In this document: positions 1 to 48,880 of the stretch, piece by piece
Numbering within the stretch: the first letter of the stretch is position 1
Layout: each line of letters starts with the position of its first letter
IMG/VR virus record: IMGVR_UViG_3300050503_000206
Source of the DNA: an uncultured virus (IMG/VR IMGVR_UViG_3300050503_000206)
Lineage: Duplodnaviria > Heunggongvirae > Uroviricota > Caudoviricetes
Length of the DNA: 48,880 nt
Reading direction: 5' to 3' (one strand)
Translations under genes and position numbers: made by a program
Notes under the pieces: model-generated
Told to the model about the DNA's origin: nothing
What the model saw: the letters and a program-made list of their open reading frames with translations, nothing else
Databases searched by the model: none

Positions 1-360
1 TGCGCTGCGGTGTGCGGCCTTCGGCAACGTCACCTTCGCCGCGACGGCCACAGGCACGAGCGCGAGCACGGCCCCCGCTGCGATCGCGCTCGCGGTCCCG
101 ATCGGGTTCTGCAAGGGGTTGGCCGAGCGGCCCTTGGGCAGGATCGCCCCGAGCACGCCGCCCGTCACGCCGCCGGTCACGCCTGCGACCAGAGCTCGGC
201 TCCACACGCGATCGGTCGATGCCGCGGCGAAGCTCGAGGCGATGCCGATCGCGCTGCCGACGAGGCCGAGGCCGATCGCGGCCTGCTTGTCGAGTCCCCA
301 CGGGTTGCGAGGATTGCGACGGCGCCGCCGGCGACGCGGGTTCTGCTGACGTCGTTTCAT
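1..360 (-). CDS. Arg-rich NP-motif membrane protein (partial, runs off left edge)
   Basis: Manual translation from ATG at 360: MKRRQQNPRRRRRRRNPRNPWGLDKQAAIGLGLVGSAIG...GRSANPLQNPIGTASAIAAGAVLALV; ATGA overlap with upstream stop; not in ORF track. Confidence 0.8.
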   Translation of the reverse strand, partial: MKRRQQNPRRRRRRRNPRNPWGLDKQAAIGLGLVGSAIGIASSFAAASTDRVWSRALVAGVTGGVTGGVLGAILPKGRSANPLQNPIGTASAIAAGAVLALVPVAVAAKVTLPKAAHRSA

Positions 361-692
361 CCCTGCACTCCCAGCGCGAGCAGTGTGTCGCGGACTGCCT
401 GCTTTGCGCCGAGTTCGCTCGCCGTGGCGCCGCCGGCCACAGACACGCCGTTGTGGTCCACGCCCCAGATCCACGACGATCCCTCTTGGCTGATCGTCCA
501 CGAGTACTCGTTGAGCGTCCCCGAGGTGCCCATGTTCTCGGGGCGCAGGATCTCGTCGATGGCCTTCTTCGCGACGCGATGCAGCGCATACACGCCGGCG
601 GCGGCGAGCGTCACCGGCACGAGCACGACGCCAGCGACCACGATCGCCACGATCGCGCCGGTGCTGAGGTTCTTCTGGCGTCGTCGTTTCAT
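357..692 (-). CDS. putative virion membrane protein with basic leader
   Basis: MKRRRQKNLSTGAIVAIVVAGVVLVPVTLAAAGVYAL: basic N-terminus then hydrophobic helix. Confidence 0.75.
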   Translation of the reverse strand: MKRRRQKNLSTGAIVAIVVAGVVLVPVTLAAAGVYALHRVAKKAIDEILRPENMGTSGTLNEYSWTISQEGSSWIWGVDHNGVSVAGGATASELGAKQAVRDTLLALGVQG

Positions 693-697
693 CGATC

Positions 698-1171
698 TCA
701 TCTCGCCGGAGTCACCGGTGATCCCGCGGTCGTCACCACGCTCGAGCCGCGAGAGAACGGCGCGAGCACTTCACCGAATCTTCCGGTCTGCGACGGCCAC
801 CAGACGGGGTACACGGTGGGATAGCCCGTGACGCCGTACCAGTCGAGAGCGACCTGCCGATTCAGATCGATCGCGATCCGCTGCAGCGTGCGGGCCGACA
901 ACGGCCTGCCGCTGTTGACCTCGGCGAGGGTCACCGCATCGAGGTTCGCCGGCAATCGCCGGCCCATGTTCACGCCGGGCGTCGTGAACGGAATCGGCAC
1001 GCACGCGCCACCGGGACAGCAGATGCACCAGACCAGTGCCGCGCCTTGGCTCGGGCACGCCTGATACCAGCACGGCGAAGCGCCGTACGGACGAAATCCG
1101 TACGCCGGCACGGGCACCGGCACGAGCATCGAGCGGAGGATCGGACGTCTGCGGCGGAATCGTCGGGGCAT
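698..1171 (-). CDS. Cys-rich modular hypothetical protein (shares modules with 7190-7927 and 9387-10772)
   Basis: Start MPRRFRRRRPILRS with AGGAG RBS; CWYQAC..WCICCPGGACVP; C-terminal FGEVLAPFSRGSSVVTTAGSPV shared with 9387-10772. Confidence 0.75.
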   Translation of the reverse strand: MPRRFRRRRPILRSMLVPVPVPAYGFRPYGASPCWYQACPSQGAALVWCICCPGGACVPIPFTTPGVNMGRRLPANLDAVTLAEVNSGRPLSARTLQRIAIDLNRQVALDWYGVTGYPTVYPVWWPSQTGRFGEVLAPFSRGSSVVTTAGSPVTPAR

Positions 1172-1188
1172 GGTGGTCTCCTGTTGGC

Positions 1189-1416
1189 TCAGAACCAGGC
1201 GCGAGCTCGATCTTTGGTGATCGGTGGCAAGGGCATCCTTTGCATGCCGCTTTGCGCGGCAGTCTGCTGCTTCATCATGCGAAACAGATCGCACTGCTCG
1301 ATGATCTGTCCCACGTACACCTCGCGCAGCACGTAGTACGTGGCGAGACCGCTGATGGCGGCGGTGCCGGCCGCCCATGCGAACGTCGCGAGTGCACCAG
1401 GGTTGCGTCGTTTCAT
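1189..1416 (-). CDS. small NP-motif membrane protein
   Basis: MKRRNPGALATFAWAAGTAAISGLATYYVL; ATGA overlap with upstream gene. Confidence 0.75.
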   Translation of the reverse strand: MKRRNPGALATFAWAAGTAAISGLATYYVLREVYVGQIIEQCDLFRMMKQQTAAQSGMQRMPLPPITKDRARAWF

Positions 1417-1604
1417 GGAATGGCCTCCGCCAAGGTGCCGATCCGTGCGCAGATCTTGAGCGCCTTGTTGCGGCGCGCCTGCATCGCGACCGAGACCAGT
1501 GCGATGCTCGCGAGAGCCGCGCCGCCCGAGATCAGCGTCGTCATGAGCATGCTCGGATTGCGCAACGTGCTGCGCTTCGGGTTGCGGCGCGACTTGGTCT
1601 TCAT
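1413..1604 (-). CDS. small NP-motif membrane protein
   Basis: MKTKSRRNPKRSTLRNPSMLMTTLISGGAALASIALVSVAM; ATGA overlap. Confidence 0.75.
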   Translation of the reverse strand: MKTKSRRNPKRSTLRNPSMLMTTLISGGAALASIALVSVAMQARRNKALKICARIGTLAEAIP

Positions 1605-1783
1605 CGGCGGGTGTATCCCACGATGGCGAGGCCGAGCAGCGTTCCCGCCACGGCACTCGCGATCGTCGTGCTCTTGTTCTTGGTCAGCGCGTAGGCGCCG
1701 ACGGCCGACAGAGCTGCGATGGTGGCGGCCGGGACGGCGTAGGCAGCCGCCTTGCCCTTGGGATTGAGTGCCAGGGCCTTCAT
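1601..1783 (-). CDS. small two-TM NP-motif protein
   Basis: MKALALNPKGK then two Ala/Gly-rich hydrophobic segments; ATGA overlaps on both sides. Confidence 0.75.
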   Translation of the reverse strand: MKALALNPKGKAAAYAVPAATIAALSAVGAYALTKNKSTTIASAVAGTLLGLAIVGYTRR

Positions 1784-2238
1784 GCGATTGCCTTCTGCAG
1801 ACCGTGGTCCACCGCGAGTGTGGTCGCACCGATCGTCGATCCGAGCAGCAGTGCCGTGCCGGGTCCGCTCGGGTTCATCATGCGGCCGGCGGGTCCGAAC
1901 TTGAGCTCGCGGGCGACGACGGTCGCCGCGAGGCCGACGGCGAGGCCGAGTGCAGCGCCCCGCAGCGCGCCCTTGGTCGCACGCACGCCGGTCGACTCGG
2001 TCGACACCGCGAACTGTCCCGCGTCGGTCGTGACGACCGGCATCGGGGCCTTCGCGGCGCTCGAGATCGCGATGGCGATCGCGCCGAGCGTGGCGCCGAC
2101 GAGCGCGCCCTGCGTGTACGTGATCCCCGGATTGCGGGGGTTGCGACGACGACGTCGCTTGCGACGACGTGGGTTCGCTTCCGGCGTCGGATTCGCTCGA
2201 CGCTGGATGGGGCCTTGGACGGGTGCACGAGTGGACAT
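1780..2238 (-). CDS. Arg-rich NP-motif multi-TM protein
   Basis: RRANPTPEANPRRRKRRRRRNPRNP leader, three hydrophobic segments, internal MMNP before the last; AGGAG RBS. Confidence 0.8.
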   Translation of the reverse strand: MSTRAPVQGPIQRRANPTPEANPRRRKRRRRRNPRNPGITYTQGALVGATLGAIAIAISSAAKAPMPVVTTDAGQFAVSTESTGVRATKGALRGAALGLAVGLAATVVARELKFGPAGRMMNPSGPGTALLLGSTIGATTLAVDHGLQKAIA

Positions 2239-2251
2239 GAAGGTTCTCCTG

Positions 2252-2485
2252 TCAGCGACGTTGGTCGATCTGGTCGACGACGATGTACGCGAGCAACCCG
2301 AGAGCCGCGCCTGTCAGGCCCGACGCCATCGTGCTCTTGCCGAGGGGCTTGGCGGCCAGGATCCCGACGGTCGTGCCTGCAGCGGTTGCGAACATCGGCA
2401 CGACGTAGCGTCCGAGCGGATCCTGTCTCGCGATGGTGAGCGCCGAAGGGTTGCGTCGGCGGGCGAGTGCGTTGCGGCGCTTCAT
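2252..2485 (-). CDS. small NP-motif membrane protein
   Basis: MKRRNALARRRNPS then two hydrophobic segments. Confidence 0.75.
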   Translation of the reverse strand: MKRRNALARRRNPSALTIARQDPLGRYVVPMFATAAGTTVGILAAKPLGKSTMASGLTGAALGLLAYIVVDQIDQRR

Positions 2486-2724
2486 TTCCCGATCTTTCCC
2501 TGCACGCCACCGAGCACTGCCAGGAGCCCGAGTGCGGCCGCACCGGTGGCTCCTCCGACGAGCAGCGTGTCGCCGACGCCCGCCGCTTCGCCTTTTTCAC
2601 CGCGCGACTTCACGTACTTCGAAGCGAGGGCAGTGGCGACGACGCCACCAACCAACCCGAGACCGGCCCACATCGCCACGCCGGTGGCGTTGGGCCTTTG
2701 CCAGTTTTTCTTGCGGCGTGCCAT
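2482..2724 (-). CDS. small two-TM protein with basic leader
   Basis: MARRKKNWQRPNATG then two Gly-zipper-like hydrophobic segments. Confidence 0.75.
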   Translation of the reverse strand: MARRKKNWQRPNATGVAMWAGLGLVGGVVATALASKYVKSRGEKGEAAGVGDTLLVGGATGAAALGLLAVLGGVQGKIGK

Positions 2725-2728
2725 GGCG

Positions 2729-3115
2729 TCAGTACGGCTGTGCCGGGATCACGATGGGGCCGGTCTCCTGCGCTTTCTTGAGCAGGTTGCGACCCATGAG
2801 CGCCATGCCGCCGATGATCACGGCCGGCACACCGATGAGCACGCCCACCGCGATGAGCGCGACGGTGCTGCCCTTCATGTTCTTCTTGCGCGGGTTGTTG
2901 CGACGACGTCGCTTGCCGCGACGACGGCGGCGCGGGTTGTCCTCGACCGTCGTCTCCTCGGGGTTGCGGCGTCGACGGCGACGGCGGGGGTTGTCCTGCG
3001 GCTCTGCGGACTCGCCGGGGTTGCGGCGACGTCGTCGACGGCGCGGGTTGGACTCGGGGAGCTCGGGCACGAGCGCGAGCTTCGGCTTCTTGGCGGTGGC
3101 GGTGCGTGTGGTCAT
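2729..3115 (-). CDS. protamine-like Arg-rich NP-repeat membrane protein
   Basis: Three NP-polyArg-NP units separated by acidic spacers, then one TM helix. Confidence 0.8.
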   Translation of the reverse strand: MTTRTATAKKPKLALVPELPESNPRRRRRRRNPGESAEPQDNPRRRRRRRNPEETTVEDNPRRRRRGKRRRRNNPRKKNMKGSTVALIAVGVLIGVPAVIIGGMALMGRNLLKKAQETGPIVIPAQPY

Positions 3116-3270
3116 GGTGTCGATGCCGTTTTCATAGCGCGGCGCTTCGCGGCGAACATGAGCGTGCCCGCGAGCGCGAGTGGGAGGCCGACGAGCAGCC
3201 CGATCGTCAGGAGGGAATCCGTGTTCGCCATGCCGCGTCGCGACCGGGCGTTCTTTCGTTTCTTCGCCAT
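3112..3270 (-). CDS. 52-aa single-TM protein with basic leader
   Basis: Manual translation MAKKRKNARSRRGMANTDSLLTIGLLVGLPLALAGTLMFAAKRRAMKTASTP; fills the gap with start/stop overlaps on both sides; below ORF-track cutoff. Confidence 0.7.
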   Translation of the reverse strand: MAKKRKNARSRRGMANTDSLLTIGLLVGLPLALAGTLMFAAKRRAMKTASTP

Positions 3271-4043
3271 CAGTGGATCAGTCCTCTCTCGTGGAGATCG
3301 AGGTGGCCGCCGGTCACGAAGATCACGTCGGGCCGATGGTTGGGATCATCTTGATCTTGATACGTCCACACGTCCGTGTAGTGGTGGTGGATGTACTCCT
3401 GCGCACCGCGCACGCGCGGGTCGGGATTCTTGTCGTGCCACTTGTCGCTGCGGTAGCTGACGGTGTCCGACGGTCCGACGCAGGTGACGTTCGCCGCGGG
3501 GATCTCGATCTCGTCGAAGCACGACGGCTCGCGTTGGTGCCAGCGCTCGTAGGTGTCGATGGCGTTCTTGGTCGGCTTCGCGTTCAGGCTGCACGCTTGG
3601 TACGGCGCGGTCGGGAACGCGTACATGGCCTTGTTCACCTCGTCCCAGTACAGCGTGGGCTCGTCGCCGGCGAAGCGGCGCACCTGCAGCTCGCCGGCCT
3701 TGTCGACGAACGCGTACTCGACGAGCACGCCGAGTGCGACCAGATCGCCGGGCTGCGGCAGCTGCATCGAGCTTGGCCAGCCGCAGCTGCCGTTGGCGCA
3801 GCGGTTCCAGTTGCGCTTGCCCTGCTTCTTCCACGCCATGCGGACCGTCCGCCACGCCGTGGCGCTCGCGGTCTCGTCGTCGCCGTACTGCCGCATCGCG
3901 TCGGCGTAGGCCTTGTCGTAGACCTCGCGCGCGTCGTCGGGCAGGCGGCGCGGCGACGGCAACGGCGGGTCGTAGATCCCGAGCTTGCTCTCGCGGTTCT
4001 TCGCTCGAGCAGCGGCGGCGTTGCGTTGGCGTCGGGTGAGCAT
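3270..4043 (-). CDS. ChaB-like domain protein fused to unknown C-terminal domain
   Basis: LPDDAREVYDKAYADAMRQYGDDETASATAWRTVRMAWKKQGKRNW matches the ChaB pattern LP..A..Y..A...A...Y..E..A...AW..V...K...W. Confidence 0.65.
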   Translation of the reverse strand: MLTRRQRNAAAARAKNRESKLGIYDPPLPSPRRLPDDAREVYDKAYADAMRQYGDDETASATAWRTVRMAWKKQGKRNWNRCANGSCGWPSSMQLPQPGDLVALGVLVEYAFVDKAGELQVRRFAGDEPTLYWDEVNKAMYAFPTAPYQACSLNAKPTKNAIDTYERWHQREPSCFDEIEIPAANVTCVGPSDTVSYRSDKWHDKNPDPRVRGAQEYIHHHYTDVWTYQDQDDPNHRPDVIFVTGGHLDLHERGLIH

Positions 4044-4046
4044 CGA

Positions 4047-4625
4047 TCAGTTCCGCCGGCCGGGCGCCTCCTCGTCGTCGAGGTCGTCGTCGTCCTCGTC
4101 GTCGTCGTAGCCGGGGTTGTCCATCGCGGAGATCTTCTGCTCGACCGCGGCGAAGCGCTTGTCGACGTGCGCGCCGAGGCGGCGGATCTCGGCGACGATC
4201 TCAGGTGAGGGCGCGACCACCACCTGCGGTGGCGCTTGGGGGGCGTACTGCGCGGTGTTGGTCAGCCGCGGTCCGTCGCGCAAGGCCTCGGGGATGTCGC
4301 GCACGTTCGGCTGCGGCCATCCCGACGGGTACGCGGGCTGCGGGTAGCCGTACGGCGGCGGTGGCGGATAGGCGGCCGACGAGTACGGGCTCGGTTCGAG
4401 CTGGTCGACGGACTTCTCGCGTCGCAACACGCGCTTGGCGTGCTTGGTGGCGGTCTTCCACAGAAGCGACGCCGCGCCGAGCACTCCAGCTCCCACGAGC
4501 GTCGTGAGGGCCACAGTGCGCACCGTCTTCCAGGTCTCGCTCGGGTTCTTGGCGCGGCCTTGGTCGCGGCGAGGCTCTTCGTTGTTGACCACGTGGGGAC
4601 GGGGACGGTTCGGGTCTTGCGTCAT
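4047..4625 (-). CDS. NP-motif membrane protein with Pro/Tyr-rich linker and acidic tail
   Basis: RAKNP then TM segment, YPPPPPYGYPQP, short coiled coil, DNPGYDDDEDDDD. Confidence 0.75.
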   Translation of the reverse strand: MTQDPNRPRPHVVNNEEPRRDQGRAKNPSETWKTVRTVALTTLVGAGVLGAASLLWKTATKHAKRVLRREKSVDQLEPSPYSSAAYPPPPPYGYPQPAYPSGWPQPNVRDIPEALRDGPRLTNTAQYAPQAPPQVVVAPSPEIVAEIRRLGAHVDKRFAAVEQKISAMDNPGYDDDEDDDDLDDEEAPGRRN

Positions 4626-4680
4626 CGCCGATGCTCGGCCCGAACCCACCAGCATTCCGCGCGTTTGTCACGCGCCGGGT

Positions 4681-5055
4681 CTACATGCGGTTGCTGCGTC
4701 CCTGCGCCCGGCGCCGCCGCGATCCTGCGGGATTGCGCCGGGGACGCGAGGCTGTCTCCGCGATCTTGTTGCCGACGATGTGCGCCAAGGGCTCGACCAT
4801 GTCGAGGAAGTGCGACTGCTCGGGCGCGAGCCGGCGTGCCACTCGAGACGCGACGTCGATGACCGGGTTGCGCTCGTGAGAGTCGGGCACGGTGCGCGGA
4901 ATCTCGGGGTCGTCGATGAGCCGCGCGACGAGGCGACCGAGGCCGACCGTGTCGCCGGCATGGTGCACGGCTCCGGTCGCGTCGGTGACGGCGTACGTGC
5001 CGTCGGATTCGCGACAGATCCCGAGCAAGACGAGCGGCGGAGTCGGTTCGGGCAT
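4681..5055 (-). CDS. hypothetical protein with C-terminal RRNP/Arg tail
   Basis: Globular-looking N-terminus, HERNP and PRRNPAGSRRRR; fits operon orientation. Confidence 0.65.
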   Translation of the reverse strand: MPEPTPPLVLLGICRESDGTYAVTDATGAVHHAGDTVGLGRLVARLIDDPEIPRTVPDSHERNPVIDVASRVARRLAPEQSHFLDMVEPLAHIVGNKIAETASRPRRNPAGSRRRRAQGRSNRM

Positions 5056-5076
5056 CCGCCGATCCTACCCCAGTGC

Positions 5077-6024
5077 CTACGAGACGGTGAGCTCCTGCGG
5101 CATGGGCAGTACCACGCCTTGCATGTCCACGCCGAGCCTCGAGACCATCGGGGGCGGGTCGACGGTCGAGCTGCCGTCGGGCCAGGGCAGCAGCTGGATC
5201 CGAGGTACGTCGCTGCCGAGCGCCTCGAGATCGAACGCGGGCATCCACAGCACCATGTGCGAGTGGCCGAGCCCGAGCGAAGTGCCGTCGAGATCGGTGC
5301 CGCGCACCGGTGTCTGTCCCGCTCCGATCGCGTCGAGCACGTTGGTGTGCCAGGGCAGCCAGTTCAAGCCGCGGCCGGCCGCGTTCATCATGAACGTCAC
5401 CGGCTTTGCGTTCGGATCGCGGATCCCGTTGGTGCACGCCGCATTGGTCGTGCCCGATCCTTCGGTGCAGGCCTTGCCTGGATCGGTGCCGCCGGCGTAG
5501 TTCGCGTTGGTCTGTCCGAAGACACGATCATTCCATGAGCCGGGCTCGATGAGCGCACGTCGCACGTCGCGGCGGAGCCTTCGTCCGAGGATCGCGTCGG
5601 GATCCTGGCCTTGCGCGCGCGCGAGTGCGATGGCCTTGGTCGGATCCATACCGGCCATCGTCAGCGCCGAACTCAAGAGCGCAATGACGAGTTCATCGAA
5701 GCCCTGCGACGGATCGAAGGAACCGCCTTGATCGCCAGCGTCGAAGAACATGCTCGGCGTCGGGTAGTTCTCGACGTGCAGAAGCGGCTTGTTCCACGGG
5801 TAGCCAGGGTCGGTCGCGCGGCCCCATGACCATCGCGACTCGCCCATCTCCGGGACGGGCTCGTCGTCGACGGTGGGCAACGGCTCGGTGGGGACGGCGT
5901 CGACCCGCTTGCGACGACGCCACAGGTACGCACCGCCGAGCCCCGTCGCCACGGCTGCCGTCCCGGCGATCGCAGCGATCGTGATGCCGGAGGGATTGAA
6001 CAGGCGTCGTCGATCTCGTCTCAT
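5077..6024 (-). CDS. membrane-anchored putative virion protein
   Basis: MRRDRRRLFNPSG then TM (ITIAAIAGTAAVATGLGGAYLW) and RRRKR; ATGA overlap. Confidence 0.75.
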   Translation of the reverse strand: MRRDRRRLFNPSGITIAAIAGTAAVATGLGGAYLWRRRKRVDAVPTEPLPTVDDEPVPEMGESRWSWGRATDPGYPWNKPLLHVENYPTPSMFFDAGDQGGSFDPSQGFDELVIALLSSALTMAGMDPTKAIALARAQGQDPDAILGRRLRRDVRRALIEPGSWNDRVFGQTNANYAGGTDPGKACTEGSGTTNAACTNGIRDPNAKPVTFMMNAAGRGLNWLPWHTNVLDAIGAGQTPVRGTDLDGTSLGLGHSHMVLWMPAFDLEALGSDVPRIQLLPWPDGSSTVDPPPMVSRLGVDMQGVVLPMPQELTVS

Positions 6025-6503
6025 GGCTGCGGGACCGGGATGTTCGCGGGTCGCGGCGTCGTCGGATCGCACGCGGTCTCGGTGACGATGGCCTCGCGCG
6101 CGAGCAGACCGAGCTCGGTCCACATCTGGCTCACGGTCGGGTGATCCCCCATGACCGGCGGCCATTCGAAGTCCGGGTGCAGCCGATGCGCGACGCACAA
6201 GCGCAGCTCTTCGACGAGCACGTCGATGTCGGCATCGTCGGCGGCGTCGGAAAGGACGTCCTCGGCGCAATCGCAGACTTCGTCGGTCAGGCGCTGGAAA
6301 TCGTCCGGCGTATCGGGCAGGTGCACGCGGTAGTCCGGATCGGGCAACCGCCAGCCCTCGAGCAGGTCGTCGGCGGCCTTCTGCACCTCGCGCTGCGTCG
6401 CGATCCAGTAACCGAGGCCGATCCCGACCGCGGCCGTCACGAGGCCCACCGCGTACGCGGCGATCGGCGCGGGGTTGATCACGTTGCGTCTTCGTTTTCT
6501 CAT
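6021..6503 (-). CDS. membrane-anchored putative virion protein
   Basis: MRKRRRNVINPAP then TM (IAAYAVGLVTAAVGIGLGYWIA); ATGA overlap. Confidence 0.75.
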   Translation of the reverse strand: MRKRRRNVINPAPIAAYAVGLVTAAVGIGLGYWIATQREVQKAADDLLEGWRLPDPDYRVHLPDTPDDFQRLTDEVCDCAEDVLSDAADDADIDVLVEELRLCVAHRLHPDFEWPPVMGDHPTVSQMWTELGLLAREAIVTETACDPTTPRPANIPVPQP

Positions 6504-7162
6504 CTTCGCCTCAGCGGCACTACGGCGCCGTTCTTGGTGCGTGCCCACTGCTGTCCGCCCGGCGAGCGGTGGACGCTCGAGAGCGACTCGCGTCGCCCCG
6601 ACAGTCCCGGCACGTCGGGGCAGATCCACTTGCCGCGCGCGTCGACGTAGCAGCGCGGCGGGAGGTTGCAGTGCACGCGACCATCTTCGCCGATCTCGCA
6701 GCTCTGCGGGGCGACGCGACGCTTGGGACGTCCGGGAATGTGGTGGCGAAGCCCGCGTTGGAAGTTGACCACGGGATCGTGCACGCCGAGCTCGGAGACG
6801 ACGACGGCGTGGAAGTCGTTGTCGGCCTGCGGCACCGAGACCGGCAGCGCCGGCACGCCGTACTTCTCCTCGAGCACCGCGGCCTCGTACGCGGCTGCGT
6901 CGCCACAGCTGAACGCACCGCGGTCGACGCAGGCTCCGATCCCGTACACGTCCATGAGCGGCTCGCCGGCGGCGTTGGTGCGGCGCTGCTCGGGCTTGTA
7001 GGCGAGACCCCACTCGCCGATCGTGTCGGGGATCTCGTCACCACGCGCGAGCATGGCTCGGATCACGCGACGGTTGTCGTCCTGCGTCATCTCCAGCGCT
7101 TGCTGGTAGGTGTCGCGGCTGCCGTCGCCGGCCGGCATGCAGAGGTGGAGCGTGAGCAGCAT
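6500..7162 (-). CDS. transglutaminase-like cysteine protease candidate
   Basis: Ordered Cys-His-Asp pattern: RGAFSCGDAAAYEAA...FHAVV...VHDP, resembling G(D)C.D / H / DP of the transglutaminase-like fold; Cys-rich C-terminus. Confidence 0.55.
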   Translation of the reverse strand: MLLTLHLCMPAGDGSRDTYQQALEMTQDDNRRVIRAMLARGDEIPDTIGEWGLAYKPEQRRTNAAGEPLMDVYGIGACVDRGAFSCGDAAAYEAAVLEEKYGVPALPVSVPQADNDFHAVVVSELGVHDPVVNFQRGLRHHIPGRPKRRVAPQSCEIGEDGRVHCNLPPRCYVDARGKWICPDVPGLSGRRESLSSVHRSPGGQQWARTKNGAVVPLRRR

Positions 7163-7189
7163 GGACCCTTGGACCCGTGGACCAGTCCG

Positions 7190-7927
7190 TCAGGGAACGT
7201 CGGGGTAGGTGACGCAGATCGGCAGCGCGCTGCCTTCGTAGCTGCAGCACTTCGCGTAGTCGGGAGCGCCGGTCCACCAGCAGACCTCGCCCGGTCGCCC
7301 GCCGGCGGCGGCCGCGAGCGGGAACGGCTTGAACGCCGAAGCCTGCGGCCACATGCCGCCATGGTAGAAGCGCGTCGCCCGACGACTTGGTGCCGTCGAT
7401 GCTTGCGTCGTCGCGTCGGTGATCATGTGAGGGAGGCTCCAGCCCGCGACGAGCGCCATGAGCGTCTCGTTCTGGCCCATGACCTGGATGACCTCGACGT
7501 CGTGACTGTGCACAGGACCGGCGCCGTGCATCCACAGCTTCGCGGGGCCCGGCACTGCGCCCGAAAGCTTAACCCAGGATTCGGGGTGGCTTGCCGGACG
7601 ATCGAAGTACGACGCCTTGAACCACCGGTTCGCGACGCCCGCGTTGCGCCACGCCGCTCCGCTGCGCACGTTGACGGGTGCCGGTGGGTTTGTGAACCGC
7701 ATCGGTCGACCGTACAGGTCGACGCCGCCCGGTCCGAGAATCGGCAGCGGAACGCACGTGCCCGATGCCCCGCAACAGATATAGGCCTGGCCGCCGTAGT
7801 AGACGACCTGGCACTGCTCGGCGCGCGCCGTCGGCAGCACCGAGCGCAGATACGCGATCTCTGCTTGGGTCGCCGCGCGTCGGCCGAGATGGGCGCGAAG
7901 GATCGGACGCTTCGGTCGAAGTCGCAT
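7190..7927 (-). CDS. Cys-rich modular hypothetical protein
   Basis: RPILR leader like 698-1171; YICCGASGTCVPLP; RFTNP; WFKASYF..P..WVKL module like 9387-10772; C-terminal CWW..CC. Confidence 0.75.
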   Translation of the reverse strand: MRLRPKRPILRAHLGRRAATQAEIAYLRSVLPTARAEQCQVVYYGGQAYICCGASGTCVPLPILGPGGVDLYGRPMRFTNPPAPVNVRSGAAWRNAGVANRWFKASYFDRPASHPESWVKLSGAVPGPAKLWMHGAGPVHSHDVEVIQVMGQNETLMALVAGWSLPHMITDATTQASTAPSRRATRFYHGGMWPQASAFKPFPLAAAAGGRPGEVCWWTGAPDYAKCCSYEGSALPICVTYPDVP

Positions 7928-7930
7928 CGC

Positions 7931-8479
7931 TCACTGCCCTCCGTAGGCGTCGGCCCACCACGCCGCCATGTTGTCCGCGACGTAGTCGTACGCCGCGGTG
8001 AACTGTTGCTGTGACCATCCCGCGGTCGCATTCTTCGTGATGGGATCGTAGTCGTCGCCGACGAGTCCCGTCGCCGCCATCACAGCCGCCGTTTCGGCGA
8101 AGTCAGGGATGTCGTTGGGCGGGTAGGCGACCGGTCCCTTGAGCTGCGCGAGGATCTGTCCGAACCACAGCGCGCGGCGGTGCAGCCACAGCTTCTGCGC
8201 GTTGGAGAGCAGGTTCGAGGTGAACTCGGTGTCCTGCGACGGCACGTAGTTGTACTGCGGCGCTCGCGGACGGAAGGCAGGCTTGTACGCCGGATTCGGA
8301 GCCGGATTCGTCGCCATGCCGCTCGAGCGCTGGCCGAACCCGGATGGACCTCCTCGAGGGTTGTACTCGGGCAGCTGTCCCGAGCCACATGCGGCCGCGG
8401 CGATCTCGGCGGGATTCTGCGCCGCCGCCAAGAGCATGGCCCGGTTCATCTGGTTCATCGGTCGGCGTGGTCGGATCAT
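7931..8479 (-). CDS. hypothetical putative virion protein with multiple NP motifs
   Basis: MIRPRRPMNQ..AAQNP..YNP..ATNPAPNP, then helical C-terminal domain. Confidence 0.7.
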   Translation of the reverse strand: MIRPRRPMNQMNRAMLLAAAQNPAEIAAAACGSGQLPEYNPRGGPSGFGQRSSGMATNPAPNPAYKPAFRPRAPQYNYVPSQDTEFTSNLLSNAQKLWLHRRALWFGQILAQLKGPVAYPPNDIPDFAETAAVMAATGLVGDDYDPITKNATAGWSQQQFTAAYDYVADNMAAWWADAYGGQ

Positions 8480-8493
8480 GGTAGCTCGCGATC

Positions 8494-9390
8494 TCAGAGG
8501 TTGAGGATCTGGACGATGGTGATCTGCGCCGAGCCTTCGAGCGGATTGACGACGAAGGCGTTGACGTTGCCGGGGATCGGGATGATCGGGCTCGTCGTCG
8601 ATCCAGCCGGAATCGTGAGCGTCGCGATCGTGACGAAACCGAACGCGGGCGTCTCGTTCGCCGGCAAGATGGGGTTGGTGAACGCGTACACCATGTCGAT
8701 CTCGAGCGGACCGACGGTGTCGGACATGACGATCACCTCGCGCGCCGCCGGCATCACGGGCATCGTCAGCCCGGTCTCGCCGACGAGGAAGCTCTGCGTG
8801 TACGTGAGCGGATTCTTCTCGTGGCTGTTGCTTGAGGCGCAATACACCGCCGTGGTGAAGATCGTGCCGAGCGCGAACGGGTTCGCCGTCACGTCCTCCG
8901 GCGTGAGTCCGCCGCCTGCGGGATCGGGCACGAGCGCGTCGATCCCGAGCACGGCGTAGCAGCGCACGTCGAACTCGACGCCGGCGCCGACATCGAAGTC
9001 GAAGTCGCGCGTGCGCGTGTTGCCCATCGACAGCTTGATCCGCGCCTTGAGCATCGATGCTCGGTTGCCTCGGCTCTCGATGGCGCTCGCGTCGACGCCC
9101 TCGATGGTCGTGCCGACGGGAAGCATGGCTTCTCGCGGCTCGATGCTGACGTGATGCCACGTTCCCACAGGCTGCGAGTTCTCGGTCTGATCGCCGGGAT
9201 GCATCGACCATCCACCGCGCATCGGCATCGTGCGCGGCGCGACGACCTGTGCGTAGCCCGAGCCCGCGACGGGCGATTGCCCGAGCCGATCGCCCGGCGG
9301 TGCCCAGCGCAGGAGGAAGGGATTCGCGAGCGGAGCGACGACGAGGTAGTCGAAGGCCGAGGGTAGCGGCGGATGTCTCGTGAGGTTCAC
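8494..9390 (-). CDS. beta-rich putative structural protein (jelly-roll-like candidate)
   Basis: Alternating hydrophobic beta-strand pattern throughout (ARIKLSMG, DFDFDVG, VEFDV, ITIVQIL); GTGA overlap; no TM. Confidence 0.55.
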   Translation of the reverse strand: MNLTRHPPLPSAFDYLVVAPLANPFLLRWAPPGDRLGQSPVAGSGYAQVVAPRTMPMRGGWSMHPGDQTENSQPVGTWHHVSIEPREAMLPVGTTIEGVDASAIESRGNRASMLKARIKLSMGNTRTRDFDFDVGAGVEFDVRCYAVLGIDALVPDPAGGGLTPEDVTANPFALGTIFTTAVYCASSNSHEKNPLTYTQSFLVGETGLTMPVMPAAREVIVMSDTVGPLEIDMVYAFTNPILPANETPAFGFVTIATLTIPAGSTTSPIIPIPGNVNAFVVNPLEGSAQITIVQILNL

Positions 9391-10772
9391 GCTGCGTCCT
9401 CGCAGTCGGAGCAGCCTTCACCGAGAGCACACGACTCGCAGCAGTGGCCGTCGTGCTCCCACCACGCGACGCCTTGGTCCGGGGCCACGGGGAACTCGGC
9501 GACGACCTCGGCGCCTGTCGTCGGGTCGACGTAGCTCACCGCGATGAGCGAGCCTTCGAGCAGATCTCCGTGATCGCTCTCGATGTCGGTGACCTCGACG
9601 CCATGCAGCGGCGATCCCGGACAATGCAACCGCAACCCTTGGACGTCGACCATGACCGCGCAGTCGCCCGAGCTCGGCGGGCTCGGGTTGCGCCGCGTCA
9701 GCGACTGACGCGGGACGGGGTTGCGAACCGGTCGCATCGAGAAGCTCATGGTCTCGGTGGGCACCGTGTTCGGAGAAGGAGGGATGTCCGGACCTCCGGG
9801 CCACGATCCGGGACCAGGATCGCTCGTGTCCCACGAGAACTGCGGAAGGATCCTGGCTTCGAACGTTCCGGATCCTGTGTGCCTCGTCTCAGCGACGAGC
9901 TGCTGCTGCTGCGCGCCCCACTGCGTGAAGAGGATCGCGTTGTAGAACGCGTACTGCTGCGGCTGCCCCGGGGCATGAAAGAGTGCGGGCGCCTGCGGAT
10001 GAGGACTGACGATCTTGATCCATCGCCTCGCGTTGTTGTACGGAGGTCCCGGGAAGTACGTCGCCGTCAGCCAACCTGTCGGCAGCGCCGACGATCCCGG
10101 ATCGCCGTGCGCAGTCGGCTTCTTGAACTGCGGCTGCATCTGCCCCCCCAACTGCGAACTCCTCGTCGCTCGACCGGCTCGAGCGAGCGAGCCTTGGACG
10201 TCTTGGTAGGGGTTCGCCGTGCGCACCGGCGATCCCGCGGTCGTGCGCACGCTTCCGCCCTGCGAGAAGGGTGCGAGTACTTCGCCGAATCCGCCGGTCA
10301 GCGACGGACCGAACATCTCCGCGACGGTCGGCGCGTAGGTGGGAGTCACGTCCACGAACACGCCCGACGGGTTGTTGTAGATCGCGGTGATCCGCACCAT
10401 CGTCGGCATGGCCACGCCGACGGTGTAGAGCCACGCGGTCGCGCCCGGCGTCGCACCGTGAGGCGCCACGACGTACTGATTGGCGCCCGGGGGCGGAGAG
10501 TTCGGCGCCGGCGCCACGGGAATCATCGACGGGTTACCGATCCGCGTCATGGACACGCGTCGGTTCGCTCGAGCGACACCCGGAGCTCCGGTGTTGTTGC
10601 TGCCGCCGCCGCCCGGCGTCGACACGCCGCCCGGGAAACACGCGGGCCACGGCGTTTCGGTCGTGCAGCAGAGCCAGCCCGTCTCGGTCCACCAGCAGCT
10701 GTTCGAGCCCGCGGTCGCGAGCTTGCCGGGGTTTCGGTGGGACAACGACTGCTTCGGGACTTCGCGGGCCAT
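9387..10772 (-). CDS. NP-delimited modular (polyprotein-like) Cys-rich protein
   Basis: VPKQSLSHRNP..., RIGNP, RTANP, VRNPVPRQSLTRRNP; C-terminal HCCESCALGEGCSDC; AGGAG RBS. Confidence 0.8.
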   Translation of the reverse strand: MAREVPKQSLSHRNPGKLATAGSNSCWWTETGWLCCTTETPWPACFPGGVSTPGGGGSNNTGAPGVARANRRVSMTRIGNPSMIPVAPAPNSPPPGANQYVVAPHGATPGATAWLYTVGVAMPTMVRITAIYNNPSGVFVDVTPTYAPTVAEMFGPSLTGGFGEVLAPFSQGGSVRTTAGSPVRTANPYQDVQGSLARAGRATRSSQLGGQMQPQFKKPTAHGDPGSSALPTGWLTATYFPGPPYNNARRWIKIVSPHPQAPALFHAPGQPQQYAFYNAILFTQWGAQQQQLVAETRHTGSGTFEARILPQFSWDTSDPGPGSWPGGPDIPPSPNTVPTETMSFSMRPVRNPVPRQSLTRRNPSPPSSGDCAVMVDVQGLRLHCPGSPLHGVEVTDIESDHGDLLEGSLIAVSYVDPTTGAEVVAEFPVAPDQGVAWWEHDGHCCESCALGEGCSDCEDAA

Positions 10773-10802
10773 GGTGGTCTCCTGGGGACTTTCGAGACAT
10801 GA

Positions 10803-10838
10803 GAAAAGGGGCGAGGCCGCGTTGCGTCCCCGCCCCTT
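10803..10838 (-). terminator. rho-independent terminator candidate after putative capsid gene
   Basis: AAGGGGCG (10806-10813) pairs with CGCCCCTT (10831-10838); minus-strand stem is followed by a short U tract. Confidence 0.6.
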
Positions 10839-10868
10839 CGTTCTGCGATCCGCGAGGCGAAACGCCGA

Positions 10869-11615
10869 TCAGACCGGGACGCCGGAGCCCGGGGGCAGAC
10901 CGGGCGAACCGACCAGGTTGCCCGGGCCGACCATGCCGCCGCCGTAGGGGCCGGGGCCGGGGAACATCGGCCAGCAGTCGTTGAAGAAGTTGACCGCCTT
11001 GCCGACGATGATCATGTCGAGCGTCGGGAGCACGCTGAGCGTGTCGAGCGGGTCGAACGTGATCGTGAGCGGAGCGAGGTTGCTGAAGCAGCCCCAGTCG
11101 AAGGGGCAGTAGCAGTCGTCCGTGTTCCAGTACGCGACGTCGAAGCCCGCATCCGGACCGCACGTGCGCTCGTACCCGTTGAAGCCGCTGATGATCGACG
11201 TCACCAGGAGCTGGAGCGGGCTGTTGAACGAGCGCGCGCCGCACCCGTAGAAGAACTTGTTGCCGCACGTGACCGACAGCGTGAAGCTGCCGAGGCTCGA
11301 CGGCGTCGCGACGATGCCGAGCAAGCTCTGGTTCTGCACCCACGGTCCGACGGGACCGCCGTAGCCCTGGAAGGGCGAGGCGATCGGACCGGTGCATCCA
11401 TCACCCCACGGGCCGCATCCCGCCATCGAACCGTCGGGTGCGCCTTGCGGCACCTGGTACTGCGGGTACTGGGGCTGGTTGTACTGCTGGGGCATCATGG
11501 GCCCCTGTCCCGCCATCGCGCCCGAGTGTGCGCCCTGGGGAACTCCGCCGCGCCGTTGCGCGATTCGCTGCTTCGCGAGAGCGATGTTGCTCCCACCTTG
11601 ATAGTTGCCGAACAT
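10869..11615 (-). CDS. candidate major capsid protein (single jelly-roll-like beta domain)
   Basis: Gln/Gly/Pro-rich N-arm, ~120-aa beta-rich domain (FTLSVT, LLVTSII, LTITF, LDMIIVGKAV), strong GAAGGAG RBS, downstream terminator; CDS is secure, capsid role is inference. Confidence 0.45.
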   Translation of the reverse strand: MFGNYQGGSNIALAKQRIAQRRGGVPQGAHSGAMAGQGPMMPQQYNQPQYPQYQVPQGAPDGSMAGCGPWGDGCTGPIASPFQGYGGPVGPWVQNQSLLGIVATPSSLGSFTLSVTCGNKFFYGCGARSFNSPLQLLVTSIISGFNGYERTCGPDAGFDVAYWNTDDCYCPFDWGCFSNLAPLTITFDPLDTLSVLPTLDMIIVGKAVNFFNDCWPMFPGPGPYGGGMVGPGNLVGSPGLPPGSGVPV

Positions 11616-11762
11616 GGGTCGTGTCTCCTTCGTGGTTGACTCCCCGGGTTCGATCGAGCGGTTCCCTCGTCATTCGACTCGGGCCTTGTGCCCCGCAACC
11701 GATCCTCCGCGAACGTTGGATCTGGGGCGGGGCTCGTCCGCCGGGTCAGGAACTTGCTTCGG

Positions 11763-12377
11763 TTACGCCGCCTCCGACTTGGGGGCGATCGAGATCTGCA
11801 CCTCGCCGCGACTGATCGCGCGCTCGCGAGAGCAGAAGGAACGGCCGCGCGCGTACGTGCCGAAGCCGTACGCCAGCGTCATGACCATCGAGTAGAACAT
11901 CGCCGACTCGCCGAAGCCCGGGATCGTCTTGCGACCGTTGATCGTCTTCGGACGCACCGAGCGCGCGAGCCCGTAGAAGGCTCCGAAGGCGAGCGGGGGC
12001 AGTGCGAGCCACGGCACGCCGAGGAAGGCCGTCGCCGGATCCTTCACGCCCTCGAGCTCCCACGGCACCGGGCAGTCGTCGGACGCCGCATTGCCGGCGC
12101 CGATCCACTCGGCGAGCATCGCGTCGCGGTCGGCTTCGACGCGGCCATCGAGCCACGCTGCACCGAGCGTCGCGCCGACGCCGATCAGCATGCCCATGCC
12201 TTCGCGTGCGGCCACCGCCATGGAGTCCGCTTGACTGTCGCTCTGGTTCTTCTTGCGCGCGAGCTTGGTGACGCTCTTCGCGACGAGCTCGGGGTTGGTC
12301 CGCGCGAGATCGTAGACGTTGTCGTGAACGTCTCGGGGGTTCTGTTCGCGCTGACGTGCGACGAGTGCCTTGGCCAT
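11763..12377 (-). CDS. multi-TM membrane protein with NP motifs
   Basis: MAKALVARQREQNP..ARTNP; three hydrophobic segments; first gene of the leftward block. Confidence 0.75.
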   Translation of the reverse strand: MAKALVARQREQNPRDVHDNVYDLARTNPELVAKSVTKLARKKNQSDSQADSMAVAAREGMGMLIGVGATLGAAWLDGRVEADRDAMLAEWIGAGNAASDDCPVPWELEGVKDPATAFLGVPWLALPPLAFGAFYGLARSVRPKTINGRKTIPGFGESAMFYSMVMTLAYGFGTYARGRSFCSRERAISRGEVQISIAPKSEAA

Positions 12378-12549
12378 GATGCGTTGGATCCTGTGTGGAA
12401 GGTGCGGCGTCGTGCCGACGTCGCCGGGACCCAACCAGCATCGGGGCGATCGGTCAAGCGGGGCCGTGAGGCCCTCTTTCTCGCGATTCCAGGCGACTTC
12501 AGACGCATTCAGACACCTCGCGCGAAGACGGCGCTACGCTGGCGGCACG

Positions 12550-14298
12550 ATGCCATCGAAGGCCGAACCGTACGCCGACGTCACCTGCTCTCCTCCGTTT
12601 CGACTCCCGTCGACGGCCCGACTCGAAGGCCGTGATCCTCCGGACAACCTCGAGCGGCAGATCAAGCTCATGCACGCGGGCCTGCGCCGCGTGTGCATCG
12701 AGGCGCTCGGCGTTCGTGATGCGAAGGGCGAACCCGTTGGGATCTTCCAACGCTTCGCGTTCGTCTGCGGCGACGACCGCAAGCCGTCACAGTCGCCTCG
12801 CATGATCGCCGTGCTCGCGATGGAGAGCGCCGAGATGTTCGCTCGCAAGTGCGATCACCTCGTGAAGTTTCGAGTCTACGTCGAGACGCGTCTCGACACC
12901 GGGAAGATCTTCGAGAAGCAGGTTCGCGTGACGGTCGATCCTTCGCGACTCGAAGATCCGGACGAGGAGTCCGACGATGACGACGACGATGCCGAGGATG
13001 AGGACGATGATGAAGACGACGACGAGGACGACGACGAGCGCCGCGAGGAAGAAGAAGATGAACAGGACGAGTACGACGAGGACGACGACGACTTCGAGGA
13101 CATCGTGAATCCGCCCGAGACCGTCGCCGCGGCGCCTCGCGTGCAATCCAACGGCAATGGGAGGACGCGCGACGGTGCGGCGGAGTACGTCGACACGTCG
13201 AACCTCGGGAAGATCGAGCCCGCCATGCAGATCCACTCATCGGTGCAGCAGGCGCAGGCGATGGGGCTGCAACCCGATCTGAGCGGCGGACTGCCGCTCG
13301 AGCACAACCCGATGTTCTTCCTCCAGCTCATGGATCGGCAGGCGGCTCTCGTTGCCCGGATCTTCGCCGCGAACATGCGCGACTCTCGGAAGGAGCGTCG
13401 GCTCATGGCGCGGCAGATGGAGAAGACGATGCGCGAGGGTCGTCGAACGATGCGCATGGTGGTCGATGGAGCGATCGCCGAACGCGACAACGCCAACCGC
13501 CACGCCGAGAACCTGGGACAGCAGATCATCGACATCACCAACGCCCAGCGCGCCGACGTCGAGAACTACCAGCAGATCGCGGCGCACTCGTGGAAGGCCT
13601 TCCGGCACGCGCAGGAGACCGAACTCTCGATGGCCGGCAAGATCCTGGGCTACGAGCGCGCGATGTTCGACGAGCGGCTCGCCGCCGCTGAAGATCGCGC
13701 TGCACTGCCTCCGGCCACGTCGCAGTGGCCAGCGATGATCAAAGGCGCGATCCCTGGCGCGCTCGGGATCGGGGCGTTCATCGCCAACTCCAAGGGCGAC
13801 ACCAAGATGGCCGAGCTGCTCGGCTCGCTCGCGAAGCTGCTCGCACCGACTCCGGACGAGCAGTACGAGGACGACGAGGAACTGGATGAGGACGCGCCCC
13901 AGCAAGCCGAGCACGCTCGAGCGGAGCCCGACGACGTCGTCGATGCCGAGGCGCGCGAGGCTCCGCAGCGCACGGAGTCCAGAGAGAAGTCGCCGACGCG
14001 CGACAGCGCGCGAGCGCTGCTCGAGACGATCGACATCGAGCAGGCCAGCACCCTACGACGTGTGCTCCCCACCGGCGCGTGGGAGGCCTTCGAGCAGACC
14101 GCCAACGCCCGCACCGAGAGTTCGGCGCGCTTGGCCGTCCGCCGCCTCGACGAACTCGTGCGCCGCGATGGAGCAGCCCAGGCCGCCGTGGTCGCCGCGC
14201 TGCGGGCCGATCAGGTCCAGTCGCTGTTCGCGATCATTCGCATGACGCAGCGGCGTACGGTGCCCCCGCGTCCGCGCGCGAGCGCGTCCGCGGGCTAG
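12550..14298 (+). CDS. large protein with poly-acidic tract, coiled coil and hydrophobic segment
   Basis: Start MPSKAEPY; ~45-residue D/E tract at 12961-13101; helical coiled-coil region; GAIPGALGIGAFIA segment. Confidence 0.8.
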   Translation: MPSKAEPYADVTCSPPFRLPSTARLEGRDPPDNLERQIKLMHAGLRRVCIEALGVRDAKGEPVGIFQRFAFVCGDDRKPSQSPRMIAVLAMESAEMFARKCDHLVKFRVYVETRLDTGKIFEKQVRVTVDPSRLEDPDEESDDDDDDAEDEDDDEDDDEDDDERREEEEDEQDEYDEDDDDFEDIVNPPETVAAAPRVQSNGNGRTRDGAAEYVDTSNLGKIEPAMQIHSSVQQAQAMGLQPDLSGGLPLEHNPMFFLQLMDRQAALVARIFAANMRDSRKERRLMARQMEKTMREGRRTMRMVVDGAIAERDNANRHAENLGQQIIDITNAQRADVENYQQIAAHSWKAFRHAQETELSMAGKILGYERAMFDERLAAAEDRAALPPATSQWPAMIKGAIPGALGIGAFIANSKGDTKMAELLGSLAKLLAPTPDEQYEDDEELDEDAPQQAEHARAEPDDVVDAEAREAPQRTESREKSPTRDSARALLETIDIEQASTLRRVLPTGAWEAFEQTANARTESSARLAVRRLDELVRRDGAAQAAVVAALRADQVQSLFAIIRMTQRRTVPPRPRASASAG

Positions 14299-14513
14299 CG
14301 ATCGACGAGCGCTTCGATGAACGTGATCTGATGACGGCGCTCGGCGCGGGTCGGTCCGCCGCCGATGCGTCGCCGACGGCCGCAACACATCGGGCACGAG
14401 CAGATCTTCAGGTTGTCGGCGAGGCGCGCCGCGGCGTGGTCGAGCTCGACGTCGGTGGCCACCACCAGGCCGCTCCACCAGCGCTGCTGGACGGCGCGGG
14501 CTCGGGCGACCAT
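14295..14513 (-). CDS. small Cys-motif phage protein
   Basis: CSCPMCC.RRR...TRAERR pattern; start uncertain. Confidence 0.5.
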   Translation of the reverse strand: MVARARAVQQRWWSGLVVATDVELDHAAARLADNLKICSCPMCCGRRRRIGGGPTRAERRHQITFIEALVDR

Positions 14514-14635
14514 GCGGCGCCGGTGATGCCGTCGGGGGCTCGAGAGGCGTCCACGCGTCCATGTGCGCCATGCTCGAGAGCGCCGATCAAGGGTAATCGA
14601 CCGACCCGACTGATCAGTCGATGTTCGAATGAGCA

Positions 14636-14758
14636 GGTTACCGGTGGTTACCGGTGGTTACCGGTTACCAGAGGGTCATGTTGTTCAGAAATCGGTGTTA
14701 AAAAAAAGTTCCGATTTCTGTAGAGGATCGAAGATCTTGACCGGTAACCACCGGTAAC
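14636..14758. repeat. GGTTACCGGT iterons / 19-bp inverted repeat, candidate replication origin
   Basis: Tandem GGTTACCGGT at 14636, 14646, 14656; inverted copies at 14740-14758; A8 tract at 14700-14707 between them; immediately downstream of helicase gene. Confidence 0.7.
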
Positions 14759-14763
14759 TTCGT

Positions 14764-16800
14764 TCACATACCTAACGACCAAGTAGTTTTGTTAGCCTTC
14801 ATGAGGTAGACGCGCTGCGCCTTCTTGCCTCCGGCGCACTTCGCGACGTAGGTCAGTCTCCCACTACTGGTCAACAATATGCCGTGCTCGCGCCATGCCT
14901 TCATGACCACTTCCGGCATGTATCCTCCGTCTTCCAGAACACGCTTCAAGTGAGCAGGGTACCAGGCGAAGAGATCTGCTCCGTCGTCGTTCTCGATGTC
15001 GCGCAAGGTCGGCAGCTCGCCCTCGTCGCCGACGCGCTTCCACCCGAGCCACCCACCGTTGGGCTCCTCCTTCATCGACGGCATGTCGCCCCAGACCGCC
15101 CACTGCGACCGACGCGACTCGGCGACGGAGACGACGTACTCCCACGCCTCACGCGCCTTGTTCGAGGCGACCTGCGCCTCTTGGAGCGCGCGCTCGATGG
15201 CGACGGCGACGTAGCGGTCGAGCAACAGTGGCCTGGTATCCCAGTCCATGCCGAGCGCCTCGGTCGCGAGCTTCGACGTCAGATCCAACAGTGCGATCGT
15301 TTCGGCGAGACGCATCGCAACCCGCGAGTCGAGCAGGCCGCGGAGCTTCGACACCATGCCGCGGTAGTCGTTCGCAAACGCGTCCCAACGCTCTCGGTTC
15401 GCGCACAGCCACTTCACGAAGAGCGGACCGGCGTGCCCGTAGTGTTTTCCGAACTCGACCATGACCTCGGCGACGGTCGTGCCGGTCGTCTCCGACGCGG
15501 CACCGAGCGGCGCCCCCCAGAAGGACAGCACGCGCGCCGCCGCGCCGCCTGTGCCCACGTAGTCGGCGAGCGAGTACTCGCCCGAGCTCAGCACCATCGT
15601 GCGCCACTGCTTCGCCGGCGCCTGCTGCAGCGTCTTGCTCGAGCGTGTGCGCGTGTGCCCCGACTCCAGCATGTAGACGGATTGCCCGAGCAGGTCTCGA
15701 CGCTTCGAATCCGGAACGTCGGCGGTGTCGTCGACCACGAGCGGCAGATCGTTCAGGACCTGCGCTCGCGCCTCGAGCCCGTTGGCGGTCGCGTTCCACC
15801 GCGGCAACTTCGCTTTCGCGCTGCGCCAACAGGTCGAGCCTGTGCGCAACGCGACCGACTTTCCTCCCGACGTCTCGCCGACGAACTCGACGATGGTGTT
15901 CGGTGCGCCGACGATGCCGATGAGCGGCGGGGCGAGGCACGCACAGATCGCGACACGCATCGCCGGCCACGGGTCGAGCCGCTTCACCGCCGCCTTCCAT
16001 CCGTCGAACGTTCCGCCCTCTTTGAAGTCCGCCGACGCATCGCCGACGTACTCGACCTGCTGTCCGTTGGCGCCGATCTGTCGATCGCCCACGAGGAACC
16101 CGTGGTGTCCGAGATCGTCGTCGTCGCCGAGCCATCCCATGGTCGACTGCGCATATCCGGGCGGGATGCTGCGGCGGTTTTCGGTCTCGTACGCGCGCAG
16201 GTACTGAACCAGTTCGGCGGCGTTGTCGGAGCCGACCGGCGCGCCGTAACGGCCGCACTCGACGATCCGCCGCGTGGAGAAAATCGCGTCGCGCTCGAAC
16301 ATGTGGCTGTGCCACTTCGAGCCCATCCGCCACGCGAGCTCGACGTAGATGACACCGGTGTCCTTATGCTGCAGTCGCCGCGTGATGAGCACCGGATCGT
16401 ACGAGACCGTCACGCGCCTCGCGACGCGTTGCCCGTCGACTGTCTTGTACTCGACGCGGTACACCGCGGCGTTCGGATCGTTCAGGCCCCAGCCCTTGGG
16501 CATCACGCACTCTTCGGAGATCGGAGCGTCCTTCCAGTCGTCCTTGATCGTGCGCTCGCCCTTGGTCTCGCCTCCGATCTCAAGCACGCCCTCGAGCTCG
16601 TGGGCGCGCTTCTTGATCCGCTTGACGTAGTCGGCAATGACCTTGCGGTCACGCAACACGTCGGCGATGCGCGTCCACTCCGATCCGTCCTGGTCGATGA
16701 ACGCCAGCACCATGCGCTGGAAGATCGCTGGCTGGTAACCGGCGCTCTTGTCGTTGGCGAGCAACGACGCGAGGTGAGCTGGGAAGTCCTCGGTCGCCAC
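14764..16800 (-). CDS. DUF927-type replicative helicase/ATPase
   Basis: Walker A GETSGGKS, Walker B LVVDD, WNATANGLE, LSSGE, YGHAGP motifs typical of DUF927/Cch-like helicases. Confidence 0.8.
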   Translation of the reverse strand: MATEDFPAHLASLLANDKSAGYQPAIFQRMVLAFIDQDGSEWTRIADVLRDRKVIADYVKRIKKRAHELEGVLEIGGETKGERTIKDDWKDAPISEECVMPKGWGLNDPNAAVYRVEYKTVDGQRVARRVTVSYDPVLITRRLQHKDTGVIYVELAWRMGSKWHSHMFERDAIFSTRRIVECGRYGAPVGSDNAAELVQYLRAYETENRRSIPPGYAQSTMGWLGDDDDLGHHGFLVGDRQIGANGQQVEYVGDASADFKEGGTFDGWKAAVKRLDPWPAMRVAICACLAPPLIGIVGAPNTIVEFVGETSGGKSVALRTGSTCWRSAKAKLPRWNATANGLEARAQVLNDLPLVVDDTADVPDSKRRDLLGQSVYMLESGHTRTRSSKTLQQAPAKQWRTMVLSSGEYSLADYVGTGGAAARVLSFWGAPLGAASETTGTTVAEVMVEFGKHYGHAGPLFVKWLCANRERWDAFANDYRGMVSKLRGLLDSRVAMRLAETIALLDLTSKLATEALGMDWDTRPLLLDRYVAVAIERALQEAQVASNKAREAWEYVVSVAESRRSQWAVWGDMPSMKEEPNGGWLGWKRVGDEGELPTLRDIENDDGADLFAWYPAHLKRVLEDGGYMPEVVMKAWREHGILLTSSGRLTYVAKCAGGKKAQRVYLMKANKTTWSLGM

Positions 16801-16806
16801 GTGTCC

Positions 16807-17790
16807 TCAGCGCGCGCGCAGCTCGGCCCATTCGGCCCAATCGGTGGCGGCTCCACGGGGATAGGCGATCTCGATGTCGATGACTCTCTTTTGGCGCTTC
16901 CCTTCTTCCACTAACCGTTTGCGAAACCCGATCGCGCACTTCATCCCGGATTCCTTCACGTCGCCGAGATCGGGTCCAATGACGATCCTGCGAACGTGCC
17001 GCGGAAGCACGAGGTTCGGCATGTTGCTCGAGCTCACCGCGGCCCATGTCGGCAGCTGCAGAAACATCGAGAGGCCGATCGCGCTCTCGATGCCTTCAGC
17101 GACACCGATCTCTTCCGAGTCGATGCCGAGGCGGATCGCGGCGCCCGACACTGGCGCCAGCGACAGCTTCGCGTTGCCGTGGCGGATCTGCCGCGGCACG
17201 CCGGCGTCGCTCACCTTCACGACGCGCCCGTCGGCAAACTCGTGCAGGTACGTGCGGTGGCACGCGACGATCGTCCCGGCGACGTCGCGGACGACCCCGA
17301 CCATCACGGGACCGAGTTGCTTGGTGTGCGGGTGCTTCTGGTGGCGCCGGTGCGCCACGCGGATGTCGGAGGGCCACACGGCGCCGAGCGGCGCGAGCTT
17401 GCGGGTCTGGCGGAGGTAGCGGTCGACGGGATCTCCCGTGCGCACGAAGGTCGCGGCCTCGACCATCTCGAGCGCGTACGCCTTGATCCGCGCGTCGTCG
17501 GCGGACATCTTGGCGCGATCGACCTCCCACTGCAGCGCCGCAGTCTTGCGCGCCGCTGCGGCGTCCTTCTCGCAGTGGCAGCGCATGCAGCCCCACCACG
17601 GCTGTCCGGCCCGTGGACCTGTGGTCAGGATCCCGGCCCGAAGCGTGTGCTTGCCCCGTTTGCGGCCGTCAGGATCACAGACGGGGCAGTAGGCCTTGAC
17701 CCACCCCCGCATCCATTTGCCATCTCGCAGCGCCGCTACAATCTCGGGTGGGGCTCGCAGCTCGACATACTCGAGCGCGTCCATCGGCAC
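16807..17790 (-). CDS. zinc-finger TOPRIM primase
   Basis: CPVC...WGCMRCHC zinc domain, HRTYL, AEGIESA, PDLGD TOPRIM motifs; upstream of helicase. Confidence 0.8.
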   Translation of the reverse strand: MPMDALEYVELRAPPEIVAALRDGKWMRGWVKAYCPVCDPDGRKRGKHTLRAGILTTGPRAGQPWWGCMRCHCEKDAAAARKTAALQWEVDRAKMSADDARIKAYALEMVEAATFVRTGDPVDRYLRQTRKLAPLGAVWPSDIRVAHRRHQKHPHTKQLGPVMVGVVRDVAGTIVACHRTYLHEFADGRVVKVSDAGVPRQIRHGNAKLSLAPVSGAAIRLGIDSEEIGVAEGIESAIGLSMFLQLPTWAAVSSSNMPNLVLPRHVRRIVIGPDLGDVKESGMKCAIGFRKRLVEEGKRQKRVIDIEIAYPRGAATDWAEWAELRAR

Positions 17791-18025
17791 CTCGGCGCGG
17801 TAGAGGTCATCGGGGATCGTTGTCGTAACGTCTGCGACCCACCCCCGTCAAGATCCGCGCCGTGTCACGTGACGTTGCGTCCGATGCTCGACTTCGCTAG
17901 TCTCCTCGGGCAACGCCGACCATTTCGGTGCGGACAGAGCACTCGGGGAACCGCCACGCCCTCTACAGGTCGTGGCGGTTCGTTTTTCAGCCCCAAGATC
18001 TTGGGCGTGCGGTAGGGTTCGCACC

Positions 18026-18307
18026 GTGCCGATCTACGAGTATCGATGCGACGCCTGCGGGCGCACCGTCGAGGAGTACCAGCAGCACTTCGAGGATCCG
18101 CCGCCGGAGTCCACGGAGATCTGCCCCGAGGCGCCGTCCGATCAGCAAGCTCCGTGCCGACTCGAGCGCATCATCAGCGTCGCCAACCAGAAGTGGAACG
18201 GCGACTACAGCAACGATGGGCGAGGCGGCTGGGTGCGCCAAGGCGACGCGATGGTGAAGATGCAGAAGGGCAAGGAATCCACGCGCTACGGAGAAGGCGT
18301 AGGATAG
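18026..18307 (+). CDS. FmdB-family zinc ribbon protein
   Basis: GTG start, PIYEYRCDACG...CP...LERIIS. Confidence 0.8.
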   Translation: MPIYEYRCDACGRTVEEYQQHFEDPPPESTEICPEAPSDQQAPCRLERIISVANQKWNGDYSNDGRGGWVRQGDAMVKMQKGKESTRYGEGVG

Positions 18308-18330
18308 CCGCGCGTCCGCGCGCGCGAACT

Positions 18331-18545
18331 GGGAATGGTCCGAGTTCGCGACCTCTCTTGTGGGTGCATCGCGCGGGCGCACTTTTCACGTGGTACGCTG
18401 ACGCGCTCGCGCCCGTGCGCGCCCGGGAATGGTCTCGGTCGCACCCACTCCGCAGGTGGTGTCGCTGACTCTCGCGGTGCGCGAGCGTTTTTCGCCGCGT
18501 GCGTGTAACGTATCGTGGGGCGCGCGTCACGATCTGGGAATGGTC
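18331..18545 (+). repeat. three dispersed GGGAATGGTC direct repeats in intergenic DNA
   Basis: Exact 10-mer at 18331, 18425 and 18536. Confidence 0.6.
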
Positions 18546-18652
18546 CTGGGGTCGACGGTTCTGGACATGCGCATCGGCGCGCGTCCCATTTTCGACCGCT
18601 CATGTGAGGTTGCCGATCGTCGTCACGCGATCCTCGCGGTAAGGTCGCCGCG

Positions 18653-19648
18653 ATGTCGAACACCAGACGAGTCCTCGTGGTGCTCGCGATGCTCATGCTC
18701 GCGACTGCCCTGTTGATCCGTGTCGCGTCCGCGTCGTCGTCCAGCGTGAAGCGCTGGGTCGTCGTCCCGCCGGTCGAACTCGTTGAGCGTGGGGTCGCGG
18801 CGGACGAGCCCGAGGTCGAGGTCGAGCTCGAGCCGTACGAGGGCTGGAACACGTGGTGCGAGCGCGTCGTGCCGGCGCCGTGCCGCACCGCCAACGACTG
18901 CGCGCCGGCGCCAGACGGACGCGCGCAGCGCTGTGTGACGCCGTACTGGGCGAACAAAAAGCTGCCGAAGGCCGAACGGCCAAAGGTGTGCGCGAGCCGC
19001 TGGCCCGGTCGCCACGAGCAGCAGTGGAGGCGCGCGCGTCTCGAGACGATCGTCGCGCACGTCTGCCGCCGGCCGGGCTGCGACCCCGTCGAGCTCGCCG
19101 CGTTCGTGGGGACGGTCGCCGCGCGCGAGTCGACGTGGCGACCGTGGAAGGCCCACCGCCTCAACGGCGATCTGCGGGCCAACCGGACGGCGTGGGGGCG
19201 GCTCGCCGGCAAGTACCGCGGCAACCCGCACTACCGCGACCGTGACCGCTGGCAGGGCCTGGGCGACAAGGGCCAGAACGCCGCGCTCTACGTGTTTCTG
19301 TCCGATCCGCAGGCGCCGCCGGAGATCCTCTGCCGCGAGGTCGAGTCGACCGACACGTACCTCGCGCGCGCGCGGATCGCCGTGAACAAGCAGGCCGATC
19401 TGGGCCTGCGTCCGACCTGGGCGAGCGTGCATGCAGCGCTGGCGACGGGGAACATCCGCCCGAGCGCGGCCGCGGTGGAGAGGTTCCGCCCGCAGGCGCG
19501 CAAGGCGGGCATCGACCCCGACGAGCGCGTCAGCGCCCGCGACTTCGGCGATCGACTCGGCGCCGACGTGCCGTCACGCCGGCTCGCTGCCGAGATCCTC
19601 CGCGCCCGCGTCGACGCCCGCTTCGGCGATCGCTTCGAGGCCGGCTGA
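18653..19648 (+). CDS. exported protein, possible lytic transglycosylase/lysozyme-like endolysin
   Basis: N-terminal signal/TM (RRVLVVLAMLMLATALLI), Cys-rich segment, VAARESTWRP resembling the SLT catalytic ES motif and GLGDKGQN resembling GLxQ. Confidence 0.45.
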   Translation: MSNTRRVLVVLAMLMLATALLIRVASASSSSVKRWVVVPPVELVERGVAADEPEVEVELEPYEGWNTWCERVVPAPCRTANDCAPAPDGRAQRCVTPYWANKKLPKAERPKVCASRWPGRHEQQWRRARLETIVAHVCRRPGCDPVELAAFVGTVAARESTWRPWKAHRLNGDLRANRTAWGRLAGKYRGNPHYRDRDRWQGLGDKGQNAALYVFLSDPQAPPEILCREVESTDTYLARARIAVNKQADLGLRPTWASVHAALATGNIRPSAAAVERFRPQARKAGIDPDERVSARDFGDRLGADVPSRRLAAEILRARVDARFGDRFEAG

Positions 19649-19978
19649 CTTGGCTGACTCGGTGGCGTCGCGATATGCATCGATGGCGTCTGCCTGAGCT
19701 TCGGCGGACAGCTGCGTTTCGAGCTGGTGGATCCGCACGAGCGCCCGCGCATGGGCGTCGGTGAGCTCGGCCACGCGACGCTCGAGCGACTCGAGCCGCC
19801 GCAGGGCGTCGGGTGGCGTCGGCTTCGGGCTCTCGGGGTCGACGACCTTCAGGCGGGCCGCAGGACTCATCGCGGGCGGAGGCGTGGCCTTCGTGAACAG
19901 TCGTTGCTTCGACGCCGACGGGTAGTTCGGGCGGCTGCCGGCGTGCTTCACCTTTCGCTTCGCGGGGGTCGTGGCCAT
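19574..19978 (-). CDS. hypothetical coiled-coil protein
   Basis: Basic N-terminus then heptad region (LRRLESLERRVAELTD); convergent overlap with 18653-19648. Confidence 0.55.
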   Translation of the reverse strand: MATTPAKRKVKHAGSRPNYPSASKQRLFTKATPPPAMSPAARLKVVDPESPKPTPPDALRRLESLERRVAELTDAHARALVRIHQLETQLSAEAQADAIDAYRDATESAKSAGLEAIAEAGVDAGAEDLGSEPA

Positions 19979-20190
19979 GCGGCCAATCTACCGCGTTGAC
20001 GCGCGGGCCGCGAGCGTCTACGGTGCCAGCGGATCCGAGAGCTTCCGCGCCGGAGCCTACACGCACGCCGCAAGGCACCTGAATAAGGATCAGACCCTCG
20101 CGCTCCGGCCACTCGCCCTCGTCTCCCTCCGTTCCAGTGGACAGCTCGATCGAGGAACACGGTGCCAGCCGTGCGCCTCACCTGCGCCTC

Positions 20191-20385
20191 ATGCTCGTCC
20201 GGATCGTCAGCGAGACCTTCGTCTGCGGAGTGGTGCTCGACGGCGAGCGCATCGATCGCTGCGCCCCGTACCTCGCGTCGTGCTTGCGCCGATCCGGACG
20301 CTATGATCGCGCAGGGCTTCGCGATCTCGTGCGACGCAACCCGACATGGCGCGCCGAGCTCGTCGAGGTTGCGAAGGCGCCGTAA
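20191..20385 (+). CDS. small hypothetical phage protein
   Basis: MLVRIVSETFVCGVVLDGERIDRCAPYL; protein-like composition. Confidence 0.55.
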   Translation: MLVRIVSETFVCGVVLDGERIDRCAPYLASCLRRSGRYDRAGLRDLVRRNPTWRAELVEVAKAP

Positions 20386-20414
20386 CTCGCTAGGCCGTCG
20401 CGTGGAGGTCCACC

Positions 20415-20570
20415 ATGACCTGGCCCGTGATCCTGTTCGTCGTGTTGCTCATCGCCCTGCTCGGCTCGGCGCCTTTTTGGCCGTACAGCCGCGCGTGGGG
20501 TCCGTACCCCAGCATCGTCCTGCTCGTGGCGACCGTGCTCGTCGGCCTCAAGGTCTTCGGCGCGATGTGA
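20415..20570 (+). CDS. DUF3309-like small membrane protein
   Basis: Manual translation MTWPVILFVVLLIALLGSAPFWPYSRAWGPYPSIVLLV...; GGAGG RBS; WPYSR.WG.YPS signature; below ORF-track cutoff. Confidence 0.7.
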   Translation: MTWPVILFVVLLIALLGSAPFWPYSRAWGPYPSIVLLVATVLVGLKVFGAM

Positions 20571-20651
20571 ACGTCACGTCGCCCAGCAGCAGCTCAATCA
20601 GCATCACGACGCACAGCGCCATGCCGCCGTTGCACACGGCCTCGTAGAGCG

Positions 20652-21338
20652 TCACGGGACACCGTCGAGGCCGAGCAGACGGCGAGCTGCGTTCACGGGC
20701 TCGACGCCGCGACCGACGTAGTTCCACACGCCGTCGATGCGTCGCCAGCGAGCGGCGGACACCGGCACGAGCACACCGAACGTGTCCTCGTTCGACGCCC
20801 CCATGCCGCGTCGCATCTCGTTGCGCAGCACGGCGTCTCGCACGTGCCAGAGCAGGTAATGCTGCGAGTACACGTAGACGAACGTCCGGTTCGGATCCGC
20901 GTTCGCGTAGACCGTCGCCTCCGAGCCCGCGACGCTTTCGAGCGACGCGCTCACGTACTCGATGCAGCCGACGTCACGCACGATCCGATCGGCACGACAG
21001 TCCGTGTATCGGCACGAGACCAAGCGCTCGAGGCTCATACTGAGGATCTCGGCGGTGCGACGAAGACCGTCGCGGTGGTACTCCCGTGCGCCTGCAGTCG
21101 TGTCCTCCATGACCTCGACGAAGTTGCGGTCGAAGCGATCGGGGTCGATGGGCTGTCCCTTGCACTCGATGGTGCTCTTTCCGGTGTCGAGATCGCCGCT
21201 GCTGCGGTTGCGCTGCGGCTCGGCGATGGTGGAGACGCGTACGCCGAGCACGCTGTCGCAGAAGTCCCGCACGATCCCGAGCGTGGCGTCCTCTTTGCCG
21301 CGGCCCAGCCGATAGCCGTCGCTGCGCGAGACACTCAC
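20652..21338 (-). CDS. PD-(D/E)xK nuclease-like protein
   Basis: GKE...GDLD...TIECK motif; GTGA overlap start. Confidence 0.55.
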   Translation of the reverse strand: MSVSRSDGYRLGRGKEDATLGIVRDFCDSVLGVRVSTIAEPQRNRSSGDLDTGKSTIECKGQPIDPDRFDRNFVEVMEDTTAGAREYHRDGLRRTAEILSMSLERLVSCRYTDCRADRIVRDVGCIEYVSASLESVAGSEATVYANADPNRTFVYVYSQHYLLWHVRDAVLRNEMRRGMGASNEDTFGVLVPVSAARWRRIDGVWNYVGRGVEPVNAARRLLGLDGVP

Positions 21339-22240
21339 CGGTGTGTGTCCCCGAGGTGATAGCCCGGCGGTCGATGTCCAGGCTCCGGCGGCGGCTCCGG
21401 ATCCTTCTTCTCGTTCATGGTCTGCATGAGCACGCGCAGGACACCGAGCTGCTTGCGCGCGTCCTCGAGCGCGTCGATGTGGATCTGGACGCCACGGACC
21501 GCGCTCTCGATCGCCTTCTGGCCCGTGCTCCATCCGTCGAGCCACCGCAGGAAGTCGATGGCGCCGGCGATCACGGAGATGTGGTACGGCTTGCCGAGCG
21601 CGGCAGTGAGTCGCGACTCGGCCGCTTCGCGATCGCGACACGCCGAGTCGAGCTGCGCTTTCAGAGATGAGATCTGCCGCTCGTACTCGGGCCCGAACTC
21701 CGCCTCGAGCTTCGCGCGGATCTCCTCGTGGATCTCGTAGCGCACCTCTTGCCGGATCCGCTCGACGTCGAAGTGCTCGGCGGCGCGTCGCAGGATCGCA
21801 GCGGTGAACGTCCGGTCGATCTCCTTCGCGTCGAGCTTCGTCGCCTCCTTCACGACGCGCAGCGACTGCTTGCCGCGGATCTCGACGGGCGCGAGCAGTC
21901 CCCACGCAGGCGGCAGCTCGAGGCCATCCACGATGCCGATCGCGCCGACGGCGAGCCACCAGTAGTCGCAGTACTTCGCCACCGCGTCGGCCTTCTGCGG
22001 CGTCGCGAGCTCGCGCATGACGTCTTGGCGACTCACCTTGACCTCGAAGCCGTGGAACACGAGGCCTCGGCTGGGCCACAGCGACATCGCGAACCCGTCG
22101 GCCCAGCGGCGCTGGTTCATACCCGTGCCGTCACCGACGTTCTCGAAGAACGCCCACGCCGGCGACGGGTAGCGCTCGCGCAACAGCTTCACGACCTGCG
22201 CCGCAGTGGTGAGCTTGACGTCGGTCCCCTTCGGTTTCAT
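21335..22240 (-). CDS. MmcB-like PD-(D/E)xK nuclease domain protein with coiled-coil tail
   Basis: RWADGFAMSLWPSRG..HGFEVKVSRQD..EL..PQK..YCDYWWL..ELPPAWGL. Confidence 0.7.
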   Translation of the reverse strand: MKPKGTDVKLTTAAQVVKLLRERYPSPAWAFFENVGDGTGMNQRRWADGFAMSLWPSRGLVFHGFEVKVSRQDVMRELATPQKADAVAKYCDYWWLAVGAIGIVDGLELPPAWGLLAPVEIRGKQSLRVVKEATKLDAKEIDRTFTAAILRRAAEHFDVERIRQEVRYEIHEEIRAKLEAEFGPEYERQISSLKAQLDSACRDREAAESRLTAALGKPYHISVIAGAIDFLRWLDGWSTGQKAIESAVRGVQIHIDALEDARKQLGVLRVLMQTMNEKKDPEPPPEPGHRPPGYHLGDTHR

Positions 22241-22731
22241 GCGACGGTACCTCCGGAGATCGGAGGGTACACGCGGCCACTGATGTCTCCGGTACGGTGA
22301 TAGCGATGGTGCGCCGCGTCCGTGGAGAAGACCCAGAGGTTCGATGGCGTGTTGTTCTTCTTGTTCTCGTCGACGTGATGAACGACTTCTCCTACGCGGA
22401 GAGGACGACCTAAAAGCGTCTCGGCAACGACACGATGCTCGCGTCGTCGCGACCGTGGAGCTGTCCACACCTGGATGTAGCGGTTAGCGCCCTCGTCGTA
22501 TCGCCCACCTCGCCAGTTTCGACACACCGACCCAGTTGCGTGGAGCGATCCCCCAGCCTTCAACCGAGCGAGACATCGTCGGCAAGTTGAACCTTTGGTC
22601 GCGAAGTGAAGCGGTGCCGAGCATTGATCGCAGCCAGGTCCGGGCTTGCGTCGCAGCTTTCGGTGCATATTGCAGAGTCCGTTTCGCGCGTCAGAACGCA
22701 GCCTCTTCCCGCAGATCGAACACGTCAGCAC
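22237..22731 (-). CDS. HNH endonuclease with N-terminal zinc fingers
   Basis: CSICG, CDQC, CRRC; EHRVVAE..LGRPL...EVVHHVDENKKNNTPSNL; GAAGGAG RBS before GTG. Confidence 0.85.
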   Translation of the reverse strand: MLTCSICGKRLRSDARNGLCNMHRKLRRKPGPGCDQCSAPLHFATKGSTCRRCLARLKAGGSLHATGSVCRNWRGGRYDEGANRYIQVWTAPRSRRREHRVVAETLLGRPLRVGEVVHHVDENKKNNTPSNLWVFSTDAAHHRYHRTGDISGRVYPPISGGTVA

Positions 22732-24029
22732 ACGGTCACTCCTTCGCGCTCGAACCACTCCCTCACGCTGCGCGCTACAGCTTCGGCGAGTAGAGGACTC
22801 ATGGCCATTCCGATCTGCGCGTTACGGCTGCCCTTGGTCTTGCCCACGAACGTCCACGGGCGCCGCGGCAACCAGCAGTCCTGACACGTGATCGAGATCA
22901 GGCGCTGGTCGCCGTTCGCGTGCGCCTCACGCCGCGCCTCGAGCTCCGCGAGCGGGAACCCGCCGTTGCACCCGCAGACGTGGTCGGGAAACGACTGCAG
23001 TCGCGCTCGCGCGCGCTCCGACAGCACGACCGCCTTCCAACCCTGGTAGGGCTTGCCCTTCCACTTGTCCTTGCTCGTCTGCGTGTGCCCGGGCTGCGGG
23101 ATCCAGTTCTCGCCGCAGACGGTCGTCGCTGGTCGGTCCCACGGCCACGGGAGCACGGTGGGCTCGACGACCATGCGGTTGCCACCGGCGCTCGCGCGCG
23201 TCGTCACGGTGCGTCCGGGCTCGTCCGCGTGACTCGGCGGAAACCCGTTGGCCATGACTTTGAGGACGTCTCCGCCAGCGGATCCGCCGTCGTGCCGCGC
23301 GCAGATCGTGTGTGCGGGCGCGTCGGGCTCGGACCACGGGTGCGCCCCGCCGCCGTTCTTCGCGGCCGGCGGTCGGAGTCGCCGCACCTTGCCGAGCTCG
23401 TCCAGCGGCAGGTCGCACAGCGCCTGCCGGCACGTCACCCACGGCAACAGCTCGGTGCCGCCGATCGCGAGCTGGCGGGTCGGTGGTCCGTGGGTCGGCG
23501 AGGGCCACGTAATAGACGCTCGTCCTTTGTATGCGTACCAGAAAGGTCGGATGCGCCGCTGTGGCACGCCGTAGTCGGCCGCGTCGAGCACGACGTGGTC
23601 GATGCAATAGCCGCGGTAGCTGAGCGCTCCCACCGTGTCGGCGAGCGCTTCAGCGGCGTTCTCATGATCGAGACCTGGCACGTTGCCGAGCAGGAATGCT
23701 CTCGGCTCGAGCAGGTGAACAAGCTCAATGAGCGGCCGCAGGCAGTCGCGTTCGTCGTTGAGCCCAGCCTTCTTGCCCGCGGAACTCCACGGGGTGCAAG
23801 GCGGGTCAGCGACGAGCAGGTCGAGCGGCTTGCCCGGTCTCCATCCGCACTGCGCAAGCCGTAGCAAGTCGCGCAGATCCATGCGCAGCGGCGCGTGACC
23901 CATGTTGTGCGTGTACGACGCGCAGGCGTCCTCGTCCTTGTCGACCACCACTCCGAACTCGATGCCAGCGCGACGGAACCCGAGCGCCATGCCGCCTGCG
24001 CAGCTGCAGATCTCCATCGCGTTCACCAC
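22725..24029 (-). CDS. C5 cytosine DNA methyltransferase with variant motifs
   Basis: CSCAGG (motif I variant), ADPPC (IV), GNVPG (VI variant), YGVPQRRIR (VIII), RARLQSFP (IX), QIGMA (X). Confidence 0.8.
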   Translation of the reverse strand: MVNAMEICSCAGGMALGFRRAGIEFGVVVDKDEDACASYTHNMGHAPLRMDLRDLLRLAQCGWRPGKPLDLLVADPPCTPWSSAGKKAGLNDERDCLRPLIELVHLLEPRAFLLGNVPGLDHENAAEALADTVGALSYRGYCIDHVVLDAADYGVPQRRIRPFWYAYKGRASITWPSPTHGPPTRQLAIGGTELLPWVTCRQALCDLPLDELGKVRRLRPPAAKNGGGAHPWSEPDAPAHTICARHDGGSAGGDVLKVMANGFPPSHADEPGRTVTTRASAGGNRMVVEPTVLPWPWDRPATTVCGENWIPQPGHTQTSKDKWKGKPYQGWKAVVLSERARARLQSFPDHVCGCNGGFPLAELEARREAHANGDQRLISITCQDCWLPRRPWTFVGKTKGSRNAQIGMAMSPLLAEAVARSVREWFEREGVTVC

Positions 24030-24415
24030 GACGAGCTCGCCTTCTGCAGCTCGAGCAGCACGGCGAGGTGGAACGGGATGTCCGGGTTGCGCTCGTGGAT
24101 CTTCTCGAAGAGATCGATCGGGATGTCGACGTTGGCGCGGCGCACGACGGCCGGCGGGATCCCACGGCGGATGCGAGCTCCCTTGACGCTCGTGGTGTGG
24201 ATCCCGAGCTGCTGCGCGAGCACGGGATCGGGGATCTTGCCCAGCGGCTGCGCGCTCCAGTCGATCTTCGCGGGGCCGAGGCTGTATCGGCAGATGTCGC
24301 GGCGGTGGACGGCGACCTGCTCACGCGTCACGCCGATGCGCTCTGCGATCTCTTCGTCGGGTGAGATCCCGAGGTCGTCGATGGACGCCCAGTCGACTCG
24401 GACTCCGGTCGGCAT
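24023..24415 (-). CDS. tandem HTH-like DNA-binding protein
   Basis: Two DWxxxxLG..PD..(I/L)A..(I/L)G.....V...R repeats. Confidence 0.65.
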   Translation of the reverse strand: MPTGVRVDWASIDDLGISPDEEIAERIGVTREQVAVHRRDICRYSLGPAKIDWSAQPLGKIPDPVLAQQLGIHTTSVKGARIRRGIPPAVVRRANVDIPIDLFEKIHERNPDIPFHLAVLLELQKASSSW

Positions 24416-24603
24416 CACGTGGTCTTTCGCTTGATCCGCACGAGGGTTTCGGCGCCGCGCCGCTCGACGATCTCGGCGACCGTCTCGTGCGCGGGCTCGC
24501 GGGCGTCCGCGTAGCGCACTACGATGTTCGCGCCGAGCACGGGCACGCCCTTCACGCGCACGCCGAGCGTCCCGTCGGGCAGCTTGGTCCAGTAGCCGAT
24601 CAT
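24415..24603 (-). CDS. hypothetical protein
   Basis: Fits tightly packed operon; TGATG overlap. Confidence 0.6.
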   Translation of the reverse strand: MIGYWTKLPDGTLGVRVKGVPVLGANIVVRYADAREPAHETVAEIVERRGAETLVRIKRKTT

Positions 24604-24608
24604 CGTCG

Positions 24609-25028
24609 TCAGCCCTCGGTTGGCGCCAACGCGTCACGTCGCTGCTGCAACCAGTCCGCGAACGTCTCGGGCGCGATCTTCCCGTCGTAGGCGTCGGGGT
24701 TGTTCCGCCAGAACTCGATCCAGAGGTCGATGAGTTGGAGCACCTCTGACGGGGCCGCCATCGCGGGCACAGGCCCCGGGTAGGCGCCGAGCGGGCTCTT
24801 GAAGTGCAGCGCCCCGTACCCGAGCACGTGGCCGATGCAGTCCTCGACGAACACCCGCGAGTCTCGCGAGTGCACCCATATCAAGAACGATTCCTTGTCG
24901 AGCTCTTCGACCGCGACAGTCTCGCCGTAGCCGTTCTCGTCGTTGGCACGTACGTACTGCTGGAGCTTCGGCGTCGCGCCGTGCAGGCGCCGCGCGGGAT
25001 CGACACGTAGTTGCTTGCGCTCAACCAT
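24609..25028 (-). CDS. hypothetical protein
   Basis: Protein-like composition, GGAGG RBS. Confidence 0.65.
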   Translation of the reverse strand: MVERKQLRVDPARRLHGATPKLQQYVRANDENGYGETVAVEELDKESFLIWVHSRDSRVFVEDCIGHVLGYGALHFKSPLGAYPGPVPAMAAPSEVLQLIDLWIEFWRNNPDAYDGKIAPETFADWLQQRRDALAPTEG

Positions 25029-25383
25029 GGCCGCCGTCCTCCGTGGACTCGAGCGCAGTACCCTCCGCGGCGGCCTGCGCTTGCACGCGCGCCATCAGGG
25101 TGGCGAGCTGTTGGTCGATGCCCTGCTGCTCCACGCGGGCGCGCAGGTTGTCGATCAGCTTCAAGCCCCACAGCACCGCCATCGCTCCGGTCCACGTGTC
25201 GACGCAGCCCTGGTAGTGGTGCACGCTGGTGCCGGAGATCGTGACCGCGAGCATCGCCGTGCCGCGGCCGGAGTCGATCTCGTCGGCCATGCGGCGCAGG
25301 GCGTCGGCGGCGTCGTTACGCCACGTCCGCGGCGGCGGCTCCGCGGGAACGTCCGCGGGAGTGGGCGGATCGTCAGTGATCAT
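25021..25383 (-). CDS. hypothetical protein
   Basis: Start MITDDPP with GGAGG RBS; ATGA overlap. Confidence 0.6.
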   Translation of the reverse strand: MITDDPPTPADVPAEPPPRTWRNDAADALRRMADEIDSGRGTAMLAVTISGTSVHHYQGCVDTWTGAMAVLWGLKLIDNLRARVEQQGIDQQLATLMARVQAQAAAEGTALESTEDGGHG

Positions 25384-25721
25384 GTGTCCCCTCCATGGCG
25401 GGAGACGAGGCTCACGAGGGTCTGCTCGAGGTTCGCGAGCCGGTGTTCGAACTCGCCGACGCGCTTGGTCAGAGACTCGTTGTCGGCCCGCAGGGCCTTG
25501 GCCTGAACCGACGTGAAGAGCCACGCCAGCATGATGCCGTCGACGATCGTGACGTTGGGCGGCGACTTTACCGTGAAGATGTCGCGCAGCTTCTGCAACC
25601 CCTCGTACACCGTCGGTCCCCAGGTCAGGAACGGGAAGTCGGCGAGCGGCCAGTCGACGCGGAACTCGTCGAGCGTTCCTTCGAGGATGGGGAACGCGGT
25701 CTTGACGTGGATGAACTTCAT
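25380..25721 (-). CDS. hypothetical protein with coiled-coil tail
   Basis: GAGG RBS; protein-like composition. Confidence 0.65.
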   Translation of the reverse strand: MKFIHVKTAFPILEGTLDEFRVDWPLADFPFLTWGPTVYEGLQKLRDIFTVKSPPNVTIVDGIMLAWLFTSVQAKALRADNESLTKRVGEFEHRLANLEQTLVSLVSRHGGDT

Positions 25722-25739
25722 CGGATCCTCTTCTGCTGG

Positions 25740-25979
25740 TTAGACCTTCGGGCCGGACAGACCCAGTTCCTGAAACAACGATGCGATCTCCCCCAACACC
25801 TGGTCGTCGCCGGTCGGAGCGTCGTTGTCGAGCAGGCGTTGCGAGAACACGGCGAACATCTTCCACGCGGTTCCGTACGACGGATCGACCGCGGTGTGTC
25901 GCTTCGCGTGGAGCGCGAGCATGAGCGCGATCTTGGCCCATCGCTGGCGCTCGTCCTCACGGATCTGGGCTTCGGTCAT
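25740..25979 (-). CDS. hypothetical protein
   Basis: ATGA overlap; operon context. Confidence 0.6.
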   Translation of the reverse strand: MTEAQIREDERQRWAKIALMLALHAKRHTAVDPSYGTAWKMFAVFSQRLLDNDAPTGDDQVLGEIASLFQELGLSGPKV

Positions 25980-26224
25980 GGCAAACCTCGGGCCCCGAAC
26001 GACACCATCAGCAAGACGATGGTGTAGAGGCCTCTCAGATCCCGAAGCTCGGCCTCCAGTTTCTCGGTCGCCCTGCGCGCGTTCTCCCGTTCTCCGTCGG
26101 CACCACGTTCACAGAGCGGGCGTAGCTTCACGATCTTGGATTCGACGACCTCGACGCGTGCGGCGACCTGATCGAGCCACGCGGGCGGTGCTTCACCTTC
26201 GAGATCTTCGAACAGCATCATCAT
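25976..26224 (-). CDS. hypothetical protein
   Basis: Start MMMLFEDL with AGGAG RBS; overlaps helicase stop. Confidence 0.55.
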   Translation of the reverse strand: MMMLFEDLEGEAPPAWLDQVAARVEVVESKIVKLRPLCERGADGERENARRATEKLEAELRDLRGLYTIVLLMVSFGARGLP

Positions 26225-27417
26225 CGTCTCCTGTCGCTCACGCAGTACACGATCTCGTCGGCGGCCCGCGTGACCGCGGTGTACCGCCACCGCTTCGGAT
26301 CCCACTTCGAGGCGATCTGCTCGAGCACGAGCACCCGGTCGAACTGCGAACCCTGGCATTTGTGGCAGGTGAGTGCGTAGCCGAAGTCCCAGAGCGTCTT
26401 CTCCTTGCGGACGTCTCGCATCGTTTCGGGCACACCGAACTGCTTGGGCTCGTAGGGCAGCGATTCGAAGCGCTCGCCGACGTCGTCGACGATGTCGAGC
26501 ACGGGGATCTCTCGGCCGTTGCGAGACTTGATCGTGCGCGCCTCGGTCACGGTCGCGAGCATGCCGTTGAAGACCCCGAGGTCGTGATCATTGCGCAGGC
26601 AGACCACACGGTCGCCGGAGGTCACCGGGCCTGTTCGGCCATGGCGCCGACGGACCCACTGGTTGTAGGCGACGCGATCGGCGTTGAATCCGCAGATGAT
26701 GGCGTCGTACTCGGGCGCGTCGCGGGGCATCGTATTCGCACGCACGACCGTCGCCTTCGGACCGGTCGTCTCCGGCTCGTGGCCCTGCCGCACGAGCGTG
26801 GCGAGCTGCAGGATCGCCGATCCCTCGGCTTGCCGGTGGATGGTCTCGAGGCGGATGTCGGGGGCGACCATGAGTCCCGGGTTGTCGCCGATCGGTTCGA
26901 GCTGGCCGTGGTCTCCGACGTAGAGGACTGGGCGCCCGAAGGACTCGAGGTCCTTCATGAGTTTGACGTTGATCATGGAGGCCTCGTCGACGATCACGAG
27001 GTCGTACGGCAGGAGGACCTTGCGCCGAAACGTCTTGGTGACGTGTTCGTGCGTGCAATCAGGATCGTCATCGGGATCAGACTTCGAAACGATCCTGCCG
27101 CAGTCGTCGCAGACGGCGACGGGGTTGTAGATCGTCCGGTGCAACGTTGTCGCCTGCTCGATACCCTTCTGCCTGAGCACATAAGCGGCCTTGCCCGCCA
27201 ACGCGCACACGGCGATCTGGCCACCGAGCTCGCGCACGATCCACTGCACGAGTGTCGATTTGCCGGTGCCCGCTAGTCCTCCGAGCCTCAACCGAGGAGC
27301 AGCATCGAAGCCGGGCACGGCATCGCGGCACTCGTCGACCCACGACACGATCCGATCGACGGCGCCGAGTTGCTGGCCGTCGAGCCTGATCGTATACGTG
27401 GGGTCGTTGGCGGTCAC
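26221..27417 (-). CDS. RecD/Dda-like SF1B helicase
   Basis: GLAGTGKS, VDEASM, VGDHGQLEPI, IHRQA, YALTCHKCQGSQF, YTAVTRA. Confidence 0.9.
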   Translation of the reverse strand: MTANDPTYTIRLDGQQLGAVDRIVSWVDECRDAVPGFDAAPRLRLGGLAGTGKSTLVQWIVRELGGQIAVCALAGKAAYVLRQKGIEQATTLHRTIYNPVAVCDDCGRIVSKSDPDDDPDCTHEHVTKTFRRKVLLPYDLVIVDEASMINVKLMKDLESFGRPVLYVGDHGQLEPIGDNPGLMVAPDIRLETIHRQAEGSAILQLATLVRQGHEPETTGPKATVVRANTMPRDAPEYDAIICGFNADRVAYNQWVRRRHGRTGPVTSGDRVVCLRNDHDLGVFNGMLATVTEARTIKSRNGREIPVLDIVDDVGERFESLPYEPKQFGVPETMRDVRKEKTLWDFGYALTCHKCQGSQFDRVLVLEQIASKWDPKRWRYTAVTRAADEIVYCVSDRRR

Positions 27418-27418
27418 G

Positions 27419-28729
27419 TCACTCCGGGATGCCGTCGTCGTCGCCGGTCTCTTCGGTGGCGCGCTTCTGGATCTCTTTGACGAGGGCCCAGTCGACCCTC
27501 ATGGCTTGACGCAGCGTGAGCATGTTGAAGACGACCGGCTTCTCGAGCTCGCGCTCGGTGACTTCGGCGAGCACGTCCTTCATGGCCGGCTTGCCGTCGG
27601 GGTCGGGCAGGTCGCGGAGCTTCGCGACGGAGCGAAGCAGCTGTGCCAACCGCAGACGCGCCGCATGCTCGGGTCGCCAGATCTCGTCGAGATTGTCGGC
27701 ACCGTAGACGGCGGCGTCCACCGTGGGCATCGCCGGCTCCGTACCGCGTCTGCTCTGGGGAACATCCTCTGCGGACTCGCTCTCATCGTCGTCGATGACT
27801 TCGCCGGTCTCGGGGTCGTAGAGCTCCTCGTCGTCGTCCTCCGGGTCGGGCTCGGCGTCGCGTCGTGGGTACCACTCCGCCGCCACCTCGGCTTGCACAG
27901 GCTTCGACTCGTTCTGCCCCGGCGCGGGGAGTGCGAGCACGGCGGGATTCTGGAGTTGGATCACCTCGAGCCGCGTGCGCGCGCTCGCGATCGCCTCACG
28001 GCGCAGGCTCATGAGGTCGTTGGTGCGGCACTCGATGTGCACGACGGGCACGCGCCGGGTGTTGCCGCTGCCGTCCTTCTTCAGATCCCACTTCACGCAC
28101 AGCCACAGCTTGATCCCGCAGATCGTGCCGACCTGCTTCTGGATCGTCTCGAGGCTGTAGATGATCGACTTGATGCTGTTCCAACCCGTGGTGCGGAAGG
28201 CATGGCGCACGCCGAGCTTGGTCTCCGAGCCGGCGATGATGGTGCACCACAGGATGAGGTTGGGCTTGCACTTCTCGCCCTCGCGCGCGCGCAGGAGTTC
28301 GCACGGGCAGTCGAACGGCCGCGGGACGTTGCCTTCGTACCGCGTCGCCGATCCCTTACCCTCGCCGGTGCCCGTGCAGAACAGGTTGGTGCCGCGGTAG
28401 AGCGCGAGCCGGTGCGGCGCGATCTCGTCGATCGTGTCGGAGTCGATCATGATGGGGATCTGGCGGAGTCGACGCTGGTCGTCGCTGTCGCGGTCGGCGT
28501 ACTGCTCCATCTGCTTCATGATCGCGTTGTCGCGCACGAAGTTGGTGTTCTCGCCTGTGCCGCGCAGCGTCTTGGTGATGACGAAGTACGGGCCTTCCTT
28601 GCTCTCGAGCCTCTCGGGCTGCGCGAACTCCTTGCCCCGACCGGACTTCTTCTTCGCGCCGACCTGGCCGATCTTGATCTTGCCGGCTTCGGCACTTCGC
28701 GGAACGAGCACCTTGGAACTGATCGGCAT
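27419..28729 (-). CDS. Gp3-like (recombination directionality factor-like) protein
   Basis: AGKIKIG..K..G...P..F, C.G.GE, CPC..CKP, FRTTGWNS pattern. Confidence 0.6.
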   Translation of the reverse strand: MPISSKVLVPRSAEAGKIKIGQVGAKKKSGRGKEFAQPERLESKEGPYFVITKTLRGTGENTNFVRDNAIMKQMEQYADRDSDDQRRLRQIPIMIDSDTIDEIAPHRLALYRGTNLFCTGTGEGKGSATRYEGNVPRPFDCPCELLRAREGEKCKPNLILWCTIIAGSETKLGVRHAFRTTGWNSIKSIIYSLETIQKQVGTICGIKLWLCVKWDLKKDGSGNTRRVPVVHIECRTNDLMSLRREAIASARTRLEVIQLQNPAVLALPAPGQNESKPVQAEVAAEWYPRRDAEPDPEDDDEELYDPETGEVIDDDESESAEDVPQSRRGTEPAMPTVDAAVYGADNLDEIWRPEHAARLRLAQLLRSVAKLRDLPDPDGKPAMKDVLAEVTERELEKPVVFNMLTLRQAMRVDWALVKEIQKRATEETGDDDGIPE

Positions 28730-28731
28730 GA

Positions 28732-29025
28732 CTACTTCTCCTCCTCGAACAGCGCGAGCGTGTAGCGGAACTCGGCGTCGTCGTCGGCTGGCCCGAGGCG
28801 GTAACGAGACCCGTCTTCGTCGACGACCAGGAGTCCATCATCCGGCCCGCCGGGAACGTAGATCGCCTTGACGATCGCGCTGAAGTTCTCCTCGATCGCA
28901 CGATGGCAGTCCTCCTTCCGCGTGTAGCCCTCGTGCGGTGTGAGCGTGGTCTGCCCGTTCTCGGCGACGACGCGGAAGCGCGTCTCGCCCTTGCTGTCGG
29001 TGAAGGTCTCGATCTTGATGGCCAT
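28732..29025 (-). CDS. YegP/DUF1508-like protein
   Basis: FTDSKGETRFRVVAENGQ...EGYTRKEDCHRAIE. Confidence 0.75.
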   Translation of the reverse strand: MAIKIETFTDSKGETRFRVVAENGQTTLTPHEGYTRKEDCHRAIEENFSAIVKAIYVPGGPDDGLLVVDEDGSRYRLGPADDDAEFRYTLALFEEEK

Positions 29026-29037
29026 AGTGTTTCCTTT

Positions 29038-29322
29038 TCAGAAGTCTTGGTCTTGCTTCGCGAGCGCTCGGCAGAACGCTCTCGCTCTGGCGTGAGTCTC
29101 GGAGGACAGCGGTTGGAAGAACGCCACCAACGACAGTCCGATCGCCACGACGGCGACGATCGCCAGCGCGACGAGCATGGAGATGCCGCCGACCTTGTAG
29201 GCGCGGCTCTCGTTGGCTCGGTGCCGTTCCATGGAGCGATTGGCGCCATCGAGCCTCTTGTACGCGATCGCGAGTTCGGTGCGCAGGTCGTTGATGGTCT
29301 CGGTGTCGGTGCGGTAGTTCAT
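29038..29322 (-). CDS. small membrane protein
   Basis: One hydrophobic segment (ISMLVALAIVAVVAIGLSLVAFF); ATGA overlap with 29319 ORF stop. Confidence 0.65.
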   Translation of the reverse strand: MNYRTDTETINDLRTELAIAYKRLDGANRSMERHRANESRAYKVGGISMLVALAIVAVVAIGLSLVAFFQPLSSETHARARAFCRALAKQDQDF

Positions 29323-30329
29323 AGCTCTCCTTCACGCGGCGAACCGCTGGCTGAGCCGTCGCCAAGCTTCGACGACGAGCAGGGGCATGGCGGAGTCTCC
29401 GAGGGTTCCAACGCGCTCCACCCTCTTGGAAAGCCCAGGAGTGCTTCTACGAACTCCGGGTTGATTACCACCGTGCTCGGCAGTCCAGGCTCGCAGTGCG
29501 GCGCCATCTCGGGGTCCTGGCGGAGGACGGCACGCACCGCGTCGGTGAGCGAGGTCCCAGGATGCATCACCCCTGTCGAGGTCGTGTGCCGCCCGGAGGA
29601 GCGTGCGTCCGCCTTCGTCGGCGCAGGCCACAATGAAGATGCGCTCTCGATCAACGGGGTAGCCGACATCGGTACCTCGTAGACAACACCAGCTCGCATC
29701 GAACCCGAGCGCGGCAAGATCCCCGAGAACTCGTCCAAGGGCTGTCCGGGAAACAGCGAGCCTTGGGGTGGAACCCAGCGACCATCCGCAAAACGGGCAA
29801 TCTGGCGCATCTGCATCTTCGGAGACGGCGGCATGCTCATCGGTCCCCTGCGGTTGAGAATGTGGATCTTCTCCTTCATCGAGGCTGCTTCGATCCGCAT
29901 CCAAGGTTCCCAATGTCCTGGATGCTCGCTCCGTATTTCTTGGAGCCGGATAGCGATGTCCGCTTGCTCGCTCTTCAGGAGTAGGTAGGGTCGCACTCGA
30001 CGGAGGAGCTTCAGCGCGGGATCCCCGAAGATACGCCAACTGCACGTCAGAGACCATCGTTCGGTCTGCTGACGCTGATTCGAGATGGAGCCTCCGAAGT
30101 TCTTGCGCAACCACTGCAGCACCACAAGACCCTTCTCGCTCATGCTCACGTCGATCACGATCCAGTAGACTGGCTTCGTGGGGTTCCGGATGTTGTGGCC
30201 GATCCCGATAGAGCCTTCTCCGTCCAGGATGCCAGCCGCATACGCAGCGACAGTCTCCTCCGCTTGCGGTTCTGAGGGCAGCGACGTTTTCGACGAAGAC
30301 GATGGATGGTTCGAGCGTTTGGATGACAC
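29319..30329 (-). CDS. LAGLIDADG homing endonuclease fused to M.EcoHK31I-beta-like subunit, in an alternative frame of the MTase gene
   Basis: YAAGILDGEGSI..LQWLRKNFGG..VRPYLLLKSEQA (LAGLIDADG), then LPRSGSM..LWPAP..INPEFVEALLGFPRGW (motif IX-like); start uncertain (GTG 30329 with GGAG, GTG 30434, or ATG 29840 for beta alone). Confidence 0.7.
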   Translation of the reverse strand: MSSKRSNHPSSSSKTSLPSEPQAEETVAAYAAGILDGEGSIGIGHNIRNPTKPVYWIVIDVSMSEKGLVVLQWLRKNFGGSISNQRQQTERWSLTCSWRIFGDPALKLLRRVRPYLLLKSEQADIAIRLQEIRSEHPGHWEPWMRIEAASMKEKIHILNRRGPMSMPPSPKMQMRQIARFADGRWVPPQGSLFPGQPLDEFSGILPRSGSMRAGVVYEVPMSATPLIESASSLWPAPTKADARSSGRHTTSTGVMHPGTSLTDAVRAVLRQDPEMAPHCEPGLPSTVVINPEFVEALLGFPRGWSALEPSETPPCPCSSSKLGDGSASGSPREGEL

Positions 30330-30621
30330 GTAACATCTCCGACCATAGGCCGCTTTCGTCACCGTCGAGGCCCTTGCTGTTGCCCATGACGCTGACGTTC
30401 GTGCATGGAAAACCACCGCAGAGAAGGTCGACACGTGGCGACTCCGCTATCACCTCCCGAACGTCGGCGTAACCGATCGCGTCGGGCCAGTGCCGCGCGA
30501 GTACGCGATGACGCCACGGGTCGATCTCGGCGTGCCAGAGCACGGGTCCGAGACCCGCCCACTCGAGACCGAGCGCGATCCCGTCGCACGCGCCAGAGAA
30601 GAGCGAGCCGATCGTGATCAT
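29332..30621 (-). CDS. C5 cytosine DNA methyltransferase (alpha-type) with large internal insertion
   Basis: SLFSG (I), GGFPC (IV), SGLW, ENV (VI), ~180-aa insertion, LGRVLGDL, VGYPVDRERIF (VIII), LGDS (X); no clear motif IX in this frame. Confidence 0.85.
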   Translation of the reverse strand: MITIGSLFSGACDGIALGLEWAGLGPVLWHAEIDPWRHRVLARHWPDAIGYADVREVIAESPRVDLLCGGFPCTNVSVMGNSKGLDGDESGLWSEMLRVIQTLEPSIVFVENVAALRTASGGDCRCVCGWHPGRRRLYRDRPQHPEPHEASLLDRDRREHEREGSCGAAVVAQELRRLHLESASADRTMVSDVQLAYLRGSRAEAPPSSATLPTPEERASGHRYPAPRNTERASRTLGTLDADRSSLDEGEDPHSQPQGTDEHAAVSEDADAPDCPFCGWSLGSTPRLAVSRTALGRVLGDLAALGFDASWCCLRGTDVGYPVDRERIFIVACADEGGRTLLRAAHDLDRGDASWDLAHRRGACRPPPGPRDGAALRAWTAEHGGNQPGVRRSTPGLSKRVERVGTLGDSAMPLLVVEAWRRLSQRFAA

Positions 30622-31370
30622 GCGTCGTCCCTTCTCGCTTCCGGTTTCGTCATCCACGCCGGCAAATCGCCGGGCCCTGACGCACGTAGCCACGCCTCGG
30701 CGAGGCGGTGGCGGTGATCAAACAGATCCAGGAACCGGACACGACGCTGCGCGGCGCCGACACCGATCAGGTTGCCCAGGGTCCATGCGACCAGACGGCG
30801 GTCGACCCCGCCCATCGACTCGAAGAACACCGCGACACGAGCCGCGAGGAGCTCCGTCGCGGCAGCCTCCTTCCAGATCCGCGCCCGCGTGAGATGCGGG
30901 AGTGGCAACACGCTGACGTCGTGCGAGCAGGTGCACCGCCTGCGGTCGTACAGCGGCTGCCATCCCTTGCCGCCTCGCGGAGCGCACAGCCGCTTCCTCG
31001 CAGCTTCGCCACACGCAAGGACCAACACGTGAGTCTCGCCGAAGTCTCGCATGCGAGGCTGAGGCTGCGCGTCGACGTCGACGACATCGTAGCCGAACAG
31101 TTTTGTGACCCCAGGGAACGCACCGGTGTGCCGCTGTTGGCGGCCGAGCGTCCCTGCGGCGAGCTCAAGTAGCACTGAGACGACGCGTTCCGTGCGGTCG
31201 GCTCCGGTGGCATCGTGCAGGTTCATGGTGAGACCGACCTTCTTCAGCAAGGCCGTACGACCCTCAAGTCCGCCAAGCGTAGCGAGGCGATCTCCGCTGG
31301 GCGTATCGAACGCGATCTCGCTTCGGGACCGGCCCGGAGAGACGCCGACGGCGACGGTGAGCAGCGTCAT
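30618..31370 (-). CDS. uracil-DNA glycosylase-like fold protein
   Basis: VGVSPG..F..PSGDRL..NL..VLACG..A..LPHL resembles UDG superfamily motifs. Confidence 0.5.
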   Translation of the reverse strand: MTLLTVAVGVSPGRSRSEIAFDTPSGDRLATLGGLEGRTALLKKVGLTMNLHDATGADRTERVVSVLLELAAGTLGRQQRHTGAFPGVTKLFGYDVVDVDAQPQPRMRDFGETHVLVLACGEAARKRLCAPRGGKGWQPLYDRRRCTCSHDVSVLPLPHLTRARIWKEAAATELLAARVAVFFESMGGVDRRLVAWTLGNLIGVGAAQRRVRFLDLFDHRHRLAEAWLRASGPGDLPAWMTKPEARRDDA

Positions 31371-31720
31371 GAGTCCTCCGGTTTTGCAGCACGGATCTGC
31401 TTCGCGAGGTCGTCGTTGCGGTCGTCGGGACAGCTGCCGAAGTGGCTGCGCTCGCGGCACCACGGGCACCACGGCACGCCGATCGTCTCGGCGTCGCTCG
31501 GACCCACGAGTCCCATCGGGTCGCGCGGGGCTTCGCTCCGCGGGTCGTAGGTGCGTCCCTTGGCGATGCCCGCCTCGTAGATCCTGTGGAAGATCTGATC
31601 CCACGCCTCGCAGGCGTCGTCGGACGCGCATGCGCAGCCGATGAGCACGGACTCTGCGCTCGTGATGCGGATCTCGTCGATCTTGTCGCCGGTCGAGTTG
31701 TGGATGCCGAGCCGGTTCAT
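31367..31720 (-). CDS. hypothetical protein
   Basis: MNRLGIHN..., CPWC..H..SC; ATGA overlaps. Confidence 0.6.
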   Translation of the reverse strand: MNRLGIHNSTGDKIDEIRITSAESVLIGCACASDDACEAWDQIFHRIYEAGIAKGRTYDPRSEAPRDPMGLVGPSDAETIGVPWCPWCRERSHFGSCPDDRNDDLAKQIRAAKPEDS

Positions 31721-31902
31721 GGCGCCTCTCGTAGACGTGCGATCGCGCGCCCGGTCGACATGAGCGCAACGTGCAGCGGTCCCTGGATCACGAGCGGCGG
31801 TCGACCTGTCTTGAGTGCGTAGCGCAGCCACAGCCACTCGATGCGAAGCCCTTGTGCCCACGCGTCGAGCGCGAGTTTTCGGAAGTCGATGTCGCCCATC
31901 AT
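31717..31902 (-). CDS. hypothetical protein
   Basis: MMGDIDFRKL; ATGA overlaps, GAGG RBS. Confidence 0.55.
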   Translation of the reverse strand: MMGDIDFRKLALDAWAQGLRIEWLWLRYALKTGRPPLVIQGPLHVALMSTGRAIARLREAP

Positions 31903-32333
31903 GGTTCCTCGATTCCGCGCTCCGGCAAGCGAACGTTGGGATCGATCGCTCGAGCACGCCGCAGCAGCCACGGGATCCCGATCTCGACGATATGCGCCGT
32001 GCGACTTGCGTCCGGCAGGAGCTCCTCAGCGAGCTCGACGAGCGCCTCGGCCTTCGCCTCGCGACGCGCCTGCGCGATCCTCTCCTGCACCTCGACGGCG
32101 TCGAAGAGCACGCGCTGCTCGTCCTCGAAGCCGCGCAAGTACCACTGCAGATCGGACCACCGCGGATCGCGGGCCCGCTCCATGAGCGCCACGGCGCGAG
32201 GAGTATCAGTGCGCACGACATCGCAGATCAGGTCGACGACGTCGGGTCCCTGGTCCCACGCGTCCGTATCGGCGCCATGGTCACGGGCTTCCTGGAACAA
32301 GAACCGGATCCGCTCGACGACGGGATCGCTCAT
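31899..32333 (-). CDS. hypothetical protein
   Basis: ATGA overlaps; protein-like composition. Confidence 0.65.
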   Translation of the reverse strand: MSDPVVERIRFLFQEARDHGADTDAWDQGPDVVDLICDVVRTDTPRAVALMERARDPRWSDLQWYLRGFEDEQRVLFDAVEVQERIAQARREAKAEALVELAEELLPDASRTAHIVEIGIPWLLRRARAIDPNVRLPERGIEEP

Positions 32334-32881
32334 GGCAGCGGCTCCGCTTCGAGTACGACGATCTCGTGCTCGTCGACGCCATGGTCGATCAGGAACTGGC
32401 GCGCGCCGTCCTCATCGCCGAACACGGTGCGCGCCAGGCCGCCGACGTGCCACACCTCCCACGTCTCCCACGAGCCCTTGGTGCGGTGCCGGATCCCGGT
32501 CGTCAGCGCGATCTTCTTGCTGGGGCGCTGGTCCGTCTTGCAACGCACGACGACCACGTTGCCGCTCATGGGCAGCACCTCGAGACACGACGCGCAGTTG
32601 CGGTGCTCGGGCGACGACTCGCCGTTGATCCGGAACCCGCCCGAGAACGCGTCCCACGAGATCCGGATCGACGATCCGTTGCGCGCGGTCAAGGTCACGA
32701 TGCTCACGTCCGCCTCGGCGTCCGCCGCGATCCCGCCGATGCCGCCGGCGTTGACGTGGAAGACGCTGGCAGCGTGTTGGCGCTCGCGCTTCGACGCATC
32801 TTCTTCGGCTCGACGCTCCTGGTCCTGCGTGAGCTCAGGCAGCTTCCGCCGCCTGCGAACGATCTGGTGCTCGGATTTCAT
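32330..32881 (-). CDS. hypothetical protein
   Basis: Start MKSEHQIV with GGAGG RBS. Confidence 0.6.
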   Translation of the reverse strand: MKSEHQIVRRRRKLPELTQDQERRAEEDASKRERQHAASVFHVNAGGIGGIAADAEADVSIVTLTARNGSSIRISWDAFSGGFRINGESSPEHRNCASCLEVLPMSGNVVVVRCKTDQRPSKKIALTTGIRHRTKGSWETWEVWHVGGLARTVFGDEDGARQFLIDHGVDEHEIVVLEAEPLP

Positions 32882-33075
32882 GCAACCTCCCGGCGCCGCT
32901 TCGCGCGGCGTAGCCGAAACGCGGGGTAGTCCGCCGACGAGCACAACCGCGGCGGTTGACTCGGAACGTGGCGCGTGAACGCGATCCACCGCCACGGTGG
33001 CCATTCGAGGATCCGCAACACCACCGCCACCATGACGGCAGCGAGCAGACCGATCAGAAACGACGTGAGGCTCAC
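32878..33075 (-). CDS. small membrane protein
   Basis: GTG start, SFLIGLLAAVMVAVVL hydrophobic segment; overlaps on both sides. Confidence 0.5.
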   Translation of the reverse strand: MSLTSFLIGLLAAVMVAVVLRILEWPPWRWIAFTRHVPSQPPRLCSSADYPAFRLRRAKRRREVA

Positions 33076-33245
33076 GGCGTGGCCTTCTGCGCCGCTTCCT
33101 CGGCGTCGAGGTCGGGATCCTCTCCACGCTTGCGCCGCGTCGCGAGTCCCGCAATCGGGTCGCGCCAGCATTGCGAGCACACGGGGATCTTCCGGCTCCC
33201 GACGGGGAACGAGATCCAGCGGCAGATCACGCACCAGCGTCTCAT
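33072..33245 (-). CDS. small CxxC protein
   Basis: MRRWCVIC...VCSQC; ATGA overlap. Confidence 0.5.
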   Translation of the reverse strand: MRRWCVICRWISFPVGSRKIPVCSQCWRDPIAGLATRRKRGEDPDLDAEEAAQKATP

Positions 33246-33436
33246 CGCGCACCTTGCCCTTGCTCGGCATCGACCCCGCAGAGCCAACGGCACACGGCCA
33301 AGATGGCGCCGTCGCGTACGATGCCGTCGACGAACTGGGCAGCCTCATCGGCATCCTCACGGGAGATGTAGGTGCCACCGCGCTCGCTGCAGTGCTCGCG
33401 AATGAGGTCGCCGATGGATCGGATCGTCGGAGCCAT
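33242..33436 (-). CDS. hypothetical protein
   Basis: Operon context, ATG start. Confidence 0.55.
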   Translation of the reverse strand: MAPTIRSIGDLIREHCSERGGTYISREDADEAAQFVDGIVRDGAILAVCRWLCGVDAEQGQGAR

Positions 33437-33537
33437 GGCTCACCCACCCTTCCGTCCGCGACGCAGGCCGAGCGCGTAGCCGGCCATCGCGATCGCGAAG
33501 AGCAAGAGGTACTGAAGGACGTCCGCGCTGACATGCA

Positions 33538-33810
33538 TCACGCACCTCCGGCCTTCGCGTCGAGTTTCACGCCGTAGCTCTCGGCGAGACCCCGCGACTC
33601 CTCGGGGTAGCGGACCGTCATCTGTGCGCCGGCGCGGGCGTACGCGTCGAAGCAACGCGCATCGAGGTGATCGAGCGTGCCGTGTTCGAGACGCATCCAG
33701 CACTCGACGATGCGCGGGTCGGCTGCGGCCCACGGGGTGCCCGTGATCGCGTCGGCGATCATCTCGGGATAGGAACGAGCGCGCGCAACAGTGCTGTTGG
33801 TCTTCGGCAT
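33538..33810 (-). CDS. hypothetical phage protein
   Basis: DPRIVECWMRLEHGTLDHLD..F..LAESYG; first gene of leftward early operon; start uncertain. Confidence 0.55.
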   Translation of the reverse strand: MPKTNSTVARARSYPEMIADAITGTPWAAADPRIVECWMRLEHGTLDHLDARCFDAYARAGAQMTVRYPEESRGLAESYGVKLDAKAGGA

Positions 33811-34035
33811 CTTCGTGTCCGCAGCTCCTCGCCGCGTCCTGTGCTCGCCCTGACGGGCGATGCGGGTCTGGTATTCCAGTGCCCGCGCGCTCGTTTGACG
33901 AGCGGATACGGAGCGTGCCATGCTGGGCCGGCACTGGCAAGTCGGGACCTCTTTGGGGCAGATCGGCTGGAATGCACGGGTCGGACCAAGCGTCTGACCG
34001 CCAAAGGACGCGGCGAGGAGCTGCGGATATAGAAG

Positions 34036-34752
34036 ATGGCCAAGACGCCCAAGGTCTCCAAGATCGAGTCGTTCAACGTCAGCACCGTGAAGGCCCTCAT
34101 GGCCGAGTGCGAGGTCGCGCTGCGCGAGGTCGCCGAGCGCCACGGACTCGTGCTCGTGCGCAAGAACTGCCGCTTCGTGCCCGACGACTGTCCGGTGTCG
34201 TTCCGGCTGATCACGAACGGCACGGAGAGTGCGGACTCCGACCGGATCAAAGGCAATGGCCGCGATGCGGGCTTCATCTCCGACTACGTGCGCTACTGCG
34301 AGCGCTACGGCCTGCAGAAGCACTGGATCGGCAAGTCGTACGACGATCCGCGACACGGCCGCTCCACGATCGTCGGCCTGCTGCCCTCATCGCGGAAGTA
34401 CCCGGTGCTCGTCGAGGTGGCCAGCGGCAAGCGCTACAAGTTCGAAGCGTCCACCGTGATCGCGGCGATGATGCCGAACGAGGTCGCCAAGGCAGCGCCG
34501 GGCTCGAAGGTGACGTGGAAGCACGAGTGGGAACAACGCGGACACGCGGCCGGCCCGGCCTGGTTCGAGGATCCGGCCAACCCCGACGCCCGACTCCGCC
34601 TGCATCCCGGCGAGGCCGGCATGGAGGTCGTCGAGGAAGATCCGAAGTCGCTGCGCGGCCGGACCATCGACGGTCGTGAGACCAAGTGGATCGACCGCGA
34701 GGTCGCCAAGCGCTACGCCGCGTCGATCGGCGCGACGTTCGTGGAGGTCTGA
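34036..34752 (+). CDS. hypothetical protein
   Basis: First gene of rightward operon; strong GC3 codon bias; IVGLLPSSRKYPV...GKRYKF. Confidence 0.75.
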   Translation: MAKTPKVSKIESFNVSTVKALMAECEVALREVAERHGLVLVRKNCRFVPDDCPVSFRLITNGTESADSDRIKGNGRDAGFISDYVRYCERYGLQKHWIGKSYDDPRHGRSTIVGLLPSSRKYPVLVEVASGKRYKFEASTVIAAMMPNEVAKAAPGSKVTWKHEWEQRGHAAGPAWFEDPANPDARLRLHPGEAGMEVVEEDPKSLRGRTIDGRETKWIDREVAKRYAASIGATFVEV

Positions 34753-34756
34753 CGCC

Positions 34757-35167
34757 ATGCGCTTTTCATGGCTCAACCCCAAGCGCTGGATCGCCGCGAT
34801 CTGGCGCGCCATCCTGCACGACCTCGGCTTGCAGACCCGCGCCGAGCGCATCGCCGCCGCCGAGAAGCGCGTGCTCGACGGCATGAAGGCCGAGGCCCTC
34901 AACGCGCGCTACCCCGAAGAGGGCGACGCGCCGTTCGGACCCGGCGTGACCGTGGCCGACATCGTCGAGCTGCTGCGCGCCCGCGGGGACAAGCGCACGG
35001 CCGAGTCCGGCTTCGCCCGCACCACGTTGGACGGCCGCCGGACGTTCACGATCTGGTGGTCGAACGGCAGGCGCGTGCGCTACTCGCTGCGTCGCGTCGG
35101 CCACGGCTTCCGGCTCGACATCGATTCCGTCTCGCCGCAGTCGCAGTGGGAGGATCGCCAGCCATGA
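34757..35167 (+). CDS. hypothetical protein
   Basis: GGAGG RBS, MRFSWLNPKRW. Confidence 0.65.
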   Translation: MRFSWLNPKRWIAAIWRAILHDLGLQTRAERIAAAEKRVLDGMKAEALNARYPEEGDAPFGPGVTVADIVELLRARGDKRTAESGFARTTLDGRRTFTIWWSNGRRVRYSLRRVGHGFRLDIDSVSPQSQWEDRQP

Positions 35168-35823
35168 GCCTCCACAACGGACGGATGTACCTGGTCGTCG
35201 TCGACGACACCCCGGACACGCACGCGCGCTCGGTGCCCGCCGACCATGCGCTGGACGCTGCGCGGCACGTCGCCGACGCGCTCGGCTTCGGCACGACTCT
35301 GCACGAGAGCGCGACCGCGCTCGGACGCTGGACGATCGCGACTGCGGACGAGCACCGCGTCACGGCGTGGCCCGCCCCATGGGACGGGACGATCGACGAC
35401 GAGGCGCGACGGATCGCGGCGAACATCGGTGAGTTCGAGGCGAACGTCCTGCGCTCGATCGTGACCAACAAACCGCAACGCTGGGGCGGCGCCATTGGCC
35501 AAGCGGTGGAGTTCCTGAACTCCTCCGGATGCATCACGGCGACGTTCGAAGCCGCCACCGACCGTGGACGCGCCGTCATTGCTGCGCTCGACGAGGCTGC
35601 TCGCGCGAAGGCGATCGCTTTCGACTTGCCTGATCTCGAACGCAACGTGCTACGAGCCGTCCGCAACGGTCCCATCATGGAAGCGGACATCGGTCTAGCT
35701 GAGCCGCAGGTAAGCGCGCTCGTCGGCAAGAAGCTGCTGCAGTGGCGCCCCGAGGGCTGCGTGTACACCGACCTCGGCGAACTGGTTGCACGCGTCTTCG
35801 AGAAGAAGGCGGTGACCCCATGA
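35164..35823 (+). CDS. hypothetical protein, possible tandem winged-helix
   Basis: Two E..VL..(I/V)....L...G....T..G repeats; GGAGG RBS, ATGA overlap. Confidence 0.6.
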   Translation: MSLHNGRMYLVVVDDTPDTHARSVPADHALDAARHVADALGFGTTLHESATALGRWTIATADEHRVTAWPAPWDGTIDDEARRIAANIGEFEANVLRSIVTNKPQRWGGAIGQAVEFLNSSGCITATFEAATDRGRAVIAALDEAARAKAIAFDLPDLERNVLRAVRNGPIMEADIGLAEPQVSALVGKKLLQWRPEGCVYTDLGELVARVFEKKAVTP

Positions 35824-36014
35824 ACCAGATCATCGGCAAGATCACGCTGCGCGACTCCACCGGACGCGCGCTCGGCACGGTCGAGAAGCTCGAAGAGCAG
35901 AAGTTCGAGTACAAGGTCCGACGCACCCGCGGATTCGCCGGTAGCTACAACGACGCCGTCGGCATGGTGCGGAAGCTGTCCAACCTCCTCGACAAGAGGT
36001 GCGACGCGGCGTAG
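35820..36014 (+). CDS. hypothetical protein
   Basis: ATGA overlap; MNQIIGKITLRD. Confidence 0.6.
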   Translation: MNQIIGKITLRDSTGRALGTVEKLEEQKFEYKVRRTRGFAGSYNDAVGMVRKLSNLLDKRCDAA

Positions 36015-36094
36015 ACGGACACTTCAACGGACCGCGACGCGGCACGACTCGCTCGTCGCCGCGTCGGTGCGTTTCGGAACTGAACGGAGACCAT

Positions 36095-36517
36095 GTGAAC
36101 GACCCCAAGAGCTACGACCCGGTGAGTGCACAGGACGACGACGCGGCCATGGCCGAGGCCGAAAATGCCGCCGAGGAAGCCCTCCTGCTGGAGTCGGACC
36201 GCACCGAGAAGACCATGACGATCCACCAGGATCCCAACAGGGACGATCTCGCTGTCGTCCCCCACGAGATCGGATGCGTCATGCGTGTGCGCGCGCGAGG
36301 CCTTGACGGCGAGCCCATGCTCGGACTCGTCTGGCTGCCGGGCGTCACCTTGGCCGACGTGCAGACCGATCCCGCCGAGGCCAGGCGGATCCTCGCCGGC
36401 CGTCCCGACGCGTGGCGTCAGACGAGCGACGTGCTGCGCAAGGCGCTCTTGCTGCTCGACACCGGCGACCACACCGAAGCGCGCAAAGAGATCGCGTCGT
36501 GGCTGGGGGTGAGCTGA
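36095..36517 (+). CDS. hypothetical protein
   Basis: GGAG RBS before GTG. Confidence 0.6.
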   Translation: MNDPKSYDPVSAQDDDAAMAEAENAAEEALLLESDRTEKTMTIHQDPNRDDLAVVPHEIGCVMRVRARGLDGEPMLGLVWLPGVTLADVQTDPAEARRILAGRPDAWRQTSDVLRKALLLLDTGDHTEARKEIASWLGVS

Positions 36518-37269
36518 TGCCGCCTCTCCACACCGTGCTCTCCGCGCTCGAGCACTCCGTCGAGAAGCGCCGCGAGTGCGACGCCCTGATCGCCCTCGAC
36601 CTCGGCGCGACCCGCCACCTCGTCTACCAGCTCGTCGAGCATTACCAGCGCGAGCTCGCGACGCCGTCGCTCTACCTGGGGCGGCTCGTGCAGCAGGCCG
36701 AGGATCGGCGCGACACCAACCGCGAAGCCATCGAGATGAGCATCGGCGCGCGCGAGGCTGTGCTACGGCGCCTGCTCGAGCTGCTCGAGCCGGCCATGCC
36801 CGCCCTGCTCGGACCGGTGCCCGCCGAGACCTGGAACGAGCCCGGACGCCACGGCGAGCGCGTCGACCATCCTCTATTGCGGGGCTTCGAGCTACTCGAC
36901 GGCATGCGCAAGGCGCCCGGCGGCGCCGGTCGGCAGATCGTCTCAGGACGGAGTTGGTGGATCGTCGCCCTCGTGCCCGACGACGAGAGCGTGCGCGTCA
37001 CCGCACGCATTGCCGCGCTCGACCACGTCGGCGAGCTCGATTCCCACCGCGAGGGCCAGGGCCAGACGTGGTGCGACGTCCACCTCGTCACCGTCGCCGA
37101 GGCGGCTACCCAGATCCGCGACGACGCGTTCGACAAGGTGCTCGCCGCATGCGTCCGGCGCCTGCGCAGCATTGCGTCCGACGGACAGAAGGAGATCGCG
37201 GCGCGGGCCGAGGCCGCCGCCGAGACGCTACATGTCGCGCTGCGCGCGATGAAGAAGGGGTCGGGTTGA
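36517..37269 (+). CDS. hypothetical protein
   Basis: TGATG overlap; GC3-biased codons. Confidence 0.65.
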   Translation: MPPLHTVLSALEHSVEKRRECDALIALDLGATRHLVYQLVEHYQRELATPSLYLGRLVQQAEDRRDTNREAIEMSIGAREAVLRRLLELLEPAMPALLGPVPAETWNEPGRHGERVDHPLLRGFELLDGMRKAPGGAGRQIVSGRSWWIVALVPDDESVRVTARIAALDHVGELDSHREGQGQTWCDVHLVTVAEAATQIRDDAFDKVLAACVRRLRSIASDGQKEIAARAEAAAETLHVALRAMKKGSG

Positions 37270-37272
37270 GCG

Positions 37273-37503
37273 ATGGACCACAAGGAATACCTGCGCATCT
37301 GTCTCGAAACGCATCAGAAGCCCGCGGCGACGGTTCGCGACGATCTCGTCGTGCGAGCGTACGTCGTCGAGAACATCGCCATTGGAACGGCGATGAAGGC
37401 TGTCGAGGATTTTCAGAAGAAGTTCGCCGACTGGCTCGCCGATCAGGGCTACCCGTGGACCGCCAACGCGCTGCGCGACGGCTCGTGGGAGAAGCGGACG
37501 TGA
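37273..37503 (+). CDS. hypothetical protein
   Basis: Operon context. Confidence 0.6.
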   Translation: MDHKEYLRICLETHQKPAATVRDDLVVRAYVVENIAIGTAMKAVEDFQKKFADWLADQGYPWTANALRDGSWEKRT

Positions 37504-38030
37504 GCTTCTGCGTCACCACCTTGCTGACCTTCTGCGTGCGCGATCGCGATCGCCTCCGAGAACTGGCGCGCGCGCACATCGATACCCTTGCTAGCGCGGA
37601 GGATTGCGCGGCACGTGAGGAGTTCCTGCGCATGCTTTCGGCCCTCGTCGCAGGCTCGTGCATCGGATGCGGCCAGAAGGGATACGACGTCTTCAGCTAC
37701 GGGTTCACTGGAAACTACACGTCAGAGCGGGACGTCATGGAGTTTCTCGCGGAGTTCTTCATCGCGTGTTTCAACGACAAAGCGATCCCGAGTTCGTGCC
37801 GCATCATCCTCATGCTGCAGACCGAGCAGAGCTCGCAGACGAGCATCTACGAGATCTCGTTGCCGTACATCCCGGACCACCGCAAGGTCACGTGGTCGAC
37901 CCGCGACCTCATCGTGAGAGGACGAACCATGAACTTCCCGATCTGGTCAGACTGGGCGGAAGAGGTCGAGTGGTTCCGATCCGATCCGATCAAACACGCA
38001 CCGGTCACGAAGCAATGGGAGGGCGAGTGA
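37500..38030 (+). CDS. hypothetical protein
   Basis: GTGA overlap; protein-like composition. Confidence 0.6.
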   Translation: MSFCVTTLLTFCVRDRDRLRELARAHIDTLASAEDCAAREEFLRMLSALVAGSCIGCGQKGYDVFSYGFTGNYTSERDVMEFLAEFFIACFNDKAIPSSCRIILMLQTEQSSQTSIYEISLPYIPDHRKVTWSTRDLIVRGRTMNFPIWSDWAEEVEWFRSDPIKHAPVTKQWEGE

Positions 38031-38209
38031 TCCGCCGAGACCCATGGGTCGAGCACGTGCGCGCGGCGGTGAAGTCCGGCCGCGGTCGCCGCGAGCACAA
38101 CCTCATCGGGTTCGTTCCTCCGCAACGACTGACCCGGCGCGGCAAGGCCCGGATCCGCATGCTGCGGCTCCTGCTCGCGCGTGCCGCTACGCTGGCATCC
38201 GATCGATGA
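38027..38209 (+). CDS. small basic hypothetical protein
   Basis: GTGA and ATGA overlaps exactly fill the gap. Confidence 0.5.
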   Translation: MIRRDPWVEHVRAAVKSGRGRREHNLIGFVPPQRLTRRGKARIRMLRLLLARAATLASDR

Positions 38210-39747
38210 GGCACCCGCCGCGGCCGTATCAGACGTTCGCCGACGCGAAGCTCCGCGAGAACTTCCGCAGTGGCTTGCGTGCGCAGCTGCTCGTGCAGCC
38301 CACCGGCACCGGAAAAACTTTTGGTGCTGCGATGGTCATCGAGGGTGCACTAGCCAAGGGCAACGACGTCCTCTTCCTCGCGCACCGCAAAGAGCTGATC
38401 CAGCAGTGCTCCAAGACGCTCGACGAGATCGGCGTCGACCACGGGATTATCAAGGGCAAGAAGCACTGGCGCACGCGCCCCGGCGCGCGAGTGCAGGTCG
38501 CGTCCGTGCAGACGCTCGTGCGCCGCCAGCCACCCCAGGCGCGGATCGTGATCCTCGACGAGGCCCACCGCTGCCTCAACGACACCAACCAGACCATCTT
38601 GTCGTGGTTCCCGAACTCGCTCGTCCTCGGCCTGACCGCAACCCCGTGGCGGCTCGACGGGCGCGGGCTTGGGTCGATGTTTCAGACGATCGTCGCGCCG
38701 ATCACGTACCGCGAGGCCATCGACCAGGGATACCTCTTGCCGCCGCGGATCTACGAGCCCGACCGCCCCAACCTGAAGGGGATCAAGCGCACTGGCGGCG
38801 ACTACAACCGCAAGGATCTCGCGAAGCGGCTGGGAGAAGATCCCGCTCGCGTCGGCAACCTCGTCGAGAACTGGCTCGAGTTCGGCGAGGGCGCGCGCAC
38901 GCTGTGCTTCGCGACCAGTGTCGAGGACAGCGAGGACATCGTGCGCCGCTTCAAGGATGCAGGCGTGCGGGCAGAGCACCTCGATGGCGACACCAACGAG
39001 ACGCTGCGTGACGAGGTCCTCGGCCGGCTCGAGTCCGGCGAGACCCAGCTCGTCTCCAACGTCGACGTACTCGTCGAAGGCTACGACCTTCCGAGCCTCG
39101 GCTGCATCATCCTCGCCGCACCGACCTGCTCGCTCACGCGCTACCTGCAGATGGTCGGTCGGGGCTCGCGGATCTTCGAGAATCAGAAGTACTTCATCAT
39201 CCTCGACCACGCCGGCTGCGTCGCCAAGCTCGGCGATCCGACCGCCGACCGCGACTGGTCGCTCGAGGATCGCAAGCAGAAGCGGGAGACCGAGGGCGAG
39301 ATGCTGACATGCCCCGAGTGCATGCTCATGCGCCCGGCCAACGTCTTCCACTGTCCGAAGTGCACCGCCGACAAGGCGGCGACGCCGTGGCAGGCGTCGA
39401 TGTTCGGAGGGTTGCCCATCGAGGTGGAAGGCCGCCTCGTCGAGCGGCCCATGTCACGCGACCCGAACGCGATCCGATGCAGCGCGTGTCGCTCGGACTC
39501 CGTATCTCTCGAACGGTTCCCCGGAAACGATCTCACCATCCAGGTGAAATGCAGCGCGTGCAGCAAGACCACCTATCAACCTGACCGCGTCGCAGCGAAG
39601 CTCGCGTCGGCGCAGCGCCGCGCCGACGAGCTCAAGCGGCTCGAGGCCGTGCGCGAGGCCAAGGGCTTCAAGCCGAGTTGGGTGACGCACGCGTACCGCG
39701 AGACGTTCGGCGAACCACCACCACCCCAACCGAAGGAGAACCCATGA
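38206..39747 (+). CDS. SF2 DEAH-box helicase (RadD/UvsW-like) with C-terminal zinc fingers
   Basis: RPYQ, PTGTGKT, DEAH, GLTATP, EGYD, QMVGRGSR, CPEC/CPKC. Confidence 0.9.
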   Translation: MRHPPRPYQTFADAKLRENFRSGLRAQLLVQPTGTGKTFGAAMVIEGALAKGNDVLFLAHRKELIQQCSKTLDEIGVDHGIIKGKKHWRTRPGARVQVASVQTLVRRQPPQARIVILDEAHRCLNDTNQTILSWFPNSLVLGLTATPWRLDGRGLGSMFQTIVAPITYREAIDQGYLLPPRIYEPDRPNLKGIKRTGGDYNRKDLAKRLGEDPARVGNLVENWLEFGEGARTLCFATSVEDSEDIVRRFKDAGVRAEHLDGDTNETLRDEVLGRLESGETQLVSNVDVLVEGYDLPSLGCIILAAPTCSLTRYLQMVGRGSRIFENQKYFIILDHAGCVAKLGDPTADRDWSLEDRKQKRETEGEMLTCPECMLMRPANVFHCPKCTADKAATPWQASMFGGLPIEVEGRLVERPMSRDPNAIRCSACRSDSVSLERFPGNDLTIQVKCSACSKTTYQPDRVAAKLASAQRRADELKRLEAVREAKGFKPSWVTHAYRETFGEPPPPQPKENP

Positions 39748-40655
39748 AGTTCACGGAAGCCAAGATGACGGACGCCAAGCGACTGGCCCGAGGAGAGCAC
39801 TGGCGGATGGTGCAGGCACACTTCCGTCGAGAGCATCGCAAGCACCATCCGGAGATCCGCGTCATCACGCTTGCAGGCGGCAGTCCACACGAGGAGATCG
39901 CGTGCATACGGTCGCTGCTGCCACGTGCCGAGATCGTCGCAGTGGATCTCGATCCTCGATGCTGCGAAGCGGCGAAGGACGCTGGGGCGGACGTCGTACT
40001 CTGTACGGATGTATTCAAGTGGGACAACTCCAAAGTGCCCACGTCCATCCAAGCTCTCGGATCGATCGACGTCGTCAATCTCGATCTGTGCGGAGGAATC
40101 ACCCGAGACGTCGAACGAGCCGTGACCTACTACGGACGAATGGTGCGCACTGCGGGCGTGCTCATGGTCTCGTTCTCGTACGGACGAGACATCTCCGAAC
40201 TCTTCAGCCGCGATCCTTGGCTCGGGATTCCCGCTCCCTTGGCGGGTCGCGTGAAGTACCTACACGATCGGATTCCGACCAAGGAGGTGCCTTTCAGTCC
40301 CGGTACACACAGCACACCTGCGAGACATGCCACACGAATCGCGAGACTCGGGCTATCGTCAGTGATCGCGTACAAGGGCGCGCAGATGCCGATGTGCGCC
40401 TGTCTCTGGGAGGGCCACTGCGATCACCAAGTGCCCTCGTTCGTGAACGTGACCGACGACGATCTCATGGCTGCCGTGCTGACGCAGCTCGAGCCCCTCG
40501 ACGTCTCGCGCCTCTACGCGGTGCCCGAGGAACGGATCCAGCACTTCCGGCGGAAGTCGGCCGCCGCCAAGGCGGTGACCACACGGCAGGCCCGCTTGCA
40601 CGCGAAGCGCGAGTTGGCCGACGTTTCTGCCAATCCCGAAGAGCCGGCGCCATGA
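39744..40655 (+). CDS. class I SAM-dependent methyltransferase-like protein
   Basis: ITLAGG..EIVAVDLD..IDVVNLDLCG..GVLMVSF Rossmann-like pattern; AAGGAG RBS. Confidence 0.45.
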   Translation: MKFTEAKMTDAKRLARGEHWRMVQAHFRREHRKHHPEIRVITLAGGSPHEEIACIRSLLPRAEIVAVDLDPRCCEAAKDAGADVVLCTDVFKWDNSKVPTSIQALGSIDVVNLDLCGGITRDVERAVTYYGRMVRTAGVLMVSFSYGRDISELFSRDPWLGIPAPLAGRVKYLHDRIPTKEVPFSPGTHSTPARHATRIARLGLSSVIAYKGAQMPMCACLWEGHCDHQVPSFVNVTDDDLMAAVLTQLEPLDVSRLYAVPEERIQHFRRKSAAAKAVTTRQARLHAKRELADVSANPEEPAP

Positions 40656-41080
40656 CGCGGCGGCAGCTCGAGGCGCGCAAGTACTACGCGATGCGCCCGC
40701 GTCTTCCGATCCGTGAGATCTGCGAGCGCATGGGCGGGATCTCGAAGCAGTGGTTCTATCGGTTGCTCAAGTGCTCCACGCGCGATCGGCACGACTCCGT
40801 GCAGCGCAAGCTCGAGCGCCACTTCTTGAAGATCCGCAAGCAACGCGCGCGTCTGTCGATCCAACGACTCGCGTCGTACTACAGCGTCTCCGAAGGCGCC
40901 ATGACCCGCTTCCTCGAGAAACACGGCATCACCAACGACTACGACCTGCGCCGTCGCGATGAGCAGACCCGCCGCGAGGTCGTCGCTGCCCGCAAGGCCG
41001 GCATGACGCACTCGGAGATCCGCGAGCGCTGGGGCGTTCACCCACCCACCACGAACCGATGGGTCGCAAAGGACTCGTGA
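40652..41080 (+). CDS. multi-HTH DNA-binding protein
   Basis: IREICERMGGISKQWFYRLL, SIQRLASYYSVSEGAM, THSEIRERWGVHPPTTNRW. Confidence 0.7.
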   Translation: MTRRQLEARKYYAMRPRLPIREICERMGGISKQWFYRLLKCSTRDRHDSVQRKLERHFLKIRKQRARLSIQRLASYYSVSEGAMTRFLEKHGITNDYDLRRRDEQTRREVVAARKAGMTHSEIRERWGVHPPTTNRWVAKDS

Positions 41081-41520
41081 CGCCGAAGAAACGTCGCGAC
41101 GACGAGCCGGAGCGCCTGCGCTACGTCGTCGACAAGAACGGAACGCGCCTCTGCTTTCGGTGGCTGCCACCGCCATCTCGCAAGTGGGTGAGGATCAGTC
41201 TTCCGCTCGCGGAGCGACTGCTCGAAGACGGGCGAGCCGTCGACGAGACCAACCCACGAGACCTCGAACGAAGGAAAGGACTCGACATGACGCTGACACC
41301 CGCGATGATGCGCGCGATCGAATACGTGGCGCAGTGCGAGCGTCGCCCCACCGGACGACCACGCGCGCCGAGCCAGGCGATGTTCGAGCAGCTCGTCGAC
41401 AACCGCATGGCGATCCGCGCACCTGGCCAGGTGCCGGGTTTCGCGCTCACGGACTTCGGCAGCGTGGTCCTCGAGGCATACAAGCTGGGCCGGCGCCGCT
41501 GGGGTGCATCCGGCCGCTGA
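41077..41520 (+). CDS. hypothetical protein
   Basis: GTGA overlap; C-terminal LT..G winged-helix-like pattern. Confidence 0.55.
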   Translation: MTPKKRRDDEPERLRYVVDKNGTRLCFRWLPPPSRKWVRISLPLAERLLEDGRAVDETNPRDLERRKGLDMTLTPAMMRAIEYVAQCERRPTGRPRAPSQAMFEQLVDNRMAIRAPGQVPGFALTDFGSVVLEAYKLGRRRWGASGR

Positions 41521-41538
41521 CGCTGCTAGGGTCGCCCG

Positions 41539-41688
41539 GTGAAGCGGATCCGGGCCAACCCCGACAAGCCCAACCCCTCCAAGACGGCGTGGGCGATCAT
41601 CGGCGTGCTTGTCGGCGTGGGGATCGGGGCGAAGATCGGCGTGGTCTATATGCTGAACAAGATCCGCAAGAACGCACGCCGCAGGTGA
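41539..41688 (+). CDS. 49-aa NP-motif membrane protein
   Basis: Manual translation MKRIRANPDKPNPSKTAWAIIGVLVGVGIGAKIGVVYMLNKIRKNARRR; below ORF-track cutoff. Confidence 0.65.
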   Translation: MKRIRANPDKPNPSKTAWAIIGVLVGVGIGAKIGVVYMLNKIRKNARRR

Positions 41689-41692
41689 CCGC

Positions 41693-42133
41693 ATGGCGGA
41701 CAGCGCTCCGCACGTCGATGAGACGATTGCGTTGGCCCGCCTCGACCTCGTCGAGGATGCGCCGTCGACCTGCCACGCCTTCGGATCCACGCATGCACTG
41801 CACGTCGTTCGCCTGCGCCTGCGCGCGCGCACGGTCTCGTTCCGTGTCCCGCCCACGGGAGTGGAGCGGATCATCGGCTTCCGTGCCTTCGTCGAGCCCG
41901 CCGATTCCGTCGTCGTGGTCACGTCCGTCATCGCGGACATGCGCGAGCGGATCCGGTATCCGTTCGACATCATGCGGTGGACCACGTCCCACGGCTACGT
42001 GAGCCACGCACTCGGGTTGGTGTCGTGGCTCTTTCCCCTCGAGGTCTCGCTCGAACGGCGCAGCGATGGCGATCCCGTCGTCGACATCATCGTGGTGACC
42101 GAGGTGACTCCCGACGCGGGCACGTTGCCGTGA
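41693..42133 (+). CDS. hypothetical protein
   Basis: Operon context, protein-like composition. Confidence 0.6.
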   Translation: MADSAPHVDETIALARLDLVEDAPSTCHAFGSTHALHVVRLRLRARTVSFRVPPTGVERIIGFRAFVEPADSVVVVTSVIADMRERIRYPFDIMRWTTSHGYVSHALGLVSWLFPLEVSLERRSDGDPVVDIIVVTEVTPDAGTLP

Positions 42134-42232
42134 GCTTCGAACACCTGTGGCGCTGGATCGCACTGGAACGCCTCCTGATTGGGCTCTCGCTCGGCTTGTG
42201 ACCGGACGGCGATCCGCTGGTAGGGTCCGGCC

Positions 42233-42940
42233 GTGCCGCTCGACCGCAGGCGGAAAATCACGCTCGCCGCTGGCGCCACGGGCTTGGTCGCCGTCGGCGC
42301 GACCGCGGGCTATCTGCTGCTGCGCGAGGATCCGAAGGGCGAGTTGCTCTGCCCCTCGGCGCCGCGCTTCAAGGCGAGCGACTTCGCCGAGGGCGACTTC
42401 GTCGTGGTCCAGCTCGGCGCCATCGACCGCAGCTTCTCCGAAGCGACGTGGGCGCGCGTGCAGGGTCGCACCTGGTTCGGGCTCGGCGGCGACGTCAAGA
42501 TCGAGCTCAACAGTCAGATCGGAGAGGCCAGCGATCCGGCCCCGCTGCAAACCGAGAAGCACGGCTTCGCCTTCGGCCAGGAGCTGACCGTCGATCCCAG
42601 TTGCGTCTGGGATCGGTACCGGCCGTTGGTCGGCCGCGTCAACCTCGTCTGCGGCTCGCGGCTCGCGACGATCCCCGCCGACCTCGGGCTGCCGATGGTG
42701 CCCGACAAACGCGCTGAGGCTCTGCGTCCCGGTGACGACGCGGCCGTGGTGGTCGCGGTCCGCGGTCAGCCCGTCGAGCTGCTGTGGCTCAACGTCATCG
42801 AGGTGACCGGTGGCGGACAGGTCCTCATCGGTGAGGTCCTGTACGAGACCGAGAGTCCCGAACTGCATGGGTTGCGCCGCGGATCTCGCGTCGAGTTCGT
42901 TCGCGACTGCGTCGTCGAGACCAACCTGGGAGGCACATGA
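42233..42940 (+). CDS. membrane-anchored protein with two DUF2314(YegJ)-like repeats
   Basis: RRRK then TM; two GD..VV....E..W..V....G.(L)....HG...G....V modules. Confidence 0.5.
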   Translation: MPLDRRRKITLAAGATGLVAVGATAGYLLLREDPKGELLCPSAPRFKASDFAEGDFVVVQLGAIDRSFSEATWARVQGRTWFGLGGDVKIELNSQIGEASDPAPLQTEKHGFAFGQELTVDPSCVWDRYRPLVGRVNLVCGSRLATIPADLGLPMVPDKRAEALRPGDDAAVVVAVRGQPVELLWLNVIEVTGGGQVLIGEVLYETESPELHGLRRGSRVEFVRDCVVETNLGGT

Positions 42941-43683
42941 TGGCGAAGCGAAGACGACGGCGCCGGCGCGGGCGGGCGAATCCCATGGCGAACAGTGCGA
43001 AGGCCACGATCGCACTCGGCGTGCTCACGCTCTTCGGCTCGGGGATCTACGCGCTGTACGACCGGCAGCACAAGAAGATGCGCGGATGCGGAGCGCGCTA
43101 CCAGCATCTGGCGGTCACCGTCGGCGGCCAGGACTTCGAGTCCGGCTACGGCTGGTGGGGCACGAGCCAGGACTACTCGGAGTGGAAGGATCTCGCCGAG
43201 CAGCTGTCCGAGCTCGCGATCTCCCACTTCGTCGAGCTCGGCCGCGTCGAGTGCGAGCGCAGCGGTGGTGGCGACTGCGACGACATCGAAAAAGCCTGGA
43301 GTCCGAGTTGGGATCGCTACAACGCGCTGCTCGACCAGAAGAACGCGCTGGTGAAGAAGACCGACGACATGGGATCGGTGTGGTTCACGCTGGACATCCC
43401 GAGCGCGGTCAGTCGCGCCAAGGCGGTGATCACCGACGCGCTCTGCCTGCTCGAGCGCAGCGACGATGCGATCAAGACGCTCGGCGGAACGCCGCCGATC
43501 ATCGCCGAGCGCGGATCGAAGAAGAAGTCGCTGCCCCTGTACGCGTGGACCGCCCTGGGCGGCGCCGGGCTCGTGGCCGCTGGCGTCGTGGTGGGCCAGG
43601 TCGTGCAGGCGCCGGCGAGCTCGACCACGGTCGTCGTCGACCGCGGGCCGACGCGCAAGGCCGCACAGGACTGGGTGCGCTAG
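42937..43683 (+). CDS. Arg-rich NP-motif membrane protein
   Basis: MMAKRRRRRRRGRANPMANS then TM; helical Cys-containing domain; second TM near C-terminus. Confidence 0.8.
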   Translation: MMAKRRRRRRRGRANPMANSAKATIALGVLTLFGSGIYALYDRQHKKMRGCGARYQHLAVTVGGQDFESGYGWWGTSQDYSEWKDLAEQLSELAISHFVELGRVECERSGGGDCDDIEKAWSPSWDRYNALLDQKNALVKKTDDMGSVWFTLDIPSAVSRAKAVITDALCLLERSDDAIKTLGGTPPIIAERGSKKKSLPLYAWTALGGAGLVAAGVVVGQVVQAPASSTTVVVDRGPTRKAAQDWVR

Positions 43684-45293
43684 TGCCCAAGCTGCCCTCC
43701 AGCGATCCCGTGCTCGCGCAGCTGCCCGCGCAGCTGCCCTCGGATTTCGCGTACCCGGACGTCAACGAGCTCGTCCAGGACGCGTCGGGAGATCCGGCGA
43801 GCATCACACGGATCCAGGGGTGGGTGGCCGAGCGGGCCGCGGGGATCTACCAAGCCGGCGGCGAGCTCGGGCTCGCCAGCATCGTCACCAAGATCGGCGT
43901 CGCCGCCGAGCAGACCGTCGAGAGCGTCGCCAACGCCATCGACGAGTCGGATACGGACTGGGCGAGCGGTGTGGTCGATTCGGTGACCGACACGCTCGGC
44001 GCCGCGGGAGCCTTCGTGAGCGCGCTGGCATCGGTGTCCGACGCCGATGGCGAGAGACTCGTGAAGGAAGCGATGCAGATCGGCATCGGCGTGTCGATCC
44101 AACTCATGTCGCAGATCCCGGTCGTCGGGTGGATCGCGAAGATCGCTTGGACGCTGGGCAACGGGATCTATCAGCTCGTGCAGGTGGTGAAGAAGTCGAA
44201 CGAAGAAGACGAACCGCCCGCGTATCCGGCGGTCAACTTCAGCCCCGAGAACGACCTGATCCGGTTCAACAACGAGGTCCTCGGCAGGCTCCGCACGCAG
44301 CACGACTGGACCAAGATGTTTCGCCCGCCCGGCGGCGGCGTGCCGGCGCAAGCGGCATGGCTCGGCGAGTTCGAGACCGCGAACCTCGGGCAGGGCAACA
44401 AGGTCTACGGACGGACGATCAAGCCCACCAATCCCTGCGCTCTCTGCCTCGGCTTCGTGCCTGGCACGGGCTTCCTGCACAACAACATCGAGGTCGTCTC
44501 GCTCAACGTGAAGGACACCGGCAACACCTACTTGCCGAGCTCGCGACAGCACGGCCTGTGGATCTGGGAGCACATCGCCCGCCACAACTCGCCCGCGCTC
44601 TACACGGTCGACGCCAAGGCGCTCGAGGTCGGGTGGCGCAACTACCTGAAGGCGCTGCGGCTGTACGTCGAGGCCGACGACGAGCTCAGCCCCAGCCAGA
44701 AGAACAAGATCGTCAACGTCTACAACAAGGATCTCGAGGGCAACAAGATCTTCGGGTGGGGCAAGCCGCGCACGACTGAAGCAGGCGCGTGGATCCCCGA
44801 CGAGGAGGCGAACGCGTACCAGCCGGTGGCGGCCGCACGCACGGTGCGTGAGCGGCAGCTCGCGTTCCTCGACACGATGACGTGCGCGTACGTCGACGAC
44901 TCCTTCGGCGCGCTGTCCGATCCGGACGTGAAGGCGAAGTGGAAGCAGCGTCGCAAGGATCTGCTGCAGCATCCCGCGATCTGCAACGTGGATCTGTCGA
45001 TGATTCCGGACGCGATCTACCGCGGCCAGGTCGAGTACGCGCAGGACAACCGGCCCTCGTGCAAGTTCGGCGGGCCGCTCAACCTCGCCGGCGGCGGAGC
45101 CCCCAAGCCGCCCGATGTGCAAGGTGGCGGAGGTGGTGTCGCCGAGCCCGACGGTCACGGTCCCTCGGTTCCCACGACCCGCATCATGCGCAACGTCGCG
45201 ATCGCCTCGGGCGCGATCGCAGCCGCTGGCGCGGCCGCCTACTACTTCGACGACGAGATCCGGCGCACGACCACGCGCTTCCGCAGGAGATGA
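43683..45293 (+). CDS. large putative virion protein with C-terminal membrane anchor
   Basis: GTG start overlapping TAG; IPVVGWIAKIAW hydrophobic region; C-terminal VAIASGAIAAAGAAAYYF. Confidence 0.75.
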   Translation: MPKLPSSDPVLAQLPAQLPSDFAYPDVNELVQDASGDPASITRIQGWVAERAAGIYQAGGELGLASIVTKIGVAAEQTVESVANAIDESDTDWASGVVDSVTDTLGAAGAFVSALASVSDADGERLVKEAMQIGIGVSIQLMSQIPVVGWIAKIAWTLGNGIYQLVQVVKKSNEEDEPPAYPAVNFSPENDLIRFNNEVLGRLRTQHDWTKMFRPPGGGVPAQAAWLGEFETANLGQGNKVYGRTIKPTNPCALCLGFVPGTGFLHNNIEVVSLNVKDTGNTYLPSSRQHGLWIWEHIARHNSPALYTVDAKALEVGWRNYLKALRLYVEADDELSPSQKNKIVNVYNKDLEGNKIFGWGKPRTTEAGAWIPDEEANAYQPVAAARTVRERQLAFLDTMTCAYVDDSFGALSDPDVKAKWKQRRKDLLQHPAICNVDLSMIPDAIYRGQVEYAQDNRPSCKFGGPLNLAGGGAPKPPDVQGGGGGVAEPDGHGPSVPTTRIMRNVAIASGAIAAAGAAAYYFDDEIRRTTTRFRRR

Positions 45294-45296
45294 GCC

Positions 45297-45725
45297 ATGA
45301 AGAGACGCAGACGACGCAACCTCTCTCGTAACCAGAAGCTCGGGATCATCCTGCTCGCCGTGGCGTCCGTCGGCGGCGCGACGGCAGTGACGATCGGGCT
45401 GCGGCGCCGCAAGAAAGGCGAGCTCCCGCAAGGCGGTGACACGCAAGGTGTGCCAGGGCTGCCCAACCCGCTCAACCGCGCGAAGCGTCGGCTCTGTATC
45501 AACCCGAACGCGCTCACCGCCGAGCAGAGAAATCTCCTGCAGCAGCAGGTGTTCTTTCCGCTGATCGCGGCGCAGGCGAATCCGGAAGCAGTCGGTACCG
45601 CCGAGGTCGTCGCGGCCCAGGTGCTCGCGCAGCTCTGCCCAGCGCCACGTCGGCCTGGCGTCGTCGACGTCGTCAACCAACTCGCGCAGCAGTCGTGGCA
45701 GACCTTCGTGGGGTTCGCGGGCTGA
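45297..45725 (+). CDS. Arg-leader membrane protein with NP motifs
   Basis: MKRRRRRNLSRNQK then TM and RRRKK; LPNP, CINP, QANP. Confidence 0.75.
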   Translation: MKRRRRRNLSRNQKLGIILLAVASVGGATAVTIGLRRRKKGELPQGGDTQGVPGLPNPLNRAKRRLCINPNALTAEQRNLLQQQVFFPLIAAQANPEAVGTAEVVAAQVLAQLCPAPRRPGVVDVVNQLAQQSWQTFVGFAG

Positions 45726-46657
45726 TGCCCCTGTCGCCCCAAGCCCTGCTCGATCTGCTCACCGGTTGGTGGACGGCCGTCCAACCCGAGCACGACGAGG
45801 CGCGGGTCCAGATCCCGAGAAACGAGCCGCTCGAGGATGTGGAGCCGACGCCTGTTCCGCGAGAAGCGATCCGCTGCAGCACATGGGCAGGGGCCGCCAC
45901 CATGGCGAGTCCTTCCACCATCCGACGCGATGTCGCACTCGCACGGAAGCTCGGTCTGACGCGACTCGACGTCATCATCAACGATCACAGCAAGTCCAAG
46001 AAGCCGCGCGACTACGACACGTACCCGCGCACGAAGATCGTCGCGCTGCTGAAAGCGGCAGCCGACGCAGGACTGGAGACCCACGTGACGTCGTGGGTGA
46101 TGCCTCACGAATCGTATTTGCGGCGCATGGGTCTGGAGCTGAACGAGATCGCCGACGCGGCACCGGTGACGAGCTTCGTGCTCGACGCCGAAGAACCTTG
46201 GACGCTCGCCGCCTCTCCACTGCCGTGGACCAGAGCGGCCGATCTCGTCGTGGAGGTGATGGGAGAGAGACGCTGGGGCGTCACAGGGATCGGCTACACG
46301 TCCGCGACCAAGCTCGGACCGCTCGTGAAGCGTGGCGCCTTCATGGTGCCGCAGTGCTACGCGACCCGTGACACCACGCTGCGTCCGGCTCAGGTCGCGC
46401 CCGTGCTCTGCAAACGGTGGCGGGCGATCTTCGGCGAGCGCCCGCTCGTCGTCGGACTCGCCGCCTACAACCAGAACGGAATCGCAGGCCACACCGTCGA
46501 GTCGGCGATCCGCGCTGCCTTCCAAGGTGCGCAGACGCAGAACCCGATGGCGATCACGTGGTGGTCGATGTCGGCGATCCGGAACTCGAGCGCCGTGCAG
46601 AAGGCGATTGCATCCGTCACAGCCCTCGTCAACGTCGAGCACGGTCCGGTGGCGTAG
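45725..46657 (+). CDS. TIM-barrel glycoside hydrolase-like protein
   Basis: Alternating alpha/beta pattern; AAADAGLETHVTSW, FVLDAEE (DxE), VPQCY, AITWWS. Confidence 0.5.
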   Translation: MPLSPQALLDLLTGWWTAVQPEHDEARVQIPRNEPLEDVEPTPVPREAIRCSTWAGAATMASPSTIRRDVALARKLGLTRLDVIINDHSKSKKPRDYDTYPRTKIVALLKAAADAGLETHVTSWVMPHESYLRRMGLELNEIADAAPVTSFVLDAEEPWTLAASPLPWTRAADLVVEVMGERRWGVTGIGYTSATKLGPLVKRGAFMVPQCYATRDTTLRPAQVAPVLCKRWRAIFGERPLVVGLAAYNQNGIAGHTVESAIRAAFQGAQTQNPMAITWWSMSAIRNSSAVQKAIASVTALVNVEHGPVA

Positions 46658-46666
46658 GAGACGATC

Positions 46667-48496
46667 ATGCCGAGTTACGATCCCGACAAGACGTACATCA
46701 TCGAAGTCCTCGACGCGTACCGTCTTCGCCTCCGCTTCCTGTCGGAGACAGCGAGCGCCGGGATCCTCGGCGGCGCGTTTCTCGGCTCTCCCGAGGGTGT
46801 CGAGATCGGCTGGCACGCCGGCGATTTTCGCTTCACCGACATCGGCCTCTTCCAGTTCTTCGGCGAGCCAGGCACGCCCGATGGATGGGTGGCCGTTGGT
46901 GGATCGGCCCTCGGGCCCGCTGTCGCGCAGCTGCAGCTCGACGTCGCCGTCCTGCAGGCGCAGGTCGTCGCGCTTCAAGGCGATGTCGGCACGCTGCAGG
47001 CGGATGTCGCCGTGCTGCAAGCGCAGGTGGGCGTGTTGCAGGCGCAGGTCGCAGCGCTGCAAGCCGAGGCGTACATCACTTGGCAGAACTCGCCCGGGTT
47101 GTCGAACGATCGCGTCGCGACGACGTCGGCCACTGTCGCCGTCAACGTGGCGGCGGCGACAGTCACGTTCGACGTGCCCGCCAACGCGATCACGAACACC
47201 GAGCTCGCCGACATGGCGGCGAACACGATCAAGGGCAACGACACCGCTGGCGTCGCGAGTCCGACCGACATCGCGGTGGGCGCGAACACGGTGCTCGGTC
47301 GCGCCGGGGGCAACATCGTCGCGGCGCAGCTCGTGACGGGTCAGGTCGGCAACGACCAGATCGACAACACCAAGCTCGCCAACATGCCGGCGCTCTCGGT
47401 CAAGGCGAACGCCACCAACGCAGTTGCGGATCCTACAGATGTAGTCGCGGCTTCCGACAACACGTTCTTCGGTCGATCAGGGACAGCGCTTTCGTTCATC
47501 GCGATCGCGGCAACTACGACGCAGCTCTTCACCATTTCGGGAAACTTCGATACCGCTGCCGCCATCGCAGCCGGGTACAACTTCTGTCAGGTCATTGCGA
47601 TTGGCCCCGGTGGTGGCGGCGCGGGCGGAGCAGCGGGAAGCGCCAACGTGTGCGTCGGCGGTCGCGGTGGTGGCGGTGGTGCGTACTCGGTCAGTCCGAT
47701 CTGGCCGCTCGCTTCGCTGCCGTCTCCAGTTGCCGTCACGATCGGTACGGGTGGGACCGGTGGTGCAGGAGGCACCAACAACGCAGGCGCTGTAGGAGGA
47801 TCTCCTGGCAATGCAGGATCCGGACCTACGACCTTCGGTACGCTCCTATCTGCCTTCCAAGGCGGAGGAGGAGCTGGATCGATCGGAACGCCGGGGAACG
47901 CCGGTAGCGGCGGCGGAGGCGGTGGATCCGGTTCGGCCGGTGCTGACGGAGCTCCTACCACCGTCGCAGGTGGAGCGCCCGGCATCGGTGGAGCAACCGG
48001 CGTCTCAGGCGGCAACGGATCAGGAAGTGCGAACTCGGCGGTCGCGCCAGGAGGTGCGGAATACGGTGGAGGCGGCGGTGGCGGAACCTCGACGATTGCG
48101 TCTGCCAACGGTGGAAGCTCATTGTACGGAGGCGCAGGCGGAGGCGCAGGCGGAGGACACAGCGCGACTCCGACAGCATGGGCAGCCGGTGCAGGCGGAT
48201 CTCAACACACCACGGTGGCAGGTACGGGTGGTTCGGCGGGTACGAGCGGCGGCGCACCTACTGCAGGTGCGAACGGAACCAACGGCGACTTCGTCAACCC
48301 TGGAACAGCGGGCGGAGGCGGAGGCGGATCCGATGGTGCTGCACCAACGAACGGCGCGAACGGAGGCAACGGCGGCACCTACGGAAACGGAGGCGGTGGT
48401 GGTGGCGCTGGCCGTGGTACCGGCGCAAGTCCAGCAACCGGTGGGACCGGCGGCAACGGAGCCAACGGCGCGCTGTTGGTGATTCTGTTCCGATGA
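46667..48496 (+). CDS. spike/fibre protein: heptad coiled coil, shaft repeats, glycine-rich C-terminal domain
   Basis: V..LQ.(D/Q) heptads at ~46921-47070; two ITN..LA.M.A.(T/S)(I/V)K.N.T..VA.PTD-like repeats; long GGGGG-rich domain ending GANGALLVI; AGGAG RBS. Confidence 0.8.
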   Translation: MPSYDPDKTYIIEVLDAYRLRLRFLSETASAGILGGAFLGSPEGVEIGWHAGDFRFTDIGLFQFFGEPGTPDGWVAVGGSALGPAVAQLQLDVAVLQAQVVALQGDVGTLQADVAVLQAQVGVLQAQVAALQAEAYITWQNSPGLSNDRVATTSATVAVNVAAATVTFDVPANAITNTELADMAANTIKGNDTAGVASPTDIAVGANTVLGRAGGNIVAAQLVTGQVGNDQIDNTKLANMPALSVKANATNAVADPTDVVAASDNTFFGRSGTALSFIAIAATTTQLFTISGNFDTAAAIAAGYNFCQVIAIGPGGGGAGGAAGSANVCVGGRGGGGGAYSVSPIWPLASLPSPVAVTIGTGGTGGAGGTNNAGAVGGSPGNAGSGPTTFGTLLSAFQGGGGAGSIGTPGNAGSGGGGGGSGSAGADGAPTTVAGGAPGIGGATGVSGGNGSGSANSAVAPGGAEYGGGGGGGTSTIASANGGSSLYGGAGGGAGGGHSATPTAWAAGAGGSQHTTVAGTGGSAGTSGGAPTAGANGTNGDFVNPGTAGGGGGGSDGAAPTNGANGGNGGTYGNGGGGGGAGRGTGASPATGGTGGNGANGALLVILFR

Positions 48497-48516
48497 CGCC
48501 GTGATAGCCTCCGCGC

Positions 48517-48753
48517 ATGTACAAGCGCACCGAGTTCATCACCGAGATCCAGCAGTCTGGCACCGATGAGATCAAGCCGCTGTTCTTCACAGCTGATCCG
48601 AGCCCAGCGCGTGCGATGCACATCACTGCGTACATCGAAGGTGCAGAGGACGGTTCACCGGAGAACAAGCGGCTGTTCCGTATCGAGAGCAACTACTCGT
48701 CCGACGGATCGGATTTCAACCAGACTGGATCAGAGAACAGCTCTGACAACGAA
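48517..48753 (+). CDS. hypothetical protein (5' part; truncated by terminal duplication)
   Basis: MYKRTEFITEIQQSG...; sequence after 48753 is a copy of 48396-48522. Confidence 0.5.
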
Positions 48754-48880
48754 GTGGTGGTGGCGCTGGCCGTGGTACCGGCGCAAGTCCAGCAACCGGT
48801 GGGACCGGCGGCAACGGAGCCAACGGCGCGCTGTTGGTGATTCTGTTCCGATGACGCCGTGATAGCCTCCGCGCATGTAC
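48754..48880 (+). repeat. exact 127-bp direct repeat of 48396-48522
   Basis: Identical sequence GTGGTGGTGGCGCTGG...CCGCGCATGTAC at both positions. Confidence 0.95.

Follow-up and report, generated by a model that had tools for sequence, protein, structure and literature searches.

A modular N-terminal leader with an Asn-Pro core in a gene block of an uncultured virus-like element

An ORFan, structural-looking gene block in the window (the whole stretch of 48,880 nucleotides that was analysed) codes for no fewer than 13 mutually dissimilar proteins with a modular N-terminal leader, which consists of a polybasic arm, an Asn-Pro dipeptide (NP), small, Pro or Gly residues and then a hydrophobic helix. 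The NP pattern is real, lies far beyond chance and is conserved in distant relatives. We tentatively read NP as a short linear motif that is recognised in trans, for processing or docking.

Excess of Asn-Pro in the left gene block

Gene calling by codon log-likelihood yields 72 genes in the window, 22 in a left, 41 in a central and nine in a right block. The left block (all minus strand, 3909 aa in total) reaches to 12434 at one end and beyond window position 1 at the other (L001:19031-20616; positions 1-19390 of L001 correspond to window 19390-1 in reverse complement), i.e. further in both directions than in the preliminary description. Its proteins possess 41 NP, compared with 13.5±3.4 expected from per-protein shuffles (none of 5000 reaches 41; maximum 28), and in 25 instances Arg or Lys occupies one of the positions -3 to -1 (3.6±1.8 expected, 0 of 5000 shuffles). 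NP occurs at least once in 16 of the 22 proteins, slightly below the previously given number of about 17, and within the first 40 residues in 13 of them (2.3±1.4 expected, 0 of 5000). With a stricter null, in which residues 2-40 only are shuffled in 24 proteins (the 22 of the left block plus two continuing beyond the window start), 15 proteins contain NP as against 3.9±1.6 expected (0 of 5000). The enrichment over composition-matched nulls, on which the preliminary description had staked its motif, is found with both.

The 41 central proteins show no NP excess (14 vs 9.95 expected; 641 of 5000 shuffles reach 14) and include a single protein with NP in its first 40 residues (1.5 expected), in agreement with the earlier statement that the leader pattern is not evident in central genes. 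The nine proteins of the right block contain 9 NP (5.5 expected, 440 of 5000 shuffles), which is not significant for the block as such. Ratios to expectation in the left block are 3.0 for NP, 1.3 for DP, 0.9 for SP and 0.7 for TP; the central genes, with 1.4 for NP and 1.5 for DP, display a mild background excess of Asx-Pro. The codons at NP vary, either Asn codon and each of the four Pro codons being used, and the signal is therefore located at the protein level, not at the DNA level.

An artefact, caused by local richness in Arg, Asn and Pro or by diverged paralogues with one inherited N-terminus, would find some ground in the composition of the first 40 residues (14% Arg, 9% Pro), in two weak paralogue pairs and in the speed with which short membrane proteins lose detectable similarity. 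Against it stand the shuffle of the N-terminal residues, the reverse dipeptide PN, which is not enriched in the first 40 residues (2 vs 4.2 expected), and the 29 NP (11.8 expected) that are left after dropping two repeat-rich proteins. Furthermore, the carriers are not detectably paralogous except for the two pairs (E 0.01 and 0.001), comprise also large proteins whose globular domains are unrelated, and keep NP under divergence when the flanks are lost. The artefact explanation is largely refuted by the shuffle controls and its probability is minimal.

Architecture of the leader proteins

NP is located 0-16 residues ahead of the first hydrophobic helix in nine proteins according to a script and ahead of a helix in four further proteins by eye (1189-1416, 6021-6503, 41539-41688 and 42937-43683), which bears out the placement reported before. 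It is always found on the N-terminal side of helices and never on the basic C-terminal flank. Most helices carry basic clusters on both sides. The preceding residues are heterogeneous: basic next to a helix, acidic ahead of Arg tracts, and hydrophobic or Pro in some orthologues. Many leaders are merely 4-9 residues long (MKRRNP...), and some poly-Arg tracts have NP on both sides.

The window starts inside a leader protein (5' part at 1..360, minus strand; L001:19031-19747, 238 aa) with MKRRQQNPRRRRRRRNPRNPWGLDK followed by a hydrophobic helix, NP being 7 aa before the helix. Minus-strand genes with NP in the adjoining region code for a 75-aa leader protein (1189..1416, MKRRNPGALATFAWAAG..., NP codons 1399-1404), a 63-aa leader protein (1413..1604, MKTKSRRNPKRSTLRNPSMLMTTLISGG..., NPs at 1578-1583 and 1554-1559) and a 60-aa protein (1601..1783, MKALALNPKGKAAAYAV..., NP at 1760-1765). 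The 152-aa protein at 1780..2238 (minus) possesses a bracketed poly-Arg tract (..RRANPTPEANPRRRKRRRRRNPRNPGITY) before a helix and a second NP (MMNPSGP) ahead of a later helix, both of which are kept in L003:15725-16174. The 77-aa leader protein at 2252..2485 (minus) contains MKRRNALARRRNPSALTIARQ, and its orthologue L003:15487-15702 starts with MARRNPTAIQIARE. Tandem arrays are present in the 128-aa protein at 2729..3115 (minus), where an acidic spacer, NP, R7 and NP form three successive units (six NPs) before one helix, and in L006:7544-9991, with five 15-aa AGPxxDQNP(P)GRRE units. In the 202-aa protein at 4047..4655 (minus) ..GRAKNPSETWKTVR precedes the helix and the C-terminal tail is acidic; its NP is kept in all three relatives (AMPNPEG, AVPNPPSE and AVPNPETS), i.e. 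in four of four orthologues including the window.

The 331-aa protein at 5077..6072 (minus) has a leader (RRDRRRLFNPSG) and a helix in front of a conserved globular domain; its translation probably starts at the ATG at 6024 (MRRDRRRLFNP). The 160-aa gene at 6021..6503 (minus; MRKRRRNVINPAPIAAYAVGLV..., beginning MRKRRRNVINP) is the "RRRNVINP" protein of the preliminary description; its family has the NP leader in the window and in L003 (MTRRHKYRRNPEEARRSRLW) and none in the L004 and L006 orthologues. The 298-aa marker protein at 8494..9390 (minus), which served as query for finding relatives, contains a conserved ANPFLL near the N-terminus. The 461-aa Cys-rich protein at 9387..10772 (minus) bears HRNPGK at residue 14 and, in the linker that leads to the C-terminal domain, RPVRNPVPRQSLTRRNPSPP. 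Two N-terminal NPs (REQNPRD and RTNPELVAKS) occur at 11763..12434 (minus), where the ATG at 12377 (MAKALVARQREQNP) is the likely start; the first is conserved in three of four loci and the second in all four. A divergently transcribed gene (12550..14298, plus), whose 582-aa product contains a long poly-Asp/Glu tract, adjoins the block in all relatives.

Three right-block proteins had likewise been listed as carriers. Clear leaders are present in two, the 49-aa protein at 41539..41688 (plus; MKRIRANPDKPNPSKTAWAIIGVLVG) and the 248-aa protein at 42937..43683 (plus; MMAKRRRRRRRGRANPMANSAKATIALGV; the start at 42937, which the preliminary description uses, gives MMAKRRRRRRRGRANP), but the leader at 45297, RRRRRNLS, lacks NP, and the three NPs of that protein are at residues 57, 69 and 95. 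Altogether five proteins with basic leader and hydrophobic helix have no NP (357-701, 2482-2724, 3112-3270, 42233-42940 and 45297-45725), and in two of the five N-L-S replaces N-P-S.

In type IV pilins, a dedicated peptidase cuts at the boundary between leader and hydrophobic helix. The short, positively charged leaders directly before a Gly/Ala/Thr-rich hydrophobic N-terminal segment resemble class III prepilin signals as well as Tat h-regions, and could accordingly be a host-pathway signal (a variant Tat, Sec or signal-anchor n-region, or a prepilin-like leader that a peptidase of the host cleaves on the cytoplasmic side). However, N-P follows RR where two hydrophobic residues are expected, Gly/Ala at -1 and Glu at +5 are absent, and none of 34 proteins reaches the cut-off of an NCBIfam signal or sorting model. 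Basic residues are found after the helix as well, and basic clusters on either side are odd for a translocated substrate; moreover, the two small helix-bearing proteins of the central block lack the leader. The window yielded no prepilin peptidase. We regard such a host signal as improbable.

Conservation in relatives and the structural alternative

Three syntenic metagenomic relatives, whose marker proteins are 30-59% identical, show the same NP enrichment; searches of phage, plasmid, IMG/VR and GTDB collections turned up no relatives. As the preliminary description had anticipated for homologues, their orthologues hold NP in the same position while the flanking residues drift, a feature that supports a linear motif. 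In the A3 alignment for the protein at 5077..6072 (10 sequences, 38-77% identity to the first) the leader keeps only R(-3), N and P (P in 9 of 10), and both bracket NPs are kept in five of five full-length members of the L001:19768 family. The 5077-6072 family comprises 83 cluster representatives, 44 of them with an N-terminal helix, and 20 of these 44 possess NP (15 of 21 closer and 5 of 23 distant representatives). In the zone from -15 to +3 of helix 1, NP occurs 25 times, TP five times, SP and DP once each. The leader is a modular add-on, present or absent among family members, and some distant leaderless homologues (P0070, P0078, P0087) retain NP just after Met, as M-N-P or M-A-N-P before the helix.

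The main rival to a motif read in trans is a passive Asx-Pro turn, hinge or helix N-cap, neither read nor cut, which would keep the hydrophobic helix apart from an Arg arm of high charge that binds nucleic acid or lipid, and would mark off poly-Arg segments. Established helix starts include an Asn N-cap followed by Pro at N1, and the NPA half-helices of aquaporins; N-caps, Asx-Pro turns and the basic turns of SPKK and AT-hook motifs tolerate Ser, Thr or Asp for Asn. The leaders share with these the order of Asn or Ser, Pro and basic residues (NPRR resembles SPKK), and NP opens helices elsewhere in the window (TNPELVAKS, QNPAEIAAA, LNPKRWIAAIW). The restriction of NP to the N-terminal side of helices and the background Asx-Pro excess point in the same direction, and M-N-P in distant leaderless homologues suits a structural role better. 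In contrast to SPKK, AT-hook and N-cap motifs, the Asn is nearly invariant here, SP, TP and DP being almost never substituted among orthologues and the family representatives with an N-terminal helix, and the excess does not extend beyond one gene block and clade. In many instances Pro or Gly follows within three residues (NPxP, NPGG), a sequence ill suited to starting a continuous helix, and the distance to the hydrophobic core varies from 0 to 16 residues. A turn would explain neither the restricted occurrence of the excess nor the acidic-NP-Rn-NP arrays. The passive role is a possible explanation, somewhat less likely than a motif read in trans.

A candidate enzyme and known cleavage systems

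If the leader contains a short linear motif with NP as its fixed core, the reader in trans would most likely be a factor of the element itself, which would trim the leader proteins, or dock them where Arg arm and membrane anchor meet, during particle assembly. The leader proteins would then be virion components and the Arg arms would bind nucleic acid. Neither a protease nor a docking site with demands on more than two residues sits easily with the heterogeneous residues before NP. An association of the block with virions may be suggested by gene order and by the all-beta marker protein, whose C-terminal part (187-298) may resemble a jelly-roll-like sandwich. Capsid, portal, terminase and packaging ATPase families were not found in the window. 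The element is uncultured, high-GC and virus-like, and its host appears prokaryotic.

The best candidate for a reader of NP would be the 220-aa protein at 6500..7162 (minus). All four loci have it within the block, and it shows invariant S85-C86, H118 and D129-P130 (27 sequences) besides a 4-Cys C-terminal module. As flagged earlier it looks enzyme-like, judging from the invariant Cys-His-Asp and an AF2 model (pLDDT 89.4) whose top rows in the fold comparison (VIA) are transglutaminase/papain-like, with Z 6.2-4.0 and thus all below Z 8. Foldseek gives no match at E<=1e-3, and no sequence model matches. The fold-match group also holds the cell-wall isopeptidases PeiW and PeiP, and the protein could be a lysin.

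LapG, a bacterial transglutaminase-like cysteine proteinase, cuts a surface protein at a motif of two residues and so detaches its N-terminal module. Among the structures that match the predicted model of 6500-7162 are LapG (Z 4.7, rmsd 3.7, 96 aligned) and further enzymes of the transglutaminase fold, again below Z 8; 6500-7162 differs in its additional 4-Cys module. Virion cysteine proteases that mature core and membrane proteins at specific motifs include the adenovirus AVP acting on pVII and pX, poxvirus I7 at AG-X and ASFV pS273R at GG-X. The system described here is similar in that one very short motif extends across many unrelated structural-type proteins, including putative Arg-rich DNA-condensing precursors and a membrane protein, and in that a (candidate) Cys enzyme is encoded among structural genes. 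It differs in the motif (N-P instead of G-G or A-G), in the apparently prokaryotic host and in the candidate's predicted fold, which looks transglutaminase/papain-like and not Ulp1-like.

FlhB and YscU autocleave at NPTH, and spontaneous Asn-Pro cleavage is slow in free peptides. Intrinsic autocleavage by attack of the Asn side chain, without a protease, is described for reovirus mu1/VP5 and RsgI anti-sigma factors at the same dipeptide, at single sites inside folded domains (PMC10328401) with conserved neighbours; cleavage at Asn42-Pro43 of aquareovirus VP5/orthoreovirus mu1, close to the N-terminal end of a virion protein, liberates a small N-terminal peptide (PMC9148132, PMC10328401). Bracketed NP-Rn-NP units would in this way give uniform peptides. 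The sites reported here, however, are multiple, lie in variable, low-complexity basic leaders and show N-P-T-H in none of 44 leader instances. The precedents invoked previously, FlhB-type NPTH among them, do not fit, and autocleavage is very improbable. The preliminary description had also proposed a release of Arg-rich DNA-condensing peptides, and its interpretation as a whole is partly supported: in the many short leaders a cut would yield no useful DNA-condensing peptide, and only for the long NP-Rn-NP tracts is release a fitting idea.

Asn-Pro in the flanking and central genes

Asn-Pro (NP) occurs 41 times in the 22 proteins of the left block, the minus-strand genes of positions 1-12434, versus 13.5±3.4 expected from per-protein shuffles, none of 5,000 of which reached the observed count. 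The excess of NP in this block is real. R or K is found within the three residues preceding 25 of these NP (3.6 expected), and 13 left-block proteins contain NP in their first 40 residues (2.3 expected), both at 0 of 5,000 shuffles. Without two repeat-rich proteins, 29 NP are present versus 11.8 expected. A stricter null, in which residues 2-40 alone were shuffled in 24 proteins so as to preserve their local abundance of R, N and P, predicts 3.9±1.6 proteins with NP versus 15 of 24 seen; the reverse dipeptide PN shows no excess in the same shuffle (2 versus 4.2 expected).

The 41 proteins of the centre, where the replication genes are located, contain 14 NP versus 9.95 expected (641 of 5,000 shuffles reach 14), with a single protein carrying an early NP (1.5 expected). 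The preliminary description had placed an NP enrichment in the left flank and not in the centre, and these counts bear it out. Observed-to-expected ratios in the left block are 3.0 for NP, 1.3 for DP, 0.9 for SP and 0.7 for TP; those of the centre, 1.4 for NP and 1.5 for DP, are taken as ordinary Asx-Pro background. NP had also been noted in three proteins of the right block (plus-strand genes from 41539). Of these, 41539 and 42937 have clear NP leaders and 45297 has a basic leader without NP (RRRRRNLSRN); for the right block as a whole NP is not significant (9 versus 5.5 expected).

A DNA-level motif as the source of NP is ruled out, as both Asn codons, AAC and AAT, and each of the four Pro codons occur at NP. 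The apparent excess of AAT at NP reflects a strong codon-pair bias across the genome, by which T-ending codons are favoured ahead of CCN: they constitute 21-70% of the C/T-ending codons before Pro and 4-20% otherwise, for all 15 amino acids tabulated. Asn-Gly is depleted in the left block (6 versus 13.6 expected) and enriched in the centre (25 versus 13.5). Avoidance of deamidation, by which NP would be favoured and NG avoided in long-lived particle proteins, is ruled out by the lack of NG depletion in the related metagenome loci (observed/expected 11/13.1 in L003, 13/7.2 in L004 and 8/9.6 in L006). C-terminal Arg tails, i.e. three or more R/K among the last 6 residues, are not distinctive as a block feature and occur in 1 of 21 left, 2 of 41 central and 2 of 9 right proteins.

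Leader anatomy and conservation

In the recurring unit Met is followed by a basic arm, 3 to more than 30 residues long, then by Asn-Pro, some small, Pro or Gly residues and a Gly/Ala/Thr-rich hydrophobic helix. NP is located 0-16 residues ahead of the first helix in nine proteins of the window and its continuation, as found by script, and the same layout is visible by eye in 1189-1416, 6021-6503, 41539-41688 and 42937-43683, giving 13 proteins in total, in agreement with the earlier placement of NP just ahead of a hydrophobic helix. These 13 carriers are mutually dissimilar and not detectably paralogous in all-against-all BLASTP, with only two weak pairs, 1601~2252 (E 0.01) and 2729~3112 (E 0.001). 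Five proteins possess a basic leader without NP (357-701, 2482-2724, 3112-3270, 42233-42940 and 45297-45725); N-L-S takes the place of N-P-S/T in 357-701(-), RRRQKNLSTG, and in the leader of 45297-45725(+).

Several proteins carry a poly-Arg tract flanked at either end by NP, the first NP being preceded by acidic residues. Such tracts are found in 2729-3115 (three units), 1780-2238, L001:19031-19747 and L001:19768-20616, the latter two continuing the left block beyond window position 1 on the window's own contig, L001. A basic cluster also directly follows most helices, so that a positive-inside topology reading is not cleanly applicable.

Leaders from the window, the loci and database homologues were pooled into 44 instances, with one protein counted twice (P0018 = L003:16882-18201). 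R is present at -3 in 22 and R/K at -1 in 23 of them; Pro is followed by S in 12, T in 6, V in 6, P in 4 and G in 3, and Pro or Gly are frequent at the next two positions. Tat signals read S/T-R-R-x-F-L-K, i.e. R-R, x and two hydrophobic residues, whereas the basic pair here is followed by N-P and then mostly by S/T/V/P/G. Type IV prepilin and class III signals share with the NP leader a short basic stretch directly ahead of a hydrophobic helix, but carry Gly/Ala at -1 and Glu at +5 of the mature end; here no conserved Glu follows NP and the -1 residue is R/K in 23 of 44. A search of 34 flank proteins with NCBIfam models, whose HMMER filters easily miss short signals, gave no match above cut-off. 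A host signal of Tat, Sec or prepilin type, suggested by the layout but supported neither by the residue pattern nor by the NCBIfam search, is improbable.

The Asn-Pro dipeptide is shared with the autoproteolytic sites of FlhB/YscU, reovirus mu1/VP5 and RsgI. FlhB/YscU-type sites have Thr-His after NP; none of the 44 instances reads NP-T-H and the leader flanks drift, and the N/PTH precedent formerly cited for these proteins does not fit. Known Asn-Pro autocleavage needs a folded context (PMC10328401, PMC9148132), the RsgI site being a turn between beta-strands and that of VP5/mu1 lying in a folded capsid protein (PMC10328401), unlike the NP described here, which sits in a variable leader with low-complexity basic flanks (10-sequence alignment A3; 44 instances). 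Intrinsic cleavage at Asn-Pro is unlikely, with very little weight.

Relatives were found with the protein 8494-9390 as a marker, which has 12 homologues in a large protein collection and is present at six metagenome-contig loci, including L001 and the two short ones L002 and L005. Its identity is 59% in L003, 37% in L004 and 30% in L006, and L001, L003, L004 and L006 are all syntenic with the left block. The N-terminus of the marker itself is MNLTRHPP, with M(M)TNPACF at that place in the L003 orthologue. For the locus search of the 5077-6072 family alignment A3 was used, the larger A2 (28 sequences) being too diverse. No relatives were detected in the phage collection (DNA and protein searches), the plasmid collection, IMG/VR (single proteins and alignments A1, A3 and A4) or GTDB genome contigs (alignments A1 and A3), and a BFVD search gave no match at E<=1e-3.

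The structural side of the relatives repeats the excess, with 32 NP versus 9.8 expected in L003, 13 versus 6.8 in L004 (fraction of shuffles reaching 13, 0.016) and 22 versus 10.3 in L006. Proteins with early NP number 10, 5 and 6, respectively, versus 1.1-1.6 expected; genes on the other side of these loci have no early NP. The dipeptide is also kept in orthologues: it occurs in 4 of 4 orthologues of the 4047 family, in 3 of 4 (first NP) and 4 of 4 (second NP) of the 11763 family, and in L003 for 1780 and 2252. In the L001:19768 family a [DE]-x-NP-(R/K/G)n-RRNP-helix bracket is present in all five full-length members at 50-64% identity, and two shorter database entries begin after the leader. 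The 6021-6503 family possesses the leader in the window and L003 and lacks it in L004 and L006.

Leaders of the 5077 family read RRRLFNPSG, RRMPNPSP, RMRNPIT and RLSNPTP across loci. In the ten sequences of A3 the N and the R at -3 are invariant and P is present in nine, and the remaining leader flanks drift. An exhaustive profile-free search with 5077-6072 yielded 83 cluster representatives, 44 of them with an N-terminal helix; NP falls into the zone from -15 to +3 of that helix in 20 of these 44, versus 4.5±1.8 by shuffling (maximum 12 in 5,000). This zone contains 25 NP, 5 TP, 1 SP and 1 DP. NP is present in 15 of 21 members of the closer half and in 5 of 23 of the distant half, which has almost no basic arm. 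Given this family-by-family retention of NP and presence or absence of the leader, the leader is a clade-linked modular add-on kept by selection.

A candidate enzyme and the possible roles of NP

The product of 6500-7162, a candidate Cys-His-Asp enzyme, has 38 homologues and is present at all four syntenic loci. In 27 aligned sequences S85-C86, H118, D129-P130, C155 and C165 are invariant; C86, H118 and D129, i.e. Cys, His and Asp in that order, remain so down to 42% identity. C155 and C165 belong to a C-terminal four-Cys module, of which C171 and C181 are nearly invariant. Pfam, PHROG and NCBIfam gave no match to this protein, and PDB sequence profiles searched with its alignment A4 no meaningful one. 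Its AF2 model is confident, with a pLDDT of 89.4; Foldseek retrieved nothing for it at E<=1e-3 (best TgpA, E 0.15). Among the VIA matches listed, transglutaminase/papain-like Cys enzymes lead: 3kd4 (Z 6.2, rmsd 4.0, 116 aligned), TglA (Z 6.1), PeiW (Z 5.4), PeiP (Z 5.0), LapG (Z 4.7), a TGase (Z 4.6), factor XIII (Z 4.3), TgpA (Z 4.2) and TG2 (Z 4.0), followed by PNGase/Rad4 and arylamine N-acetyltransferases, and no chain of clan CE (Ulp1-like), the protease type of the adenovirus, poxvirus and ASFV maturation systems, is found among the 50 listed. As every match stays below Z 8, assignment of the model to a transglutaminase/papain-like fold is suggestive, not proven; the matched fold group mixes proteases, cross-linkers and cell-wall isopeptidases. 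Complex prediction for 6500-7162 (A4) and residues 1-60 of the 5077 family (A3), which span leader and helix, scored 0.00 versus a mark of 0.32, which speaks neither for nor against an interaction.

We tentatively favour, at somewhat under even chances, NP as a short linear motif that a factor belonging to the element would recognise in trans. This factor, for which 6500-7162 is the best candidate, would trim or dock proteins at the boundary between arm and anchor. What favours a signal of this kind is the combination of just two or three constant positions amid variable, low-complexity sequence, unrelated carriers, tandem arrays and clade-linked presence or absence. The strongest competing explanation takes NP for a passive Asx-Pro turn or hinge. 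NP is found only N-terminal to helices, it begins ordinary helices elsewhere in the window and leaderless distant homologues keep M-N-P, all as a turn would have it; it is opposed by the near absence of the substitutes SP, TP and DP and by how often Pro or Gly closely follows NP, and we consider a turn alone less likely than not, but a serious contender.

A full maturation system of a prokaryotic virus, with NP as its cutting points, is a more specific and unlikely version of the trans-read motif. Here 6500-7162 would cut at NP and rid a dozen membrane-anchored particle proteins of their short basic leaders, and the NP-bracketed poly-Arg of 2729-3115, 1780-2238 and L001:19768-20616 would be freed as protamine-like R7-R9 peptides condensing the genome. 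DNA-condensing peptides could conceivably be set free from the long bracketed tracts alone; most leaders are too short. A split gene of L003 (9519-9974) was considered as a natural test of cutting at NP and dropped, its start codon being uncertain.

In adenoviruses, poxviruses and ASFV, particle maturation is coordinated by short motifs across the whole structural proteome; capsid proteases of bacterial viruses act on one or few scaffold and capsid proteins. The NP leader resembles the former in that a single short motif occurs on many unrelated proteins (13 dissimilar carriers), but their scissile motifs are of the Gly-Gly/Ala-Gly type and the motif here is Asn-Pro. To our knowledge, nothing comparable to a proteome-wide maturation motif has been described for viruses of bacteria, and a basic-NP leader on membrane proteins of phages or viruses is described nowhere in the literature surveyed, mostly abstracts. 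The sequences thus far suggest a previously undescribed, proteome-wide short motif in structural-looking proteins with a candidate Cys enzyme nearby, and as a candidate it is statistically solid and evolutionarily conserved. If it is read in trans, particle components could be listed from sequence alone. If 6500-7162 does cut, bacteria would offer an equivalent of the core-protein processing of adenoviruses and poxviruses, with another protease fold and another motif. Even as a turn or hinge only, NP would constitute a lineage-specific design rule by which poly-arginine arms are joined to membrane helices.

The carrier element and its putative virion module

The window, 48,880 bp in length, has a G+C content of about 67% and 72 genes (codon-likelihood call, including 6021-6503(-) and the start at 42937), with all genes of 1-12434 on the minus and all genes of 41539-48840 on the plus strand. 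Orthologues and stop/start overlaps point to probable ATG starts at 6024 for 5077-6072(-) and at 12377 for 11763-12434(-) (MAKALVARQREQNP), place the start of 42937-43683(+) at 42937 instead of 42985, and indicate that 6021-6503(-) is a real gene. The centre contains phage-like replication genes for a DUF927 primase-helicase, a Toprim protein, a C5 methyltransferase, a Dda/RecD-like helicase and an SF2 helicase, the first with only distant cultured-phage matches (22-30% identity). None of 21 left-block proteins matched PHROG, and ChaB (3270-4043) is the sole one above a Pfam cut-off. Family-model searches of the whole window revealed no capsid, portal, terminase, packaging ATPase or integrase families, and the window and loci lack tRNAs. 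The carrier element has structural genes that match no known family, and none of the searched phage, plasmid, IMG/VR and GTDB collections contains it.

Since contigs of the relatives reach 172-176 kb, the window may represent a quarter of a larger genome. L001 begins at position 29129 of its contig, equivalent to position 19390 of the window but on the opposite strand; the window end, 48880, would fall about 360 bases ahead of the start of the 172,068-base contig. Identical proteins occur in two assemblies of 172,068 and 172,251 bases, and the genome may be circular or permuted at about 172 kb.

A role of the left block as a virion module is putative and unproven. The AF2 model of the marker 8494-9390 has a mean pLDDT of 48.7 and is confident for residues 195-298 only; these roughly 100 C-terminal residues resemble jelly-roll-like sandwiches, viral coat/penton and equally many non-viral ones. 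VIA matches of this low-confidence model include Ena (Z 8.2), a nanovirus coat (7.9), PR772 (7.0) and STIV A223 (6.4) among many non-viral sandwiches, and Foldseek gave no match at E<=1e-3. For 10869-11615 the protein atlas yielded weak leads only (0.85). This protein, on the minus strand, has an 85-residue region in common with 41693-42133(+) (29% identity, E 1e-4), and by this similarity the two flanking blocks may hold paralogous structural domains.

In all loci the Arg-rich leader block is adjoined by a conserved, divergently transcribed protein, about 500-580 aa in length, that contains a long poly-Asp/Glu tract (window 12550-14298(+), L003:5779-7416, L004:325-1827 and L006:3838-5526). 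This protein has no family match and might act as a charge-neutralising chaperone or as a scaffold. A conserved poly-acidic C-terminal tail (DDDEDDDDLDDEE) is combined with a basic N-terminus in 4047-4655(-), and similar tails are present in L003, L004 and L006.

A second N-terminal motif, [RK]RPILR, occurs in 698-1171(-), 7190-7927(-) and L003:10929-11450 (MPRRFRRRRPILRSML, MRLRPKRPILRAHL and MAIMRSKRPILRAQI), followed in the former two by a Cys-rich C-C-x-G-x-x-C-V-P-[IL]-P segment. A 36-residue stretch is common to 698-1171 and 9387-10772 at 72% identity. The product of L006:7544-9991, 815 aa long and Cys-rich, contains repeated CC...C modules along with a tandem array of five 15-residue units AGPxxDQNP(P)GRRE, and shares its C-terminal end, ..NPRKRRILSGNR, with L004:4541-5176.

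Follow-up and report, generated by a model that had tools for sequence, protein, structure and literature searches.

A LAGLIDADG-type homing endonuclease domain within overlapping reading frames of a phage C5 methyltransferase locus

Two overlapping methyltransferase frames

The window, i.e. the whole stretch of 48,880 nucleotides analysed here, belongs to an uncultured virus of the Caudoviricetes (IMG/VR record IMGVR_UViG_3300050503_000206). Its minus strand carries a gene for a C5 cytosine methyltransferase in one frame (alpha) and a second, overlapping open reading frame (beta), with the following features on either side of the insert that is described below.

29332..30621, minus strand: alpha ORF, large subunit of a C5 cytosine methyltransferase (ORF list, Pfam, alignment, AlphaFold)
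30283..30291, minus strand: alpha motif VI (ENV), upstream copy of a duplicated dual-coding segment; the beta frame here reads SKT
29626..29739, minus strand: alpha motifs VII-VIII (LGRVLGDL...RERIFIVA); the same DNA gives FSGILPRSGSMRAG...WPAP in beta
29383..29403, minus strand: alpha motif X, LGDSAMP, consensus LGNAVVP (sequence, alignment, complex model)
29319..30434, minus strand: beta ORF, in the +1 frame of alpha, 371 codons, with a GTG start at 30432-30434
29418..29465, minus strand: motif IX-like segment of beta, NPEFVEALLGFPRGW (sequence, AlphaFold, complex model)
30442..30445, minus strand: GGAG 7 nt upstream of the beta GTG start, read from the sequence, with a putative function
30337..30340, minus strand: second GGAG, 7 nt upstream of an in-frame GTG at 30327-30329, likewise with a putative function

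In the ORF list the full open reading frame of alpha spans 29332..30693 (453 aa), and its likely start is the ATG at 30621, which overlaps the stop codon of the upstream gene (ATGA). The alpha frame matches Pfam PF00145 (E 8.5e-27) and phrog_363 (E 1.8e-49, residues 1-423 of the 429 tested), and is ordered as motifs I-VI, a read-through insert, motifs VII-VIII (with LGRVLGDL at 29716-29739), a low-confidence linker and motif X. Alpha was aligned with 30 relatives. It differs from the consensus at 33 of the 91 columns conserved to at least 85%, and beta does so at 19 of 41 conserved columns, both counted against a reference set that is skewed toward relatives of locus L011; among the altered hallmarks of alpha are the motif I glycine loop, PCQ (here PCT) and GN (here GD). 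Judged by sequence, the methylase motifs of this copy look partly degraded, and since both alpha and beta depart from conserved columns it may no longer methylate.

Beta consists of an N-terminal part, the LAGLIDADG domain and a C-terminal part with FSGILPRSGSMRAG, WPAPT and motif IX, and its residues F236-G249 (29688-29729) are read from the same DNA as alpha motifs VII-VIII. The two frames overlap by 1103 nt; nesting is incomplete, because the beta stop lies 13 nt past the alpha stop. Beta lies in the alpha +1 frame in 79/79 viral loci with an alpha match (one locus of 80 has no such match), its end is covered by the alpha ORF in 68 of these 79 relatives, and its start codons take a conserved position, shortly before the SPAKTS segment. 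The C-terminal part matches phrog_1008 (E 3.9e-8 here, down to 5.8e-29 in relatives), and 5745 database proteins match at E<=1e-5. Pfam and NCBIfam returned nothing for the beta C-terminal part; NPEFVEALLGFPRGW, which presumably fits the motif IX pattern, is not scored by Pfam, and a PDB sequence search with the full beta of Paenibacillus phage Bloom gave no match at E<=10. For Bloom, where the gene has a GC content of 0.47, GenBank annotates two nested CDS; a nested methylase CDS is not taken up in the accessible part of a paper on 48 Paenibacillus larvae phages.

AlphaFold predicts the parts of beta outside the endonuclease mostly at pLDDT below 60, except for the motif IX helix. A complex of alpha with beta residues 205-371 was modelled along with three controls; the predicted complex scored 0.88 and the best control 0.00. 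Among solved complexes 116 of 157 reach the mark applied to this score, among mismatched pairs 2 of 215. At least 72% of contacts are shared between the modelling runs, with a partner pLDDT of at least 63, and the motif IX-like segment of beta is predicted to touch alpha motif X. That the complex model passes may reflect likeness to solved single-chain C5 methyltransferases.

A methylase with a comparable layout, M.EcoHK31I, was reportedly first described by Lee, Kam and Shaw in 1995. According to the accessible text of Meister et al. 2010 (PMC2836561), its beta is read from a different frame inside the gene for alpha, the products are two separate polypeptides whose association is required, and the TRD is placed in alpha. 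By its gene layout, the methylase studied here is of the M.EcoHK31I type, with a beta that carries the putative motif IX nested in the +1 frame. It differs from M.EcoHK31I in its endonuclease insert, which that text does not describe, in its incomplete nesting, and in having the well-conserved VIII-IX region in the beta frame.

The insert and its endonuclease

The DNA between alpha motifs VI and VII holds these features.

29740..30273, minus strand: insert, alpha residues 117-294, stop-free, mostly at a predicted pLDDT below 50 (alignment, permutation, AlphaFold)
29835..30272, minus strand: LAGLIDADG homing endonuclease domain, single motif, I-CreI type (beta-frame residues about 55-200)
30213..30248, minus strand: LAGLIDADG motif AAYAAGILDGEG in the beta frame (sequence, alignment)
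30238..30252, minus strand: first alpha-frame cysteine cluster, CRCVCGW/CRCVC (sequence, codon test)
29788..29799, minus strand: second alpha-frame cysteine pair, CPFCGW/CPFC (the -1 reading of beta IARFA)

A preliminary description of this DNA had reported some 180 extra stop-free residues in the methyltransferase frame and proposed an alignment with insertion-free homologues. That alignment bears the report out: about 177 stop-free codons (29740-30273) stand between ENV and LGRVLGDL where insertion-free relatives have 3-9 residues. GC content is 0.575-0.59 over 29800-30399, against 0.615-0.705 in the flanks, and the AlphaFold model of alpha gives the insert a pLDDT of about 30-60. Selection for a hydrophobic-poor insert in the alpha frame was considered and rejected, as the low hydrophobicity (0.15-0.24) is no more than the expectation from synonymous permutation.

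The LAGLIDADG domain noticed earlier in another frame of the same strand was recovered in the +1 frame relative to the methyltransferase, both by homology to gp5 of Gordonia phage Hans, which is annotated as a LAGLIDADG endonuclease (tblastn E 3e-25), and by its predicted fold. Residues D14, G15, E16 and G17 of the motif are invariant among five aligned homologues, and the alignment invariants include the YxAGxxDGEG part. The Pfam match to LAGLIDADG_1 is weak (E 0.0077; 17.5 bits, cutoff 23.1); phrog_5046, which is labelled 'HNH endonuclease', matches at E 4e-24. In the AlphaFold model of the beta frame, residues 50-200 reach a pLDDT of 91-97 and appear in the alpha-beta-beta-alpha-beta-beta-alpha order of the core fold. 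Foldseek places this model with I-CvuI, I-MsoI and I-CreI (E 4e-9, TM on the target about 0.7), at an rmsd of 2.3-2.8 A over about 140 residues. These three homodimeric enzymes, which are free ORFs within group I introns, likewise have a single LAGLIDADG motif with a conserved acidic residue; the endonuclease here, by contrast, is fused into the frame of a host protein, and no intron is detectable. A search for related loci with the single endonuclease protein as query confirmed none, while an alignment query gave 80 loci; megablast of 29000-31000 against phages gave no match.

The endonuclease shares the frame of beta but not that of alpha, and both frames are open across it. Its earlier portrayal as hidden in an alternative frame thus holds with respect to alpha, but the frame is not an unused one. 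As it is in frame inside the nested beta gene, the endonuclease has an obvious translation route, and in 5/5 sequences beta runs continuously from its canonical start through the endonuclease to its end.

In 12 of 12 insertion-free genes the same nucleotides encode ENV in alpha and WRTSQ in beta, whereas in the endonuclease-bearing genes the two lie on opposite sides of the insert. The segment is accordingly present on both sides of the endonuclease, in its alpha version upstream and its beta version downstream. We base this duplication on the frame logic of ENV and WRTSQ; likeness between the copies at the DNA level is weak, amounting to weak local alignments.

Mycobacterium phage DotProduct and Gordonia phages Hans and Ailee have the same arrangement. 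In these actinophage relatives the endonuclease appears to have a start and stop of its own, the stop being followed at once by an ATG where beta would restart. The version in Whitney/Getalong is clearly decayed. In the contigs of four DNA runs the insert-bearing allele was found wherever the site was covered, with no insert-skipping joint and no empty allele.

Coding of alpha across the insert

Stop avoidance was assessed by permuting the synonymous codons of the endonuclease in 3000 trials and counting the stops in the host frame. At this locus, zero stops occurred in 0.10% of the 3000 permutations (P 0.0010; mean 5.25 stops), and the third frame of the region holds 8 stops. The corresponding probabilities in metagenomic relatives are 0.0013 (L011), 0.010 (L012), 0.034 (L013) and 0.0003 (L014, with a GC content of only 0.48 for the locus and 0.53 for the endonuclease segment). 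In the high-GC actinophages stop avoidance alone is not significant by synonymous permutation (P 0.07-0.21). Among the 80 viral loci with this endonuclease family, the closest five, L014 among them, are embedded in C5 methyltransferase genes; an open host frame across the endonuclease is seen in 5/5 of these loci versus 0/75 of the others. The preliminary description had proposed a stop-avoidance test and had taken stops in homologous inserts as evidence against its reading. Selection does keep the host frame open (P 0.0003-0.034 over five loci), and all five embedded copies are free of host-frame stops. Stop avoidance in the alpha frame is selected, by way of synonymous choice in the endonuclease codons.

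The alpha-frame CRCVC comes from the LAGLIDADG motif itself, whose AAYAA part gives this cluster in the -1 reading. Within the endonuclease family, CxC at the motif occurs in 9/9 embedded copies versus 1/74 free-standing ones, although counts such as 9/9 are not independent events because the nine embedded copies are related. The four Cys codons need T at four wobble positions, and T stands at 32 of 32 such positions in eight sequences, with the frequency of T at third positions in these ORFs merely 0.06-0.19. The CRCVCG and CPFCG pairs, which had been proposed to bracket the insert and to merit a check for conservation, are both real and selected; that is, the four bracketing Cys codons are under selection.

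Explanations of the insert and related systems

The generally accepted ways for a homing endonuclease to persist are limited to self-splicing introns or inteins, when it lies inside a gene, and to positions between genes. At this locus, an I-CreI-type homing endonuclease has probably been inserted, without intron or intein, in a dual-coding part of a two-subunit phage C5 methyltransferase gene. Alpha would be translated straight through the insert, which would form a flexible loop of about 170 residues, pinched off between motifs VI and VII by a putative CxC...CxxC metal clasp, as in the zinc clasp that the preliminary description had suggested. The endonuclease would be made from beta's own start as an internal beta domain, the C-terminal part of beta would still dock on alpha, and the nuclease would cut insert-free alleles at the ENV-coding site and spread by repair. 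A single joint reading of these traits seems to us possible rather than probable: the endonuclease would borrow the beta start, tuned codons would keep alpha open and provide the putative four-Cys clasp, and the duplicated segment would leave each frame a good copy. If this is true, one insert serves three proteins, and the methylase is active without RNA or protein splicing.

A group I or other self-splicing intron with a LAGLIDADG ORF, removed from the mRNA, would make the open host frame irrelevant. The GenBank record of Gordonia phage Ailee treats its methylase in this manner, as a CDS joined from two pieces around the LAGLIDADG gene, and the closest structural relatives (I-CreI, I-MsoI and I-CvuI) are intron-encoded. 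We nevertheless consider an intron very unlikely. An Rfam covariance search, which could miss divergent introns, found no intron family at E<=10 in 29000-31000, nor at E<=1 in seven related loci. Within the insert, the endonuclease domain is preceded by about 30 nt and followed by about 90 nt, so that a ribozyme core would not fit unless it overlapped the ORF, and the insert is in continuous frame with beta. Moreover, the selected stop avoidance and the four selected Cys codons would be purposeless in a spliced RNA. Extremely improbable is a non-canonical intein with its endonuclease in another frame, removed from alpha by protein splicing, although the insert begins near a Cys in the alpha frame and inteins with out-of-frame or antisense endonucleases are described for actinophages in the accessible part of bioRxiv 10.1101/2025.01.02.630785. 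Intein ends had been reported as missing from the methyltransferase frame, and we concur: no C-terminal HN stands at the insert end, and Pfam at E<=1 finds DNA_methylase alone in the alpha frame, with no intein or Hint match. The alpha-frame residues outside the endonuclease-coding part (about 10 and 25) are too few for a Hint domain, and AlphaFold predicts no folded splicing domain in the insert.

The methyltransferase might instead have been broken by the insertion and be decaying, its frames open owing to high GC content and recent ancestry. Such decay would agree with the altered hallmarks in alpha and beta (PCQ to PCT, GN to GD, motif I), with the decayed state of Whitney/Getalong, and with the general abundance of long alternative ORFs, as the 48.9 kb of 60-70% GC hold 97 ORFs of at least 200 aa. 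It is made unlikely by the low probability of zero stops both here (0.001) and in L014 (0.0003), whose endonuclease segment has a GC of 0.53, by a host frame open in every embedded copy and in none of the other 75 loci, by the invariant T at the 32 wobble positions, and by the confident model predicted for the alpha/beta complex. Programmed frameshifts, finally, could yield a single methyltransferase chain in which the endonuclease is bypassed or included by recoding. The motifs do switch frames along the gene, with IX in one frame and both I-VIII and X in the other, and database proteins P0002, P0069, P0074, P0089 and P0120 fuse the alpha N-terminus to the beta frame in a single ORF. This remains highly improbable, given that the same layout in M.EcoHK31I gives two separate polypeptides in the accessible text of PMC2836561, that beta start codons hold their conserved place upstream of SPAKTS, and that no slippery site was seen.

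The splicing-free insertion preferred here has a close precedent in the ShiLan domain of actinophage DNA methylases, an HNH endonuclease hidden out of frame (Gosselin et al. 2023, PMC9957025), for which read-through has been suggested as a third way to persist (Arsenault, Gosselin and Gogarten 2025, PMC11855218). As far as the accessible parts of these papers go, both systems are mobile inserts at a conserved phage methylase site, with no stop in the host frame, the nuclease in another frame, and neither intein nor intron detectable; a likeness between the insert start and the downstream flank is noted for ShiLan as well. The present nuclease differs in being LAGLIDADG by fold and motif rather than HNH, which makes it a variant and not a member of the ShiLan group; it also differs in its host, a C5 methylase whose nested beta shares the frame of the nuclease, and in the four selected Cys codons that bracket the insert. 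The splicing-free occupation of a gene put forward in the preliminary description stands insofar as neither intein ends nor an intron were found and the frame is selected to stay open, but the idea had already been printed for HNH (PMC11855218). Another methylase, Taj_79, is described in the accessible part of PMC9957025 (Gosselin et al. 2023) as having a lone in-frame LAGLIDADG domain without intein splicing blocks. Here, too, a LAGLIDADG domain lies in frame within a methylase polypeptide without such blocks, although in Taj_79 it is in frame with the annotated methylase and here only with the nested beta, not with alpha. Taj is absent among the 50 phage records that match this endonuclease at E<=1e-3. 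For a LAGLIDADG version of the hidden insert, the literature searched shows HNH work only, and the supplements of those papers might list genes of the DotProduct type.

With this case, hidden read-through inserts come to include LAGLIDADG nucleases, and two-subunit C5 methylases join their hosts. In their accessible parts, the ShiLan papers leave open how the hidden nuclease is translated and whether the host protein tolerates the insert; for the question of translation this case suggests a concrete answer, as the nuclease shares its frame with a second host gene. Stop avoidance and the rare T-ending Cys codons add sequence-level evidence that reading of the host frame is under selection. As cultured carriers exist (Ailee, Hans and DotProduct), the idea is directly testable.

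The annotation of such loci is inconsistent and varies between a join, split CDS and a single long ORF, and the nested beta is mostly left unannotated.

The methylase locus and its embedded endonuclease

The alpha frame on the minus strand of the window encodes a C5 cytosine methyltransferase (Pfam PF00145, E 8.5e-27; phrog_363, E 1.8e-49), with ATG 30621, overlapping the stop of the upstream gene, as its likely start. A second ORF overlaps it, displaced by one base in the +1 direction, and encodes a LAGLIDADG endonuclease together with beta, a second methyltransferase subunit. The features are as follows.

29332..30693, minus: alpha ORF, 453 aa
29319..30434, minus: beta/endonuclease ORF, 371 aa
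30434, minus: GTG start of beta, with GGAG 7 nt upstream
30283-30291, minus: ENV (motif VI), alpha frame
30213-30248, minus: LAGLIDADG motif AAYAAGILDGEG, +1 (beta) frame
29716-29739, minus: LGRVLGDL, alpha frame

The insert coordinates proposed in the preliminary description, 29740-30290, are correct, because insertion-free relatives align with only 3-9 residues where the window has ~177 stop-free codons between ENV and LGRVLGDL. GC content is 0.575-0.59 across 29800-30399 vs 0.615-0.705 in the adjoining DNA. The window derives from a rhizosphere metagenome, and no insert-free allele of the locus was seen in contigs of four DNA sequencing runs. In runs X3 and X4, contigs connect 29160 with 31067 through 35 other letters (depth 5-8); this joint could come from a relative that lacks the methylase cassette altogether, or it could be an artefact caused by GC-rich DNA at 29131-29177, which many unrelated contigs match. 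Same-strand neighbour genes span 27422-29322 and 30621-31769, and their products include a Gp3-like recombination directionality factor-like protein (E 2.7e-17), a DUF1508 protein (E 6e-8), a 94-aa product (29041-29322) with no Pfam family and hydrophobic-looking by eye, and a 383-aa protein without a family, with a stop codon that overlaps the start of the methylase gene.

The LAGLIDADG domain claimed earlier for another frame of the same strand is genuine. For the +1-frame product, matches were obtained to gp5 of Gordonia phage Hans, annotated as a LAGLIDADG endonuclease (E 3e-25), and to phrog_5046 (E 4e-24), and tblastn with it returned 50 phage records; Pfam LAGLIDADG_1 alone was sub-threshold (E 0.0077, 17.5 bits vs 23.1). 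AlphaFold, with a 50-sequence alignment, gave pLDDT 91-97 and the expected strand-helix order for residues 50-200, and the Foldseek neighbours of the prediction were I-CvuI, I-MsoI and I-CreI (E 4e-9, TM (target) ~0.7, rmsd 2.3-2.8 A).

The nested beta gene and the duplicated segment

The frame that hosts the endonuclease is itself a host gene, beta. Downstream of the endonuclease its product matches phrog_1008 'DNA methyltransferase' (E 3.9e-8 in the window, down to 5.8e-29 in relatives) and 5745 database proteins of 101-324 aa at E<=1e-5, the majority without a Pfam domain. Full-length beta proteins begin just 5' of SPAKTS, the segment obtained when the catalytic FPCQDIS motif is read in the +1 frame, and terminate in LNPTWVEWLMGFPLGWTD. 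A C5 methylase N-terminal match was present in 79 of 80 viral loci with a beta product; beta was its +1 frame in 79/79, and the beta end was covered by the alpha ORF in 68/79. Insertion-free xhp1, PFR1, PeaceMeal1 and Spartoi also keep a conserved +1 ORF over motif VIII, and the GenBank record of Paenibacillus phage Bloom (gene GC 0.47) lists both ORFs, one of 352 aa and one of 235 aa lying wholly inside it. This layout matches the one that PMC2836561 describes for M.EcoHK31I, where alpha carries motifs I-VIII and X, beta carries motif IX, and both chains are required. In five database proteins (P0002, P0069, P0074, P0089, P0120) an alpha N-terminus (motif I, or I-IV) is fused in one frame to beta sequence; they could be real fusions, frameshift variants or the result of sequencing errors.

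When alpha was modelled together with beta residues 205-371, the complex scored 0.88 over three runs (best of 3 controls 0.00), passing a mark attained by 116/157 solved complexes and 2/215 mismatched pairs; the runs share at least 72% of contacts, with partner pLDDT at least 63. In the model alpha motif X contacts beta motif IX, and alpha 307-313 (GFDASW) pairs with beta 243-247 (SGSMR) at the interface. The model shows a predicted fit of two chains, not binding, and it may have passed because of resemblance to single-chain methylases with solved structures. GFDASW and SGSMR are encoded by the same DNA, 29688-29729.

The endonuclease shares its frame with beta. In all five of the window and L011-L014, four metagenomic viral loci with the endonuclease likewise inside a C5 methyltransferase gene, a single ORF opens at the canonical beta start, continues across the endonuclease and closes at the beta end. 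The only other in-frame start in the window is GTG 30329, with GGAG likewise 7 nt upstream; an ATG 1-8 codons from the LAGLIDADG motif is also found in L011, L012 and L014, and is absent in the window and L013. The actinophage endonuclease starts and ends at codons of its own, and a beta-like ORF restarts at an ATG directly after its stop.

In 12/12 insertion-free genes one set of nucleotides encodes both alpha ENV and beta (W/L/S)(R/K)TSQ. The five insert-bearing genes contain this dual-coding segment in two copies, one for each frame, since ENV lies upstream of the endonuclease, beta FAR..W.T.Q lies downstream, and the alpha reading of the downstream copy is degraded (VDNI/LDDT/IDET); DNA-level likeness between the copies is weak.

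The open host frame and its cysteines

An alignment-based scan of viral contigs found the endonuclease family at 80 loci, the 5 closest inside C5 methyltransferase genes, and the methylase frame was open across the entire endonuclease in 5/5 embedded loci vs 0/75 of the rest. The endonuclease's synonymous codons were permuted (3000 trials per sequence) and the fraction of trials with a stop-free host frame was recorded.

Zero-stop fraction of permuted endonuclease sequences
Window: 0.0010 (mean 5.25 stops)
L011: 0.0013
L012: 0.010
L013: 0.034
L014: 0.0003
DotProduct: 0.074
Hans: 0.21
Ailee: 0.11

The fraction is 0.0003-0.034 in L011-L014 and 0.074-0.21 in the actinophages, where stop avoidance does not reach significance by itself. 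Endonuclease identity among these sequences is only 33-42%, but because they are related the fractions are not to be simply multiplied. The third frame has 8-15 stops. The open host frame is under selection.

The proposed pairs of cysteines were likewise found elsewhere: CxC and CxxC flank the alpha-frame insert in every complete copy. The first pair, the -1 reading of AY(A/V)AG in the LAGLIDADG motif, occurs in 9/9 embedded copies vs 1/74 free-standing relatives; the second comes from reading beta FAR(L/H/F)(V/A) in the -1 frame, with the endonuclease C-terminus APIA taking that place in actinophages. Each of the four Cys codons requires T at the endonuclease/beta-frame wobble position. T was present at 32/32 such positions (8 sequences), against a third-position T share of only 6-19% in the same ORFs, which is good evidence at codon level that the cysteines are selected, and a putative metal clasp is a reasonable reading. 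The remaining alpha-frame insert has a low hydrophobic-residue fraction, 0.15-0.24, which is no lower than chance expectation.

The Ailee GenBank record treats the endonuclease like an intron, joining the methylase CDS around it, and no published test of this annotation was found in the literature. No Rfam intron family was detected at E<=10 in window 29000-31000 or at E<=1 across seven related loci, and the insert is mostly endonuclease-coding with little DNA outside that part. Intein ends had not been seen in the methyltransferase frame, and Pfam agrees, reporting methylase only on that frame; the terminal HN of an intein is absent from the insert. AlphaFold gave alpha residues 115-285 pLDDT mostly <50 (methylase core 85-95). 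With no intron or intein found, the insert is presumably neither. The splicing-free hidden nuclease is consistent with this result but is not a new idea: PMC11855218 and PMC9957025 describe a read-through insert of this kind, the ShiLan domain, for HNH nucleases. New here, relative to those HNH inserts, are the LAGLIDADG family, the M.EcoHK31I-type host, the endonuclease in frame with a nested beta gene, the duplicated dual-coding segment and the codon-level evidence for selected cysteines.

State of the methylase and related loci

Window alpha departs from consensus at 33/91 well-conserved columns, including PCQ to PCT, GN to GD and the motif I glycine loop, and beta at 19/41; the reference set is skewed to relatives of L011, and L012-L014 also differ at 22-37/91. 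Because hallmark residues are changed, this reference bias notwithstanding, the methylase may be weakened or dead.

Gp64 of Mycobacterium phage DotProduct is annotated as a single 663-aa methyltransferase, and the +1 frame of its gene contains a LAGLIDADG ORF of 151 codons. The arrangement is also found in Hans, Ailee, Bibwit, Keitabear and others, which are annotated inconsistently. Gordonia phage Whitney (L003, 1801-2600) carries a decayed form of the element, with the endonuclease truncated after ~115 residues, no methylase motif VIII, and motifs IX-X in a third frame, although gp80 is annotated 'DNA methylase'; Getalong is likewise decayed. The insert-free methylase of Rothia phage Spartoi (L006, ~1870-1900) has CPGC at the second Cys-pair site of insert-bearing genes, which could be left over from an insert since lost, or be coincidental. 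The relative L131 (728-2314) has unusually long alpha (529 aa) and beta (388 aa) ORFs in which Pfam shows methylase only, and an insert of a different type may be present there. L014 gave a near-threshold match to the Rfam DUF3800-VIII RNA (38.3 bits vs 40.2, E 0.0011) at 1074-1139, upstream of its methylase locus. Gordonia phage Nordenberg (L009) has a LAGLIDADG match at 2501-2935 (E 3e-5, covering 85% of the query) on the antisense strand of gp9, a gene for a MuF-like minor capsid protein, in agreement with the antisense-LAGLIDADG inteins of minor capsid proteins described in bioRxiv 10.1101/2025.01.02.630785.
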